In this document: positions 1 through 64,000 of the stretch, piece after piece
Numbering within the stretch: the stretch's first letter is position 1
How the letters are laid out: each line of letters opens with the position of its first letter
DNA from: Pseudomonadota bacterium
GTDB lineage: Bacteria > Pseudomonadota > Gammaproteobacteria > Acidiferrobacterales > Acidiferrobacteraceae
Direction: 5' to 3'
DNA length: 64,000 nucleotides
Assembly: GCA_021794595.1 (NCBI GenBank)
Contig: JAJYQN010000117.1
Location: forward strand, 1,977-65,976
Made by a program: the position numbers and the translations under genes
The notes under the pieces: model-generated
Told to the model about the DNA's origin: nothing
What the model saw: the letters and a program-made list of their open reading frames with translations, nothing else
Database searches by the model: none

Positions 1-2
1 CC

Positions 3-1034
3 ACGGACGAGGCGGTGTTTCGGCAGGCGCGGGCCAACTGGCAGCGGCTATTGGACGGGGTCTTGCTGCGCGACTCGCAGCCGTCTTATTACTGTTATGA
101 ATTGACTATGGGCAACCATACCCAAACAGGTTTGGTGGCGACCGCCTCGGTCGCTGCCTATGAGGCGGGGCATATACGCCGCCACGAGCTCACCCGGCCC
201 GACAAAGAACGGGATCGGGCCCGCCACATTGAGGCCTTGAACGCCCAGACCGGCCCCGCCTTTTTGACCTACCGGGCCGATCCGCGCATCGGGGCCTTGT
301 TGCGCCAGTCGTCGGAACGGGCGGCCGATATTGATGTGGGGCAGGGCGGCGTCCGTCATCGTCTCTGGGCTCTGTCTCAGCCGGCACTGGTCGCCGAACT
401 GACCGATGCCTTCAATAGCCTGCCCCGCGTTTATATTGCCGACGGCCATCATCGCACGGCCGCCGCGCGGGTGGTGGCAAACACCCGCGGCGGGGAGGAC
501 GGGCCTCATCATTGGTTTCTGGCGGTGTTGTTCCCGGACCAGGAGATGCAGATCCTCAATTACGATCGGGTGATCGCAGATCTCAACGGCCATACCGCCT
601 CGGGTTTTTTGGTGGAACTTGGGAAGATCTTTCGGGTGGTGCCTGAGTCTGCTCCGGTCAGGCCGCGCGAGGCCGCTGAGTTCGGCCTTTACCTTGACCA
701 ACAGTGGTACCGCTTAAGCTACGTCGGTGTCCTTCCCGAGGATCCGGTCGCCAGGCTCGATGTGAGTTTGCTTCAGGATCGTGTGTTGCAACCGTTACTC
801 GGTATAGCGGACCCCAGACGGGACCAACGCATTGATTTTGTGGGGGGAATACGAGGCCCAGAGGCCCTAGCCAAGCGGATTGATGCGGACGGAGGGCTAG
901 CTTTCTGTCTTTACCCCACCCGGCTCAGCGACCTGATGACGGTCGCTGACCAAGATCAAGTTATGCCGCCCAAGTCGACGTGGTTCGAGCCCAAGCTGGC
1001 AGATGGCCTGATTTCTTATAGCCTCGACGATTAA
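3..1034 (+). CDS. DUF1015 family protein (5' end cut by window edge)
   Basis: The reading frame is open from base 3 with no upstream stop. The translation carries the DUF1015-type stretch HELTRPDKERDR...PAFLTY...YIADGHHR. The GTG listed at 15 is probably internal. Confidence 0.8.
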   Translation, partial: TDEAVFRQARANWQRLLDGVLLRDSQPSYYCYELTMGNHTQTGLVATASVAAYEAGHIRRHELTRPDKERDRARHIEALNAQTGPAFLTYRADPRIGALLRQSSERAADIDVGQGGVRHRLWALSQPALVAELTDAFNSLPRVYIADGHHRTAAARVVANTRGGEDGPHHWFLAVLFPDQEMQILNYDRVIADLNGHTASGFLVELGKIFRVVPESAPVRPREAAEFGLYLDQQWYRLSYVGVLPEDPVARLDVSLLQDRVLQPLLGIADPRRDQRIDFVGGIRGPEALAKRIDADGGLAFCLYPTRLSDLMTVADQDQVMPPKSTWFEPKLADGLISYSLDD

Positions 1035-1351
1035 GCTGGGCAGAGCCTTTGTGGCATCTCCTTTAACGGGTCGTTGGAGTCGAGCCCGTGAATCTTGAGC
1101 TTATTTCCCTTCGCGAAGTCGACCAGGAAACTAAAGGCGCTCGGGTTGACACCCTTCAGCTCGGGATCGAGCACGAGACACTTGCGCCCCTCAATGATCT
1201 GGGGCTGGAGATAGTGTGAATAACGGATGCGCCGATCCGTGCCAAAGGTGGAAAGACTCCCGCTAATGCGTTCTATCCAATCACTGGGTCTAAAGGTCCG
1301 TCCGTCTTCTGTTACCCCTTCTATGACTATCATGTGATGTGTTTCTACCAT
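1031..1351 (-). CDS. DUF3579 family protein
   Basis: 106-aa ORF with GRTFRPSDWIERISG...FLVDFAKGN. This matches my memory of the DUF3579 pattern (G..FRPSDWaERL). The start could be M1 or M7. Confidence 0.7.
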   Translation of the reverse strand: MVETHHMIVIEGVTEDGRTFRPSDWIERISGSLSTFGTDRRIRYSHYLQPQIIEGRKCLVLDPELKGVNPSAFSFLVDFAKGNKLKIHGLDSNDPLKEMPQRLCPA

Positions 1352-1421
1352 GTTATCGCCTCACCTCTTCCTATCTTACTAATCCAAAACTTCTGTCTTC
1401 ACAAGGAAGGATAGCTTTTTT

Positions 1422-2525
1422 TTACGGAAATTTAATGGTATTGGGCTCCATTCCGGACGAAAGGTTCCGTCTTGCCGCTTGAAGCGCGCAAGCGAGATCA
1501 TCATATCCAGTCTCCTGGATGTGTGCGTACAAGCCTTTAATGATCGTCTCGAGGAGACCCGGCCCTTCGTAAATGAGTCCCGTATAGATTTGCAGCAAGG
1601 AGGCGCCGGCCAGCAGATGGTCCCAGGCGCCTTGCGCATCCCTAATGCCGCCCACCCCGATGATCGGAATGCCGCCCAAGCCCTGAAAAAGCCGAGAGAT
1701 CACTCGTTTTGTCAGGGGGGCGAGCGGGGCCCCGCTTAAGCCGCCCTGTTCCATTGTGGTGGCGGAAAGCCCTGCGAGCGGGCGGGTCACGGTGGTATTG
1801 GTGGCGATGACCGCATCGCACTCGGTCGCGCGTATGACCTCTATCAAGGCGTCGAGCGCCTCATCGCTGAAGTCCGGTGCGATCTTCACGGCCAGCGGCA
1901 CGCGCCGCCCAATGGAGCGGGCAAAGGTGCGCTGATCCTCTTTGAGGGCGCCGAGGAGCGCCATAGCCGTCTCGGGCTCCTGAAGGGTGCGCAATCCGGG
2001 CGTATTTGGCGACGATAGGTTCACGGCGATATAGTCCGCGTAAGGGACTACCGCAGCGAAGGCCAAACGGTAGTCATCGACCGCTCGGGCAAGGGGCGTG
2101 TCGCGATTTTTTCCTATATTAACACCAATCGGGATAGTGTGGCGATGGCCGCGGAGCCGGTTTACGAGGGTCTCGAGACCTTGATTGTTAAATCCCATTC
2201 GATTGATGAGCGCGCCTTCCGCAGGCAGCCGGAACAAGCGCGGCCGGGGATTGCCGGGTTGGGCTCGCGGGGTCACCGTGCCTACCTCAAGGAAGCCAAA
2301 GCCTAAAGCGGCGAGCCCGGTCAGGGCTTGGCCGTCCTTATCAAAGCCCGCGGCCAGGCCCAGAGGATGGGGAAATTCAAGGCCAAGGGCTGTGACCGGT
2401 AGCCGCCATTTGGGTGGTCGCGGCGGGCCTCGGAGCGCGCCGCGCGCGCGGAGGGTCAGAAGTGCCATCTTATGGGCCGCTTCCGGCGGGAGCCGCAAGA
2501 GCCAGGGCCGCAAGCGCTTGTACAT
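1422..2525 (-). CDS. pyrD: dihydroorotate dehydrogenase (quinone), class 2
   Basis: Motifs GLAAGFDKDG, NRMGFNNQG, NLSSPNTPGLR and GVGGI are present. I chose ATG 2525 (MYKRLRPW...), which lies 1 nt after the stop of the upstream gene. Confidence 0.93.
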   Translation of the reverse strand: MYKRLRPWLLRLPPEAAHKMALLTLRARGALRGPPRPPKWRLPVTALGLEFPHPLGLAAGFDKDGQALTGLAALGFGFLEVGTVTPRAQPGNPRPRLFRLPAEGALINRMGFNNQGLETLVNRLRGHRHTIPIGVNIGKNRDTPLARAVDDYRLAFAAVVPYADYIAVNLSSPNTPGLRTLQEPETAMALLGALKEDQRTFARSIGRRVPLAVKIAPDFSDEALDALIEVIRATECDAVIATNTTVTRPLAGLSATTMEQGGLSGAPLAPLTKRVISRLFQGLGGIPIIGVGGIRDAQGAWDHLLAGASLLQIYTGLIYEGPGLLETIIKGLYAHIQETGYDDLACALQAARRNLSSGMEPNTIKFP

Positions 2526-2526
2526 C

Positions 2527-3243
2527 TTAGAAGCGCTCGCCGGCGGCAAGCTGCCGCCATTGCCCGGGCCCCAAGCGGCCCAAAAGGACGCGCCCGATCC
2601 GCACGCGCTTCAGGCTTTGCACCTCGTGGCCTATCAGGACCAGCATGCGCCGAATCTGACGTTTGCGGCCTTCGGTGAGCGTCAGGCTTACGGCATCAGG
2701 CCCCAGACGGCGCACCTGGACCGGGCGCAAGGCCCGGTCGTCCAAGCGGAGCGGACCGGCCAGCCGCTGGAGATCATGATCGCTGATGGGTTCAGTGACG
2801 CGCACGTGATATTCCTTTTCGATGCCATGTCCCCCTATGAGGAGGCGGGCTATGCGTCCATCTTCCGTCAGAACCAATAAGCCTTGCGAATCGATATCGA
2901 GGCGACCAGCTATGGCCAAGTCCGCAGGCACCCGTGGCGCTGGGCCGGGTCCTGCGTAGCGGTCGGGGGTGAGCAGCACATGGGCGGTCTGGTAGCCTTT
3001 CTCGGCTTGGCCGGAGACATAGCCGACCGGTTTATTCATGAGGAGGGTGACCCGGCGCTCTTGTCGGGCGCGGGCGGCCGGGGCGAGCGTGATGACGGCA
3101 TCGGGGGCCGCGCGCTCCCCGAGCGTGGCCGGCCGGCCCTCGACTAGCACCAATCCGCGCTCAAGATAGCTGTCGGCCTCGCGACGCGAGCAGATCCCCC
3201 GCGCCGCGAGTAATTTCGAGATCCGAACAAGGGGGTCGCTCAT
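2527..3243 (-). CDS. rluF: S4-domain rRNA pseudouridine synthase, RluF-like (RsuA/RluB/E/F family)
   Basis: N-terminal S4 motif [21 protein letters not shown], catalytic [22 protein letters not shown] and GRKRQIRRM. The overall pattern resembles E. coli RluF. The rluF versus rsuA assignment is tentative. Confidence 0.8.
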
Positions 3244-3327
3244 GGCTGCCCTAGAATGACGGCTCTTTATTCAGAGCGGGTTGTCGGTTCAGCAAGCCAC
3301 TCTGTACAATGCGGCTGCGGAGGACAC

Positions 3328-5004
3328 ATGATAAAGCTTAACCGTTATAGCGCCAACATCACCGCCCCCAAATCTCAGGGGGCATCGCAGGCCATGTTGT
3401 ATGGGACCGGGCTGTCGCCGGAAGATATGGATAAGGCCCAGGTCGGCATCGGTAGCGTCTGGTTCGAGGGCAATACCTGCAATATGCACCTTTTGGACCT
3501 CGCCCGCCTAGTCAAGGAGGGCGTCGTGGAGGCCGGACTCGTCGGTATGCGATTTAATACCGTCGGAGTCTCGGACGGCATGTCCATGGGTACCGATGGC
3601 ATGAGTTATTCGCTCCAATCGCGGGATCTCATCGCCGATTCGGTCGAAACCGTCATGAGCGCCCAGTGGTACGACGCCCAAATCACCCTTCCGGGCTGCG
3701 ACAAGAATATGCCGGGCTGCGTGATCGGTATGGCCCGAGTCAATCGCCCGGGGCTCATGATCTACGGCGGCAGCATCAAGCCGGGCCATGCCCATGGCCA
3801 GACGCTCGATATCATCTCGGCCTTCCAGGCCTACGGGGAGTTTTTGGTCGGCAAGATCACCGAAGAGCAGCGTAGCGATGTGATTCGCCACGCCTGCCCC
3901 GGGGCCGGGGCCTGCGGGGGCATGTACACAGCCAACACCATGGCGTCCGCGATCGAGGCCTTAGGCATGAGCCTTCCATATAGCGCCTCGACCCCAGCGG
4001 TGGATGAGGCTAAGCGCGAGGAGTGTCGGCGCGCCGGGGCCGTAGTGCGTATGCTGCTCGAGCGCGACATCAAACCGCGCGACATCATGACCCGCGCGGC
4101 CTTCGAGAACGCCATGGTCATTGTGATGGTGCTCGGCGGCTCGACGAACGCGGTCTTGCATTTGATCGCGATGGCGCGCGCCGCTGGCGTATCCTTGACG
4201 CTCGCGGATTTTCAGCGGGTCAGCGACAAGGTGCCGCTGCTCGCCGATCTAAAGCCCAGCGGCAAGTACGTCATGGAGGATTTGCACGAAGTGGGAGGGG
4301 TCCCCGCGGTTATGCGGCTGCTCCTTGATAAGGGCTTGATCGATGGTGACTGTCTCACCGTGACCGGCAAGACCGTGGCCGAGAACCTAGCCGACCTGAA
4401 GCCCTTACGCGCGGGCCAGCAAGTCATGCGCCCATTCTCGGATCCCATCAAGCCCACGGCCCATATCCAGATCCTGACGGGCAACCTCGCGCCCGGCGGA
4501 TCGGTGGCCAAAATCACCGGGAAAGAGGGCTTGAGCTTTACGGGGCCGGCGCGGGTATTTGATTCCGAGGAGGCCATGCTCGCGTCTTTGAAGGAAAGCA
4601 AGATCCGGCGCGGCGACGTCGTCATTATTCGCTACGAAGGCCCCAAGGGGGGTCCCGGCATGCCGGAAATGCTGACCCCGACCTCGGCTTTGATGGGGGC
4701 CGGGCTCGGCAATGACGTGGCCTTGGTGACGGATGGCCGATTTTCTGGCGGTTCGCACGGCTTTATCGTAGGCCATGTGGTGCCCGAGGCGCAGGAAGGC
4801 GGCCCGATTGCCTTGGTGCAAGATGGTGATCTGGTGACGATAGACGCCGGCCGCCATCTTTTGCAGGCCGATGTGAGCGACAGCGAGTGGGAGCGGCGAC
4901 GTAAGGCCTGGATCATGCCGCCGTACAAGGCCAGTCGCGGCACCCTGTGGAAGTATATCAAGAATGTCCAGAACGCATCGCTTGGTTGTGTGACGGACGA
5001 ATAA
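3328..5004 (+). CDS. ilvD: dihydroxy-acid dehydratase
   Basis: IlvD/Edd signatures are present ([28 protein letters not shown]). The start is trimmed to ATG 3328 (MIKLNRYS...), giving 558 aa. Confidence 0.95.
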
Positions 5005-5013
5005 GGAGGCTAT

Positions 5014-5226
5014 GTGGCCAAAATTACCGTAAAGACCAACGGTCCCTATCTCGTGGATGGCGCTACCATCGTCGATGGCGAGGGGCGGCCGTTTCCGCTC
5101 GAGGCCGGGAAACCGGTCGCGCTCTGCCGATGCGGCGCCTCGGCGCATAAACCGTTTTGCGATGGGACTCACGTCAAGGTGGGTTTTCGTTCGGAGGATA
5201 CGGAGATCCCCGCTCGGGCAAAGTGA
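5014..5226 (+). CDS. CDGSH iron-sulfur domain-containing protein
   Basis: 70 aa containing CRCGASAHKPFCDGTH, the CDGSH [2Fe-2S] motif. Confidence 0.85.
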   Translation: MAKITVKTNGPYLVDGATIVDGEGRPFPLEAGKPVALCRCGASAHKPFCDGTHVKVGFRSEDTEIPARAK

Positions 5227-5917
5227 TCATGGCGCGGAGTGGCAGATGATCTGAGCAGACCCGGGTCACGTGGGTGGTCTCGGCCGTGAGCTCGATACGA
5301 GCCTCGGCGGGGGAGACGAAGATGCGATCCAGGGGCAGGACCGGGAAAAACGCGGGGTAGGTCGCGGGCGTTTTTCCGGCGCCATGGAGCGTTTCGTGCA
5401 AGGGATGAAGGCTGCGGCTGAAGGGCAGCCATTCGTTGAAGTCGCCCATGACGACCAGGGGCGCGCCGAAGGGCTGCTTTAGTGCGGCCATCAGGCGCAG
5501 CGCCTGGGCGCGCCGCTCCCAGGGCAATAAACCAAAGTGGGTGACGACCACCCGTACCACGCCCTGAGGGAGGCGAACATCCACATCCAAGGCTCCACGG
5601 GGCTCGTGGCGGCCGATACTGAGATCGATATGGCGCACCGCCAAGATGGGAAACGGGGTCAGTAGCAGGTTCCCGTAGTGGCCGTGGTGGCGGGCCAAGA
5701 GGGGTCCGCGCGCGGCATGCAGGCCGGTGGCGTGGGGAAGATAATCCATTTGCGCACTATCAAGACCGGGTCCCGAATGGGTGTCCACCTCTTGAAGTCC
5801 GATAATGTCAGCCTCCAGTCCCCGCAAAATCTCCGCCACCCGATCGGCGTCACGGGTCCGGTCCCGTCCCACGCAACCGTGAATATTGTAGGAGACGACG
5901 GTAAATCGGAGGCTCAT
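5174..5917 (-). CDS. endonuclease/exonuclease/phosphatase (EEP) family protein
   Basis: MSLRFTVVSYNIHGC...GLQEVD...GDFNEW...SDHLPL are EEP motifs. The start ATG (5917-5915) overlaps the stop TGA (5916-5914) of the upstream PLD gene as ATGA. The 457-aa track ORF is a 5' over-extension. Confidence 0.85.
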   Translation of the reverse strand: MSLRFTVVSYNIHGCVGRDRTRDADRVAEILRGLEADIIGLQEVDTHSGPGLDSAQMDYLPHATGLHAARGPLLARHHGHYGNLLLTPFPILAVRHIDLSIGRHEPRGALDVDVRLPQGVVRVVVTHFGLLPWERRAQALRLMAALKQPFGAPLVVMGDFNEWLPFSRSLHPLHETLHGAGKTPATYPAFFPVLPLDRIFVSPAEARIELTAETTHVTRVCSDHLPLRAMITLPERGSPYPPNENPP

Positions 5918-8052
5918 TTGCGCGTGCAGGTCACAGCGGTTTCTTTGGCGGCGCCATGAATCATCCCGCGCCGTACCCAGAGCGCGAGCGCCCCGAGAGC
6001 GATGCCGAGCAGAACGAGAACGATAAGCGGCTTTGTGACGGGGTTGCTCAAGGCCTGTGTGAGGCTGCGGGTAAAGAGCGTCACGGCCAATATCCCCGGG
6101 GCGACGCCGATGGCGGTGCCGAGAAGAAGGTCCCGGTAGCGGATCTTCAGGGCCCCGGCCGTAGCGGTGATTAAGGTAAAAGGGGCGATCGGTACGAGAC
6201 TCACCGCGATCATGGTTCCCAATCCCCGACGGCGCAAGCGATGACGAAGTTCCCGCCAGCGGTCCTTCACTAAGCGATTGAGGGCGCGGGTGCCGAGCAC
6301 CCGTCCTAGGGCGTAGTTGAGCGAGGCGCTCGATAGGCAGCCGAGAAAGGCGTAGAGCACGCTTAACGGAGGCGTAAAGGTGATGGCGGTGACGACGATC
6401 AGGAGCGTGACTGGGAAAAAGGTGAGCCCACCTGCGAGGAAGGCGAGCCAAAGCACGAGCGGGGCCAGGGCGAGCGTACCCATGCGGTGCAGGAGTGCGA
6501 GCAGGGGGCGCACGTTCAGCCAAGCGTGGAGCGGCGTAAAGTGCCACGTCGCAGCCAAAGCGCCCAGGGCCAGGATCGCAAGTGCGTTTCGAAATAAGCG
6601 GGTGGCGGCATGTTTGCGTACCGTCTCCGGGACATAGCTGGCAATAAGTTCATGCGGGTCTATGGCCCTTTCCGGGTCGGCGATGAAGGTCTCGGCGACC
6701 GGCTCGAGGGCCTCTTCCGGCAAGTCTTCCAGCGGCTCAAGATGACGGGGGCCCGCACGACACGATTCGATCAAGGCGATCCATGAGGTGTGGGCCAGAC
6801 GCTTTTCGGCCAGTTCGGCGCGAGAGAGCCCGAGATGCTCGCCGACCAGGTCCGCACGCAAGTTGGCGATGACTGCGCTGATCGCGGGGTCGTTATTGCT
6901 TTCCAGGCTCACGTTGCATTCACTATCAAGGCCCAGCGAGCGATTGTTGATGTTGGCTGAGCCCACGGTCACAAAACCCTCATCTACGATCATGACCTTC
7001 GAGTGCACCTTGATGTAATCGTTGTCGAGTCCGTCGATCGCCGGGTAATAAATACGTAGACGTTGTTTTTTATCCGCCGCGCGCAGGCGCTTTATGAGTC
7101 TTGCGCGCAATACACCCATAGTGCGTTGTTGAAGCCAGCCGGTCAGTTTATGTGGCAGAACGATGACGATCTCGGGTGGTTCCTCGCGGTCTAGGAGTGC
7201 GAGGAGGGCATCGCCTACGGCGGCGGCCGTGAGATATTGGTTTTCGATATAGATAAGGTCTCGAGCTTCGGCTAGGGTGTCCGCATACAGGTTGCGGATT
7301 TCGAGAACGTCCGCGCGCCCGTCATAGGCCGCCTCGGTACGGCTGATCGCGACCCTGACGTTCCGGAGCACCGGGGTCGCGGAAGGCGGCCAGGGCACGG
7401 TGGCCGACGATGGCAAGGGACGCGTGCGGATAGTCTCCCCGGTGGCGCGGGTCCAGCGGGTTTTCGCCAAGCGCCCGAGGGCTTCGGCTGCAGGTCCGCT
7501 GACCACGATCTGGAGGTCATGGAAGGGTCCGTAGGGTTTGCCGGCGGGGTCGATCCGGCGTGGATTTTCGGGCCTATGGTCGCGGCTGTCCCAGCGATGG
7601 ATTGTGAGATCAAGCCCGCCTGTGAACGCGACAGCATCATCGACGACGACGATTTTTTGGTGATGTGACCCTGCTTTGGGGTGTTCGCCATCGAGGTGGA
7701 AGCGAAGCCGTTTGTGGGTACGCCAGCCCAATTTAAAGGCCGGGAAGGGTTCCCGTTCGAGGGCAAAGAGGAGGGAGAAGTCCCAGCTCAGGATATAGCC
7801 GCGTAGAGCGTTTTTTTGGCGGATCAGGCGATCCAAAAGCGTGCCCAATTGGCCGCTCTGGTCGCTTGTTTGCCCTGGCTGCAAGGACATTCGGCTGTCG
7901 ATGTCCCAACCGACGATGATGATCGTGTTCTGTGCCCGGGAAACAGACTCCTCAAAGGCCCGGAAATAGTTCTCGGCATCGACCAAGAACGCGATCCGGT
8001 CCGCTTGGGAAAAGCACCAGCAATTCCGGCCCTCTTTTAATATGCCCGCCAT
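5914..8052 (-). CDS. phospholipase D-like protein (two HKD motifs) fused to a VTT/DedA (TVP38/TMEM64) membrane domain
   Basis: HKD motif 1 is HHQKIVVVDD and HKD motif 2 is HSKVMIVDEGFVTVGSANINNRS. The C-terminal ~230 aa is polytopic and hydrophobic, with DedA-like segments. Confidence 0.88.
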   Translation of the reverse strand: MAGILKEGRNCWCFSQADRIAFLVDAENYFRAFEESVSRAQNTIIIVGWDIDSRMSLQPGQTSDQSGQLGTLLDRLIRQKNALRGYILSWDFSLLFALEREPFPAFKLGWRTHKRLRFHLDGEHPKAGSHHQKIVVVDDAVAFTGGLDLTIHRWDSRDHRPENPRRIDPAGKPYGPFHDLQIVVSGPAAEALGRLAKTRWTRATGETIRTRPLPSSATVPWPPSATPVLRNVRVAISRTEAAYDGRADVLEIRNLYADTLAEARDLIYIENQYLTAAAVGDALLALLDREEPPEIVIVLPHKLTGWLQQRTMGVLRARLIKRLRAADKKQRLRIYYPAIDGLDNDYIKVHSKVMIVDEGFVTVGSANINNRSLGLDSECNVSLESNNDPAISAVIANLRADLVGEHLGLSRAELAEKRLAHTSWIALIESCRAGPRHLEPLEDLPEEALEPVAETFIADPERAIDPHELIASYVPETVRKHAATRLFRNALAILALGALAATWHFTPLHAWLNVRPLLALLHRMGTLALAPLVLWLAFLAGGLTFFPVTLLIVVTAITFTPPLSVLYAFLGCLSSASLNYALGRVLGTRALNRLVKDRWRELRHRLRRRGLGTMIAVSLVPIAPFTLITATAGALKIRYRDLLLGTAIGVAPGILAVTLFTRSLTQALSNPVTKPLIVLVLLGIALGALALWVRRGMIHGAAKETAVTCTRK

Positions 8053-8222
8053 GACGCCGAGATTACGGCGTCACCTCAGCCGCTGGTATCGGGCCTAAGC
8101 CTTTCTCGTCCTGGCAAAGCCATCGGCCGCCCCGCCGCAAAAACGACCTGCCTCCCGGGCAAAACAGTCCGCGGGCGGCCTCGCTGTTTCCAAAAAAGCG
8201 CGGCGGCGGGGTGTCGCTGGCC

Positions 8223-8459
8223 CTAGCCGGCCTCCTTGTGGGGAACAGGGCAGGCCGCGGCTGGCAAGACGCGCAAGAGCGCTTGGCTTAGCTCATGCAA
8301 GGCGACATCGCCCATAGCGCGAATGTCGGCTGTCGTGCGAATTGCAAAGGTCCGCGCCACGTGTTCGAGGCTCGCTTCATGGAAGCGGATGCCTGGGAAT
8401 CTTTTCCGGGCCTTGACATGGATAAGGATCTTGACCGCGTCGCTTTCACAAAAGCACAT
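8223..8459 (-). CDS. hypothetical small protein (78 aa)
   Basis: Third-position GC is high by eye. A GGAGG sits 7 nt upstream of the ATG. I recognise no family. Confidence 0.4.
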   Translation of the reverse strand: MCFCESDAVKILIHVKARKRFPGIRFHEASLEHVARTFAIRTTADIRAMGDVALHELSQALLRVLPAAACPVPHKEAG

Positions 8460-8752
8460 AGGGGAGCCTCCGAGGCAGGTGAAAGGGTCAGTGTGCAGCT
8501 GCGCCTAAGCCCAATCAAGACCTGCCCCGCCGTTAGGGGGAGGGTGCGGCGGAGGCACGGATGGGGTCGTCTCGCCTCGAAATGGCCGGGTCTAGCGGTG
8601 TATGGCCCTGGGTCGAGGGAAGGGGCCGCCTCGCCGGAAGCGGTCTCGGGCCCTTGGGCGATTACGGCAGACGGTGTAGCTGGTCAGACAGGCGCGCCTT
8701 CAAAAGCCCCCCACTGCTTGTTATAGTTAAAGTCGTGTGAGGTGTCTCTAAA

Positions 8753-9418
8753 ATGACCGACGAACCGATTGCCACGCTGTACCGTAAGCCCTGCCCGTCG
8801 TGCGCGCGGCAGTATGCGCGGGATTCACGCGCATGTCCTTTTTGCGGTTACGTGGAGACGATGGGGGGCGACCAAGAGGAAGATCAGGAGCGGCTGTATG
8901 GGGAGTATCTCATCGCGCGCCATCGCCAATATCAGGACGAGGCTAAGCGGCTCCGGCGCGAGGCGGAGCGGTCCCCCAACGATCCCGGCCGGACGCGTGT
9001 TCTGGCCCAGGTGGACGCCGAAATCGCGAGTCTCGAGCGTGAACTGAAGGTGTTTCAGGACAAGGTGCGGCCAGAGGAGGGGGCACAAGCGGCAGGTCCA
9101 TCCGAGCTGAGCCCCGCCGTGCACCATAAGAAAGTCCGACCAGAGGTGCAGACTGAAGAGCCAGAGGTACGGGCGCGAGAGGTAGACCCACCCGAGCGTG
9201 CGGTAGGTGATAAGGTCTGTCCCGCCTGCACGGCGACCGTCCCCCATGTCATCGAGCGCTGCGCCTGTGGGCATGTGTTCGGCATGGAGGTCATGGCCTT
9301 ATCGGTGTGTCCGCACTGCACGGCGAGTGTCGAGGCGGGCGCCGCTCGGTGTAGCTGTGGATATCCGCTGACGGCGGGGGCCTCCTTGTCTAGTATCCCG
9401 GGGCTCAGTAAACGCTAG
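8753..9418 (+). CDS. multi zinc-ribbon protein with a central charged coiled-coil-like region
   Basis: Cys pairs CPSC..CPFC (N-terminal), CPAC..CACGH and CPHC..CSCGY (C-terminal). The middle is E/R/K-rich. I recognise no named family. Confidence 0.6.
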   Translation: MTDEPIATLYRKPCPSCARQYARDSRACPFCGYVETMGGDQEEDQERLYGEYLIARHRQYQDEAKRLRREAERSPNDPGRTRVLAQVDAEIASLERELKVFQDKVRPEEGAQAAGPSELSPAVHHKKVRPEVQTEEPEVRAREVDPPERAVGDKVCPACTATVPHVIERCACGHVFGMEVMALSVCPHCTASVEAGAARCSCGYPLTAGASLSSIPGLSKR

Positions 9419-9753
9419 CGGTCGCCGCTTTCGGCTTCTGGGGGGAAACCCCGATATGTTTGTGTTGCTTCGAGATGGCGGATGCGGGCTTTGAGCCCGT
9501 TGATCTCGTGCAAAAGATCCATAATCAGAGCGACCATCTCCCAGTCGGCCTCTAGTCCTCGGCGTAGCCGCAAGGCACGATTGATGCGATCCCAGCTGGA
9601 GGCGGGATAGGTGTCAGCCGCGCTGGGTAGTACGAGTCCCAAGGCACTGAGAATATCGAGTTCCTCCGCTGTGACTCGGCCGCTCGCACACAACTCCGCC
9701 CGGGTCACCAGAGACGCCTCATCCAGGACGAGACCTCGTAGGGCCGTACTCAC
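9415..9753 (-). CDS. cbpM: chaperone modulatory protein CbpM (MerR-like)
   Basis: Lies downstream of cbpA. The GTG start (9753) overlaps the cbpA stop as GTGA. At 112 aa the size fits CbpM. The upstream part of the 197-aa track ORF overlaps cbpA and was rejected. Confidence 0.78.
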   Translation of the reverse strand: MSTALRGLVLDEASLVTRAELCASGRVTAEELDILSALGLVLPSAADTYPASSWDRINRALRLRRGLEADWEMVALIMDLLHEINGLKARIRHLEATQTYRGFPPEAESGDR

Positions 9754-10667
9754 ACCGTCCCCCAATGGGCCCGCGGATCGAAGGCCAGCTCGCGGGCCAT
9801 CTGGCGATAGAGGTCCTGGGCCCGTTCGGAATCGGCCCGGGGATTGATGATCTCTATCAGCACATACTGGTCGCCCGGATTCGATCCTCCCATGCCCCGC
9901 CCCTTCAGCCGCAACTTGTGGCCCGTTTGGGATCCTGGGGGTAAGCGGACCTCGACTGGCCCGCCGAGGGTGGGGACCTTGAGTTTGGCGCCAAGGGCCG
10001 CTTCCCATGGCGTGACGGGGACAGTGAGGTATAGGTCGCGGCCGTCTAGGCGATAGAGAGGGTGGGGCGCGATCTGGATCTCCAGATAGAGGTCGCCGGC
10101 CCCCGCCTGACCCATCCCTGGGTTCCCTTGCCCACTCAAACGAATCTGCTGACCGGCTTGAATACCCTTGGGGATGCGGACATTGAGGGTCCTGACCTCG
10201 TGTGTCAGCTGCCCGCGGCGATCGCGCTGCGGCACGGTCAGGCGGACAGCGCGGGTGGCGCCTTGGTAGGCCTCTTCAAGGGTGACGGTAAGCTGGGCGT
10301 ATTCGTCCTCACCGCGCATGGCCGCGCGGCCGCCGCGTCCCCCAAAAAGGCTCTCAAAAAAATCGCTGAATTGGGCCCCGTTAAAGGCCTGGCCGTGGGC
10401 GCCCCCGGACGTCTGCCACCCAGGCGGAGGCGTGAAGTCCTGTTCCGATTGCCACTGGCTCCCGAGCTGGTCATAGGCGGCACGCTTCTCGGGATCGCGC
10501 AGCACCTCATAGGCCTCGCCAAGCTCCTTAAACCGCTCCTCGGCGCCCTTTTCCTTACTGACATCAGGGTGATATTTACGCGCCAATCGCCGATAGGCGC
10601 GCTTGATGTCCTCCGTGCTGGCGGAGCGCTCGAGACCCATTGTGGCGTAATAGTCTTTGTATCGCAT
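9750..10667 (-). CDS. cbpA: curved DNA-binding protein CbpA (DnaJ-like co-chaperone)
   Basis: J-domain DYYATMGLERSAS..IKRAYRRLARKYHPD plus a DnaJ C-terminal domain. It lacks the Zn-finger region, as CbpA does. Confidence 0.9.
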   Translation of the reverse strand: MRYKDYYATMGLERSASTEDIKRAYRRLARKYHPDVSKEKGAEERFKELGEAYEVLRDPEKRAAYDQLGSQWQSEQDFTPPPGWQTSGGAHGQAFNGAQFSDFFESLFGGRGGRAAMRGEDEYAQLTVTLEEAYQGATRAVRLTVPQRDRRGQLTHEVRTLNVRIPKGIQAGQQIRLSGQGNPGMGQAGAGDLYLEIQIAPHPLYRLDGRDLYLTVPVTPWEAALGAKLKVPTLGGPVEVRLPPGSQTGHKLRLKGRGMGGSNPGDQYVLIEIINPRADSERAQDLYRQMARELAFDPRAHWGTV

Positions 10668-10707
10668 GGCCTAGTAACTGCGGGCAGAGGCCTCCGCATT
10701 CAAGTCC

Positions 10708-12114
10708 CTAGGCCTTTTTCCCTTGCGCTACGGCATTGCCCAAGTAGGTTAGGGGCGTGAGCGCGCGAAGCTCAGTCTTGACCGATTCGGGGAGCGCCAG
10801 GCGGTCGATGAAATTGGCCAGATCCTGGGCGCCGAGGGCCCGCCCGCGACTCAAGGCCTTCAAGTCCTCGTAGCCGCCGGCGAGCCCATAGCGGCGCATC
10901 ACGGTCTGCACGGCCTCGGTGAGCACTTCAATGTGGTCGTTTAGGTCGGCCTCAAGGCGGGCCTTGTCTATTTCGATCTTGGTCAAGCCGCGGGCGCATG
11001 AGCGATAGGCTAAAAGGGCATACGCAAAGGCGCTCCCGATGTTGCGCAAGACCGTCGAATCGCTGAGGTCGCGTTGAAAGCGGCTGATCGGAAGCTTCAT
11101 GGCCAGATGGTCCAGGAGGGCGTTGGCGAGCCCAAGATTGCCTTCGGCGTTCTCGAAATCGATCGGGTTCACTTTGTGCGGCATGGTCGAGGAACCGACC
11201 TCCCCGGCGCGGGTCTTTTGGCGAAAGTAGCCAAGTGAGATATAGCCCCACAGATCGCGGGTAAGATCGATCAGGACGTTATTCGCGCGCACCAGGGCAT
11301 GGCAGAGTTCGGCGAGGGCGTCATGGGATTCGATTTGGGTCGTGTGGGGATTTTGCGTGAGCTTGAGCCCCGCGAGGACCCGGCCGGATAGTTCCGGCCA
11401 GGCGACTTCGGGGTAAGCCACGTAATGGGCGTTGTAGTTACCGACCGCGCCGTTGATTTTGGCGAGGGGCGCGACCGCCCGGATCTGGTCTACGGTGCGC
11501 GAGAGCCGCGCGGCAAACACCCGTATTTCTTTGCCGACCGTGGTGGGCGAGGCTGGCTGCCCGTGGGTGCGGGCGAGCATCGCTTGGCTAGCGCCGTGCG
11601 TGGCCAACGCATCTAAGGACGTGACAAGGGTCTCGAGGGCCGGGATAAGGACCGTGTCCCGGCCTCTTTGAACCATGAGCGCGTAGGCAACGTTATTGAT
11701 GTCCTCGGACGTCAAGGCAAAATGCACGAATTCGGCCGCCGGCTTCAGGTCGGGAGAGCGTTCCATGTGACGCCGCAGGTAATATTCGACCGCCTTAACG
11801 TCATGATTGGTCGTAGCCTCTATGGCCTTGATCTCGGCACCCCCGGTTTCGTCGAAATCGGTCACCAGGGCCTCCAGACGGGCGCGGCTTTCGCGGCTAA
11901 AGGGGGGTAATTCCGGTATCGCGGGTTCGTCGCTCAGGGCGAGCAGCCAGGCGACCTCGGCCGTAAGGCGCGCTCGCATGAGGCCTTGCTCGCTAAAGAT
12001 GAGGGCAAGCTCGGTCAACTGCGCGGCGTAGCGGCCGTCTAATGGGGATAGGGCACCTAATTGCGTCACAACGATCTCTCCTCCCCGCGCCTTGGCGCGG
12101 ATATTCACTGTCAT
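10708..12114 (-). CDS. purB: adenylosuccinate lyase
   Basis: SPLDGRYAAQL near the N-terminus, the fumarate-lyase signature GSSTMPHKVNP, and a 468-aa ORF. The true start may be about 14 codons downstream. Confidence 0.95.
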   Translation of the reverse strand: MTVNIRAKARGGEIVVTQLGALSPLDGRYAAQLTELALIFSEQGLMRARLTAEVAWLLALSDEPAIPELPPFSRESRARLEALVTDFDETGGAEIKAIEATTNHDVKAVEYYLRRHMERSPDLKPAAEFVHFALTSEDINNVAYALMVQRGRDTVLIPALETLVTSLDALATHGASQAMLARTHGQPASPTTVGKEIRVFAARLSRTVDQIRAVAPLAKINGAVGNYNAHYVAYPEVAWPELSGRVLAGLKLTQNPHTTQIESHDALAELCHALVRANNVLIDLTRDLWGYISLGYFRQKTRAGEVGSSTMPHKVNPIDFENAEGNLGLANALLDHLAMKLPISRFQRDLSDSTVLRNIGSAFAYALLAYRSCARGLTKIEIDKARLEADLNDHIEVLTEAVQTVMRRYGLAGGYEDLKALSRGRALGAQDLANFIDRLALPESVKTELRALTPLTYLGNAVAQGKKA

Positions 12115-12129
12115 TATCCTGATGGGTCG

Positions 12130-12722
12130 ATGCTAAAACCCAAAGCCGCAGCGCTCGGTGAGCTCTTGGCCGCAGTCCGGTCCTGTCAGGCCAGCGAAGA
12201 CTTGCCCTAGGGACTGCACCCGGTGTTGCAAAACGATGCCCGTGCCCACTTACTTATCGTGGGTCAGGCCCCGGGGCGCATCGCGCACGACACGGGATCC
12301 CTGGGAACCACCGGAGCGGCGAGCGCTTGCGGGCCTGGCTCGGGGTCGACCGTGGCCTTTCCTACGGTCCGCTGGTGGCGCTGGTCCCTATGGGCTTTTG
12401 CTAGCTAGGCTCCCGCGCCCGCGGCGGTTTGCCGCCGCGCCCGGGCAGCACCCCGCTCTGGTTCACGCGCTTACGCCAAGTGATGCCGGAAATCCGCCTG
12501 ACGTGACTGGCCGGGCGCTATGGCCAACGGTACCACTTAGGCGAAGGCCTGCGCGAAACGCTCACAGAAAGGGTGCGCCCGTGGGCAGATTATGGCGCGT
12601 TTTGGCCTTTGCCGCACCTCTTGGGACGGAATAATCACCGGCGCAGGCGTAATCCCTGGGTTGAGGCCGAGGTGACGTCCCGCCTCAAAGACTGCGTGCA
12701 GCGGATCACCGATACGCCTTGA
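12130..12722 (+). pseudogene. uracil-DNA glycosylase superfamily gene, decayed (3 in-frame stops + 1 frameshift)
   Basis: Read by hand from ATG 12130: MLKPKAAALGELLAAVRSCQASEDLP*GLHPVLQNDARAHLLIVGQAPGRIAHDTG. A frameshift follows near 12297, then IPGNHRSGERLRAWLGVDRGLSYGPLVALVPMGFC*...PPRPGSTPLWF..MPEIRLT*LAGRYGQRYHLG...PLPHLLGRNN...*. The in-frame stops are TAG 12208, TAG 12402 and TGA 12504. GQAPG and a degenerate HPSPRN-like motif mark the UDG superfamily. Confidence 0.75.
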
Positions 12723-12874
12723 CCGCGGGTCCTGTCGTCCGCGTCACGATAGTCTCCCCCCTATTGGGAGACAGACGCTGCTGCTGTGGGCCTTGGCGAG
12801 GAGGCGCGGCGGGGCTCCCTGCGCGTGTGACGGCGCTCCTCATGCGCCATCGGCGTCGAATGCCTGACGTAGGA

Positions 12875-13951
12875 CTAGGGGCCCTCGTTCTCGTCGCGAA
12901 TCACAGCGCCCCCTAGGCAGACGGGGCCTTCGTAGAACACCGCGGACTGGCCAGGCGTTATCGCCCGCTGCGGGCTATGAAAGCGGAGGCGCAAGCCGTT
13001 TTTCACGTCCTCCTCCACGCGGACCGGCTGTGCCTCCTGCCGGTAGCGAATCTTGGCGTGCCCCTGCCAGGGAAGGGGTGGGGGCGCCCCGAGCCACTGG
13101 GGAGCGGTGGTTTCACACTCTTTGCGGTAGAGAAAGGGGTGTTCGGCCCCTTGGACCACAATGAGGGCGTTATCGGCCCGGCGTTTCTGGGCCACGTACC
13201 AAGCCCCGCCGGGGCCGCCTATGCCGAGCCCCTGGCGTTGGCCGATGGTATAGAACATAAGCCCCTCGTGACGGCCCTTGAGGACCCCATCGGGCGTGTA
13301 GATCGGGCCGGGTTCACCTTTCAGGTAACGTTCGAGAAAGGGTTTAAAATGGTGTTCGCCAATAAAACAAATGCCGCTGCTGCCTTTACGGTCGGAGTTA
13401 CCAAGACCCAGAGACCGGGCCTTTGCGCGCACCTCCGCTTTGCAAAAGACGCCAATCGGAAACAGTGCGTACGGGAGAATATGGGGGTCTATGGTGTGCA
13501 GGAAATAGCTCTGGTCCTTGTCGGGGTCGCGGCCCGTGAGCAGCCGATGCTGCCCGTCGGTGATCGCCACCTGGGCGTAGTGGCCAGTCGCCATGAGGTC
13601 CGCGCCGAGGGCGCGGGCGTGATGCCAAAAGACGTCGAATTTGATCTCTCTATTACACAGGACATCAGGGTTGGGCGTGAGTCCGGCCGCACAATCGGCC
13701 AGAAAGCGCTCGAAGACGCGCGTGCGGTAGTCAGCGGAAAAGTTGGCGGCGTGGAGTGGGATCTCGAGGAGTTCGGCTACCGCGCGCGCCGATTCATAAT
13801 CCACGGCCGATGGGCAAAAGGTCGGCGTATCGAAGTCCTCCCAATTCTTCATGAAAAGGCCCGAGACCCGGTAACCTTGTTCTTGGAGAAGGGCCGCGGC
13901 GACTGCTGAATCGACCCCGCCCGAGAGCGCGACTACAACATGGGCTTTCAT
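12875..13951 (-). CDS. mnmA: tRNA 2-thiouridine(34) synthase
   Basis: PP-loop [13 protein letters not shown]. Full-length MnmA-like at 358 aa. The start overlaps the stop of the upstream NUDIX gene as ATGA. Confidence 0.95.
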   Translation of the reverse strand: MKAHVVVALSGGVDSAVAAALLQEQGYRVSGLFMKNWEDFDTPTFCPSAVDYESARAVAELLEIPLHAANFSADYRTRVFERFLADCAAGLTPNPDVLCNREIKFDVFWHHARALGADLMATGHYAQVAITDGQHRLLTGRDPDKDQSYFLHTIDPHILPYALFPIGVFCKAEVRAKARSLGLGNSDRKGSSGICFIGEHHFKPFLERYLKGEPGPIYTPDGVLKGRHEGLMFYTIGQRQGLGIGGPGGAWYVAQKRRADNALIVVQGAEHPFLYRKECETTAPQWLGAPPPLPWQGHAKIRYRQEAQPVRVEEDVKNGLRLRFHSPQRAITPGQSAVFYEGPVCLGGAVIRDENEGP

Positions 13952-14391
13952 AGCGGATAAGTCACAAGCTCCAGGGGGTAGGAGTGCCCGTCACGATAGT
14001 CCTCCAGGGCCCGCATCACCTGCGGACCGCGATGCTCATTGCGGCGTTGCCAAAGTTCCGACCAGGAGAGCCACAAGGCGCGCCGGATGCCGGTATCGAG
14101 CGGTTGGTCCGGGTGGTGTTCTGTGACCTCGCCCCGGAAGGCAAAGCGCAGATAGGCCACTCCCGAGGTGCTCGTGTAGTGATAGACCCCGAGCAGGGCG
14201 CTCGGAACGAAGACAAAGGCCGTCTCTTCGTAGGTCTCGCGGACCACCGCTTGGAGCAGTGACTCATTAGCCTCCAGGTGACCGGCCGGTTGGTTAAGGA
14301 CAATCTGCCCGCACACCTCCTCTTCGACACACAGAAAACGTCCTTCGCGCTCCACGACCGCGGCCACCGTCACATGAATATCAAGAGCCAT
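13948..14391 (-). CDS. NUDIX hydrolase (NudJ-like by position)
   Basis: Nudix box GHLEANESLLQAVVRETYEETA. I chose ATG 14391 (MALDIHV...), giving 147 aa. The longer track ORF overlaps rluE. Confidence 0.85.
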   Translation of the reverse strand: MALDIHVTVAAVVEREGRFLCVEEEVCGQIVLNQPAGHLEANESLLQAVVRETYEETAFVFVPSALLGVYHYTSTSGVAYLRFAFRGEVTEHHPDQPLDTGIRRALWLSWSELWQRRNEHRGPQVMRALEDYRDGHSYPLELVTYPL

Positions 14392-14393
14392 CC

Positions 14394-14933
14394 TTAGGCC
14401 TCCGTTTCGCGCCATTCCCCACTGGGAAGCGCATCGATTGTATGGGCGCCCACGCGATAGCGGACGAGGCGCAAGGTGGGATGACCCACCGCAGCCGTCA
14501 TGCGCCGCACTTGGCGATTGCGTCCCTCGCGTAGGGTGATCGCGATCCAACTCGTCTTTAGGGTAAGCCGCACACGGATCGGCGGGGTGCGTGGCCATAA
14601 GGGCGGTTCGGCCAGCGGCAGGACCTCGGCCGGTCGGGTGCGGACGCCATCCAAGATGACGCCGCGCGCGAGTTTGGTGAGGGCCTCGGTATCGGGTACG
14701 CCTTCGACTTGCGCCCAGTAGACCTTGGGCCAACCGCGCCCCGGGCGGGTGATGTCGGCTCCGAGCCGGCCGGAGTCGGTGAGCAGGAGGAGACCTTCGG
14801 AATCCAGGTCGAGTCGGCCCGCCGGGTAGACGTGAGGAACATCGATGAAGTCCTTAAGGGTCGGCCGCCCGTGGCGATCCGTGAATTGCGTGAGTACTCC
14901 GTAAGGCTTGTTAAAAAGAATCAACCGCGCCAT
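14394..14933 (-). CDS. rluE: 23S rRNA pseudouridine(2457) synthase RluE
   Basis: No S4 domain. LILFNKPYGVLTQF, GRLDLDSEGLLLLT and GRNRQVRRM are present. It is divergent from icd, as in E. coli. Confidence 0.87.
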   Translation of the reverse strand: MARLILFNKPYGVLTQFTDRHGRPTLKDFIDVPHVYPAGRLDLDSEGLLLLTDSGRLGADITRPGRGWPKVYWAQVEGVPDTEALTKLARGVILDGVRTRPAEVLPLAEPPLWPRTPPIRVRLTLKTSWIAITLREGRNRQVRRMTAAVGHPTLRLVRYRVGAHTIDALPSGEWRETEA

Positions 14934-15016
14934 GTCCTGCTCGCTTTCCGTCCGCTACAATCGGATCCTTAGAGCATTATATAGTGTAGGCTGGGTTGGA
15001 CCTAAACGAGGAACGC

Positions 15017-16258
15017 ATGGCAAAGACAAGCAAGGGGATAGGCGAGAAGATTACGGTCGGTCAGGACTCGGTCTTGCAGGTGCCTGATCACCCCATTATT
15101 CCCTTCATTGAAGGCGATGGCATCGGTGTCGACATCACGCCAGTCATGAAGCGCGTGGTCGATGCGGCCGTGGCGCGGGCCTACGGTCCAAAGCGTAGTG
15201 TCGTGTGGCGAGAGATTTATGCCGGAGAGAAGGCGCATCAGCGCACCGGCCACTATTTGCCAAAAGAGACCCTGGCGGACATTGCCGACTACGTGGTGTC
15301 GATCAAGGGACCTTTGACCACCCCGGTCGGAGGAGGGTTGCGATCTCTGAACGTGAGTTTGCGCCAAGAGCTGGACTTGTATGTGTGTTTGCGGCCGGTA
15401 CGGTATTTCGCGGGGGTTCCGAGCCCCTTGAAGGAGCCGGAGAAGACCGACATGGTGATCTTTCGGGAGAACTCCGAGGACATCTACGCCGGCATAGAAT
15501 GGCCCGCGGAATCCGCCGAGGCTCAGCAACTCATTCAATTTTTGACCGGCACCTTGGGCGTGCGCTCCATTCGCTTTCCGAAGACCTCGGGCGTGGGCAT
15601 AAAACCGGTGTCTCGAGAAGGGACCGAACGCCTCGTACGCAAGGCCTTCCTGTATGCGATCAAGCACAAGCGCCCATCGGTGACGCTCGTACACAAGGGC
15701 AATATCATGAAGTTCACCGAAGGCGCGTTCCGCCAGTGGGGCATGGACTTGGCGCGCCGCGAGTTCGGGGCCACGGAGCAAGACGGTCGTCTGGTGATCC
15801 CCGGTCCTGACGGCGCCTCGGTGGTTGTGAAGGACGTGATCGCCGATGCCTTCTTGCAGCAGATCCTGCTGCGCCCGGAGGACTACAGCGTGATCGCGAC
15901 TTTGAACCTCAACGGCGACTACATCTCGGATGCCCTCGCGGCTCAGGTCGGTGGCATCGGCATGGCGCCCGGGGCCAATCTGTCCGACAGCGTGGCCATG
16001 TTTGAGGCCACCCATGGGACTGCCCCCCGGTATGCTGGGCAAGACAAGGTCAACCCCTCGTCTCTTATCTTGTCGGCCGAGATGATGTTGCGGCACATGG
16101 GTTGGGCTGAGGCCGCCGATCTCATCGTGCACGGTTTGGGCGCGGCCTTACGGAAGGGTCAAGTGACCTATGATCTGGCGCGACTTATGCCGGGCGCCAC
16201 TGAACTCAGCTGTTCGGGCTTCGGGGAGGCTATTGTTAGTGCCATGGGAGCGGACTAA
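15017..16258 (+). CDS. icd: NADP-dependent isocitrate dehydrogenase
   Basis: [23 protein letters not shown] and NLNGDYISD are Icd signatures. ATG 15017 is preceded by GAGGA. The TTG at 14996 was rejected as the start. Confidence 0.95.
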
Positions 16259-16312
16259 AGGGCCGGAGCGGAGTTATAGATTGGTCCGGTTCCCGGGTGA
16301 CGAGAAGGGGGA

Positions 16313-17743
16313 GTGCGCGGAGTGGTGATCGGAAGGGCTCGGCGGCCGTGGTCACAGCTGGCTGCGGCCGTGAAGGGAATGGTCGTTATCGTGGCCGGCC
16401 TCCTGCTGGCGGCGTGCGCGACCTACACGGCCCGTCCCTTGAGTCGTGAGGCCGTAGCGACCGCCCTGGCGCCGCGGCGCGCCACGCCGTATTGGGCGGC
16501 GCGCGCCCATCTCCTCCTTCCGCGGCTGCCCGTTTTGACTATCCATAAGGGTGAGGGGCTTACGCCGGATCTTGCGGCGGTCGTGGCGGTGGTGGCCGAC
16601 CCGAGGCTTCGGGCATTACGTGCCCGCGAGGCGGTGGCGGGGGCGGAGCTTTTGAGTGCCGGCCTGTTGCCGAACCCGCGTTTTTCCTATGGAATCGGAG
16701 TGCCTATAAGCGGTGCCGGGCTCAGTAAGGCGTTTCGAGTCGGGTTGGGGCTCTCGATTCGCTCGCTTGTCACCCGCAAGGCCCGCCTAAGGGCCGCCCG
16801 CTATCATTCCCAGGCTGTTGGTCTCATGGTCGCGTGGCAGGAGTGGCAGGTCGCGGCGCGGGCCAAGGCCCTGGTCTACGAACTCTTGGTCGGCCGCCGC
16901 GAAAAGCGTTTGTTGACGCGCGAGGTGCGGGCCTTGCGGCGCAGCGTTGAATTGCTCTCGGATGCCGAGGCCGCAGGCTACGCCACCATCGGTGTGGCGG
17001 GCGCGGCCCGGCTTACGCTTCGCGAGACGGAAATGGCGCGGCTCGCGATTCGCCGGAACTGTGCGCTCAAGGGTCTGCAGCTACGAGCCCTGCTTGGGGT
17101 CAGCGCCCGCTCGCCCTTGTTTTTGCAGCGCGGCTCGATTGCAGGGCGCTTTGTCAAACCCGTGCCGCCGGCCTTATGGCTAACAGGCCTTGCCCATCGG
17201 CGCCTTGATTTGGTGGCGCTGCGACGCGGTTACCAGAGTCAAGACGCGGCACTGCGGGCGGCCATCGCCGGCCAGTTCCCGGCCATCACCATCGGCATTG
17301 ACCGCGCGCGCGATACCAGCGACATCAATACCCTGGGGGGTGGAGTCAGTGTCAGTCTGCCGATCTTCAACCATAACCAGGGGCGGATCGCGGTGGCTCG
17401 GGCCACCCGTCGCCTGCTATTTCGAACCTATGTAGCACGGCTGTATGCGGCCCGCACCGAGATTCACCACCTACTTATGGCCATGTACTACCAGCGCCTC
17501 GAGATCCGTGGGGTCCGGTCGTCGGTACGCGCGCTGACCCATCTTGAGGCTGTGTATCACCAAGCGCTCGCGCGGGATCGAATCGCAGCACTCACCTATT
17601 ACCAGCTGCTCGGTCGCGCGATGGCCGAGCGGCTCTTGCTTCTTAAGGATGAGGCCCGTCTCGCCCAGCTCGGGGTTGCCCTGGAGGCGGCCAGCGGGCG
17701 CTTTGACTGGCCGAAGGCGGCGAAGAAGGGGGCGGTGACATGA
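16313..17743 (+). CDS. TolC-family outer membrane efflux lipoprotein (CzcC/CusC-like)
   Basis: Lipobox LLLAAC and two OEP-type repeats. It is the first gene of an OMF-MFP-RND operon. The real start is possibly GTG 16370. Confidence 0.85.
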   Translation: MRGVVIGRARRPWSQLAAAVKGMVVIVAGLLLAACATYTARPLSREAVATALAPRRATPYWAARAHLLLPRLPVLTIHKGEGLTPDLAAVVAVVADPRLRALRAREAVAGAELLSAGLLPNPRFSYGIGVPISGAGLSKAFRVGLGLSIRSLVTRKARLRAARYHSQAVGLMVAWQEWQVAARAKALVYELLVGRREKRLLTREVRALRRSVELLSDAEAAGYATIGVAGAARLTLRETEMARLAIRRNCALKGLQLRALLGVSARSPLFLQRGSIAGRFVKPVPPALWLTGLAHRRLDLVALRRGYQSQDAALRAAIAGQFPAITIGIDRARDTSDINTLGGGVSVSLPIFNHNQGRIAVARATRRLLFRTYVARLYAARTEIHHLLMAMYYQRLEIRGVRSSVRALTHLEAVYHQALARDRIAALTYYQLLGRAMAERLLLLKDEARLAQLGVALEAASGRFDWPKAAKKGAVT

Positions 17744-18801
17744 GGCTCCGGCGCGGGATAGGGTTCGCGATCGTGCTCATGGCTCTGATGATTGCGTGGC
17801 GAGCCTCCCACTCGGAATCGGCGGCGCGCCGGGCGCTGGTCGTGGCACCCACGGCCACTGTGGAGGTGGCGCCGATTCGCAAGGCTCCGATCGTTAATCG
17901 CTTAGTGGCCTACGGACGTGTGGTCGCCGCCCCGTGGGCCGTCCATACCCTGGTCCAACCCTTCGAGGTGTCGGTCTCCCAGGTGTTCGTGAACCGAGGG
18001 CAGAGTATTGCCCGGGGGGCTGTGTTGCTGGCGCTCACGCCGGGGCCAAAAGCCCGTTTGGCCCTGCTGGAGGCGCGTAATCGGCTGCGCCTGGCGAGTC
18101 TCGCGCTCAAGGAAGAGCGTATTCGCATGCGGCTGCGTCTCGCCACGCGTACCGGGCTATTGCGGGCCGAGAGGGCCTTCGATGATGCCGCGTTGCGGGT
18201 GCGCGTGTTCCACGAGGAGGGATTGCAGTCCGCGCTGAAGATCAAGGCCCCGGTGGGTGGGGTGGTGCAGCATATCTTTGTTCAGGAAGGGACGACCGTC
18301 GAGCCCGGTCACCCTCTCATCGACATCGTGGCCGGCGATCGCCTGGAGGTGCGTCTTGGGGTCGAGCCCGAAGATGTGCCAAGTATTCGGGTCGGCGAGA
18401 GTGTGCGACTGTCGTCCTTCGAGGGGCCGAACCAGGCCCATGTCCACGGGCTTGTGTCCGTGATCTCGCGGGTCATGGACCCGGCCACCCATATGATCAA
18501 TGTGTTCGCGACCTTGCCCGCCCATAACCCTTATTTGCTTGGCGAATACGTCGAGGGACGCTTTACGGTCGTGTCGCCGCTCGGTTTGGTCGTGGCGCGC
18601 TCGGCGGTGGTGCCGGCTGGCCACCATTATGTCCTGTACACGGTCGCGGACGGCCACGCGCAGATCCATAAGGTGCGTCTCGGGGCGCGTAATGGACGCT
18701 TCGTCCAGGTGATCGATCCCCACCTTACGCCCGGGATGGAGGCGGTCGTCCTTGGCAATTACGAGTTGAAACCGGGGATGCCGGTGCGTTTGAGTCGATG
18801 A
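17740..18801 (+). CDS. efflux RND periplasmic adaptor (membrane fusion protein)
   Basis: Barrel-sandwich, lipoyl and alpha-hairpin pattern (APVGGVVQHIFVQEGTTVEPGHPLIDI). ATGA overlaps with both neighbouring genes. Confidence 0.85.
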   Translation: MRLRRGIGFAIVLMALMIAWRASHSESAARRALVVAPTATVEVAPIRKAPIVNRLVAYGRVVAAPWAVHTLVQPFEVSVSQVFVNRGQSIARGAVLLALTPGPKARLALLEARNRLRLASLALKEERIRMRLRLATRTGLLRAERAFDDAALRVRVFHEEGLQSALKIKAPVGGVVQHIFVQEGTTVEPGHPLIDIVAGDRLEVRLGVEPEDVPSIRVGESVRLSSFEGPNQAHVHGLVSVISRVMDPATHMINVFATLPAHNPYLLGEYVEGRFTVVSPLGLVVARSAVVPAGHHYVLYTVADGHAQIHKVRLGARNGRFVQVIDPHLTPGMEAVVLGNYELKPGMPVRLSR

Positions 18802-21800
18802 CGTTTACGGCCTGGATACAACGGCACCGCAGGTCGCTACTTTTCCTTTTGGCCTTGCTGGTATTGGGCGGCGTGTTCGCAAGCCCGCGCTTGCCGGTTG
18901 CGCTCTTTCCGCATGTGGCGTTTCCGCGCGTCGAAATCTACGCGACCGCTGGCGACCGGCCGGCGAAGCGCATGTTGATTCAAGTGACCTATCCGGTGGA
19001 AGAGGCGCTACGGGGTATCCCAGGGGTGGTCGGCGTGCGGTCGACGACCAGCCGCGGCAGCGCCGATTTTTACATCAATTTCCGCTGGGGCGAGGACATG
19101 ACGACGGCGACGCTCGAGGTCCAGGCGGCGATCGCCGAGGTCGACCGGCAGCTGCCGGCCGATGCCAGTCTTGTCGTGCGACGTATGCGCCCCACGGTCT
19201 TTCGCATGTTGGCCTACACCTTTACCTCGCGGCGCGTGTCGCAAGTGGCGCTTCGCGATATGGCACGCTATCGTTTGCGCCCGCTCTTGTCTTCGATCCC
19301 GGGGGTCGCTCGGGTCGGAATTCTCGGCGGGCGCACCGAAGAGTACCGGGTCACGGTTGACCCCGCACGGCTCGCCGAGTATGGACTCACGATAGGCGAT
19401 GTCGGGCGGGCGCTCTCGGCCAGCAACGTCCTAAAGACAGTAGGCCACCTCCAGGAAAATTATCGGTTCTATCTCGTGATCTCCGATACCCGCTTGCACC
19501 GCTTGCAGGATATCAAGCGCACGGTGTTGCGTTCCGGGGGCAATGGCATCGTGCGCCTAGACGAGGTGGCGACGGTGGCGCGGGCCTTGAAGCCGCAATG
19601 GACGCAAGTGGTGGCCGACGGGCAACCGGCGGTGAGCGTGCAGATTTATCAGCAGCCACGGGGTAATACCGTTGCCATTACCCGCGCTGTGAAGAAGGTG
19701 CTGCATCGATTTGAACGCCAATTACCGCCGGGCGTCCATGTCCAGAAATGGTATGACCAGAGCACCTTGATTCAGTCGGCCGCTAAAAGCGTGCGTGACG
19801 CGGTCCTGGTCGGGGCGCTGCTCGCGGCCTTGGTCCTGCTCGCATTTCTGCGCAACCTTCGCGTTACCCTAATCGCGCTCATTGCCGTGCCGAGCGTCTT
19901 GGCGGCCACGGTCTTGCTGCTCTTCGTGCTCCACATGAGCTTCAATATCATGACCTTGGGCGGCATGGCGGCCTCGGTCGGGCTCATTATCGACGACATG
20001 ATCGTCATGCTCGAGCACATCATGCGCCGACTGCGCTCGCGGGACCGGGGGCCGACCACCGATCGGGTGATGGGCGCGGTGCGGGAATTCACGAGGCCGC
20101 TCGTAGGCTCGTCTATGTCGACTGTGATTATTTTTGCGCCGCTTGCCTTCCTGTCCGGAGTGACCGGGGCGTTTTTTCGGGCGCTGTCTTTGACGATGGC
20201 GGCGAGCCTTATCATTTCGTTTTTTGTGGCCTGGCTCGCGGTACCGATTTTGGCTGACCACTTCTTGCGGACCAAGGACTTCGAGGCTCAAGAAGAGGGG
20301 AGGAGGATGGCGCGCGTCCAGGCGCTTTACGAGCGCCTGATGGCGGCGGTGTTCGCGGCCCCGCGGCGCGCGGTTGTGGTTATTGCGATATTTCTGGTGC
20401 TGGGCACCCTCGGTTTTGTTATGACCGGCTCGGGTTTTATGCCTCCCATGGACGAAGGCGGATTTGTGTTGAACTATCGCGCTCCGGCCGGGACCTCGCT
20501 TAAGGAGACTGCCCGCCTGCTTGATCAGGTTGAGCGGATCTTATTAGCCAACCCGGCCGTGAAGACCTTTTCTTTGCGGACGGGCCTCCAGCTTGGCGGG
20601 GGTATCACCGGAACCAACGAAGGGGATTTCTTCGTATTGCTGGGATCACATCCGCGGCCTTCGGTTTGGCGCATTATGGCGAGCGTGCGGCGCAAAATCG
20701 CGGCCTCGGTCCCAGGCCTTAAGATGAGTACCGACCAGCCTATGCAGGATTTGATCGGTGATCTTACGGGCGCGCCGCAACCAGTCGAGATCAAGGTCTT
20801 CTCGGGCAACGGCCGCTTGTTACGGCGCTTGGGTCCGATGATCGCCGCCAAGCTTCGTCGGATCCGCGGTATCGTGAACGTGCGCGACGGTATCGTGTAT
20901 GCGGGAAGCGCGATCGATATCCGGGTGAGCCGCGCGCGGGCCGCCATCGAGGGCGTCTACCCGCGCAGCGTCACACATCAGCTGAACGCCTATCTCAACG
21001 GCGTCGTAGCGACCCACGTCCAGCGCGGCGTGCGCATGATCGGGGTGCGGGTGTGGGTGCCACGGCCCTTGCGCCATTCCTTACGCGCTATCCGTAACTT
21101 GCGGCTGCGCGCCGCCAATGGCCGACTCTTTCCGTTGCGCGCCGTGGCCACAGTCAGCCTTTCGAACGGCCAGCCCGAGATCATACGCGACAATCTAAAG
21201 CGCATGATCCCGATAACCGGGCGTATTGCCGGACGGAGCCTGGGCGGGGTCATGCACGACGTCAAACGGCTTATCGATGCGCCGCATTTTCTGCCCCCTG
21301 GGGTCTATGCGAGCCTGGGGGGCCTTTATGTCCAACAACAGATCGCCTTTGCGGGACTCCTGGGCGTGTTCGTGGCGGCCGTGGCGCTAGTCTTTTTGCT
21401 GCTGCTGTTCTTGTATGAACGCTTTTTGGTGGCCTTGGCGATCATGGGGACCACCTTGCTTGCGATCGCTGCCGTCTTTATCGGGCTCTGGGTGACCGGC
21501 ACCGAAATCGATATCTCATCTATGATGGGGATGACGATGGTGGTCGGCATTGTGACCGAGGTATCGATCTTCTATTATTCCGAGTATCAGGAGATAGATC
21601 TTGGGCTGCCGGTGGCCGCGCGCCTAATGGCGGCCGGTAAGAACCGCCTGCGGCCTATTGCCATGACCACCTTGGCGGCCATTCTTGCCCTTTTGCCGCT
21701 CGCGACCGGCTGGGGACAAGGGTCAGCCATGCAGCAGCCCCTCGCTATCGCGATTATCGCGGGGCTCTTGGTGCAGCTGCCGCTCGCGCTCGTGGTGCTG

Positions 21801-21851
21801 CCACTCTTCCTTTTGGTCGCGGGCCGCATCCGTCCGTCAGATGGGCAATAA
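18798..21851 (+). CDS. RND efflux permease, CzcA/CusA (heavy-metal efflux) type
   Basis: 1017 aa with the 12-TM AcrB/CzcA architecture. The gene order OMF-MFP-RND is typical of czcCBA-like operons. Confidence 0.92.
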   Translation: MTFTAWIQRHRRSLLFLLALLVLGGVFASPRLPVALFPHVAFPRVEIYATAGDRPAKRMLIQVTYPVEEALRGIPGVVGVRSTTSRGSADFYINFRWGEDMTTATLEVQAAIAEVDRQLPADASLVVRRMRPTVFRMLAYTFTSRRVSQVALRDMARYRLRPLLSSIPGVARVGILGGRTEEYRVTVDPARLAEYGLTIGDVGRALSASNVLKTVGHLQENYRFYLVISDTRLHRLQDIKRTVLRSGGNGIVRLDEVATVARALKPQWTQVVADGQPAVSVQIYQQPRGNTVAITRAVKKVLHRFERQLPPGVHVQKWYDQSTLIQSAAKSVRDAVLVGALLAALVLLAFLRNLRVTLIALIAVPSVLAATVLLLFVLHMSFNIMTLGGMAASVGLIIDDMIVMLEHIMRRLRSRDRGPTTDRVMGAVREFTRPLVGSSMSTVIIFAPLAFLSGVTGAFFRALSLTMAASLIISFFVAWLAVPILADHFLRTKDFEAQEEGRRMARVQALYERLMAAVFAAPRRAVVVIAIFLVLGTLGFVMTGSGFMPPMDEGGFVLNYRAPAGTSLKETARLLDQVERILLANPAVKTFSLRTGLQLGGGITGTNEGDFFVLLGSHPRPSVWRIMASVRRKIAASVPGLKMSTDQPMQDLIGDLTGAPQPVEIKVFSGNGRLLRRLGPMIAAKLRRIRGIVNVRDGIVYAGSAIDIRVSRARAAIEGVYPRSVTHQLNAYLNGVVATHVQRGVRMIGVRVWVPRPLRHSLRAIRNLRLRAANGRLFPLRAVATVSLSNGQPEIIRDNLKRMIPITGRIAGRSLGGVMHDVKRLIDAPHFLPPGVYASLGGLYVQQQIAFAGLLGVFVAAVALVFLLLLFLYERFLVALAIMGTTLLAIAAVFIGLWVTGTEIDISSMMGMTMVVGIVTEVSIFYYSEYQEIDLGLPVAARLMAAGKNRLRPIAMTTLAAILALLPLATGWGQGSAMQQPLAIAIIAGLLVQLPLALVVLPLFLLVAGRIRPSDGQ

Positions 21852-21872
21852 AAAACCCGGCAAGGCCGGGTT
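21847..21872 (-). terminator. rho-independent terminator of cspD (hairpin CCCGGC/GCCGGG followed by a T-run on the minus strand)
   Basis: The minus strand reads AACCCGGCCTTGCCGGGTTTTTTATT, 29 nt after the cspD stop. The T-run overlaps the RND stop codon. It may also act weakly in the plus direction. Confidence 0.6.
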
Positions 21873-21900
21873 CAAGCTGCTAATATGGTGACAGTGGATT

Positions 21901-22104
21901 TTAGAGGGGGCGTATATTGGATGCCTGCGGTCCTTTGGGTCCGTGCTGGACCTCGAACTCGACATCCTGGCCTTCTTTTAGGGTCTTATAGCCTTCCATC
22001 TGAATTGCGGAAAAGTGGGCGAACACATCATCTCCACCCGTGCTCGGCGAAATGAAACCGTAACCTTTGCTTGCATTGAACCACTTCACAGTACCTGTTG
22101 CCAT
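21901..22104 (-). CDS. cspD: cold-shock domain protein, CspD-like
   Basis: [12 protein letters not shown] (RNP1) and VFAHFS (RNP2). It resembles E. coli CspD and is divergent from clpS, as in E. coli. Confidence 0.88.
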
Positions 22105-22350
22105 CCGAGATCCCCCTACTGGTGTCGTGCAGCCCGCGCCACGGCCATGCTTGAAGGCGGGTCATATTTTAGGTCATGCTTATATTCGGGCGGTGGTGCG
22201 AGCCCAGCACTATCTTGCGTATTTCCCTTGTCAAGTCAAGACGGGGAGATCCGGCGGTTTTGTGCCTAGACGCGGGGCCCGGATCGGACGACAATTTCCG
22301 TCACGATCAGGGTTTCTCGGGAGGTTCGGTGCGAGTGGTGGGGGCATGTA

Positions 22351-22668
22351 ATGGCCGTTAGACAGCCGCATTACCACGATGATCTGGATGTCAAGGAGGC
22401 CAAGCCGAAAGTCGCTTTGCCGCCTTTGTATAAGGTTATTATCCTAAACGACGATTATACTCCTATGGAGTTCGTGGTTCTTGTGCTGGAGCGTTTCTTT
22501 GCTAAGAACCGAGAAGAGGCGACTCGCATCATGTTGCACGTTCATCAGCGCGGTGTGGGGGTCTGCGGAGTATATACAAGGGAAGTTGCCGAGACTAAAG
22601 TAAGACAAGTGACAATTTTTTCCGGTGAGAATCAGCACCCGCTGCAGTGCACGCTGGAGCCTGAGTAG
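22351..22668 (+). CDS. clpS: ATP-dependent Clp protease adaptor ClpS
   Basis: [27 protein letters not shown]...[17 protein letters not shown] is canonical ClpS. Confidence 0.93.
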
Positions 22669-22704
22669 GGGCGGTCCTTACGCAATTTGGAGGTGTTCCT
22701 TTCC

Positions 22705-24966
22705 ATGTTATCCCAGGAACTCGAATTTTCTCTCAATATGGCGTTTCAGGAAGCGCGTGAGAAACGCCATGAGTTCATCACTGTCGAGCATTTGCTGGCG
22801 GCGCTTCTCGATAATCCCAGCGCTGCGCGAGTTCTGCGAGCCTGCGGGGGGAACATCGACGAGTTGCGCCGAAACCTGACGGCCTTTCTGCGCGAGAATG
22901 TCCCGACCTTGGCCCCCGGTAGCGCCGTCGAGACTCAGCCGACACTCGGCTTCCAGCGGGTCATCCAGCGGGCCGTCCTTCATGTGCAAGGGGTCGGAAA
23001 GAAGGAGGTTACGGGCGCAAACGTGCTTGTGGCGATTTTTAGCGAGAAGGAATCGCACGCCGTCTATTTTCTCCAGAAGCAGAATATAACCCGCTTTGAC
23101 GTCGTTAATTACATTTCGCACGGCATCTCCAAAGTGCCGGGCGAGGGTCACGAGCTATCGGCGTCGGAAGACGCTGAAGAGGGGGCAACGGCAGGTGAGC
23201 GCGGGGCGCTCGATGTCTTTGCCGTCAACCTCAATGAGCAGGCACGGCTTGGGAAGATCGATCCTTTAATCGGTCGCGATCATGAAATGGAGCGTACGAT
23301 CCAGATTCTCTGTCGGCGCCGCAAGAACAACCCGCTTTATGTCGGAGAGGCGGGGGTCGGGAAGACCGCCATTGCGGAAGGTCTCGCCAAGAAGATCGTC
23401 GATGGCGAGGTGCCGGAGGTTTTAGCGCACAGCACGCTCTATGCGCTTGATATGGGCGCACTTTTGGCTGGCACTAAATATCGCGGCGACTTCGAGAAGC
23501 GCTTGAAAGCGGTTATCTCGCATCTGAAAAAGCACGAGAATGCGATTCTTTTTATCGATGAGATCCACACCATTATTGGGGCCGGTGCGGCATCCGGCGG
23601 GGCGATGGACGCCTCGAATCTCCTAAAGCCCGCCTTGGCTTCGGGCGAACTGAAGTGTATCGGCTCTACCACCTATCAGGAATACCGCGGGATCTTCGAG
23701 AAGGACAGGGCCTTGGCGCGTCGCTTCCAGAAGATCGACGTACCGGAGCCATCGGTGGAAGAAGCGGTCCTTATTTTGCGCGGCTTGAAGGGGCACTTCG
23801 AGAAGCATCACGGGGTGCGCTACACCCAACAGGCGTTGCGGACTGCGGTAGAGCTCTCGAGTCGCTACATCGGAGACCGACATTTACCGGACAAGGCGAT
23901 CGACGTGATCGACGAGGCCGGCGCGAGCGTGCACCTGAGTGCGCCGAGCAAGCGCAAGAAGACCATCGGCGTGCCCGAGATCGAAGAGATCGTTGCGCGT
24001 ATCGCGCGTATCCCCCAAAAGCACGTCTCGAGCTCAGACCGCGAGGCGCTGAGGAATCTGGAACGCGACCTAAAACTCGTCGTCTTCGGTCAGGATGCCG
24101 CCGTGGACGCTTTGGCGGCCTCGATCAAGATGGCGCGTTCGGGGCTGCGCGAAGGCGAAAAGCCAATCGGCTCCTATCTGTTTTCGGGGCCCACCGGGGT
24201 CGGCAAGACCGAGGTGACGCGCCAGCTCGCCTACATTTTGGGTCTTCAGTTGATCCGCTTTGATATGTCCGAGTACATGGAGCGGCACACGGTCTCGCGG
24301 CTGATCGGTGCCCCCCCCGGTTACGTGGGCTTCGATCAGGGCGGGCTTTTGACGGATGCGGTGAGCAAACACCCTCACTGCGTGCTGTTGCTAGACGAGA
24401 TCGAAAAGGCACACTCGGGCGTGTTCAATCTGCTGTTGCAGGTAATGGATCACGGGACACTCACCGACAATAACGGTCGCAAGGCCGACTTTCGACACGT
24501 CATTATCGTCATGACTACGAACGCCGGCGCCGAACAGATGGGGCGTAATAACATGGGCTTTATGCCGTCCGATCGGGTGGGGGAGGAATTTGCGGCCATC
24601 AAGCAGACCTTTACCCCGGAATTTCGGAATCGCCTCGATGCGATCATCAGCTTCGGGGCCCTGTCCCCGGCGACAATCGCCCATGTTGTCGACAAGTTTG
24701 TGGTCGAACTCGAGGGCCAATTGGAGGAGAAGGGAGTGACGATCGAGATCGAGCCGTCGGCGCGCATATGGCTTGCGCATCATGGTTACGATGTGGCGAT
24801 GGGCGCGCGACCCATGGCGCGCATTATCCAAGATCGCATCAAGAAGCCGCTAGCCAACGAGCTTTTGTTCGGACGCCTGGCGAACGGCGGCAGCGTGTCT
24901 GTTCGGGAAGAGAATGACGAACTCGTGTTCGACTATGCCGAAAAGCCCGTGGACGTCCAAGAGTAA
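22705..24966 (+). CDS. clpA: ATP-dependent Clp protease ATP-binding subunit ClpA
   Basis: Clp_N repeat and two AAA+ modules (GEAGVGKT and GPTGVGKT Walker A). ATG 22705 (MLSQELEFSL...) is preceded by GGAGG. Confidence 0.95.
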   Translation: MLSQELEFSLNMAFQEAREKRHEFITVEHLLAALLDNPSAARVLRACGGNIDELRRNLTAFLRENVPTLAPGSAVETQPTLGFQRVIQRAVLHVQGVGKKEVTGANVLVAIFSEKESHAVYFLQKQNITRFDVVNYISHGISKVPGEGHELSASEDAEEGATAGERGALDVFAVNLNEQARLGKIDPLIGRDHEMERTIQILCRRRKNNPLYVGEAGVGKTAIAEGLAKKIVDGEVPEVLAHSTLYALDMGALLAGTKYRGDFEKRLKAVISHLKKHENAILFIDEIHTIIGAGAASGGAMDASNLLKPALASGELKCIGSTTYQEYRGIFEKDRALARRFQKIDVPEPSVEEAVLILRGLKGHFEKHHGVRYTQQALRTAVELSSRYIGDRHLPDKAIDVIDEAGASVHLSAPSKRKKTIGVPEIEEIVARIARIPQKHVSSSDREALRNLERDLKLVVFGQDAAVDALAASIKMARSGLREGEKPIGSYLFSGPTGVGKTEVTRQLAYILGLQLIRFDMSEYMERHTVSRLIGAPPGYVGFDQGGLLTDAVSKHPHCVLLLDEIEKAHSGVFNLLLQVMDHGTLTDNNGRKADFRHVIIVMTTNAGAEQMGRNNMGFMPSDRVGEEFAAIKQTFTPEFRNRLDAIISFGALSPATIAHVVDKFVVELEGQLEEKGVTIEIEPSARIWLAHHGYDVAMGARPMARIIQDRIKKPLANELLFGRLANGGSVSVREENDELVFDYAEKPVDVQE

Positions 24967-25084
24967 CGTTGTCCCGTTTCGGGGCCACGACCTGCGTGCT
25001 AGGAGCACGGGCCTCTACGCGTCTGGGCCGCTCTACGAGAGGCTGCCGACGCGCGATGAAAGTGGGCACCTGCTGAGCGATTTT

Positions 25085-25318
25085 ATGATGTTGTTCCCAG
25101 GATTGCGGGAGCGGCCGGGCGGCGAGTGTCGCGAGCGCGTGGCGCGCGTCAACGCGATCCTAAAGGGGTTCCCGGAGGTGGTGTTCGCGGACATCAACCT
25201 CAAACTCAATCTTCTGTGGGTCAGTGTCCGAGCCCGCCCGGGCGTGATTCTCGATATCGCCTGCTGCCTGAAGTTCCATATGCCGGAGGCGTTACTGGTG
25301 GCCCCCCGCTATGCCTAG
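25085..25318 (+). CDS. hypothetical protein (start uncertain)
   Basis: High third-position GC in the frame that runs out of the clpA 3' end. It is the only ORF filling the clpA-infA gap. I see no SD and recognise no family. Confidence 0.3.
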   Translation: MMLFPGLRERPGGECRERVARVNAILKGFPEVVFADINLKLNLLWVSVRARPGVILDIACCLKFHMPEALLVAPRYA

Positions 25319-25319
25319 C

Positions 25320-25538
25320 TTAGCGGGCGCGAAAGACGATGCGCCCTTTGGTGAGATCGTAGGGGGTGAGTTGGACCGTCACTTTGTCGCCGGTCAGGAT
25401 GCGGATATAGTTCTTCCGCATTTTGCCGGAGATGTGGGCCGTAACCACATGGCCATTGTCTAACTTGACGCGAAACAGCGTATTTGGCAAGGTATCGATA
25501 ATCGTACCTTCCATTTCGATATGTTCTTCTTTAGACAC
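25320..25538 (-). CDS. infA: translation initiation factor IF-1
   Basis: 72 aa: [55 protein letters not shown], canonical IF-1. Confidence 0.96.
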
Positions 25539-25662
25539 TCTCGAGCTCCCAGGGAAGGCGTGTATGATGCACGAAGGTTGGGGTCCCGTAAAGACATTTA
25601 GGTCTCTTGTCGGGCACGGGTAAATATCCCCGTGCAGAGTGGGGCTTTAGTGTGTGAGCCGC

Positions 25663-25904
25663 TCAAAGTGGCCATGGGGGTCGCTCACGCGCCGCCGGCT
25701 CGTGGGGGCGATCAACGCCATTTTGGGCTAGGCGCTGATTTTCTTGCTCTTGGTTTCTGATGGGCTCCCGGATGGCGGTCTCAGTGCGCCCGACCGTGGA
25801 GACAAGGTATCCTCGGGCCTAGAAGTGTCATCCCCGAAGCTCCGCTCCCCGTACACGCGTGCCAGACGAAGGGCGCCCTGGCCGTTAATATTCTAAACCA
25901 TCTA
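25663..25904 (-). mobile_element. IS200/IS605-type tnpA (Y1 transposase) remnant, C-terminal part
   Basis: The minus-strand translation reads HF*ARGYLVSTVGRTETAIREPIRNQEQENQRLAQ. This resembles the IS200 TnpA C-terminus as I remember it (FWCRGYYVDTVGKNTAKIQDYIKHQLEEDKMGEQL). It contains in-frame stops and is cut at 25905 by the IS630 insertion. Confidence 0.6.
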
Positions 25905-25906
25905 TA

Positions 25907-26989
25907 AGTCATACCGCAGACGTTATAACTCGGGTATGAAATGCGAGAAGACCATTGACGCGCGGAAGTTCTCCCATCAGGCGCTAGAAGAGATGCGGGT
26001 ATCGGCTGTGGCGCGAGTCGAGACCGGCGAGAGCCCGGAACGGATCGCCGAAGGCCTCGGAATCAATCGACGGACGATCTACCGCTGGCTCTCCACCCAC
26101 CATTACGGCGGCGTGGAGGCGATCAGGGCAAAGCCGATCCCGGGAGCCCCGGCCAAGGTCGACGCGAAACAGATGGCGCGGCTGTCGCGAATCATCCGGG
26201 AGAAAAATCCCCTCCAGCTGAAACGCGAATACGCCCTTTGGACGGGGCCCATGATCCGTGAGTTGATCCGGCGCAAATTCAACGGGCATTTGAGCGAGGT
26301 GTCGGTCGGCCGGTGGATGAAAAGGATCGGCTTTAGCAAAGAGCGGCCTCTGTACCGGGCCTAGTAGGAGGATTTGGCGCAGGTCGACCGCTGGCGCGAG
26401 AAGGACTGTCCACGGACTGCCGCGCGCGCCAGACGGGAAGGGGCGCTGATCTTCTTCGCTGACGAATCCGGGATCCGTTCCGACACCCACACGGGCACGA
26501 CCTGGGCGCCAGTCGGGGAGACGCCGATCGTTCAGGCAACAGGAGCCCGCTTCTCGCTGAACAGGCTTTCCGCGGTCAACGCGCAAGGAGGCCTTCGGTT
26601 CATGACGGTCGAGGGACGGGTTACCGCCCGGTCTTCCCCGACTTCCTCTCGCGCCTGATCACCGGTGTCGATCGCAAGATCTTCCTGATCGTCGACGGAC
26701 ATCCGATCCACAAGGCAAGGCTCGTGCGGACCTTCGTCGAAGACAACCGCGATCGGATCGAGTTGTTTTTCCTTTCGCCCTACGCGCCGGAGCTGAACCC
26801 AGACGAACTGCCGTGGGCGCATGTCAAGGCGAAAATCGCCAAAGCGATAGTCCAGACAAAGGATGGGTTAAAAGACGTAATTCATCGTGCCATGTGCCGA
26901 CTACAGAAGATGCCAGCGATTGTAGCCAGTTTCTTCCGCGCTCCGACTTGCCAATATGTCATGTCACGAGTTTTTACTTACGAATGACT
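25907..26989 (+). mobile_element. IS630-family insertion sequence (1083 bp) flanked by a TA target duplication
   Basis: The ends AGTCAT... (25907) and ...ATGACT (26989) are inverted. A second shared block AACTCG lies 20-25 nt in. TA is present at 25905-6 and at 26990-1. The element carries a DDE transposase with HTH. Confidence 0.72.
25936..26987 (+). pseudogene. IS630-family DDE transposase, disrupted (tandem TAG TAG at 26362-26367 and a frameshift near 26629)
   Basis: Three track ORFs join into one transposase: an HTH N-terminus, FFADESG (D), IVDGHPIHK (D) and LNPDE (E). ORF1 and ORF2 are in the same frame, separated only by TAG TAG. ORF3 is shifted by 2 nt after VEGRVTA. Confidence 0.8.
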
Positions 26990-26991
26990 TA

Positions 26992-27140
26992 GTAGCTCAG
27001 GCTGGTGAGGCGACTCTGATGGGAGAGAGAGGAGGAGGGGACGGTGTGAATGGTCATTGGGTTGTCGGCCCGAGGCGCCTTCCAGGCCCGGTTCAGGCCC
27101 TTCAGGTACTTTATAAAATCTCATTCGGACATCTTTCTGT
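26992..27140 (-). mobile_element. IS200/IS605-type tnpA remnant, middle part (continuation across the IS630 insertion)
   Basis: The minus-strand translation reads YRKMSE*DFIKYLKG. This resembles IS200 TnpA PKMSVSSFMGYLKG. It is degenerate elsewhere and truncated at about 27140. Confidence 0.55.
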
Positions 27141-27186
27141 AAAAAAGACGCGGGTCGTGATGATGCCTTATGACGCGGCCCGCGTC
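27141..27186 (-). terminator. putative rho-independent terminator of the ompA-like gene
   Basis: On the minus strand, GACGCGGG (27186-27179) pairs with CCCGCGTC (27154-27147) and is followed by TTTTTT (27146-27141). The loop is large and holds an alternative inner palindrome. Confidence 0.5.
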
Positions 27187-27206
27187 GCAGTTCCTCTTAT
27201 AGAGCG

Positions 27207-28364
27207 TTAGTGGACCGTGATCTCAAAGAGGACGCGCATATTGGCGAGCGCGGCCTTCGATCTAAGGTGCGAAGGCCTGGACTCAAATTGTGCCGGCCGG
27301 GTATCCCCAAAGCCAATCGTCGTCAATCGATCGGCGGCAATACCCCCGTTGTCCATCAGGTACTCTTTGACGGCATGGGCTCGAGCGACGCTTAAGGCTT
27401 GGTTGTATTTGGTGGTACCGGCCGCCGATGTGTAGCCGGCCACCCGGAATTGATAGCCGGGGTTATGTTGCATGATGCGAATGTTGTGATCAAGGACGGC
27501 CTTGCCCTTAGGGGTCAGGGTTGCCTTGTTGTATTTAAAGTACACATCGCCGAGCTTGACTACCACTGGGACCGCGACCGCTTTGGGGTGGTGATACGCT
27601 GGGGTAACGGCGGCCGTTGGCGCGAGATAAGTACGGGTCTGCTGAGGTGTGTGGTGATGCTGGCCCCCGAAGCGATATACGAGACCCACGGAGATAAGGT
27701 CAACATCCCCGGTATTTCCGATGGCATCTTTAATACGATAGCGCTCCGCTTCGGTCCGCACGGCAAATCTTTGCGTGAGGGCGTATTGCAGTCCCACGCC
27801 ATATTTATAGTTGGCCTCCCGTTGGCTAACGTGTGAGGTGGGAGCTGTATAGGCGCCGGTGCCTGAGAACGTGTCGTGAGCATTGATATACGTAACCCCG
27901 ACCCGACCAAAAGCGGAAAATCTTTGCGTGATGGGGAGAATGCCTACGGCATCAATATTGAGGCCCTGAATCGCCATGCTGCCATTGGCGGTGCCCGTAG
28001 GTACCGTGCTCGCCGAATAGCCGACATCCCCGAGATTGAAGTAACCGCCCTCCACCGCAAAATAGCGGTTGAACTGGTAGCCCGCGAACAGTTTAAAGCC
28101 GGTGCCCTGGCTATCGTTACTTATGCTGCTGCTCGTAAACCCCTCACTTTGGAGGCGGCTTGTGATCTGGCCATCGGCAATTTTGGCGCGTGACTGGCCC
28201 ACGTTAGCCCCGGCGTACCAGCCCCGTGGCGCCGCTATGGCGAGAGGCGGTGCCATTACCGTGAGGATGCTGATTCCCATCGCGGTCAAAGCCTTGGTGT
28301 GGCGCACCTTGTTAAGAGTGTGTCGCGCGTTAACGAGATATTTATGTTTCATGGTGTTCTCCAA
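27207..28364 (-). CDS. OmpA family outer membrane protein (N-terminal beta-barrel + C-terminal OmpA-like peptidoglycan-binding domain)
   Basis: Signal peptide, alternating beta-strand pattern ending YRF, then FKYNKATLTP...RVAGYTSAAGTTKYNQALSVARAHAV..GFGDTRP. Confidence 0.85.
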   Translation of the reverse strand: MENTMKHKYLVNARHTLNKVRHTKALTAMGISILTVMAPPLAIAAPRGWYAGANVGQSRAKIADGQITSRLQSEGFTSSSISNDSQGTGFKLFAGYQFNRYFAVEGGYFNLGDVGYSASTVPTGTANGSMAIQGLNIDAVGILPITQRFSAFGRVGVTYINAHDTFSGTGAYTAPTSHVSQREANYKYGVGLQYALTQRFAVRTEAERYRIKDAIGNTGDVDLISVGLVYRFGGQHHHTPQQTRTYLAPTAAVTPAYHHPKAVAVPVVVKLGDVYFKYNKATLTPKGKAVLDHNIRIMQHNPGYQFRVAGYTSAAGTTKYNQALSVARAHAVKEYLMDNGGIAADRLTTIGFGDTRPAQFESRPSHLRSKAALANMRVLFEITVH

Positions 28365-28450
28365 AAAATCCCCCGGCGCGTTGCGCGCAACCGGGGTGTC
28401 GCATGTCGAGAAATGGATTATTTCGGCCTAACCTAAAGCGGCGTCCGCTT

Positions 28451-29788
28451 TTACTGGCAGGTTGACGGCGCGTAGGTGTTTCCTGGTACCGAGACTACGC
28501 TGGTATCAAACGAGAACGCCCCGCTTGCCGTGATTGCTCCGGCCAGCAGCCGGCCGCAGGATGTGGACGAGGTGTCCATGGTGACGGAGGTATTGGCGAG
28601 CACGTTTCCTTCGAATTGCGAATTCGTGCCGATCGTGGCCGAGCTCCCGACCTGCCAAAACACATTCGATGCCTTGGCGCCGTTAATCAAGACGATCTGA
28701 CTCGCCGGGGCCGCTGGCGTCCCGCCGCTTGCGGTCGTGAGGGCGGACGGCGCCTGGAAGATAAATACGGAGTTCGTGTCGCCTTGCCCATCCAAAGTTA
28801 AGGTTCCAGTGACGCCAATTGTTGAGTTTGTAGCGGAGATGTAGAGGCCCGGCGGTAAAGTCGCGTTGTTTGCGCAGCCAATCGAGCTACCAGCCCCGCC
28901 GCCCGTACCTATGGTGCCGCAGCCAAGCGTTGTGGCGCCCGGAAGATTGGCGGGGGTGAGGTTGTTGTAGTCCGACTGTAAGGCGGCCATGACATTGTTT
29001 GCGGTCGTCGTGTCAGGGTAGACCGGGGTATCCACCGTCCCATTAATTGTCGGTGCATCGCCTCCGCAGGTTCCAAATCCACCCGTGTTATTAACGGCCA
29101 CGGCGTTGCAGTCAGCCGTAGGGTCAAGGACAGCGTTGCCGTTGATGTGGCTGAGCGGCGGGGTGGCGGTATTCGTGACTCCGGCGGCCGCGGCGATCGC
29201 AAACGGGGCCACAATGCCTAGATTGACCTGAGCAAGCCCGGTATTAGCCACGGCGGCGGTCTTAAAGTTCCACGCGTAGCCGCATCCAATGGCCACGCCA
29301 TTGAGGCCCGTTACGCTCTTGTTGATGACGAGCGTGTAGGACGTGCCGGGCGAGAGCGCCGATGTCGTTGTGAGCGTGGCGACATAGGTCGAGGTGTTAT
29401 AGGTCACAGACATCGGCACCATGATGGCGCCATTGGCTGGGGCTAATTCAAAACTCGTGGCGGTAATGGTTGAGGGATTCATGGGCATACTAAAGGTCGC
29501 CGTGATGACTTTGCCACCGCCCGCAGTATTGGTAGTACTGGTCGTGGCGGCCAGGTTGCCGCTCGTCGGATCCGAGGAGGTGACCGTTGGGACGGTAGGG
29601 CCAGACGTCGCGCTACACAAAGCTCCAGGGATGATCGCGCCCGCGGGGGCGATCAGCTGGGTGGGGCTTGGGGGCGCCAAGACCGCGCCTTGTCCTTCGC
29701 CGCCGTTCTTGCAGCCTGCGAGGGCGACCGTTAAAAGGGCCGCAATGACGTAAGGTATTCGTTTTGCCAACATATTGATCTTAGGCAT
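28451..29788 (-). CDS. lipoprotein with an Ig-like (SbsA/Big_5-type) domain and a DUF3494 ice-binding-fold domain
   Basis: Lipobox LAGC. The Ig-like segment is VITATFSMPMNPSTITATSFEL...YTLVINKSVTGLNG. DUF3494 hallmarks are LTLDGQGDTNSVFIFQ, LINGAKASNVFWQVGSSATIG, FEGNVLA and GRLLAG. Confidence 0.85.
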   Translation of the reverse strand: MPKINMLAKRIPYVIAALLTVALAGCKNGGEGQGAVLAPPSPTQLIAPAGAIIPGALCSATSGPTVPTVTSSDPTSGNLAATTSTTNTAGGGKVITATFSMPMNPSTITATSFELAPANGAIMVPMSVTYNTSTYVATLTTTSALSPGTSYTLVINKSVTGLNGVAIGCGYAWNFKTAAVANTGLAQVNLGIVAPFAIAAAAGVTNTATPPLSHINGNAVLDPTADCNAVAVNNTGGFGTCGGDAPTINGTVDTPVYPDTTTANNVMAALQSDYNNLTPANLPGATTLGCGTIGTGGGAGSSIGCANNATLPPGLYISATNSTIGVTGTLTLDGQGDTNSVFIFQAPSALTTASGGTPAAPASQIVLINGAKASNVFWQVGSSATIGTNSQFEGNVLANTSVTMDTSSTSCGRLLAGAITASGAFSFDTSVVSVPGNTYAPSTCQ

Positions 29789-30278
29789 TCGTGTCTTCCT
29801 GATTTATTGCATGGCTATACGCCGGGATCACGGGTTGTGTCCGGTACGGATAGAAAATATGGGTATACAGCCAAGGGGTCTGTGGGAGGTAATGTGTTCC
29901 ACGGGACCGGTTGGGGAGTTATGCATCCAGCGGATCAGACAGTACTCCTTGTGTCGTATTTACACAAGCTATTTTTTTAACATTATAAAAATATGCAAAT
30001 ATGAATTGTTAACTATTGTATAGGCTGTATGAGAGATACGGCTCGTAATGTCACCGACATACGGTAAATACCATAGATCGGAGTCTTATTAGTCATCTGG
30101 CCGTGACTTAACGGAGTCTGCTATGGCGAGGATTCACAAGACGATCTTTACGCCCGCAGCGAGAGGTCATAATTTCATCCGATCGCCGCTGTGTGAGTAA
30201 TGGCATGAGCGACAAGACAAAGGCCCGAAGAAGGTTTTTCCGCGCATGTGTTGTTGCTACGTGAGGAGCGGGCAGCGG

Positions 30279-30569
30279 TCAATCGATTTCAAACGGCATG
30301 CTAATACGTGGACCCCTAAGGACGGTCATGCCGCACTCATCGATAAGCGCATCGAACATATCCTTAAGTACAGGCGGTGCTGTGACAGCGCGGTCGGATG
30401 CTCGATCCACTAGCACGCCTACCTCATCGAAGAGACCTCGCCAGGGGCGCCTCGTGTCAGTGCCCACATTGTCCATGGTGATTGGTGTGTTACGGCCTAA
30501 AAGAGCATCACAGCGCCGGTCGTCACGGCCCGCCCGCGCAAGTACCGGGGAGCGGCACTTCGTGGCCAC
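30279..30569 (-). CDS. hypothetical ORF, possibly a gene fragment
   Basis: 96-aa ORF downstream of bpt with no recognisable family. The adjacent upstream sequence reads as broken frames. Confidence 0.2.
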   Translation of the reverse strand: MATKCRSPVLARAGRDDRRCDALLGRNTPITMDNVGTDTRRPWRGLFDEVGVLVDRASDRAVTAPPVLKDMFDALIDECGMTVLRGPRISMPFEID

Positions 30570-30812
30570 CGCCGCGCGGGTTTAGTATTTTGTCGGCGTG
30601 ACCGGCGGCAATCGCATGAAAATCGGTCACTATTGCCGGGACGGACCATGAGATCCGGCGGGCTTACGCAGGTGGCGAGGCCTATCGCCACGCTGTTGGG
30701 AGGAGGCTATGGGGATCTTTCGGAATATACGCCACAGCGTTGTTTGGCAGGGCGATGGACTCCATTGGTCCCTCCGTGCACAAAGACGTGGCATCTTCGC
30801 GCTGCGCGATCC

Positions 30813-31574
30813 TTAAGCTGCGGCTGGGGCGTGAGGAGAGGGCGCATCTGACGCTGCCTGCGAGGTAGGCAGGGGAGCCCAACACCCGTTCTGATAGCCC
30901 TCGAGTGGTTGGAAGCGCGCTTTATACGCCATCTTCGGGCTTTCTTTGACCCAGTAGCCTAAATAGAGATAGGGAAGGTTCAGGGCCAAGGTCTCCTGAA
31001 TTTGCCACAGGATGGCATAAGTCCCGAGACCGCGTTGCGACAAAGCCGGGTCGTAGAAGGTGTAGACCGCTGACAGGCCGTCTGGAAGATGGTCAACGAC
31101 GGCTACCGCCACCAAGGTTTTTGCCGCCCGGAATTCGAAAAACGTGCTGTCGACGTGGCGTCCCACAAGGAACCTGAGATAGGTTGGGGGATCCGGATTG
31201 GCCATGGTGCCGCCCGGATGGCGAGCATTCTGGTAGCGCAAGAAAAGCATGAAGTGCTCGACATCGAAGGCCGGCGCTTTGGCGGTCACGATTAGATCCT
31301 TATTGTGATCGAGCGTGCGTCGCTGTCCGCGGTGGGCCTTGAACGCGTCTACCGGAATCCGCACCGGCACGCAGGCTTGGCAGCTCTGGCAGTGCGGCCG
31401 ATAGATCAGGTCACCACTGCGACGGAAGCCACGGCGGTTGAAGTCTCCAAAGAGTTCTGGCGTGATCGGGAATCGCGGATCCATGAAAAGGGTATTGGCC
31501 GTGTGCTCGGGTAAGTAGCTACAGCTATGACCGGTCGATAAAAACAGGTTCGGCGATTGTTTGGCGATACTCAT
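30813..31574 (-). CDS. bpt: arginyl/leucyl-tRNA--protein transferase (Bpt/Ate family)
   Basis: CSYLP...GFRRSG...YRPHCQSCQACVPVRI is an ATE_N-type motif, followed by an ATE_C region. The ATG at 31574 overlaps the aat stop as ATGA. Confidence 0.9.
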   Translation of the reverse strand: MSIAKQSPNLFLSTGHSCSYLPEHTANTLFMDPRFPITPELFGDFNRRGFRRSGDLIYRPHCQSCQACVPVRIPVDAFKAHRGQRRTLDHNKDLIVTAKAPAFDVEHFMLFLRYQNARHPGGTMANPDPPTYLRFLVGRHVDSTFFEFRAAKTLVAVAVVDHLPDGLSAVYTFYDPALSQRGLGTYAILWQIQETLALNLPYLYLGYWVKESPKMAYKARFQPLEGYQNGCWAPLPTSQAASDAPSPHAPAAA

Positions 31575-32260
31575 GAGGAGGCCCTCGGCGTGGGCGGCCA
31601 ACGGCCGGGGGCCAATGGCTGCGCGATCGCCTGCTTCAGTTGCGCCAGGAACGTGGCGCGGCTAACCAGGGTCGCGCCGAACGCCGCCATATGCGGCGAG
31701 GCCACTTGGCAGTCGACGAGAGCGAACCCCAGTTGGCGGAGATGGTCGACGAGCGATACGAAGGCGATCTTCGAGGCATTGCTCATAGTGCTGAACATAG
31801 ATTCGCCAAAAAACGCTCCGCCGATCGCCACGCCATACACCCCGCCGACAAGCACGCCGTCCTGCCAGCATTCGGCGCTGTGGGCAAACCCCTGCCGAAA
31901 CAGCTCTTCATAAGCCTCTACCATATCTTCAGTGATCCAGGTCCCCGCTACGCCCTTGCGGGGGGCCTTGCAGCCGCGAATTACCTCGGGAAACGCGGTA
32001 TCAAAAGAGAGCGAGAAGGTCGATGCGCGCAGCGCCCGTGCGAGGCTGCGGTTTTTGCGCAGTTGGTTTGGCAAGAGGATCATGCGGGGGTCCGGTGACC
32101 ACCAGAGGATCGGAGGCTCGTTGTACCAGGGGAATATCCCGAGCGAGTAGGCGGATAAAAGTCGATCGACGGAAAGATCGCCGCCGATGGCGAGTGGGCC
32201 GTCGGCCGGTCCGAACTCGGGTGGCGGGAACCTGGGTTCCTCCGGCAAAAGCCAAAGCAT
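31571..32260 (-). CDS. aat: leucyl/phenylalanyl-tRNA--protein transferase
   Basis: GGDLSVDRLLSAYSLGIFPW...WWSPDPR...GGVYGVAIGGAFFGESMF are canonical Aat motifs. I chose the start at ATG 32260 (MLWLLPEEP), giving 229 aa. Confidence 0.92.
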   Translation of the reverse strand: MLWLLPEEPRFPPPEFGPADGPLAIGGDLSVDRLLSAYSLGIFPWYNEPPILWWSPDPRMILLPNQLRKNRSLARALRASTFSLSFDTAFPEVIRGCKAPRKGVAGTWITEDMVEAYEELFRQGFAHSAECWQDGVLVGGVYGVAIGGAFFGESMFSTMSNASKIAFVSLVDHLRQLGFALVDCQVASPHMAAFGATLVSRATFLAQLKQAIAQPLAPGRWPPTPRASS

Positions 32261-32472
32261 CAGCGCCCTTCCCCCTGATCGGAAAGCCACATCGCCCAGG
32301 AGCCGTGGTCCGAGACATCGACCCCGGCCCGGCGCGCCTCGCCGATCAAATGGGCCTGGAGATCGGCCAATAAGTCGCTATCCATAAGGAGTGGGTCGTA
32401 GGAGAGTGCCGCGTGCAAGGTGGTATAGATCCGTTTGAGATCGGCAAGTGGGTAGTGTGTGAGCGGGTTCAT
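32260..32472 (-). CDS. hypothetical 70-aa protein inside the aat-bpt operon
   Basis: Its ATG overlaps the upstream stop as ATGA (32472-32469). Its TGA shares 1 nt with the aat ATG as TGATG (32262-32258). I recognise no family. Confidence 0.5.
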   Translation of the reverse strand: MNPLTHYPLADLKRIYTTLHAALSYDPLLMDSDLLADLQAHLIGEARRAGVDVSDHGSWAMWLSDQGEGR

Positions 32473-33596
32473 GATGGCTTATGGAATGGAGAGTGGTCTG
32501 TTAATTCGTTAATGGTCAACTCCAGACCCTGGTTTTCGCGGACCAGAAATTCCTCTACCGCCCGGTTGAATTGGGGGTGGCGAAGCCAGTGAAGGGAGTA
32601 TGTGGGGGTCGGGAGAAAGCCGCGACTCAATTTATGTTCGCCTTGCGCCCCCGCCTCGAAACGCCTTAAGCCGTGGGCAAAGCAATACTCAATCGCCTGG
32701 TAGTAACAGGTTTCGAAGTGCAGGCCCGGAACCGAGATGTTGGCTCCCCAGTAACGTCCATAAAGTGTGTCGTGGTCCCGAAAATACAAGGCCGTGGCCA
32801 CCGTTCTTCCGCCCTGCCTCGCCATGAGAACCATGACACCAGGGACGTTTTCCCCGATTAAGGAAAAGAACCGCCGAGTGAGATAAGGGATTGCCTCGTA
32901 CTTTTGGATAGTGGCGAGATAGAGTTCGTAGAAGCTGTCCCAAAGCGATTCCGTGAGGGTGGCGCCCTCGTAGGTGGTATAGGTGATGCCGGCTTCGGCG
33001 ACTTGCCGCCGCTCGCGCTTGATGTTTTTGCGCTTGGGGGCGGACAGCGCCATGAGAAAGTCCTGAAAGTCCGACCATCCCGAGTTCGCCCAATGAAACT
33101 GGAAGCTTGTGCGCCGTAAAAATCCCTCGGCTGATAATAGGGCACATTCTGGTTCGGGGCTAAAGAGCCAGTGTAGGGATGAGGCGCCCGTGGCACAAGC
33201 GTGATCTCGCAGAGCCGCGCTCACGATATGGGCGACCTCCGGGGTCGGTGTGCCGGCCGTCAAGAGACGTCGGCCGGTCACCGGCGTAAAGGGGGTGGCT
33301 GCTACGAGCTTGGGATAATAGTTAAGGCCGGCCTGGCGATAGCTGTGGGCCCAGGCCCAGTCGAACACATATTCGCCGTAGGAGTGCGATTTACGATAGA
33401 GCGGGACCGCGACCTTGAGCTGTCCCGCATCTTTCATGACGAAGGTTTCGGTTTGCCAGCCGGTACGCGGCCCTACCGATCCGCTCTCTTCGAGCGCCAT
33501 GAGGAACTCATGACGTAGGAACGGCTGGGGCCCCGATATCGTGTTCCACGTATCGCGAGAAATCTCCGTCATGCTACTCAGAAAGGAGCCGATCAT
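32469..33596 (-). CDS. FemAB-like GNAT-fold protein (COG3146 / DUF482 'peptidoglycan biosynthesis/recognition' family)
   Basis: PFLRHEFLMALEESGSV..TGW, PLYRKSHSYGEYVFDWAWA and YYPKLVAATPFTPVTGRRLL match the family pattern as I remember it. Confidence 0.8.
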   Translation of the reverse strand: MIGSFLSSMTEISRDTWNTISGPQPFLRHEFLMALEESGSVGPRTGWQTETFVMKDAGQLKVAVPLYRKSHSYGEYVFDWAWAHSYRQAGLNYYPKLVAATPFTPVTGRRLLTAGTPTPEVAHIVSAALRDHACATGASSLHWLFSPEPECALLSAEGFLRRTSFQFHWANSGWSDFQDFLMALSAPKRKNIKRERRQVAEAGITYTTYEGATLTESLWDSFYELYLATIQKYEAIPYLTRRFFSLIGENVPGVMVLMARQGGRTVATALYFRDHDTLYGRYWGANISVPGLHFETCYYQAIEYCFAHGLRRFEAGAQGEHKLSRGFLPTPTYSLHWLRHPQFNRAVEEFLVRENQGLELTINELTDHSPFHKPS

Positions 33597-33625
33597 GGCG
33601 CCCAGTTTACCATCGGTGCCATGGC

Positions 33626-35014
33626 TTAGCCGCGCGATCCGACATGGCTTAACCGCGTGAGGGAGCCGGATGGCGGCCTAAGGAGGGCGTTGAGCTGGCG
33701 GATATCGCCTACGGTCAGTTCGCTGACGGCCGCCTTGAGGCTGAGGCGGCTTAGCAAATAAGCGAAGACCGCACGCGCAAAGTCCCGTCGCGCCTGGTAA
33801 TAGTCCTGTTGCGCGCGCAAGACCTCGACATCGTTGCGCACGCCCACTTTAAGCCCGAGCCGGTCGGATTGCAGGGCGACGTGCGCGGCCTTCTCGGCTA
33901 CGCGCAGCGCGCGGACCTCGGCGTAGCCGTTACGCTCGTCGAGGAAGGCTTGGCGTACGTCGAATTCGACCTCCCGTTCGGTACGCAATACCGCCACGTG
34001 GGCCTTATAGGCGCGGGCCTCGGCCCTGGCGCTCGCCGCTGAGAGTTCACCCCCTTGGTAAATGGGAAGCGAGAGATCAAGGCCGATCGATTTTTCTCGG
34101 ATGACCGAACCAAAGCCAAATTGGCTATTGCCGGCGCGATTATAGGTGTAGGCCGCCTCGGCTGTGATCGTGGGGTAGCGCCCGGCTGCCGCGGCCGAGG
34201 CACGAGCCCGTGCCGCCCGAGCCTCGGCCCGGGTGGCAAGCAGAACGAGGTTGTGGCGGGATGCGCGGGATTCTTCCAGAAGCACGCTGCCGCGCCTTGG
34301 GGGCGGCGGCAGTTTGCTGAGCGCAAGCGGCCAGACGTGGCGTGCCCGGGCTCCGGTCATTTGTTCGATACGGCTGCGGGCGATGCGTACGGCATTGGCG
34401 GCGTCGAGCGCCTGGGCCCGGACCGCCTCATACCGCGCGCGGGCATCCTTGGCGTCGATAACGGTGGCGGTCCCCAAGCGGAAGCTACGTTTTGCCCGGG
34501 CCAGTTGCGCGCGTAAGGCGTGTTCTTCGGCGCGCCTTAGGCGGAGTTCGCTTTTTGCGAGAAGCAGATCGAAATACCGTTGGGCAACGGACAGAACCAA
34601 ACGGCTTGCGGAAAGTCGGTAACGGATTCGCGAGGCCTTGAGGCTTTGGCCGGCGGCCCGATAGTTATAAAGCGCCTGCACGTTCAAAAGGGCCTCGGTC
34701 ACCGAGATGCCATAGCCGTTGGAGTTAAAGGCGAAACGACCGCTTGGAAACGTAAACCCGGTGGTGCCGCCAAGGATGGTAGAGTGGAGAATGTTGTAGG
34801 CGGTATTGGCATTTGCCGAGACGTGGGGAAGGAAGGCCGAGCGCGCGGCGGGTATCAGCGTGTGCGCCTCGCGGTAGGAGGCGCCCGATTCCGCATAACG
34901 CATATCGTGGACCACGGCCTCGGCATAGAGGTGCGTAAGGTTTAGCGCACGGGCAGCGTTCGGCGTCAGCGTGAACGCTCCGACGGCGATAACAAGCGGC
35001 AAAAGGTTTTTCAT
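33626..35014 (-). CDS. tolC: TolC family outer membrane channel
   Basis: Signal peptide and two OEP repeats. The N-terminus LTHLYAEAVVHDMRYAESGASY is typical of type I secretion/TolC proteins. Confidence 0.87.
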   Translation of the reverse strand: MKNLLPLVIAVGAFTLTPNAARALNLTHLYAEAVVHDMRYAESGASYREAHTLIPAARSAFLPHVSANANTAYNILHSTILGGTTGFTFPSGRFAFNSNGYGISVTEALLNVQALYNYRAAGQSLKASRIRYRLSASRLVLSVAQRYFDLLLAKSELRLRRAEEHALRAQLARAKRSFRLGTATVIDAKDARARYEAVRAQALDAANAVRIARSRIEQMTGARARHVWPLALSKLPPPPRRGSVLLEESRASRHNLVLLATRAEARAARARASAAAAGRYPTITAEAAYTYNRAGNSQFGFGSVIREKSIGLDLSLPIYQGGELSAASARAEARAYKAHVAVLRTEREVEFDVRQAFLDERNGYAEVRALRVAEKAAHVALQSDRLGLKVGVRNDVEVLRAQQDYYQARRDFARAVFAYLLSRLSLKAAVSELTVGDIRQLNALLRPPSGSLTRLSHVGSRG

Positions 35015-35153
35015 CTCGATGTTTAGTCCCCTTTGGGGTATGCGGGCGCTTTAGGCCCGGATACCGAAGCACGACTGCGTGCCGCAACGTGTATGTTTGG
35101 GTATGTCTCCCGTCTACCGGTCCGCTAAGCCCGACGATCGCGCGCGTCGGTCC

Positions 35154-36062
35154 TTAACGTCGCCCGCTGATCCTCACCCGCGTCCCGTTGATGAGTGATT
35201 GGCTGGGATCGGTGACGACAGTGACGCCGGGCGCAAGGCCCGAGGAGATGACCGCCACCCGACGAAGCCTTGCAGCGACCGTCACGGCTTGCATACGCAC
35301 GATTCGATGATGGAGCACAAAGACGACATCGCCGGCGCGCCGGAGCGCGATACTTGTTTTTGGTAACACGAGGGCCGGCCTATCCGCTATGACGACATCG
35401 GCCCGCACCGGGCTCCCTACGACCCATCCGTGCCGTGGCGGTAAGGCGATGACCGCGAAGATGGCATGGTGTTTGGGGTGCGGTATGAGGCGCGCGATGG
35501 TCCCGGTGACCGGCGAACGAGGGGCTAGAGGGCTATGGAGAAGAACCGCCTGGCCGGTATGGAGGTCCGGGCCGAGTGTCGCCGGAAACGGTACCCGGGC
35601 TTGCCGCACGGTCGTTCCCGTCCAACCGAAAAGCGCCTGCCCTTGATGGACTTTGGTTCCCGCCAGCACCAGAATTTGGGTGATGACCCCGGGTGCTGGC
35701 GCGACAATTGGAGCCAAGCGCCCCCCCGGGCCCTGAGGTCGTACATAGGCCAACGGGGCGCCGGCCGCAACAGATTGATCGACCGTGACCCGCAGGCGCG
35801 TCAAACGACCCGCCATGGGGGCGCCGATCACGGGGGAAAACCCGGGTCCGACATCCCCTACCGCCGTGACAAGGCGTGGGACGGGGCGGATAACAGCGAG
35901 AGCGGTATGGACTGTGACCTGGCGCCCGGGGGTCCCAGACGAGTCGTGGGAGCAGGCGCTAAGACCTGCGGCGAGAGCGATGAATGCGACACGCTTGATA
36001 TCTACGGCCACTGCGAGTCCTCTTAAGGCCGCCATAGTAGTCGGGCGATCGCGGCTCTGCAA
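35154..36062 (-). CDS. membrane-fusion (periplasmic adaptor) family lipoprotein lacking the alpha-helical hairpin
   Basis: Lipobox LSAC. The lipoyl halves are IGAPMAGRLTRLRVTVDQSVAAGAPLAYV and IVAPAPGVITQILVLAGTKVHQGQALF. They are joined by only RPQGPGGRLAP. Beta-barrel and MP-domain patterns follow. The start is 36062 or 36035. Confidence 0.7.
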   Translation of the reverse strand: MQSRDRPTTMAALRGLAVAVDIKRVAFIALAAGLSACSHDSSGTPGRQVTVHTALAVIRPVPRLVTAVGDVGPGFSPVIGAPMAGRLTRLRVTVDQSVAAGAPLAYVRPQGPGGRLAPIVAPAPGVITQILVLAGTKVHQGQALFGWTGTTVRQARVPFPATLGPDLHTGQAVLLHSPLAPRSPVTGTIARLIPHPKHHAIFAVIALPPRHGWVVGSPVRADVVIADRPALVLPKTSIALRRAGDVVFVLHHRIVRMQAVTVAARLRRVAVISSGLAPGVTVVTDPSQSLINGTRVRISGRR

Positions 36063-36122
36063 GCCGGCGGCGCTGGCTATGGCATAATAGCGCTTTGTGA
36101 CCGGGATAATAAGGAGAGTGCG

Positions 36123-37274
36123 GTGCGTCTACATGAGTACCAGGCTAAGGCTCTATTTGCGCGGTATGGCCTGCCAACGCCTGTGGGATCGGTAGTAGCG
36201 ACAGAAGACGAGGCCGCGCGCCTCTGTGCGCATTGGCGGTGTCCCTTGTGCGTGGCTAAGGCCCAGATTCATGCCGGGGCCCGTGGAAAGGCAGGCGGGG
36301 TGCGCGTTATACCGGTAAGCGAGCTGCCCGAGATCGTGCGCCAGTGGCTGGGATCGCGACTGGTGACGGCGCAGACCGGGCCTCGCGGACAACTCGTGAC
36401 GCGCGTATTGGTCGAGGAACCGGTTGCCGTGGCCTCCGAGCTCTACCTTGCATGCGTCGTTGACAGACGGCTTGGCAAGCGGATGATTTTGGCGGGGACC
36501 CAGGGCGGGGTCGGAGTTGAAGAGGGGTCCGCGCCGCTCCAAATTCCGATAGATAGCCTGACGGGCTTCTCGCCCTATCAGGGTCGCGCGCTCGCCCGGG
36601 CCCTCTATCTCTCCGGGCGGCTCGTCGGCGCCTTCGGGGATTTCGTGGCGCGCCTCGTCGATCTGACGATAGCGACGGATGCGCTGTTGGTTGAGATCAA
36701 TCCCCTTATGGTGACGGCGGACGGGGCTCTGGTGGCCGGCGATGGCAAAATCGAGATTGACGACAACGCCTTATGGCGCCAGCCCGCGCTCGATGCCGAA
36801 CGCGATCCGCAGCAAAGCGATCAAAAGGACGAGCAGGCGCGTGCATTAGGGCTTCAGTATATTGCTTTGGACGGGGATATCGGTTGCCTGGTCAATGGCG
36901 CGGGCTTGGCTATGGCAACCATGGATTTGATTGCGTTGGCGGGCGGTCGGCCAGCGAACTTTCTCGATGTCGGCGGCGGCACGACCGCGCAGAAGGTCGC
37001 CGAGGCCTTGGCGCTTTTAGTATCCGATGGCCGGGTGAAGACCGTGTTAGTGAACATCTTTGGCGGTATTGTGCGCTGCGATCTCATCGCCGAAGGCCTG
37101 GTCTTGGCGGCTAAGGGCTTCGGGCGCTCGCTTCCGATCGTGGTGCGGCTCGTGGGCACGCGTCGCGAAGAGGGTCAGAGGATCCTGGCGGAAAGCGGTC
37201 TCGAGGTGGATGTGACGGACAGTTTGGAGGATGCGGCGGAAAAGGCCGTGAGACGCGCAGGGGCGATCGAATGA
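36123..37274 (+). CDS. sucC: succinate--CoA ligase (ADP-forming) beta subunit
   Basis: [18 protein letters not shown], an ATP-grasp and ligase-CoA domain. GTG start preceded by AAGGAGAG. Confidence 0.92.
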
Positions 37275-38143
37275 GTGTGCTGATTCATAAGGAGACGCGG
37301 GTCATCTGCCAGGGTTTCACCGGCAAGCAAGGCACGTTTCATTGCCAACAGGCGATAGAGTATGGGACCCGCTTGGTGGGGGGAGTGACGCCTGGCAAGG
37401 GGGGTACGCGGCATCTCGACCGGCCGGTGTTCGACACCGTGTCCGAGGCGGTGGCGACCGTGTCTCCGGATGCCTCTGTGATCTACGTGCCTCCCATGGC
37501 GGCCGCGGACGCCATTTTGGAGGCCGCCGCTGCGGGTATCGGGCTTGTGGTCTGTATCACGGAGGGCATACCGGTTGCCGATATGGTGCGAGTGAAGGCC
37601 CTTTTACCGCCGACGACGCGGTTAATAGGTCCCAATTGTCCGGGCATCATTACCTCCGGGGAATGTAAGATCGGCATCATGCCCGGGTCCATTCACCAGC
37701 CGGGCGCGATTGGGATCGTGTCGCGTTCCGGTACCCTTACCTACGAAGCCGTAGCGCAAACCACCACCGCCCACCTTGGCCAAACTACCTGTATAGGCAT
37801 AGGCGGTGATCCCATTCATGGTTTGAGTTTCGTGGACTGCCTGCGGCTCTTCGAGGCTGATCCGGCCACCGAGGCCATTTTGATGGTGGGGGAGATTGGG
37901 GGCGAGGAGGAAGAGCAGGCGGCCGAGTTTATCCGGAACCACGTCACTAAACCGGTGGTCGCCTATATCGCGGGGCTTACGGCGCCGCCTGGGCGGCGCA
38001 TGGGCCATGCCGGGGCCGTGATCGCGGGTTCGCGCGGTACGGCACACGCGAAAAAGGCGGCGTTGGCCACAGTTGGCGTGGCGGTCGTGGAGTCTCCGGC
38101 CCACATGGGTCGCGCGGTCGCGGCGCGCTTGAGGTCATCGTGA
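37271..38143 (+). CDS. sucD: succinate--CoA ligase alpha subunit
   Basis: [23 protein letters not shown] and the phosphohistidine loop MGHAGA are present. The start overlaps the sucC stop. Confidence 0.95.
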
Positions 38144-39756
38144 CCACCATCGCGCTCGGCCAAATGCGGTGCGAGGTGGGCGATCTTCACGGCAACGTCC
38201 AGCGCATGGAGGCCTTAGCGCTGCGGGCAATCGCCGAACAGGGCGCGGATCTCATCGCCTTCCCGGAACTGTCCCTTACGGGCTACCCCCCGGAGGACCT
38301 TCTTCTTAATGCCGGTTTTGTGGCGGAGGCGAAGGCGGCCCTCTTGAGGCTTGCCGCCCGCGTGGACGGCATAGATATGCTGGTGGGGCTTCCTTGGGCG
38401 GAGGGCGGAGGGCTCTACAATGCCGCGGCCTGGGTCCATGATGGCCAAGTGGTCGGTCTCTATCGCAAGCAGCTCTTGCCTAACTACGGGGTATTTGACG
38501 AGCGGCGGTATTTTGCGCCCGGGGACACAGTGCTTGTGCGGTCTCTGGGGGGCGTGCCCATAGGCATCACCCTCTGCGAGGACTTATGGGAGCCCGGCCC
38601 GGCGCGGGCGACAAGCGAGGCCGGGGCCCGCGTCCTTATCAATATGAACGCCTCCCCTTATCACCAGGGAAAAGACCTGATTCGCCTTGAGACCGGGCGT
38701 GCCCGCGTAGCGGAGACCGGAATGGCGGTCGTCTACGTGAACATGATAGGGGCCCAAGACGAACTGGTATTTGACGGGGCGTCGTTTGTGTTGGGGCTGG
38801 ATGGACACGCGGCGGTCCGTGCCCACGCATTTGAAGAGGATCTTGTGGCGGCCCGTTTTGATAGCGAAGGCCGACCCCAAGACGGCGACCAGCGGATTTG
38901 GCCTACCCCTATCGCCGGGGTTTACCGGGCGCTAACACTCGGCTTGCGCGAATATGTCCAGAAGAATGGTTTCGCGGAGGTCGCGCTCGGTTTATCGGGA
39001 GGAGTGGATTCCGCCCTGGCCTTAGTTCTGTGTTGCGATGCGTTCACTGCCGACAAGGTCCAGGCGGTTATGATGCCGTCACGCTACACATTACCCATAA
39101 GCATTGAAGACGCGCGGACCCAGGCCGAGAATCTCGGTGTGCGATTGACGATGGCGCCCATAGGGGCGATTTATGAGGCCTTTGCGGGGGTATTGGACGG
39201 CCATTGGCAGGGCCCGGGGCACGGCTTGGCGACCGAAAATCTCCAAGCGCGTATTCGGGGAACGCTCTTGATGGCGCTCGCCAACGCCCACCGCGGCCTC
39301 GTTGTGGTGACCAGCAATAAGAGCGAGCTCGCGGTCGGCTACACGACGCTCTATGGCGATATGGCCGGCGGATACGCGCCGCTTAAGGACGTCTTTAAGA
39401 CCGATGTGTACGCCCTGGCCCATTATCGCAACGGCGTGTCTGAGGTGATACCCGAACGGGTCCTTACCCGAGCGCCCACGGCCGAGCTGCGCTTTGATCA
39501 GAAGGACACCGATAGTCTCCCTCCGTATGAGCTACTCGACGCCATTCTTTTGCGTATGGTGGAACAGAATTGCGGGCGACAAGATTTATTGGCTTGCGGC
39601 TACGATCCTGTAATTGTCGATCGTGTCTTAAGCCTTGTGCGGCTTGCGGAACATAAGCGCAAGCAAGCCCCACTCGGCACCCGCGTGAGCGCTCGCGCCT
39701 TTGGGCGCGATTGGCGCTATCCGGTGAGCGTGCGCTATGGCGCCGGTAAGATGTGA
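38140..39756 (+). CDS. nadE: glutamine-dependent NAD+ synthetase
   Basis: N-terminal CN-hydrolase domain ([19 protein letters not shown]) plus the NAD synthase PP-loop GLSGGVDS. The GTG start overlaps the sucD stop as GTGA. Confidence 0.93.
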
Positions 39757-40517
39757 GCGCCCCGAAGTTTGGCAAGGTAAGGGCTCTGCGGAAAGTTGCG
39801 CGCCAGTATACGCGCGGTATCCCGGCTTAATCCCGCCATGCCCATGCGCTCATAGGCCATGGCCATAAGACCGAGCGCGTCGGCCACGGCCGGTGTGCGC
39901 GGATAGTGTTCGATGACGAATTTGCAGCGATCGGCGGTGGCGACGTAAGCCCCGTGGATGTAGTAGTAGCGGGCGACCGCGATGTTGTTTCGGGCCAGCA
40001 TGTCCGTGAGGTAATTGACGCGCTCCGCGGCATCGGTCGCGTATCGGCTGTGGGGGTATTTGGTAACGACCGTTTCGAAGGCGCGCAAGGCCGCGCGCGC
40101 GGCGCTATTATCGCGCCCGCGTAGCGGGTTTACGCCGAACGCACGTTCGATAACGCTCTGATTCTTATTGAAATCAATGAGGCCCTGCAAGTAGTAGGCG
40201 TAGGCCACACGGCGATCGGTCGGGTGAAGGCGGATGAACCGCTTCGCGGCATCGACCGCGGCTACCGGTTCCGAGGCCTTATAGTAGGCGTAGGCAATAA
40301 CGATTTCGGCCTGAGTGGCATAGCGTCCGTAGGGATAAGCCGCTTCGAGGCCTTGAAAGAGCCGGATGGCGCGTTCATAGTTGCCGTTTTTTAGCGTGGC
40401 CACGCCTTGGGCGTAGAAGCGTTGGGCAGACCAATGATGCGTCTTGTGGTGGTCACGGCCGCAAGCGCTTAGGCTTGCGAGTCCTACGATGAGACAAAAG
40501 CGGATCAGGCGACGCAT
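39735..40517 (-). CDS. bamD: outer membrane protein assembly factor BamD
   Basis: Lipobox LSAC and TPR-like YfiO repeats. Start trimmed to ATG 40517 (MRRLIRFCL). It is divergent from rluD, as in E. coli. Confidence 0.9.
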   Translation of the reverse strand: MRRLIRFCLIVGLASLSACGRDHHKTHHWSAQRFYAQGVATLKNGNYERAIRLFQGLEAAYPYGRYATQAEIVIAYAYYKASEPVAAVDAAKRFIRLHPTDRRVAYAYYLQGLIDFNKNQSVIERAFGVNPLRGRDNSAARAALRAFETVVTKYPHSRYATDAAERVNYLTDMLARNNIAVARYYYIHGAYVATADRCKFVIEHYPRTPAVADALGLMAMAYERMGMAGLSRDTARILARNFPQSPYLAKLRGAHILPAP

Positions 40518-40576
40518 GGCGGTTCCTCTGGCATTCGAGGGCAAGCTTAACCGGATTTGCACCGAGCGGAAAGACC

Positions 40577-41491
40577 GTGGACCCAGAGCGACACTTTTGG
40601 CTACAATTTTCCGACGCTGAGGCCGGATTACGACTCGACCGGGCACTCGCGTTGCGCTTGCCGCAATTCTCCCGAACGGCGCTCCAGGGGTGGTTGCGCG
40701 AGGGACGCGTGACCCTAGACGACCTGCCGGTCGCAGCGACTCGCCAGGTCAAGGGTGGGGAGCGCTTGTGGCTCGATCTGCCAGAACCGGTCCTGTCCGA
40801 TATCCAGGCGGAAGAGATCCCTCTTACTATCATCTTCGAAGACGACACTGTACTTGTGATCGATAAGCCGGCGGGTCTTGTCGTGCACCCCGGCGCCGGT
40901 TGCCGCCAGGGCACCATGCAAAACGCGCTTTTGTATCACGCCCCCGATCTCGCCGTCTTACCGCGTTCGGGGATTGTCCACCGGCTCGACAAGGACACTT
41001 CGGGTTTGCTTGTGATCGCGCGTACCGAGATTGCAAGGCTCGCCCTTATCGAGCAACTGAAGACCCGCGAGATGGGCCGTGAGTACGAGGCCTTGGTGGT
41101 GGGTACGCCGCCCCCCCAGGGTTTTATCGAGGCCGCTATCGGGCGCGACCCTCGTCATCGGACCAGGATGGCGGTAACGGCGCACGGCCGGCCGGCGCGT
41201 ACGGAATACGAGCTTATTGAGCGTTTGGGGCGCTTTAGTCTTTTGCGTGTGCGGCTCAAGACGGGTCGTACGCACCAGATTCGAGTGCATATGACGCACA
41301 TCGGCTTCCCGCTTGTGGGGGATGCCGTGTACGGTCGGGCTAAGACCCGCGATATTCTTCCGCGACAGGCACTGCATGCGCGGCGTCTTAGCTTGATCCA
41401 CCCAAAAAGCGGGGAGCGCCTGACGTTCGAGTGCCCGATGGCCGGGGACTTTGTTGATGCCCTACAGCGCTTGCGCAAGGAGGCGGTGTGA
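40577..41491 (+). CDS. rluD: 23S rRNA pseudouridine(1911/1915/1917) synthase RluD
   Basis: S4 domain, HRLDKDTSGLLVIART and GRTHQIRVHM. It aligns by eye along its length with E. coli RluD. Confidence 0.93.
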   Translation: MDPERHFWLQFSDAEAGLRLDRALALRLPQFSRTALQGWLREGRVTLDDLPVAATRQVKGGERLWLDLPEPVLSDIQAEEIPLTIIFEDDTVLVIDKPAGLVVHPGAGCRQGTMQNALLYHAPDLAVLPRSGIVHRLDKDTSGLLVIARTEIARLALIEQLKTREMGREYEALVVGTPPPQGFIEAAIGRDPRHRTRMAVTAHGRPARTEYELIERLGRFSLLRVRLKTGRTHQIRVHMTHIGFPLVGDAVYGRAKTRDILPRQALHARRLSLIHPKSGERLTFECPMAGDFVDALQRLRKEAV

Positions 41492-42216
41492 TCGAGTGCG
41501 TGGCGCCCGCATGGCCGGTCCGGGGAGTGCGTGTCTATACGACAACGCGCGATGGCGGCGTAAGCCGTGGGCCTTATGCCTCCCTGAACTTAGGGACCCA
41601 CGTCGGGGACTCCCCGGAGGACGTCTTGGCAAACCGGACGAGACTTGGGCAGGCGCTCGGGCTCCCGTCGGCACCGCGCTGGCTAAATCAAGTCCACGGG
41701 TCCCGGGTCGTAGATGCCAGGCGGGTGGAATCGGCGCTTGATGCCGACGGCAGCGTCACAAGCGAATCGCGGCTCGTGTGCGCCATATTGACCGCCGATT
41801 GCCTGCCGATTGTGCTCGCGGATAGGCAGGCCCGATGTATTGCGGTCTTGCATGGCGGGTGGCGGGGACTTGCGGCGGGCATCATCGAGGCGGGAGTCAC
41901 GGCCTTACCTGTCTCTTCGTCGGAGCTCGTCGCCTGGCTTGGGCCGGCCATAGGCCCGCTTCATTATGAGGTTGGTGAGCCGGTTCGTGCCGCCTTCAAA
42001 GACGGCGCCCAGGCGGCCTTTCGGGCGATTGGTGAGGGGCGCTACCAAGCCGATCTCTACGCTCTCGCTCGTGTCCATTTGGCGGCCTGCGGTATTAGCG
42101 AGGTGTACGGCGGCGGCTACGATACACTCTCCGATCCGCGTTTCTACTCTTATCGGCAAACCCAGGTCTGTGGGCGGATGGCGACGTTGGCGTGGATAGA
42201 GGGACACTCTCCGTAG
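41488..42216 (+). CDS. pgeF: peptidoglycan editing factor PgeF (YfiH/DUF152, laccase-domain protein)
   Basis: SLNLGTHVGD, QVHG, LTADCLPIVL and HGGWRG motifs. It overlaps the rluD stop. Confidence 0.9.
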   Translation: MIECVAPAWPVRGVRVYTTTRDGGVSRGPYASLNLGTHVGDSPEDVLANRTRLGQALGLPSAPRWLNQVHGSRVVDARRVESALDADGSVTSESRLVCAILTADCLPIVLADRQARCIAVLHGGWRGLAAGIIEAGVTALPVSSSELVAWLGPAIGPLHYEVGEPVRAAFKDGAQAAFRAIGEGRYQADLYALARVHLAACGISEVYGGGYDTLSDPRFYSYRQTQVCGRMATLAWIEGHSP

Positions 42217-42245
42217 GTCTATCCCACCCTATGGAGGAACAGTTG

Positions 42246-42809
42246 ATGGGCGGAAGTTTACAGGGTAAGCGTGTTGCCATGCTGCTCACGGACGGCGTCG
42301 AACAAGTCGAGTACGAAAAACCCCGGCAATTTTTGGAGGAGCGGGGCGCTACTGTCGATCTCGTGTCCCCTAAAAAGCGCGGTGAGTCCGTGCAGGCCTT
42401 TAACCACCTGAAGCCAGGGTCCCGATTCACGGTCGAAAAGACCGTCACAGAGGCGCGGCCCGAGGAATACGACGCGCTGGTATTGCCGGGAGGCGTTGCG
42501 AACCCGGACCTGTTACGCCTGAGCGCGCAGTCGGTGGAGTTCGTGAATCGTTTTTCTCAAACCGGCCAACCGCTGGCCGCCATTTGTCACGGTCCCTGGC
42601 TCTTGATAAATGCCGGTTTAATGACCGGTCGTCATGTAACGAGCTGGCCGAGCTTGGCGACCGATATCCGAAACGCCGGAGGCCATTGGACGGACGAGTC
42701 CGTGGTCGTCGACGGACGATTCATCACGAGCCGCAATCCCGATGACATCCCGGCCTTCAATCACCAGATCGAGAAGGCGCTTCTCAAGCCGCACGCCGCT
42801 CGCGCCTGA
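42246..42809 (+). CDS. DJ-1/PfpI family protein (YhbO/PfpI-type)
   Basis: AICHGPWLLINAG (nucleophile elbow), TSRNPDDIPAFN and an overall resemblance to E. coli YhbO. I chose ATG 42246, with GGAGG 8 nt upstream. Confidence 0.85.
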   Translation: MGGSLQGKRVAMLLTDGVEQVEYEKPRQFLEERGATVDLVSPKKRGESVQAFNHLKPGSRFTVEKTVTEARPEEYDALVLPGGVANPDLLRLSAQSVEFVNRFSQTGQPLAAICHGPWLLINAGLMTGRHVTSWPSLATDIRNAGGHWTDESVVVDGRFITSRNPDDIPAFNHQIEKALLKPHAARA

Positions 42810-42817
42810 CCGCGTGG

Positions 42818-43678
42818 CTAGCCGCGTCCCGCGGACGCAGACCCCGTAAAGCGCAGAGAGAGGTCGAGGGCGCGGACGTTTTTGGTGATATCGCCGATCG
42901 ATATGAAGTCGACACCCGTCTCGGCCACGGCGGCGAGGGCGTCTAAGGTGATGCCGCCCGAGGCCTCGAGTTGGGCTCGGCCTTGGCTACGCGCGACCGC
43001 TAAACGCAGATCCGGCACCGAGAAATTATCAAGGAGGATGCGCGTTGCCCCGGCGGCGAGGGCCTGATCGAGTTCAGCTAGGGTCTCGACCTCGATCTCG
43101 ACTAATTTGCCCTGGGCGATCTTCTGCGCATGACGTAATGCAGCCACGATGGATCCGGCGGCGGCGATGTGGTTCTCTTTGATCAGTACGCCGTCATACA
43201 GGCCGAGACGATGGTTTTGACAACCCCCGCAGAGCGCTGCGTACTTTTGCGCCAAGCGCAGGCCCGGAAGCGTCTTGCGGGTATCGAGAATGCGGGTCTT
43301 GGTGTGGGTGATCCGGTCGGCGTAGCGGCGCGCGGCAGTTGCGGTGCCGGAAAGGACTTGAACGAAGTTCAGCGCGGTGCGTTCGCCGGTGAGTAGGGCG
43401 CGGGCATCCCCGGAGAGTTCGCACAGCGTCATACCGGCGGAAACCCGGTCCGAGTCCTGGGCGTGCCACTGAATCTCACAGTGCGGATCAAGACGTCGGA
43501 ACGTGGCCTCAAACCACGCCTGGCCGCACAAAACACCGTCCTCGCGCGTGATAAGCGCCGCTTGAACGAGCCCCTCTGGCACCAGAAGCGCGGTCAGATC
43601 GCCTGATCCTGTATCTTCCTCCAAGGCGGCGCAAACGGCTTTTTCAACAACCGATGATGTGAGATACGAGGTGAACAC
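42818..43678 (-). CDS. nadC: nicotinate-nucleotide diphosphorylase (carboxylating)
   Basis: ALEEDTGSGDLT, ERTALNF, RKTLPGLR and KENH motifs. I chose GTG 43678 with GGGAGG 5 nt upstream, giving 286 aa. The ATG at 43729 is the alternative. Confidence 0.9.
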   Translation of the reverse strand: MFTSYLTSSVVEKAVCAALEEDTGSGDLTALLVPEGLVQAALITREDGVLCGQAWFEATFRRLDPHCEIQWHAQDSDRVSAGMTLCELSGDARALLTGERTALNFVQVLSGTATAARRYADRITHTKTRILDTRKTLPGLRLAQKYAALCGGCQNHRLGLYDGVLIKENHIAAAGSIVAALRHAQKIAQGKLVEIEVETLAELDQALAAGATRILLDNFSVPDLRLAVARSQGRAQLEASGGITLDALAAVAETGVDFISIGDITKNVRALDLSLRFTGSASAGRG

Positions 43679-43727
43679 AGTTGCCTCCCAAAAATGCCAT
43701 GGCTTGATTGCAAATAGGGTTGGACCC

Positions 43728-43763
43728 AAAGGCCGGGTATCCCTAAAAGGCCGGGTATCCCTA
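43728..43763. repeat. perfect 18-bp tandem duplication (AAAGGCCGGGTATCCCTA x2)
   Basis: Read directly from the sequence. Copy 1 is 43728-43745 and copy 2 is 43746-43763, about 50 bp upstream of the proposed nadC start. Confidence 0.9.
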
Positions 43764-44342
43764 ATGGGTGTCCGTGCTCGTCCTCGAGCGCGGACTTATG
43801 GGGGTGACAGTTGGGCGTCAGAACGCGGCCATCCTCTTGCCCCATAAGCCCTTTTTGCGGGCCCACGACCGCCTTATACCTGATTAAGTCGCCTTTAGGC
43901 GCCGGTAGAGCGGGCGTTGAGTGGATGATGGGCCCAGGAGGGTTTCCTGTCCGAAAGATTACGTGACGCCGTAGTCTAGGTGCAACATTTTCTTATGATC
44001 GGGGATATCAAGATCAGTGCGGGTCTCCCATTCTTTTGAGGCCAAATCTAGAAATGGAGCCTGCTTGCGACTGCTCGCCGGTTCCCGAAGGGTGCTCTCT
44101 ACTGCCTCCCGTTTGGTCTGTGCAGGGCTAAGGTCGTCACTTCCCGCGTCACGTCTAAATCTCCCATGGGGCGCACCTCCTGACGCATACCACGACTGAT
44201 AGGGAGGACGAGCGTTGCGCAGGAGATAGAAGCTGCGCCTTCTTGACGGCTTATGAAACCAGGATATAAGCTATCTAGATTATAAAGACTTGATCAGACT
44301 TTTTGAATAAAACGTAGGCGTGAGGCCTTAGGGGGACAGATC

Positions 44343-44813
44343 ATGCGGATGGGTGAAGGGGTGGAGTGGGGGCTTCATTGTTGTTTAACGCTCGCCTGGA
44401 TTGGCGACCAAGAGCCTATTTCGACCGCGAAACTTGCCGAGCACTTCGGCGTTCCCCCCACCTATCTCAATAAGTGTCTGCAGGCCCTTGTTCGCGCCGA
44501 GATTCTAAGGTCCGTATCCGGGGCGCGTGGCGGGTTTTGCTTGGCGAAACGGCCAGATGAATTGACTTTTCTGGATGTTGTGATCGCGGTCGAGGGGCCG
44601 GATGCAGCCTTTCGTTGTGCCGAGATCCGACAGAATGAGGGCTGCTCGCGCGACGAAAAGAGGCGGCCTTGCGCTATTGCAGGGGCCATGCAGGAAGCAG
44701 AGGAGGCGTGGCGCATAGCACTCAAGGCCCAGACTTTGGCGGATATTATGCAAAAGGCCCCCGCAGCCGCGGCCGAACGCACGCGCCGTTGGTATCAAGA
44801 GGTGCGACGCTAG
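44343..44813 (+). CDS. Rrf2 family transcriptional regulator
   Basis: The wHTH ISTAKLAEHFGVPPTYLNKCLQALVRAEILRSVSGARGG is the typical Rrf2 N-terminus. Confidence 0.88.
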   Translation: MRMGEGVEWGLHCCLTLAWIGDQEPISTAKLAEHFGVPPTYLNKCLQALVRAEILRSVSGARGGFCLAKRPDELTFLDVVIAVEGPDAAFRCAEIRQNEGCSRDEKRRPCAIAGAMQEAEEAWRIALKAQTLADIMQKAPAAAAERTRRWYQEVRR

Positions 44814-44897
44814 CTACATGGCTATGAAGCTACCGGGCTTGGCGGCTTCATAATCTGGATAACATGTATCCTTAAATACGCAAAAGGGCAGACCCTT

Positions 44898-46100
44898 ATG
44901 GATGACAAACAGAGTGGTGAGCGTGCCCGGGAAAGAGGCGATTTGATGCCAGTTGTGATCTTGGTGCTGGGTACTTTCGCGGTGGGCACGGATGCCTTTA
45001 TCGTGGCCGGATTTTTGCCCTCCCTGGCTGCGAGCCTGCATGTCTCTGTGGGTGTGGCTGGACAAAGCGTCACGGTCTTTGCGATAACCTATGCTGTGTT
45101 TGCCCCTATCCTAGCTACGCTCGCCGCGAAGGTGCCTCGTCGCAAGCTGTTAGTGGCTGCACTTGTCGTTATAGCTGGCGCAAATCTTGGCACCGCAGTG
45201 GCCGCCGACTTTACCGTCCTGATGGCGTTTCGCACCTTGGCCGCACTGGGGGCCGCCGCGTATACGCCTACTGCAGGCGCGGTGGCGGCATGGCTTGCGC
45301 CCTCCGCTTTGCGCGGCCGGGCCTTGGCCCTGGTTCTCGCCGGTTTGACCCTGGCTACTGTGTTGTCTGTGCCAGCTGGGGATCTCATCAGCGACTGGGC
45401 GAGCTGGCGGGCTGCCCTGGGTTTGGTGGCCGGGCTTGCGTTTTTGAGTAGCGTTGCTGTGTTACGGATCCTGCCGGTTCTTGGGGGTGGCCCGTTTGTT
45501 CCGCTCCGCGATCGGCTGGCTGTTTTGCGTAAGCCGGGTGTTGTCAGCATATTGCCGCTTACCGTACTCGGTATGGCGGCGAGCTATGCCGTTTACGCGT
45601 ATTCGGTACCGGCGCTGCGCGGCGTGGGGGTGGCGCCTGGGGCAATAGGCGGGTTTTTGTTTCTCTATGGCCTTGGGGCGGTGCTCGGCAGTGCCCTGTG
45701 CGGCTACGTCACCGACCGGTGGGGAGCTGTCCGCATGCTATCTGCGACCTATAGCGTCATGACGCTCGCTCTTGGGCTGCTCGGCTGCTTAGCGCTTCAC
45801 GCGCCCTCTCGGGGCATCATATCGACGGCGGTTGTGGGTCTTCTGGTTAGTCTCTGGGGCGCGAGTACATGGTCGCAGACTCCGCCCCAGCAGCACCGGC
45901 TTATCGCTGCCGCACCGGAGAGTGTATCGCTCGTCTTGTCCTTGAACGCCTCGGCAATTTATTTAGGAATCGGATCGGGTACGGCCTTGGGTGGTGTCGC
46001 GCTTACAGCTGGCGTGCCTGTGCTCTATGGGGTCGCTACCGTGATCGCAGCGCTCACTGGCCTTTATCTCATCGGCACGTTACGGCGGTACCGGGTATGA
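44898..46100 (+). CDS. MFS transporter
   Basis: 400 aa with about 12 hydrophobic segments. The N-terminus GTFAVGTDAFIVAGFLPSLA is typical of the Bcr/CflA-like drug-resistance MFS group. Confidence 0.85.
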   Translation: MDDKQSGERARERGDLMPVVILVLGTFAVGTDAFIVAGFLPSLAASLHVSVGVAGQSVTVFAITYAVFAPILATLAAKVPRRKLLVAALVVIAGANLGTAVAADFTVLMAFRTLAALGAAAYTPTAGAVAAWLAPSALRGRALALVLAGLTLATVLSVPAGDLISDWASWRAALGLVAGLAFLSSVAVLRILPVLGGGPFVPLRDRLAVLRKPGVVSILPLTVLGMAASYAVYAYSVPALRGVGVAPGAIGGFLFLYGLGAVLGSALCGYVTDRWGAVRMLSATYSVMTLALGLLGCLALHAPSRGIISTAVVGLLVSLWGASTWSQTPPQQHRLIAAAPESVSLVLSLNASAIYLGIGSGTALGGVALTAGVPVLYGVATVIAALTGLYLIGTLRRYRV

Positions 46101-46266
46101 CGAGGCCTGAGCGCTGCCAGCCCTCACAAAGCGTCCCGTGCATGATGGCGCAATTCCCACAGGGGGCTTGCGGCGGTTTTTGCCACCACGGAGGGTGCAC
46201 CCTACGGGTGGCGCGCCGGGAGACTTGGACGTCTCATGGTGCATGCTAAGGGTCAGCACACGTTTG

Positions 46267-46887
46267 TCATGGGGCGCAATCGTATGGCCATGCTGTCATA
46301 GCGAGCGCACCGATTCTCTGTAACTGTTCGTAAGACGCACCATCTATCGCTTGCACGGACATCCCCTGTATGACGGCGGCATAAAATGTCGCTAATCCTT
46401 CGGTATCAGTATCGGGCGGGATCTCTTGCCTTTGCACGGCCAATGCCAACCGTGACGCGATGGCGTCTTGGCCCATACGACGTAGCGCGGCCGTCGTTTT
46501 AGCCACGGATCGGTTCTCTTGTGCACAACGAAGAGATCCGCTGGCGGTAAGACAACCGGCTGGCCACTCACTGCGCGTAAATTGCTGAGCAGCTGCTGTT
46601 AATAACTGCCCTATCACATCCCGAATTGCGCCTGGAGCCTCGAGCGCACGCGTAAGAAAATCAGTATGCGTCGAAAGATAGAGCTCAAGAACGTCACGGT
46701 AGAGCTGTTCCTTTGAGCCAAAAGCGGCATAAAGACTGGGTGCGGTGATGTGCATAGCCTTCGTGAGCTGGGCGATGGCTGTGCCTTCGTACCCTTGGCG
46801 CCAGAAGAGAACCATAGCTTTTTCTAAGGCCTTGGCCTTATTGAAGATCCGAGGACGACCCCTCGGGCGCCCCACGACCTTTTTCAT
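46267..46887 (-). CDS. TetR/AcrR family transcriptional regulator
   Basis: The HTH is GRPRIF..ALEKAMVLFWRQGYEGTAIAQLTKAMHITAPSLYAAFGSKEQLY. Confidence 0.88.
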   Translation of the reverse strand: MKKVVGRPRGRPRIFNKAKALEKAMVLFWRQGYEGTAIAQLTKAMHITAPSLYAAFGSKEQLYRDVLELYLSTHTDFLTRALEAPGAIRDVIGQLLTAAAQQFTRSEWPAGCLTASGSLRCAQENRSVAKTTAALRRMGQDAIASRLALAVQRQEIPPDTDTEGLATFYAAVIQGMSVQAIDGASYEQLQRIGALAMTAWPYDCAP

Positions 46888-47103
46888 AGCCTATGCTCCA
46901 TGATCTTAAAACGAAACGCCATCATATCCCCTACGTAGCAGATTGGTCCGCTGAGCGCGCTTTTACCTCTTGCCTTACCCAAAGACCCTGGGTCGCCGCC
47001 TTATCTTTCGTCATATCCTGAGAATACCTGCGACCAACTGTTTACCGGGAGTTTCTTAGGCCATACGCAGACGGCAACGTTAATGTCCCGTCCTTCGCGC
47101 TCA

Positions 47104-47132
47104 TTGACAAGACAGATCAACTATATTATATA
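47104..47132 (+). promoter_or_regulatory. putative sigma-70 promoter (TTGACA - 17 nt - TATATA) for the dehydrogenase-GST genes
   Basis: TTGACA at 47104-47109 and TATATA at 47127-47132. AAGGAG at 47152-57 precedes ATG 47163. A T/A-rich near-palindrome overlaps the -10 box and could be an operator. Confidence 0.45.
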
Positions 47133-47162
47133 ACGATCACTACATATAGAAAAGGAGACGCC

Positions 47163-48194
47163 ATGCCCCCTGCGCCGCGCGCGTATCAAATCAAAAAAAC
47201 CGGTGTGCGTGGACAGCTCACGCCATCGCGACTGACCATGCCAACGTTGGCGCCCCATCAAGTCCTCGTGCAGGTGTGCGCGGCAAGCTTGAATTACCGG
47301 GATCTCTTGGCTCTACACAATCCGACTGACTTAAAGGAAGGCCTCATACCGCTCTCCGACGCCGCGGGCGTCATTTCCGCTATAGGTCCTGACGTTACCA
47401 CTTGGCGAGTCGGCGATCGAGTGTCCCCTAGCTTTTTCCCGCATTGGGATAGCGGGCCGTTTCGTGCCTCCTACTTACAGTCTGCCCTAGGAGGCGGACA
47501 AACGGATGGGGTGTTATGCGATGAGATTATCGTTTCCGATAATGCTCTCGTCGAAATCCCCGCTTATCTCACGCTGTCCGAGGCCGCAACGCTCCCTTGT
47601 GCTGCCGTAACGGCGTGGCACGCCCTATTTGTACGCGCCCACCTCACAAGCGGGGACACCGTGCTCATCCAAGGGACTGGTGGGGTCGCAATGTTCGCCT
47701 TGCAGCTCGCCACAGCCCATGGCGTACGAGCGATCGTCGTTTCGTCATCAGATCAGAAGCTTGAGCGCGCCGTAGCCCTAGGCGCCTGGAAGACCATCAA
47801 CTACCACAAAGAGCCTCGGTGGGATCGGGCCGTGCACCGTTTCACCGATAACGAAGGAGTCTCTTGCGTTTTGGAATTGGGTGGCCCTGATACGTTCGAC
47901 CGATCCTTAGCGGCGGTTGCCGGTGGCGGAACCATTGCGCAGATCGGCGTCCTCACAGGTTTTGGCCCCCAGGCCAACCTCTTACCCTTGCAGTTTAAGA
48001 ATGCCACGATTTGCGGGATCTGTGTCGGCTCGCGCCAGCACTTTTCTGATCTGCATCGGTTTATGGCCACACACACCATAAGACCCGTAATCGATCGAAC
48101 TTTTGATTTTGGGGAGGCGCCTTCCGCCTACGCCTATCTGGAGAGTGCCCAGCACTTTGGCAAGGTGGTTATCGATATGGGCAACGATGGTTAA
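47163..48194 (+). CDS. zinc-type/MDR NAD(P)-dependent alcohol dehydrogenase or quinone oxidoreductase
   Basis: MDR pattern: VCAASLNYRD, the GroES-like domain and the Rossmann motif IQGTGGVAMFALQLA. Confidence 0.87.
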   Translation: MPPAPRAYQIKKTGVRGQLTPSRLTMPTLAPHQVLVQVCAASLNYRDLLALHNPTDLKEGLIPLSDAAGVISAIGPDVTTWRVGDRVSPSFFPHWDSGPFRASYLQSALGGGQTDGVLCDEIIVSDNALVEIPAYLTLSEAATLPCAAVTAWHALFVRAHLTSGDTVLIQGTGGVAMFALQLATAHGVRAIVVSSSDQKLERAVALGAWKTINYHKEPRWDRAVHRFTDNEGVSCVLELGGPDTFDRSLAAVAGGGTIAQIGVLTGFGPQANLLPLQFKNATICGICVGSRQHFSDLHRFMATHTIRPVIDRTFDFGEAPSAYAYLESAQHFGKVVIDMGNDG

Positions 48195-48309
48195 GAAAAT
48201 TACCCTGGTGCGTCAAGAAACCAAGGTACACCAACCTGACGTTCTAGAACACTTGCAACATCGTCGCGTGGCAAAGACGTCAAGCGGCCCACAACGGAGG
48301 ATCTCTCAC

Positions 48310-48924
48310 ATGATCATACTTTACCGGAACACCGCGAGCCCCAACATACAGAAGATCGCCCTCATGCTCACCGAAACTCGCTTATCTTATATCGCTCAAA
48401 GCGTCGACCGGGAGCCTGATGGAGCGTTTGTTGGCAGTTTTCGCGCAATCAATCCGAATGCCACCGTACCCGCCATCCTTGATCAGGATAACGGTGTTTC
48501 CGTCTTCGAATCGGGAGCTATCCTATACTACCTAGCGGAAAAATCCGGTCAATTCCTACCCAAAGAGATCAAGGCGCGCACAGAGGTCATGAAATGGCTT
48601 ATGTTCGAAGTGGCCAATGTGGGACCTGTCATGGGCGAGCTGTACCACGGGCTCCTCATGGATAGCCCCGCGTTCACTGACCACCTTCTACCGCGATATC
48701 GGGACAAGCTCTCTCGCTTCTGCTCCCTACTTGATGAACAACTCAAAGGGCAACGCTACTTGTGCGGCGACTACTCTATTGCCGATATCGCACTCTACCC
48801 TTGGTGCGGCATCTTAGGAGACATCGCCGACATCGATCTTCATGACTACGCCCACCTCCATCGATGGGCTACCGACATAAATATGCATCCCGCTACCCAA
48901 TTGATCAATACGACAAAGTTGTAA
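48310..48924 (+). CDS. glutathione S-transferase family protein
   Basis: VPAILDQDNGVSVFESGAILYYLAEK is a GST_N thioredoxin-fold motif, followed by a GST_C region. ATG 48310 has GGAGG about 10 nt upstream. The upstream part of the track ORF was rejected. Confidence 0.85.
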   Translation: MIILYRNTASPNIQKIALMLTETRLSYIAQSVDREPDGAFVGSFRAINPNATVPAILDQDNGVSVFESGAILYYLAEKSGQFLPKEIKARTEVMKWLMFEVANVGPVMGELYHGLLMDSPAFTDHLLPRYRDKLSRFCSLLDEQLKGQRYLCGDYSIADIALYPWCGILGDIADIDLHDYAHLHRWATDINMHPATQLINTTKL

Positions 48925-48929
48925 TACTG

Positions 48930-49221
48930 GCCCTTAGGACACCTTTGCCAAAATCGTACCCCGTGGCCTTTTTCACCTGAGGGGCTGTGGAAACGGGCAC
49001 AGTTACCATGATGCGTCGGAAAATTGAAATGCAGCGCCATAATATTTCCGTTTTCATTGCTCTCTCATTTTCTGCGCGCCAATGAGGCAGGGAGGGAGGT
49101 TTTCGAAGAACATCGGCATTTGATTGCGTTAGAGTGACCGTTTTAGAGCCGCCTTGCCATGAGCCTTGCGGCGGTGGACGGCAAGGGGCGCTTTTGCCAG
49201 ATCAATCGCAATCGCTGTCAT
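48930..49221 (-). mobile_element. IS110-family transposase N-terminal remnant (degenerate)
   Basis: The minus strand reads MTAIAIDLAKAPLAVHRRKAHGKAALKRSL*RNQMPMFFENLPPCLIG. This resembles the IS110 pattern IGIDLAKNVFQLHG...GKVVLRKRLSRAQLLPFFANLPPCLIGMEAC. It then breaks down through stops and frame loss. Confidence 0.6.
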
Positions 49222-49739
49222 CTTTATTGTCGCGCCCTCTTTATTCGAGTGGTACGTCCCGCTCTTCACTTTGGCACAGCTGATGCCATTAGGGGAGGGG
49301 TCGACCATCTCATTAGGGAGCGACGAGGGCGCGGTGTCCGCGGGTGCCGTCGCCTTGCGTCCCAGGGAGGGGCCTGGCGGGCGGCTGTGGGCCGCCTAGC
49401 CCAGGACGGCGATATGCATCCTGGTACCGAGAATCAACGCTCTCCATCTTTGTGGAAGGCAACAGGCCTGCGCGGGGTATTGCGGGTGTGCGGGAGGCTC
49501 GATTTTTTCGGACACGGTTACGAGACAAGCCGCCATAAAAAAATCATGATGATAGTTTACACCGGCAGGAAAAATGCGATGACTATCAAAGCAATGCAGG
49601 CAGTGCGCTTTCAATCGAATCAAGGCGGGCTAGGAGCAGGTATTCTGGTAGGGAAGACGGAGCTTGTTTGATGGAGATAGCAGGTCCTGCTACGCTGGTA
49701 TACCGTTTAGATAAAAATCGTTTTATGCACAACTGAAGG

Positions 49740-50444
49740 TTGCGGAGTTTATGCATCAGGAAATATTTGGGGGATAAACAGCCGATTTGGAGTGAAGGCG
49801 TGAGCGTAAACAGATATCATCTACCCGCAGCGGATTTTCTTATGAATATGGAGGTCGTTGACTGCAATCATCCGCAGATTCAGGACCTGGCAGCCTCTTT
49901 GTCCGGTCGGACACCCCTGCTAACGGCTAAAAACTGCTTTGATTGGGTGCGGGATCAGATCGAACACAGTATGGATTTTCGTCGTGAGGAGGTTGTCTGT
50001 AGGGCATCTGATGTGCTGCGTGTCGGCACCGGCTTGTGCTTTGCCAAGAGCCACTTATTGGTAGCCTTATGGCGCGCGAGCCGCATACCTGCCGGGTTTT
50101 GTTATCAACGATTAACGTTTGATGGTCCTCGTGCGCCCTATTGTACACACGGTTTCACTGCTGTCTGGCTAGATAATTGGGGCTGGTATCGTTGTGATGC
50201 GCGCGGCAACAGCAAGCCCAATATCCAGTGTGAATTCACACCCAAACGGGAGAACCTGGCCTACCCGACCATTCATAACGGCGAGATGACCCATCCTGAT
50301 GTTTGGGCAGAGCCTTGGCCGGATTTGATCGCAGCGATGGGGAAGCTGCAAACCATGTCGCAGTATCGGCGCTGTCCCATTGACGCCCGCCCGCCCGCTG
50401 CGGACTTATGCGTAAGTGAGTCTGCGGCGCCGAACATTGAATAG
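49740..50444 (+). CDS. transglutaminase-like cysteine peptidase family protein
   Basis: The Cys/His/Asp core is GTGLCFAKSHLLVALWRA...THGFTAVWL...RCDARG. The start is uncertain: TTG 49740, GTG 49800 or ATG 49842. Confidence 0.75.
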   Translation: MRSLCIRKYLGDKQPIWSEGVSVNRYHLPAADFLMNMEVVDCNHPQIQDLAASLSGRTPLLTAKNCFDWVRDQIEHSMDFRREEVVCRASDVLRVGTGLCFAKSHLLVALWRASRIPAGFCYQRLTFDGPRAPYCTHGFTAVWLDNWGWYRCDARGNSKPNIQCEFTPKRENLAYPTIHNGEMTHPDVWAEPWPDLIAAMGKLQTMSQYRRCPIDARPPAADLCVSESAAPNIE

Positions 50445-50458
50445 CATGGAGACGAACC

Positions 50459-51118
50459 ATGTACTGCCCCGGAACGTTTACGGAAACTCGTCCCGAAGTT
50501 TTACGGACACTGATTCAGCATTATCCCCTCGCAACCTTGATCACTATAGGAAGCGAGGGACCAGAGGCCGACCATATCCCGCTGTATCTCTTGCCCGGGG
50601 AGGGGCCCCATTATGTGTTGCAGGGACATGTGGCGCGCGCTAATCCGCTATGGCGAGAGGCGTCCCCGGGCAATGAGGTGTTGGTCATCTTCCAGGGGCC
50701 ACAACACTACATAAGCCCTTCTTGGTATGCCACAAAGGCGGAAAACGGCAGGGTAGTGCCAACTTGGAACTATGCCGTCGTCCACGTCCATGGGCTGCTT
50801 CACGTCAAGGACAATCCCGATTGGGTCCGGCAACAGATGGTCGGCCTGACCAGGCAGCAGGAGAGTCGCTTTGCGCGGCCCTGGCAGGTGGATAATGCGC
50901 CTCAGGGTTTCACGGAGTCGCTTATCGGACAGGTGGTGGGCACAGAAATCCCGATCTCGCGGTGGGCTGGTAAATGGAAGGTCAGCCAGAACCAGCCGCT
51001 TTCCAACCGTGACAGTGTCGGGGCGCACCTGGAGAGGCAAAATCAGTCTGGCTCTTTGGCTATGGCTGAATACGTTCTGGCCTGCGCAAAAAACGGGGAA
51101 AAGGACCATCCTGAATGA
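50459..51118 (+). CDS. FMN-binding negative transcriptional regulator (PaiB family)
   Basis: HIPLYL, QGHVARANPLW, FQGPQHYISPSWY and VPTWNY are PaiB-family motifs. Confidence 0.85.
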   Translation: MYCPGTFTETRPEVLRTLIQHYPLATLITIGSEGPEADHIPLYLLPGEGPHYVLQGHVARANPLWREASPGNEVLVIFQGPQHYISPSWYATKAENGRVVPTWNYAVVHVHGLLHVKDNPDWVRQQMVGLTRQQESRFARPWQVDNAPQGFTESLIGQVVGTEIPISRWAGKWKVSQNQPLSNRDSVGAHLERQNQSGSLAMAEYVLACAKNGEKDHPE

Positions 51119-51765
51119 CGACTCGTGTCGGTTTTTTGGTCTTCCCCGGCCTCCAGCTTTTGGATCTGGCGGGCCCGTATGAGATTTTTAGTGCCTTATC
51201 GGATTGTGAGGTGCATCTTTTCTGGAAAACCCGAGAGCCTTTGGCCTGTTCAGCAGGTATGCTATTTCAGCCGACGGCCACCCTCGACTACGGACTGCCG
51301 GTGGATGTTCTCTGTATACCCGGAGGCGTCGGTCTCAATGTTTTGTTGCAGGATGAGGAAATCCTAAGCTGGATACAGCGCCAGGCGGCAACGGCGCAGT
51401 TTGTCACCTCTGTATGCACCGGGGCGCTGTTGCTCGGTGTGGCAGGATTGCTCGCCGGACGGCGCGCGACAACACATTGGCGTTATTTTGATCTCCTCAC
51501 TGAATGTGGCGCCATACCTATCCGGGAGCGTGTGGTTCGGGACGGCAATCTGATCACCGGTGGCGGGGTTACTGCCGGGATAGACTTTGGTCTTGTGCTG
51601 ATTGCAGCCTTGCGTGGCCAAGGTGCGGCTGAAGAGATTCAGCTTGCCATGGAATATGCGCCGGAACCGCCTTTCCAGGCTGGTAGGCCGGATGATGCGC
51701 CCAGGGATGTCTGGAGGTCGTCCGATGCCGCACTGAAGCACTGCATGCCGAACGTGAACGGATGA
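51115..51765 (+). CDS. DJ-1/PfpI family protein (isocyanide hydratase-like subgroup)
   Basis: VGFLVFPGLQLLDLAGPYEIF, VTSVCTGALLLGVAGLLAGRRATTHW. ATGA overlap with the paiB-like gene. Confidence 0.85.
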   Translation: MTTRVGFLVFPGLQLLDLAGPYEIFSALSDCEVHLFWKTREPLACSAGMLFQPTATLDYGLPVDVLCIPGGVGLNVLLQDEEILSWIQRQAATAQFVTSVCTGALLLGVAGLLAGRRATTHWRYFDLLTECGAIPIRERVVRDGNLITGGGVTAGIDFGLVLIAALRGQGAAEEIQLAMEYAPEPPFQAGRPDDAPRDVWRSSDAALKHCMPNVNG

Positions 51766-52319
51766 TTGGGACCTGGCGGAATATTCCCCTTAGCTTGTCA
51801 GATAAGGGCGAAGACGTGATCTGCGCCCCCCTCGTTCGCGAACTAGGGCAGGACGACGATTTCGCTTATCGCTCACTTTGGCAGGATGCCATGCAGCAAC
51901 ACGCGCAGTATTTCCGCATAGCGGCGGGAGATGATGTTCCCGCGGCTATTCCCACGCGAGGAGCAAATGACAGCTTTACCTTAGGCGCCTTCGAGAAAAA
52001 TGTGCTAGTCGGGATTGTCAGTCTGGAGCGGGATCGCGGTCTGAAATTGCGGCATAAGGCGTTACTTTTTCGCATGTTCGTGGCGCCGGAGGCGGCCGGC
52101 CGTGGTCTCGGTAGGTCGCTTTTGCAGGCGGTGCTCTCCCGTGCACAGGAGATCGATAATTTACGGTCCGTTCATTTGACTGTTCTGGAGCGAAATCATC
52201 GGGCCCGAGCGCTGTATCGGTCGCTGGGTTTCGTAGATTTCGCACTGGAGCCAGATGCCGTTCACATGGACACAGATTATGTGGCTGAGGTACAAATGAT
52301 GCGATTCCTTGAAAGATGA
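51762..52319 (+). CDS. GNAT family N-acetyltransferase
   Basis: The acetyl-CoA binding motif is FVAPEAAGRGLGRSLL...RARALYRSLGF. ATGA overlap with the upstream gene. Confidence 0.8.
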   Translation: MIGTWRNIPLSLSDKGEDVICAPLVRELGQDDDFAYRSLWQDAMQQHAQYFRIAAGDDVPAAIPTRGANDSFTLGAFEKNVLVGIVSLERDRGLKLRHKALLFRMFVAPEAAGRGLGRSLLQAVLSRAQEIDNLRSVHLTVLERNHRARALYRSLGFVDFALEPDAVHMDTDYVAEVQMMRFLER

Positions 52320-52894
52320 ATACCGTGATGCTGATGCAGTATCAGATCGATGCTTTTAGTCACCGGGTTTTTTCTGGCAATCCGGCGGCTGTTATTCCTC
52401 TCGACCAGTGGCTCCCCGATTCGATTATGCAGGCCATTGCTGAAGAGAATAATCTCTCTGAGACCGCCTTTTATATCCCGGCAGAAAATTCTGGCACCTT
52501 CCATTTACGCTGGTTCACACCGGTGGCTGAAGTGGATTTGTGCGGCCACGCTACCCTAGCAACAGCACACGTTCTCTTTCACGAACGGGGATTTCAAGGG
52601 AATGGGACTACCTTCGAATCTGGGCGACCCTCGAGATGGCTCACTTGTGGTGGCCCCGATACGATTTGTCACGGCTATAAAGCTGGTTTTAGGCTTGATC
52701 ATTGGCCATACGGAGCGACAAGATGCGGTGGTGAAAGTTGCAGATCGACAGTGACACAGGCTTCACGTGGCTTTCACGTCGTCGCTGCGGCTCTTAGGGT
52801 TGCCCCCGTAATCGGTCGTAGTTATGGCGCGACTATCAAGGTCGGTGAAAGAGGTAGTGAAGACGCTTGCCCAGCCATGCACCCCAATGGTTGA
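52316..52894 (+). CDS. PhzF-family isomerase, recognisable N-terminal part only; C-terminal part aberrant and short (probable truncated or decayed gene)
   Basis: The first ~90 aa are typical PhzF: QIDAFSHRVFSGNPAAVIP...SETAFYIP...LRWFTPVAEVDLCGHATLATAHVL. The rest of the 192-aa ORF is Cys/Arg/Gly-rich and does not read like PhzF. Family members are usually about 260-300 aa. Confidence 0.55.
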   Translation: MNTVMLMQYQIDAFSHRVFSGNPAAVIPLDQWLPDSIMQAIAEENNLSETAFYIPAENSGTFHLRWFTPVAEVDLCGHATLATAHVLFHERGFQGNGTTFESGRPSRWLTCGGPDTICHGYKAGFRLDHWPYGATRCGGESCRSTVTQASRGFHVVAAALRVAPVIGRSYGATIKVGERGSEDACPAMHPNG

Positions 52895-52909
52895 ATAGGA
52901 CGGACGCCC

Positions 52910-54328
52910 ATGGATCTTATGCTTGTAAAATGCGGTACATGCTTTCGAAGCTCGCTGAATTGCGACACCGCTTTTCTTCTCTCAGACCCAGAAAGCGCGG
53001 GCATTTTCCTGGAAAGAGTACGGACGGACCTTGAAGAGCAGGGCGTAGGCAGTGTAGATGTCGTATTCAATCACGCCAAACGCGTGGCCAAGTGGCGCTA
53101 TGCGACATCCGATGACGACGATGACAGCGTGCTTCTCGACCCATTACTGAGAATCAGTAACCTGCGGATACCAGCCGCGACCGTGTTCCGAATCGAGGGC
53201 ACCATCACGGCATCAGAGTTTCCGGCCTCGATATTTCATGAGCGCAGTCTCGAACTTTACGTCTACGATAATCTCTTTGGTATGTTGGAGTGGGATTTTA
53301 CCCTCGGATGCGCGGCGCGCGAAATCACGGCCGCAAAGAGGCCGGCAATAGAGCTCTTGCTGCATGCCATTTCCGTGGAATTGATGGAGGCTATCACTCA
53401 GACCGACATATTCAGTCAGATTCATGCCGCGGCCGCGAGTGCTTTGCCGGTCAAGGCCTTGAGGGGGCGAAGGCTTGGCCCCTTGTATCTGGAAAGAGAG
53501 CAGGATTACGTCGATCTCTTGGTGCGCAAGAAAGAAACTAAGGCTGCAACGCGGCTTCCTGTTATCGTGCCGAGTATTTTATGGACAGCGCGGCTCTATA
53601 TCTGGCCGCATGGCGGAGTGAGCCAGGAACAAAAGCAATTTTTGCCAGCGTTGTTGCACAAGGATACGGTCCGCGTTGACGCGGGCGATAGCCGTATTTA
53701 TTGCGCGTGGGGCTCGAGCGCCATCGCAAGTGACACCGAGATCGATGCCGGGAGCATACAAGCCCTTGCGGGGATCCGCAGGGAGCTTCAGTACATCTAT
53801 GCCGTAACAAACGAGTATGCAAAAAGGACGGGTAACGCCTATTTTCGGTCTTTGGGTGGACTTGTGCAGACGGGCACGGACGTGTCGGATTGGCTGGAAA
53901 GCGCTAAGACCCACCTAAGCCAGATGCTATACATCTGCAAAGATCGGGACATGGGCTTGCAGGGCTGGAAGAGCGAATGCTTTGTCGCGTATATGCGGCT
54001 ATGGAAGGTCGAGCCCTATATCGCCACCACGATCAGCAAGGTCGATACCGCGCGCAATCTCGTCGCAGCGATTCGGGCCAAACAGGGCAGTCGAATGCAG
54101 AGGCAGATCAAGAATATTCTCGCAGCTCTCGGACTCATGGAGGCGCTCGGCGTCATTACCGAAATCACCGAGTATTCCCATAGCCCCGGGTATCGCCCCA
54201 GCGCCGATTGGGGAATTCTTCGTGTTTTTCACTATTGGAGGCCCGATGCGACGATCTCGGTAGCGGGTCTTTTGATACTATCATTTTTAGTGGCGGCGGT
54301 CCTGTACATAGGGAATTTGAAGGAGTGA
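52910..54328 (+). CDS. protein of unknown function, 472 aa, with a C-terminal transmembrane anchor
   Basis: Long uninterrupted ORF. The C-terminal hydrophobic helix is ISVAGLLILSFLVAAVLYIG. It is preceded by the amphipathic or second hydrophobic segment ILAALGLMEALGVITEI. I recognise no family motif. It is coupled to the next gene. Confidence 0.7.
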   Translation: MDLMLVKCGTCFRSSLNCDTAFLLSDPESAGIFLERVRTDLEEQGVGSVDVVFNHAKRVAKWRYATSDDDDDSVLLDPLLRISNLRIPAATVFRIEGTITASEFPASIFHERSLELYVYDNLFGMLEWDFTLGCAAREITAAKRPAIELLLHAISVELMEAITQTDIFSQIHAAAASALPVKALRGRRLGPLYLEREQDYVDLLVRKKETKAATRLPVIVPSILWTARLYIWPHGGVSQEQKQFLPALLHKDTVRVDAGDSRIYCAWGSSAIASDTEIDAGSIQALAGIRRELQYIYAVTNEYAKRTGNAYFRSLGGLVQTGTDVSDWLESAKTHLSQMLYICKDRDMGLQGWKSECFVAYMRLWKVEPYIATTISKVDTARNLVAAIRAKQGSRMQRQIKNILAALGLMEALGVITEITEYSHSPGYRPSADWGILRVFHYWRPDATISVAGLLILSFLVAAVLYIGNLKE

Positions 54329-54332
54329 ATTG

Positions 54333-55745
54333 ATGGATACGCCGTACCTGAAGCGGTTGCTAGAGGCCTCGGAGCAGCATGTACTGCCCCCGGCGGTTCA
54401 GGAGGCGACCGCGAAAATCGCGACTGAACGCGCCTGGGTTGAGGAGTTGCTGCAACAAGGGCATGTCAATTCGATTTACGGGTTCAACACCGAGCTTGGA
54501 CATCGCGACTTCGTGACGGTCGATTCGAAGGCTGGCCCCGATTTCCAGAAAGCGATCTTCGCAAGCCATCACGTGAGGCCGAGTTATGGGCGCGGCGCGT
54601 ACCCACGGGCCGTGGCCTCGCTCATCGGCTATGTGAAGGTCTTTCAATTGAGTCGGGGCGGGAGCGGTATTTCCCCCGAGGCCTACAAGCGGATCATGGA
54701 GAAGGTGAGCGATCCCGAGTTTTGTCCCCGTATCCCGGCCGGCCAGTCGTATTCCTCGGGCGATGTCCTGCCCGCGACCCACTGGGTCAGCGCGGTCTTC
54801 GATCTCGATAGCTCGGCGCCGTACGCGTTAAGACCAGGCGACATGATCGCCTTGATCAACGGCAATTTCGTCCACACAGCCTTAGGTGCGGACAATTATC
54901 GGGAATTGAAGGGGCTTATTGAGTACGTAGTCGTAAGCGGCGCCTATGCCGGCCGCCTCTGTGAACTGGCCCGGATTAACTACCTGCGGGATTTGCCGCG
55001 GGGTAAGGAAGCGGCGCAAAAGGCTCTCGATTACCTCGCGCGTACGGCCGATGGCCAGAAGAGTCTTTCGACCTCTCCTCAGCGTGCGGTCTCGATCCGG
55101 GCCATCCCCGATGTGATCATCGAGTTTTGTAGCGCGCACCACGCGCTTGGCCAGGAAGTCGAGGCGCTGATCCCGGCGCAGTCGGCAAACCCCTTATTCG
55201 ATCTCGCGCGCAAAGAGGTCTTTTCGAGCCCCGGTTTCCTGGCGATCGGACTGGCCTTGGCACAGAATAAGATGATCGAGACCTTGCTGCTGGTGTTGCG
55301 GGTATCGGTCGCCAGGCTCAGTTTCATTTTGTCGGGTCGGGTGGCGGGCATCCCCGAAGATGGCTGGGACCCGACCGCGGACGCGGGCCTCGGTTTTATC
55401 CAGGTCCCCAAGGAATTGACAGCCGTGGTGGAGTCCGCATACCAGACCTACGGACGGCGCGGGTTTGCCGCGGGGGGTGCCACCTCCTACGGTATTGAGG
55501 ACTTATGGACCCAGGGCGAGGCCTTGTCGCGAGATATCCATAAGTTGAGCCTTATCGTCCGGGACGTATTGCGGCGCGAAATCGCGGTCTACGAGGTCAT
55601 GAGCCGGCGCTGTGCGCCCTCCCGATCGATGGCTCTCTGTCCAAAGCGGCCGCCGAAGGACTTAGGGATGGTGGCTGAGCTGCACTTTGTCGAGGATGTT
55701 TTGCTGGGACTTAAGACCCTGACGGATGAAGGTTTTGGGGATTAG
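54333..55745 (+). CDS. aromatic amino acid ammonia-lyase/aminomutase (HAL/PAL, MIO) family protein, divergent
   Basis: It aligns by eye along its whole length with P. putida HutH: IYGFNTELG (AYGINTGFG), QLSRGGSGI (SLSRGFSGI), GQSYSSGDVLPATH (GSVGASGDLAPLAH), ALINGN (ALLNGT), VSIRAIPDV (YSLRCQPQV) and SANPLF (SDNPLV). ATG 54333 has GAAGGAG 7 nt upstream. Confidence 0.85.
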   Translation: MDTPYLKRLLEASEQHVLPPAVQEATAKIATERAWVEELLQQGHVNSIYGFNTELGHRDFVTVDSKAGPDFQKAIFASHHVRPSYGRGAYPRAVASLIGYVKVFQLSRGGSGISPEAYKRIMEKVSDPEFCPRIPAGQSYSSGDVLPATHWVSAVFDLDSSAPYALRPGDMIALINGNFVHTALGADNYRELKGLIEYVVVSGAYAGRLCELARINYLRDLPRGKEAAQKALDYLARTADGQKSLSTSPQRAVSIRAIPDVIIEFCSAHHALGQEVEALIPAQSANPLFDLARKEVFSSPGFLAIGLALAQNKMIETLLLVLRVSVARLSFILSGRVAGIPEDGWDPTADAGLGFIQVPKELTAVVESAYQTYGRRGFAAGGATSYGIEDLWTQGEALSRDIHKLSLIVRDVLRREIAVYEVMSRRCAPSRSMALCPKRPPKDLGMVAELHFVEDVLLGLKTLTDEGFGD

Positions 55746-55921
55746 CGCGCAGGGCCTCGCGGCGCATTTCGGGCGATCTTATGAGAAGGGCAGGCCCCGG
55801 GTCGGGCGTATCCGAGGGCGATCCGCCTTTTGCCAAGGGATCGCGCGTGGCGCCTGGTTCGCCCGGGTGAGCGCAAGGCCCTAGTCGCGCGTCCTGCGAT
55901 CGCGTTTCCGGGGCCTTCTGC

Positions 55922-55950
55922 CTTGAAACTCCGGCCTTTCTCCCCCATCT
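55922..55950 (+). promoter_or_regulatory. sigma-32 (heat-shock) promoter of clpB
   Basis: CTTGAAA (55922-28), a 14-nt spacer, then CCCCATCT (55943-50), 31 nt upstream of the clpB ATG. This matches the RpoH consensus CTTGAAA-N13-15-CCCCATNT. Confidence 0.72.
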
Positions 55951-55981
55951 GTGAGGGCATCTGACGAAGTAGGTAGCCCTC

Positions 55982-58588
55982 ATGCGCATGGACAAACTCA
56001 CCAATCGGTTCCAACAGGCGTTGGCCGATGCCCAATCTCTGGCCATTGGTAGGGATAACCAATTCATCGAGCCTATCCATTTGCTCGCCGCCCTGCTTGA
56101 TCAAGAAGGGGGAGGGGTGCGGCCCTTGCTCGAAAAGGCGGACGTGGCCGTCGACGCCTTACGCACTCAGCTCAATCAGGCGCTCGATCGCTTGCCGAAA
56201 GTCGAGGGATCGGAGGGCGAGGTCCATATCGGGAACGACCTGTCCCGACTCTTGAACCTGACCGATAAGTATGCCCAAAAGCGTGGCGACCAATATATCG
56301 CGAGCGAGCTCTTTTTGTTGGCGGCTATCGAGGACAAGGGCGATCTCGGTCGCCTCCTCCGTGAGGCCGGCGCATCGCGGGCTGGACTCGAGAAGGTCGT
56401 GGACGAATGGCGCGGGGGGCGCAAGGTGGATGACCAAAACGCCGAGCAGCAACGTGGTGCGCTCGACCGCTACACGATCGATTTAACCGAGCGGGCGGCG
56501 CAAGGGAAGCTTGATCCGGTCATTGGCCGCGACGACGAGATTCGCCGCGCGATCCAGGTCTTACAGCGCCGAACCAAGAATAATCCGGTGTTGATTGGGG
56601 AGCCCGGCGTTGGCAAGACCGCCATTGTCGAGGGCCTGGCGCAGCGCATCGTGAACGGCGAGGTGCCCGAAGGGCTCCGTGGGCGTCGTCTGTTGGCGCT
56701 GGATCTCGGGGCCTTGATCGCCGGGGCGAAGTTCCGAGGCGAGTTTGAGGAGCGCCTGAAGGCGGTCTTGACCGATCTTGGGAAGCAAGAGGGTCGGGTC
56801 ATCCTCTTCATTGACGAATTGCATACGATGGTTGGGGCCGGAAAGGCCGAAGGCGCTATGGATGCTGGCAATATGCTCAAACCGGCGCTCGCGCGCGGCG
56901 AACTCCATGCCATAGGTGCCACGACCCTTAACGAATACCGGCAGTACATTGAAAAGGATGCAGCACTAGAGCGTCGGTTTCAAAAGGTGTTGGTCGATGA
57001 GCCGACCGTCGAGGATACGATCGCGATCCTGCGCGGCCTCAAGGAAAAGTACGAGGTCCACCATGGGGTAAACATCCTGGACCCGGCCTTGGTGGCGGCG
57101 GCCACCTTGTCGTATCGCTACATAACGGATCGCCAACTGCCGGACAAGGCCATAGATCTTGTGGACGAAGCCGCTGCTCGGATTCGTATGGAGATCGATT
57201 CCCGTCCGGAATCGATGGATCGTCTCGATCGTCGTTTGATTCAGTTGAAGATCGAGCGGGTCGCCTTACGTAAAGAGACTGACGAGGCCTCGCGTAAGAG
57301 GCTTGCGGCCTTGGAGGAGGAGATCAGTAAGCTCGAACGGGAATACGGGGAGTTAGAGGAGATCTGGCGGACGGAGAAGGCCGATCTTCAAGGCGAGCAG
57401 CACATCAAGGAGGAACTGGATCGCGCCCGAGTCGAGATCGAGACGGCACGCAGGGCCGGGGACCTGGGCCGGATGTCGGAGTTGCAGTACGGGCGGATAC
57501 CGGAACTCGAAAAACAGTTGGCATCGCGCGCGCGGCCCGTAGCCCCGAAACTGTTGCGTAAAGAGGTGGGCGAAGAGGAAGTCGCCGAGGTAGTATCGCG
57601 TGCCACCGGGATCCCGGTCTCGCGCATGATGGAAGGCGAACGCCAGAAGCTCTTACGTATGGAAGAAGAGCTGCATCGCCGGGTCGTAGGCCAACAGGAG
57701 GCAGTCCAGGCGGTGGCCAACGCGATTCGGCGTTCGCGCGCCGGTCTCTCCGATCCGCATCGCCCAAACGGCTCATTTCTCTTTCTTGGGCCAACGGGCG
57801 TTGGCAAGACCGAGTTGTGCCGGACGCTCGCCTCGTTTCTGTTCGATGCGGATGACGCCATGGTTCGGATCGACATGTCCGAGTTTATGGAGCGGCATTC
57901 GGTGGCTCGTCTGATCGGCGCGCCCCCCGGTTATGTCGGCTACGAACAAGGCGGTTACCTGACGGAGGCCGTGCGCCGGCGGCCCTATTCGGTCATTTTG
58001 TTAGACGAGATCGAAAAGGCGCACTCGGATGTGTTCAATGTCCTTTTGCAGGTTTTAGACGAAGGACGGCTTACCGATGGCCAAGGCCGGACCGTGGATT
58101 TTCGCAATACCATCATCGTGATGACGTCCAATCTGGGTTCGCAGGTCATCCAGGAGCTCGCGGGCGAGGATAATTACCAGCGCATGAAGCGCGAGGTCAT
58201 GGACATCGTCGGTCAGCACTTCCGGCCGGAGTTCATCAATCGTGTGGACGACGTCGTGGTGTTCCATCCCTTGGGACGAGACGATTTGAAGCGGATTACC
58301 CGCATTCAGCTGGGTTATTTGGTCGAGCGTCTGAAGGCGCGGGATCTTCGGTTGGATGTGACCGAGCCGGCGATAGAGAGATTAGCGCAGGCCGGTTTCG
58401 ATCCGGTCTACGGGGCGCGACCCTTAAAACGCGCCGTGCAGCAGTATTTAGAGAACCCGCTTGCCGAGGAGATATTGAAGGGGCAGTTCGCCCCGGGTGA
58501 TGGCATCGAGGTTGGGGTGAAGGACGACCGATTCACCTTTTCAGCTCGGCCCGGGGGAGGGGGTGACCGGAGCGTGCGGACGGCTTAA
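55982..58588 (+). CDS. clpB: ATP-dependent chaperone ClpB
   Basis: [39 protein letters not shown] closely resembles the E. coli ClpB N-terminus. Two AAA+ modules and a long middle coiled-coil. 868 aa. Confidence 0.96.
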
Positions 58589-58989
58589 GCCCCGGGACAG
58601 TCCTTGGGGACGGGGCGCGGTTTACGGTCCTGGCCCATGGCGACATAGGTTAAGGTCGCCTGGGTGACGCGGACGCATTCAGCGCGGCAGGCGTCCCGGA
58701 AGCGTTCGGCGTATACAGCGACCTCGACTGTAAGCGAGGTGGTCCCGACGCGGGTCACCTCGGCGTAGAGGCTGACCAAGTCACCTACGAACACCGGCTG
58801 ATGGAATTGGACCGCGTTGACCGCCACCGTGATCACGCGTCCTTTCGCGCGACGATGCGCAGCTACGCTACCGGCAATGTCGATTTGGGAGAGGATCCAG
58901 CCCCCGAAGATATCTCCGGCGACGTTTGTATCGGCTGGCATGGGTACGACGCGAATCGTGGGTGCGCCCGCAGGAAGGGGGTCTGACAT
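58585..58989 (-). CDS. acyl-CoA thioesterase (YciA-like hotdog fold)
   Basis: [26 protein letters not shown]...[18 protein letters not shown]. Start trimmed to ATG 58989 with AGGAGA upstream, giving 134 aa. Confidence 0.85.
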
Positions 58990-59103
58990 AGGCTCTCCTG
59001 GTGTAGCCGGTATATTATCAGTAAGCTTATATCTCGGGCTATCGAGGGCCGCATATTTTAGAGGTGCCGCGTGGGCGCGGGACTTAAGGCCAGTGGGAAC
59101 GTA

Positions 59104-59406
59104 ATGTATATACCAACAAATAAAGATGAGTTTCTCGATCTGCCAGACCAGGCCATATTCGAGACACGGGACATGCTGAGTGCCATTGAAAGCGAGGGTG
59201 AGGAATGCGAGCTCGGGGACCATGTCGGGGTTTTTGAGGCCCTGGAGACTGTCCTTGTCGGTCTGCATGCGGATATGCGCGATAACCGCTACGCCTTCGA
59301 TGGACAGCCCCTTCCCGACAGGGATTTGCTGACGCGTTTTCGGTCGCAGATTTCTTCTGCGGACGTTTTGGAGACCTTGAATAAGGTCCAAAGGAACGGG
59401 TTCTAG
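59104..59406 (+). CDS. hypothetical acidic protein (100 aa) immediately upstream of aroC
   Basis: The ORF ends at TAG 59404-06 and the aroC GTG is at 59408. It begins [15 protein letters not shown]... I recognise no family and the SD is weak. Confidence 0.45.
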
Positions 59407-59407
59407 C

Positions 59408-60508
59408 GTGAGCGGAAACACGTTTGGGCGGCTCTTTTCGGTGACAAGCTTTGGCGAGAGTCATGGCCCGGCCATCGGTTGTGTGGTCGACGGCTGTCCG
59501 CCCGGCTTACCGCTGACGGAGGCCGATATTCAGCCCGATCTCGACCGCCGTAAACCCGGCACCTCTCGTCATACGACCCAGCGCCGTGAAGAGGATAAGG
59601 TGCGCATCCTCTCGGGGGTCTTCGAGGGGGTGACGACTGGGGCACCGATCGGCCTCTTGATCGAGAATACCGACGCTCGGTCCCAAGATTACAGCAAGAT
59701 TGCCGAGACGTTCCGGCCGGGCCATGCTGACTACACCTACGAACAAAAGTACGGGGTGCGTGACTATCGCGGAGGAGGGCGGTCCTCGGCCCGCGAGACC
59801 GCGACCCGAGTGGCGGCAGGCAGCATTGCGCGCCGCTATCTGTCTCACCGGCTGGGTATCGTGGTTCAAGGCTACCTGGCCCAGCTCGGGCCCTATAAGG
59901 CGGCGCAGATCGACTGGACGGCCATTCACAAGAACGCCTTCTTTTGCCCGGATCCAGCGCTGGTTCCCGAGCTCGAGGCCTATATGGATGCGTTGCGGCG
60001 CTCGGGGGACTCGATCGGCGCACTGATCGCCGTGGTTGCGCGCCATGTGCCCCCGGGGCTTGGTGAACCGGTGTTCGACCGGCTTGATGCCGATATTGCC
60101 CATGCCATGATGAGCATCAATGCCGTAAAGGGTGTCGAGATCGGTGATGGATTCGAGAGCGTGACAGCGCGCGGATCCGAGCATCGGGATGAGATCACAC
60201 CGGAAGGGTTCTTAAGTAACCATGCTGGCGGGATATTGGGCGGCATCTCGTCGGGCCAGGATATCCTGGTGCGTATTGCCTTGAAGCCCACGGCCAGCAT
60301 TCGTCTGCCGGGGCGCACGATTGATCGCAGCGGGGCGCCCGCCGAGGTCGTGACCACGGGGCGCCATGATCCGTGCGTGGGACTACGCGCTACCCCGATC
60401 GCCGAGGCCATGCTGTGCCTTGTGCTCATGGATCACTTTTTGCGACATAGGGGACAAAACGCCGATGTCCAAAGTGCGACACCGCGGGTTCCCGGGCACA
60501 AGCCCTAG
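59408..60508 (+). CDS. aroC: chorismate synthase
   Basis: [25 protein letters not shown] and GRHDPCV signatures are present. Confidence 0.95.
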
Positions 60509-61047
60509 CGTCTGCTGCGCCAGTAAACGACGGCGACCAGGCTGAGCAGCGAACACACCGCGATGATCTTAAAAATCAGGGTGTGGGCGAGCAGCCAAGC
60601 GAGGATCCCGGCCAAGGCGCTAGCGAAAGTGGTGAGAATAAGGACCCATAAAGCGGCCCCAATGGCATTGAAGAGCACGAAGGTCCGGATCGGGACCCCG
60701 GACATCCCGATCGCTATCGGTCCTACGGCGCGTAGGCCGTAGAGAAAGCGGACGACGATGATGAGCGGGGCTCTAAAACGAAATAAGAGGGCCTTCGCGC
60801 GCTCGGCGGGAGGGACAAGACGAGGAAACTTAAGTAAGATGACGTCCCCGTATTGCCGTCCCAGAAAGAATAACAATTGATCGCCCAAGAACCCGCCCAG
60901 AAAGCCCGCCGCGAGCACGCCCGGTGCCGAGAGATAGCCTTTGCCGACGGCGAGTGTACCCAATACGAGCGCTGTCTCGCCTTCGATCAGGCTTCCGAAG
61001 AATACGGCCAAGTAGCCGTAGCGCCCGACAACATCCGATAGATTCAT
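60505..61047 (-). CDS. DedA family membrane protein
   Basis: [20 protein letters not shown] and [13 protein letters not shown] are DedA/SNARE-associated motifs. Confidence 0.88.
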
Positions 61048-61065
61048 GCGTTCAAAAGCCCTTTC

Positions 61066-62226
61066 ATGTCTCAGCGGCTAGCGCCCATTGATTGGCCGCG
61101 GTCGGCCTTCTATTGGTTCTATTTCAGTGCGCTTGGCGCACTGGTTCCGTACTGGCCGCTGTACCTTAAGGCCCGCGGGTTTGGCCCCCGCGCCCTCGGC
61201 GACCTGATGGCGCTTTTGGCGCTGTCGCGGGTCATCGCGCCTTATGCCGGGGGTTTCTTGAGCGACCACTTCGGGCATCGGGTCGCGGTCGTTCGGGCCG
61301 CGGCGTTCTTGGCTCTTGCCGTGTTTCTTTTCGCCCCGGTGGCCCACAGCTTTCTCGAAGTGGGGGCGTTGATGTTCGGTTTTAGCTTCTTTTGGTATGC
61401 GACATTGCCGCCCTTGGAGGCGAGCACGCTCGCCTTTCATGGCGACCGCTACGGTCGGGTTCGGCTCTGGGGCTCGGTTGGGTTTATCGTCGTCGTCATG
61501 GGCCTCGGCCCCTTGTTGGACCGGTATGGCGCCCGCATCATCGTCCCCATTATCGCCCTGCTTTTGGGCGGTCTCTGGCTTTCGACCTTGCGACTGCCCG
61601 CGCTTACCCCCCGGATCGGCGAGACCTCCGTGCTCACTGTCAAGGCGGGTCTTGCCCCGTTTCTCCTCGCCTGTTTTCTTATGCAAGTGAGCTACGGGCC
61701 ATACTATACCTTTTATTCCTTGTACTTGGCCCACTACGGATACAGTAAGGCCGCGATCGGCGGCTTTTGGGGGCTTGGGGTCATTTGTGAGGTGCTGGTT
61801 TTTTGGCAAGCCGGACGTCTGTTCGCGCGGTTCGCCGAGCGCCCGCTCTTTGCGCTGACCTTTGCGTTGGCCATTGTGCGTTGGGCGCTGATAGCGCTTT
61901 TCCCGAAGACGGGGGCGTGCCTGATCTTCGCCCAGACGCTCCATGCCTTTACGTTCGGCCTCTACCACGCGGTAGCCATTCGTCTCGTGGGGCGCTATGT
62001 GGGCCCCGGCGCCAAAGGCCGGGCTCAGGCGTTCTACGGAAGTGCGGCCGGCGCCGGGGCGGCGGTCGGCGCCGCTCTTAGTGGCTATCTATGGTCCGGA
62101 TTCGGCGGGCGCGTCATGTTTCTTTGGGCCGCCGTGGTGGCGACTGTCGCCTTCGGTATCGTAGCGCTCTTGTTGCCGCGATCTACGGACGGTTCAATGG
62201 GCTGCCCGGCGGCGGATCGGAAATAG
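61066..62226 (+). CDS. MFS transporter (MFS_1_like / PPP-type family)
   Basis: 386 aa with about 12 TM segments. The N-terminus FYWFYFSALGALVPYWPLYLKARGF resembles the HcaT/YegT-like group. Confidence 0.83.
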   Translation: MSQRLAPIDWPRSAFYWFYFSALGALVPYWPLYLKARGFGPRALGDLMALLALSRVIAPYAGGFLSDHFGHRVAVVRAAAFLALAVFLFAPVAHSFLEVGALMFGFSFFWYATLPPLEASTLAFHGDRYGRVRLWGSVGFIVVVMGLGPLLDRYGARIIVPIIALLLGGLWLSTLRLPALTPRIGETSVLTVKAGLAPFLLACFLMQVSYGPYYTFYSLYLAHYGYSKAAIGGFWGLGVICEVLVFWQAGRLFARFAERPLFALTFALAIVRWALIALFPKTGACLIFAQTLHAFTFGLYHAVAIRLVGRYVGPGAKGRAQAFYGSAAGAGAAVGAALSGYLWSGFGGRVMFLWAAVVATVAFGIVALLLPRSTDGSMGCPAADRK

Positions 62227-62592
62227 CAGGACCTGCCCCGGTTTGGTATCGGGCCTGACCCGCCTCGGCGGCGGTTGCTGCCCGAACAGCGCCTGGACTG
62301 TCGCGACGAGGCTCTCCAGAAACCGATAGGTGTCGATGTCCGTATGGTCGGCACGGAGCACTGCGGCCTGAATAGGGCCTATGGCGCGTAATGTGGGCTC
62401 GACCGTCACCCGGTCTTTGAGGTGGTGGCAACGGTTTTCGGCATAAATGGCGCGCGCGAGCGTCAACACCAGTTCATGGTGAAGCCCGCAACCTTCGAAG
62501 AGCTCGTGGACGCTTGCGGCCCGCGCGCGTAGGGGCCAATGGATGCGTCCCATGCGTTCCTCTAAGGTCTGTAGCAGCTGTAGGAAGGTCAT
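62194..62592 (-). CDS. hypothetical protein (132 aa)
   Basis: It is the only sizeable ORF in the MFS-leuC gap. Its 3' end overlaps the MFS 3' end by 33 nt. The SD is weak and I recognise no family. Confidence 0.35.
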   Translation of the reverse strand: MTFLQLLQTLEERMGRIHWPLRARAASVHELFEGCGLHHELVLTLARAIYAENRCHHLKDRVTVEPTLRAIGPIQAAVLRADHTDIDTYRFLESLVATVQALFGQQPPPRRVRPDTKPGQVLLFPIRRRAAH

Positions 62593-62797
62593 CTCAATAG
62601 TGTCCCATCACGTAATGGATAGACGCGTCCGCCAAGCCAATGGGCCGAAAGGTCCCTGAAGACGGACTTATTGTCCGACAGGCGCGGCCTCCTTGTCGAG
62701 GTGCAGGAGGTCTCTATTCACGTTGTTTTCGCGGAAAATGTTGGCATCTGCGGGGACCTTGGGTACCATGGGCGCCTACTTGGGGTAGGCCGCATTC

Positions 62798-64000
62798 ATG
62801 GGAAAGACACTTTACGACAAGTTATGGGAGAGTCATGTGGTCCGGGAGTTGCCGGACGGAACTTGCCTCCTTTATATCGATCGCCAGCTGGTGCACGAGG
62901 TGACGAGTCCGCAGGCGTTTGCTGGTTTGCGGGCCCATAATCGGCCGCTGTGGCGGGCCACCGCCAATTTGGCGGTGGCCGATCATAATGTGCCCACCAC
63001 CGAACGGGCCCGGGGCATAATCGATCCCACGTCCCGCGTGCAGGTCGAGACCTTGGAGCGGAATTGCCAGGATTTTTCGATGCCGCTTTTTGCCATGAAC
63101 GATCCGCGTCAAGGGATCGTCCATGTCGTCGGGCCGGAGCAGGGCGCGACTTTGCCCGGGATGACGATCGTCTGCGGTGATTCGCATACCTCGACGATTG
63201 GCGCCTTTGGGGCGCTCGCTCATGGGATCGGGACATCGGAGGTGGAGCAGGTGATGGCCACCCAATGCCTTTTACAAAAGAAGGCCGGTGCGATGCGTGT
63301 GCGTCTTGAGGGGACGATTCCGAACCAGGTGACCGCGAAAGACTTAGCGCTCGCCGTTATCGGGCGTGTCGGGACGGCGGGCGGCACCGGCCATGCCATC
63401 GAGTTTGCCGGGTCGGCTGTCAGTTCGTTGACGATGGAGGGTCGCATGACCCTCTGTAATATGGCGATCGAGGCCGGGGCGCGGGCCGGTCTGGTGGCGG
63501 TCGATGATACGACGATCAAGTACTTGGCCGGGCGGCCTTTCGCGCCCACGGGCAAGCTGTGGGACCAGGCAGTTCAGGCTTGGCGGACCTTGCACAGCGA
63601 CCCGGACGCGCGGTTCTCGAAAGAGGTGCTCATCGATGTCGGTTCCTTGGCTCCGCAGGTGACCTACGGAACGTCTCCGGAGATGGTGATGTCGGTTGAG
63701 GGCTGTGTGCCCGATCCACGTCAGGAGACCGATCCGGCGCGCCGTGAGGCCCTGGCTGCGGCCTTGCGTTATATGGATCTGGCTCCCGGTACCGCTATGA
63801 CCGACATCGCGATCGATGTCGTCTTTATCGGATCCTGCACCAACGCGCGGCTCGAGGATTTGCGGGCGGCGGCCGGGATGGTGCGTGGCAAAAAGGTGGC
63901 CGCGCACGTCCATAGGGCGCTAGTCGTGCCAGGCTCGGGCCTGGTTAAGCAAGCCGCCGAGGCCGAGGGTCTCGACCGGGTTTTTCGAGAGGCCGGGTTC
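62798..64000 (+). CDS. leuC: 3-isopropylmalate dehydratase large subunit (3' end beyond the window)
   Basis: Not in the track because no stop is reached. Hand translation from ATG 62798 gives [15 protein letters not shown]...[16 protein letters not shown]...[17 protein letters not shown]...[13 protein letters not shown]. Confidence 0.93.

Follow-up and report, generated by a model that had tools for sequence, protein, structure and literature searches.

A HAL-like MIO-family enzyme gene translationally coupled to the gene of a predicted CorA-fold membrane protein forms a two-gene module in bacteria

The MIO enzymes (HAL, PAL, TAL and the aminomutases) stand in the textbooks as soluble homotetramers, and we know of no MIO enzyme that needs a membrane partner, which agrees with our literature searches. 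Proteins of the CorA fold are known as Mg, Co, Ni and Zn channels and, lately, as CRISPR effectors; the substrates known for CorA-type proteins are divalent cations, and ammonium and organic solutes are not among them. In type III CRISPR systems, a CorA effector is reported to be accompanied by a SAM-AMP-degrading enzyme, either NrN or a SAM-AMP lyase (PMC12255297). Within the HAL family, the MIO-less trimethylammonia-lyases act on imidazole-type substrates and have periplasmic flavocytochrome reductases as partners; all characterised members lack the MIO triad (Ala-Ser-Gly) and need a trimethylammonium group (bioRxiv 10.64898/2026.04.22.720169). The gene pair described here has something of both systems. 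As in the CRISPR case, a membrane protein of the CorA superfamily, here a predicted one, is genetically paired with an enzyme that converts a small molecule. As with the trimethylammonia-lyases ergothionase and histidine betaine lyase, the enzyme is HAL-like, stands outside a hut operon and has its gene coupled to that of a partner protein.

The window, that is, the whole 64,000-nt stretch of DNA that was analysed, contains gene 1 at 52910-54328 (+, 472 aa) and gene 2 from the ATG at 54333 to 55745 (+, 470 aa). At the coupling junction (54319..54335, +), the Shine-Dalgarno (SD) sequence GAAGGAG of gene 2 lies within gene 1 (54319-54325) and is followed by the TGA of gene 1 (54326-54328), a 4-nt spacer and the ATG of gene 2 (54333-54335). 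A preliminary description of this DNA had given these gene coordinates, the spacer and the internal SD, all of which the sequence confirms, and had considered the two genes probably co-translated; translational coupling is supported by the SD/stop/start junction and by its conservation, as in each of the 33 loci measured the gene 1 relative and the lyase gene are -23 to +19 nt apart. Since both proteins are conserved at 60-89 % identity among relatives, the two are real genes and not chance ORFs. Between 52300 and 56100, the promoter scan found no promoter-like site, and the terminator scan gave two weak terminator-like sites, both inside genes and fewer than in shuffled sequences.

Whether homologues of both genes are linked in unrelated genomes, a question raised in the preliminary description, has a strongly positive answer: a gene 1 relative is located directly upstream of the lyase in 59 of the 63 testable loci found through the lyase. 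These comprise 33 testable genome loci, 30 of which have a gene 1-family ORF immediately upstream on the same strand, and 30 testable metagenome loci found by a lyase-alignment scan, 29 of which have one. Searching from the other side, every contig fetched through gene 1 homologues also showed the pairing with the lyase, and three of the four distant gene 1 representatives are followed by a lyase of the gene 2 clade. The hosts of these loci belong to the Alpha-, Beta- and Gammaproteobacteria, Bacillota, Bacteroidota, Cyanobacteria and Actinomycetota, and the pair is a fixed combination in bacteria of at least five phyla. It is rare, with 36 loci in 185,579 species genomes. The two proteins have also co-evolved, with a Pearson r of 0.83 over 300 pairs that none of 2000 Mantel permutations reached (0/2000). 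Genes 1 and 2 have been inherited, transferred and diversified together. A search for a third conserved gene at the pair loci found none; the two translationally coupled genes make up a self-contained module. No description of the pairing, or of MIO clades with a Ser-Ser-Gly triad, turned up in our literature searches. The pair is directly testable because it is present in culturable genera (Hyphomonas, Henriciella, Roseibium, Virgibacillus, Rossellomorea and Neolewinella).

Gene 2 (54333..55745, +) encodes a HAL-like MIO-family enzyme of a distinct deep clade. It matches PF00221 with E = 8.8e-26 and 91 bits (cut-off 27.3), residues 23-413 covering profile positions 20-433 of 466, and the profile of its clade aligns over the full length with P. 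putida HAL (E = 7e-34), the best solved relative. The codons of Ser141-Ser142-Gly143-Asp144 (54753..54764, +) encode the predicted MIO triad and the Asp after it, aligned with HAL Ala142-Ser143-Gly144-Asp145. Among the 22 clade members, Ser141, Gly143 and Asp144 are invariant; at position 142, 20 members have Ser and two have Cys. Ser-Ser-Gly is an accepted MIO triad by the triad definition in PMC9002059. Tyr49 (codon 54477..54479, +), the equivalent of the HAL catalytic base Tyr53, is invariant in the clade, as is R256, which aligns with the carboxylate-binding R283 of HAL. In all, the clade keeps the equivalents of HAL Y53, H83, N195, Q277, R283, N313, F329 and E414. These alignments show gene 2 as a HAL-like enzyme, predicted to be cytoplasmic, whose MIO triad is Ser-Ser-Gly and whose substrate-binding residues are of the HAL type.

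Like HutH, represented by P. putida HAL (PDB 1GKM/1B8F), gene 2 thus has an MIO-type triad followed by Asp and almost all of the HAL catalytic residues. It differs in that the triad of its clade is Ser-Ser-Gly, rarely Ser-Cys-Gly, instead of Ala-Ser-Gly, in that about 16 residues after the triad are deleted, and in that the gene is coupled to a membrane-protein gene instead of being part of a hut operon. In addition, the second conserved Tyr of HAL (Y280) is replaced by an invariant Val253, so the chemistry of gene 2 may differ from that of HAL. With HAL as its best solved match, gene 2 might still be read as an ordinary HutH for histidine utilisation that happens to lie beside an unrelated membrane protein. 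However, its scores against the HutH equivalogs are far under the cut-offs (TIGR01225, 50.2 bits against 539.15; NF006871, 62.3 bits against 524), its identity to HAL is low, and its clade has motifs of its own. There is no hutU or hutI in the window, no hut-type family is among the recurrent families of its neighbours, and the strict, conserved coupling with gene 1 is not a feature of hut operons. Scores and context leave this reading scarcely credible, and we regard it as effectively refuted. The same data bear out the preliminary description, which had called gene 2 a full-length, divergent member of the MIO family outside any hut or NRPS/PKS context.

The MIO family also includes aminomutases, and gene 2 gives weak NCBIfam matches to the Phe and Tyr aminomutase models. 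It might on this view be a 2,3-aminomutase whose beta-amino acid goes into a secreted or osmoprotective product, exported by the membrane partner. Yet these matches reach 34-36 bits where the cut-offs are 501-800, NRPS, PKS and tailoring genes do not recur in the neighbourhood, and the substrate motifs of gene 2 (S-H and E-D) are HAL-type and not those of PAL, TAL or the aminomutases. We therefore regard an aminomutase as highly improbable.

Gene 1 (52910..54328, +) encodes a predicted inner-membrane protein with a CorA-type fold, as judged from the ORF, an AF2 model and Foldseek, and belongs to an unclassified family. As the preliminary description had noted, it falls in no recognised family: neither gene 1 nor its relatives, as single sequences or as profiles, matched Pfam, NCBIfam, PADLOC or the PDB sequences. 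An initial AlphaFold model based on nine close homologues (pLDDT 52) gave meaningless Foldseek hits and was discarded for one based on a 29-sequence alignment (pLDDT 82.4, pTM 0.77); a third word-indexed homologue search, made with the broad alignment, added one protein only. With the 29-sequence model, the top 47 Foldseek hits in the PDB were all CorA, ZntB or Mrs2 (best E = 8e-5, probability 1.0) over about 300 aligned columns, with low TM-scores of 0.23-0.40, and the top two hits among the BFVD viral structures were CorA-like proteins as well; no significant Foldseek hit fell outside the CorA superfamily. The loose resemblance to CorA suspected earlier thus holds at the level of the fold. 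The model shares with CorA, ZntB and Mrs2 (MIT superfamily, PF01544) a cytoplasmic alpha/beta/alpha domain with a helical bundle, a long stalk helix continuous with TM1, a short external loop and TM2, and the two C-terminal TM helices seen in hydropathy and in the model (helices 367-423 and 445-466) place both termini in the cytoplasm. In contrast to these proteins, gene 1 has no detectable sequence similarity to the superfamily and no GMN (G-x-N) motif at the end of TM1, and it is coupled to an enzyme gene. It gave no match to PF01544 at permissive thresholds, the family profile A3 found coiled-coil noise and no solved CorA among the PDB sequences, and G[MIV]N is absent near TM1 from all 29 family members and from the profile of 68 partners. 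A channel function would be an extrapolation, because the link to CorA is one of fold, the TM-scores are low, the sequence profiles miss CorA and the GMN signature is absent.

The predicted cytoplasmic domain (residues 1-366, 52910..54007, +), delimited by the model secondary structure and pLDDT, is modelled as an alpha/beta sandwich and a helical bundle, is larger than that of CorA and has a low-confidence insert at 182-217. It contains the conserved motifs FR, DN..G...W, LWT.R, WG.S and D...GLQG, and the run of five Asp that had been noticed near the N-terminus occupies residues 68-72. A continuous model helix (residues 367-423, 54008..54178, +) forms the long stalk and runs into TM1, whose core is at about 399-423. 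TM1 is the second helix that the preliminary description had placed before a C-terminal hydrophobic helix; both are present, and TM1 is the more polar of the two. In the column profile of the 68 partners, basic residues (392/395/398) stand just before TM1, conservation of G408 reaches 84 %, and positions 411/414/418 hold polar or acidic residues. The external loop (residues 424-446, 54179..54247, +) follows, with D431, G435, D438, P445 and D446 conserved in the same profile; it stands where CorA has its GMN/MPEL region and, at about 23 residues, is longer than the CorA loop, and a conserved D, G, D and P-D motif peculiar to it takes the place of G-x-N. TM2 (residues 447-465) and a short cytoplasmic tail complete the protein (54248..54325, +; hydropathy and model helix 445-466), and tail positions 466-469 are basic in most family members, so that both cytoplasmic ends of the TM hairpin are flanked by basic residues. 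Conservation within the family is highest in the stalk-TM1-loop-TM2 region. Model and profile together show gene 1 as a predicted N-in/C-in inner-membrane protein of CorA architecture, consisting of a cytoplasmic alpha/beta domain, stalk helix/TM1, external loop and TM2, in whose family an acidic loop takes the place of the GMN filter.

In a few lineages the lyase has another partner. In the actinomycetes it is a 366-aa protein with a C-terminal hairpin of two helices and no detectable homology, which we call alike in architecture only, because profile-profile comparison (probability 4 %) did not establish that it belongs to the gene 1 family. In one cyanobacterium, at a single locus, the partner is an OpuAC solute-binding protein that is anchored in the membrane and has an SBP_bac_3 protein before it; such a partner fits a role in small-solute handling at the membrane. 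That such different partners are all membrane-anchored suggests that anchoring is a common requirement, and gene 1 could then be a non-conducting tether or regulator whose cytoplasmic domain binds the lyase, localises it at the membrane or sequesters it, and releases or activates it on a signal such as cation status, which the CorA-like domain would sense. The tight coupling and co-evolution of the two genes and the loss of the channel signature would be as expected, whereas a mere anchor would have no need of the Gly and the polar or acidic residues that are conserved in the external loop and the outer half of TM1. On balance we consider a pure tether unlikely, if still worth keeping in mind.

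The OpuAC domain, which is of the betaine type, and the SBP_bac_3 protein before it could also point to the catabolism or turnover of a histidine-derived solute (ergothioneine, histidine betaine, thiohistidine or methylhistidine), with the membrane partner taking up or sensing the compound. The closest solved relatives of gene 2 are HAL and ergothionase (6S7J, among the PDB matches of its clade), EgtC-like/EgtB-like or GATase_4 genes adjoin the pair in Acidiferrobacter lineages, and many hosts of the pair are marine or halotolerant. Against this, the Egt and OpuAC adjacencies occur in few loci and do not recur, and the characterised trimethylammonia-lyases have no MIO triad (bioRxiv 10.64898/2026.04.22.720169), whereas the gene 2 clade strictly keeps an MIO-competent one. 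This strict conservation points to a primary amine as the substrate, and we judge turnover of such a solute to be very unlikely. The clade also departs from the trimethylammonia-lyases in its partner and in having no signal peptide.

Reading the two proteins jointly, our best guess is a membrane complex that couples a histidine-type deaminase to a cation-type channel or gate, a proposal that we put forward tentatively and at somewhat less than an even chance. The products of genes 1 and 2 would form a membrane-associated complex, in which the lyase may deaminate histidine or a close imidazole-type primary amino acid to an unsaturated acid and ammonium, the substrate being a guess from a few aligned residues. 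The CorA-like partner would be an oligomeric cation-type channel or gate; its opening may be tied to the substrate, the product or an ionic by-product of the enzyme, or the partner may deliver or vent one of these. Such a module would be a host accessory metabolic or ion-homeostasis device and not a defence system. That the CorA-fold pore is enzyme-gated, set by the substrate or product of the MIO enzyme or by the enzyme subunit, and works as a two-protein stress, signalling or abortive-infection switch, seems doubtful to us. If true, an enzyme-gated channel of this kind would be without a described counterpart and would include the first MIO enzyme with an obligate membrane partner, and a partner that is a ligand- or enzyme-gated pore would widen the known modes of control of CorA-type channels. 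Apart from function, the gene 1 family represents a new family in the CorA structural superfamily, as predicted from the model, that has lost the GMN filter, the gene 2 clade, with its Ser-Ser-Gly triad, is new among the MIO enzymes, and the pair probably ties amino-acid deamination functionally to the handling of ions or solutes at the membrane, which would be a new connection.

A rival to this coupled deaminase and channel is a conflict or abortive-infection module, in which the MIO enzyme would produce or remove the small molecule that opens a CorA-like membrane effector. A precedent is the reported pairing of CorA-family effectors with a ligand-degrading enzyme (PMC12255297). The spread of the pair across phyla is patchy, transposase or toxin-antitoxin genes lie near it in a few loci, and its rarity and its GC, lower than that of the flanks, would also be expected of an accessory stress or conflict module. 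However, no PADLOC family matched either protein at E <= 1, and the 128 neighbour proteins from 28 loci showed no defence-island enrichment, only scattered generic ATPase-type matches; by Pfam they are mostly housekeeping or metabolic, with no family in more than three loci. None of 2.9 million viral contigs carries the lyase clade. Unlike the type III CRISPR CorA systems, the pair has no CRISPR-Cas locus or signal generator nearby and no sensor among its components, and its enzyme, an MIO lyase, is unrelated to theirs. A conflict module is in our view distinctly unlikely, and the defence-island architecture that the preliminary description considered for the locus is rejected on the PADLOC, neighbour-family and viral-contig results.

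The genomic setting is that of a resident pair. In the window its neighbours are a PhzF remnant, GNAT, DJ-1, PaiB-like and ClpB, with clpB starting at 55982. The upstream phzF had been described as broken and is truncated, only profile positions 1-89 of 281 being matched, and the lower GC that had been reported holds across the pair (0.53-0.58, against 0.60-0.64 in the flanks). The pair had also been taken for the last operon of an island. In a distant Acidiferrobacter MAG, however, nadC, gene 1, gene 2 and clpB follow each other in this order with nothing inserted, and within Acidiferrobacter vertical inheritance and conserved synteny of the pair hold down to 60 % identity, which also speaks against a conflict module. 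This synteny makes the pair part of the backbone, and we rejected it as island cargo; the variable block of the window (about 43.7-52.9 kb) lies upstream of the resident pair and does not contain it.

Two minor observations concern the surroundings of the pair in other genomes. Transposase or toxin-antitoxin genes are found near it in a few loci (L001, L087). In one Acidiferrobacter lineage, the adjoining genes are EgtC-like (GATase_4) and EgtB-like (DinB_2 + FGE-sulfatase), and in another a GATase_4 gene adjoins the pair.

The pair formed by gene 1 and gene 2 comprises two real genes on the forward strand of the window, and the ORF list and the sequence agree on the two-gene arrangement given in the preliminary description. 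Gene 1 (52910 to 54328) encodes 472 aa and gene 2 (ATG at 54333, end at 55745) encodes 470 aa. The gene 1 stop codon TGA (54326-54328, forward strand) is followed by a 4-nt spacer and the gene 2 ATG, and the SD sequence GAAGGAG (54319-54325, forward strand) lies inside gene 1. Gene 1 does have the run of Asp (residues 68-72) and the hydrophobic helix at the C-terminus that were noticed earlier, and the lower GC of the pair (0.53-0.58 versus 0.60-0.64 in the flanks) was likewise found.

Gene 2 belongs to the MIO family, as had been described (PF00221, E = 8.8e-26, 91 bits), and it is divergent as well. The HutH models, with cut-offs of 524-539, gave it no more than 50-62 bits; ordinary HutH was rejected on the scores and the gene context, and there is hardly any chance that gene 2 is a plain HutH. 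The aminomutase and tyrosine-lyase models gave 25-36 bits at cut-offs of 501-800, and we regard an aminomutase paired with an exporter as very unlikely. When a profile of the lyase clade, built from a 22-member alignment, was run against the PDB sequences, it gave a full-length alignment with P. putida HAL (E = 7e-34). The clade keeps the equivalents of HAL Y53, H83, N195, Q277, R283, N313, F329 and E414, while Val is invariant at the Tyr280 position, the sole clear departure. In this alignment, we take the motifs around H79 (S-H) and E389-D390 to be of the HAL type rather than the PAL/TAL type. At the MIO position the 22 members have Ser-Ser-Gly-Asp, with Ser-Cys-Gly in two of them; the Ser143Cys mutant of HAL stays active. 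We conclude that gene 2, which retains the MIO-type catalytic set, is probably a competent MIO catalyst whose substrate is a primary amino acid, with a histidine-like one the most plausible. The clade itself is uncharacterised. A place among the MIO-less trimethylammonia-lyases was ruled out because ergothionase and histidine betaine lyase have no MIO triad at all (bioRxiv 10.64898/2026.04.22.720169), whereas it is present in this clade as Ser-Ser-Gly or, rarely, Ser-Cys-Gly.

The preliminary description had proposed to ask whether homologues of the two genes co-occur in other genomes, and they do; this pairing is the central finding of the analysis. In all contigs fetched via gene 1 homologues, the lyase lies 3-4 nt downstream despite differing flanking genes. 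The gene ahead of distant lyase relatives (about 35 % identity), in a metagenome and in Neolewinella, encodes in each case a protein of about 440-480 aa that has no Pfam match and is picked up by the gene 1 family HMM. A genome scan with lyase motifs, taking one genome per species, gave 36 loci in Alpha-, Beta- and Gammaproteobacteria, Bacillota, Bacteroidota, one cyanobacterium and two actinomycetes; of the 33 with sufficient upstream sequence, 30 have, by the family HMM, a gene 1-family member immediately upstream in the same orientation. The metagenome scan, whose locus set is partly redundant with that of the genomes, showed the pairing in a further 29 of 30 testable loci. The junction is conserved and tight: in the 33 loci measured it never falls outside -23 to +19 nt, and it is mostly an ATGA/GTGA overlap or a gap of 1-6 nt. 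The two proteins also co-evolve: their pairwise identities correlate with r = 0.83, a value reached in 0 of 2000 Mantel permutations, and the nearest neighbour is mostly the same for both. An all-against-all ORF comparison of 35 loci revealed no third conserved gene. In the reverse look-up, the distant gene 1 representatives P0037, P0039 and P0041 are each followed by a clade lyase, and only the borderline P0061 precedes something else. This weakest family member (394 aa; 52-1582 of contig L085) has behind it an overlapping gene of 117 aa instead of a lyase, so remote gene 1 relatives may have other partners. The literature searched contained no description of an obligate pairing of the gene 1 family with this lyase.

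A few loci have another or a doubtful partner. In a Phormidesmis MAG (L040, 512-2949), the gene overlapping the lyase start encodes a membrane-anchored OpuAC solute-binding protein (E = 3e-26), another membrane partner of this clade; the lyase there has a Ser-Cys-Gly triad, and an SBP_bac_3 protein precedes the OpuAC betaine-type gene. In the two actinomycetes (L013, 6908-8008; L043, 4854-5954), overlapping 366-aa proteins that are 57 % identical to each other precede the lyase. Their N-terminus has an 'APFM' strand and their C-terminus a two-helix hairpin, and they also contain a 'WWHRL' motif; the architecture is like that of gene 1, to which homology was not demonstrable. In a high-GC metagenome contig (L069, 2126-3703), a clade lyase with a Gly-Ser-Gly triad and a long N-terminal extension had no detectable gene 1-family ORF upstream. 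In a Pseudomonadales MAG (L047, 4560-5986), the homologue of gene 1 falls into two ORFs, of 264 and 305 aa, and the ORF of the lyase has only 393 aa, which may point to decay of this copy or to a frameshift in the sequencing.

Gene 1 had been described as matching no recognisable family, and it gave no match in Pfam, NCBIfam, PADLOC or the PDB sequences. Its family is rare, with 9 clusters among 5.8 billion proteins in a word-indexed search and 29 of 1.84 billion representatives in an exhaustive profile search; none of these relatives contains a Pfam domain. Modelling from nine close homologues gave a poor result (pLDDT 52), and 29 diverse sequences brought the model to pLDDT 82.4 and pTM 0.77. 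This better model predicts an alpha/beta domain at the N-terminus, three helices (280-315, 322-349 and 352-364) and one of 57 residues at 367-423, then a short loop helix and a helix at 445-466. The loose CorA likeness suggested before holds at the fold level, since the top 47 Foldseek matches in the PDB are solely CorA, ZntB and Mrs2 (best E = 8e-5, probability 1.0, about 300 aligned columns). The TM-scores are low (0.23-0.40), as expected of a hinged, elongated protomer. In a viral structure library, the two best matches are CorA-like transporters. The sequence profiles of gene 1 did not reach CorA, and the GMN that defines CorA is absent from the TM1 end in all 29 family members. In a column profile built from 68 non-redundant partners, both cytoplasmic sides carry basic residues and G408 is conserved. 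TM1 has polar or acidic residues in its outer half, at 411, 414 and 418, and the external loop has D431, G435 (94 %), D438 and P445, with D, N or E always present at 446. In the model, gene 1 has a CorA-type fold and N-in/C-in topology. From the fold matches, the column profile and the missing GMN, gene 1 represents a new family with CorA architecture, that topology, an acidic outer mouth and a different filter region. Both parts of the pair are of known structural kind, and the gene 1 family itself is unclassified.

We tentatively favour an enzyme-coupled membrane complex of the two proteins, in which gene 2 would be a cytoplasmic HAL-like deaminase with a histidine-like substrate and the gene 1 protein would work together with it as an oligomeric cation-type CorA-fold channel or gate. 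That the enzyme gates such a pore is doubtful, and it is equally doubtful that the gene 1 partner is an anchor or regulator only.

The pair had been placed as the last operon of an island. In Acidiferrobacter, it is located between nadC (42818-43729, reverse strand, in the window) and clpB (start 55982), and the most distant Acidiferrobacter MAG (60 % identity) has nothing else between them. A variable block at about 43.7 to 52.9 kb (about 43730-52900) is inserted between nadC and the pair in the window; the pair is therefore resident backbone bordering a variable region, not island cargo. The block encodes MFS, TetR, zinc-type dehydrogenase, GST, transglutaminase-like, PaiB-like FMN_bind_2, DJ-1/PfpI and GNAT proteins and a PhzF remnant; its content differs among Acidiferrobacter relatives, and it is missing in one of them (L008). 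The phzF gene is broken as reported, matching only positions 1-89 of 281 in the Pfam profile. Exactly at 52618/52619, within the range of the PhzF-like ORF (52316-52894), a MAG contig (L015) that is 97 % identical over the 2.7 kb before has about 1.55 kb more, indicating a deletion in the window or an insertion in L015.

The suggested defence-type setting did not hold. Among 128 neighbour proteins from 28 loci across phyla, which include tRNA synthetase, gyrase, DNA ligase and chorismate synthase, no Pfam family occurs in more than three loci. PADLOC gave only scattered generic matches, and no viral contig with the lyase clade was found. A defence context is absent, and a conflict module after the model of the CRISPR CorA effectors is an unlikely reading. 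That the pair turns over a solute derived from histidine, for instance ergothioneine or a thiohistidine, is hinted at by the OpuAC partner in Phormidesmis and by EgtB/EgtC-like neighbours, and is decidedly unlikely. The EgtC-like (GATase_4) and EgtB-like (DinB_2 and FGE-sulfatase) genes, a possible link to such chemistry, adjoin the pair in some Acidiferrobacter lineages (L001, 13127-15071; L002, 3252-5196; L006, 738-1604), an adjacency not seen in other phyla. A BLAST of the clpB segments of L001 and L008 also revealed a second clpB-like region at 23200-24520 of the window with 65-70 % DNA identity, presumably another Clp/Hsp100-type AAA+ gene.
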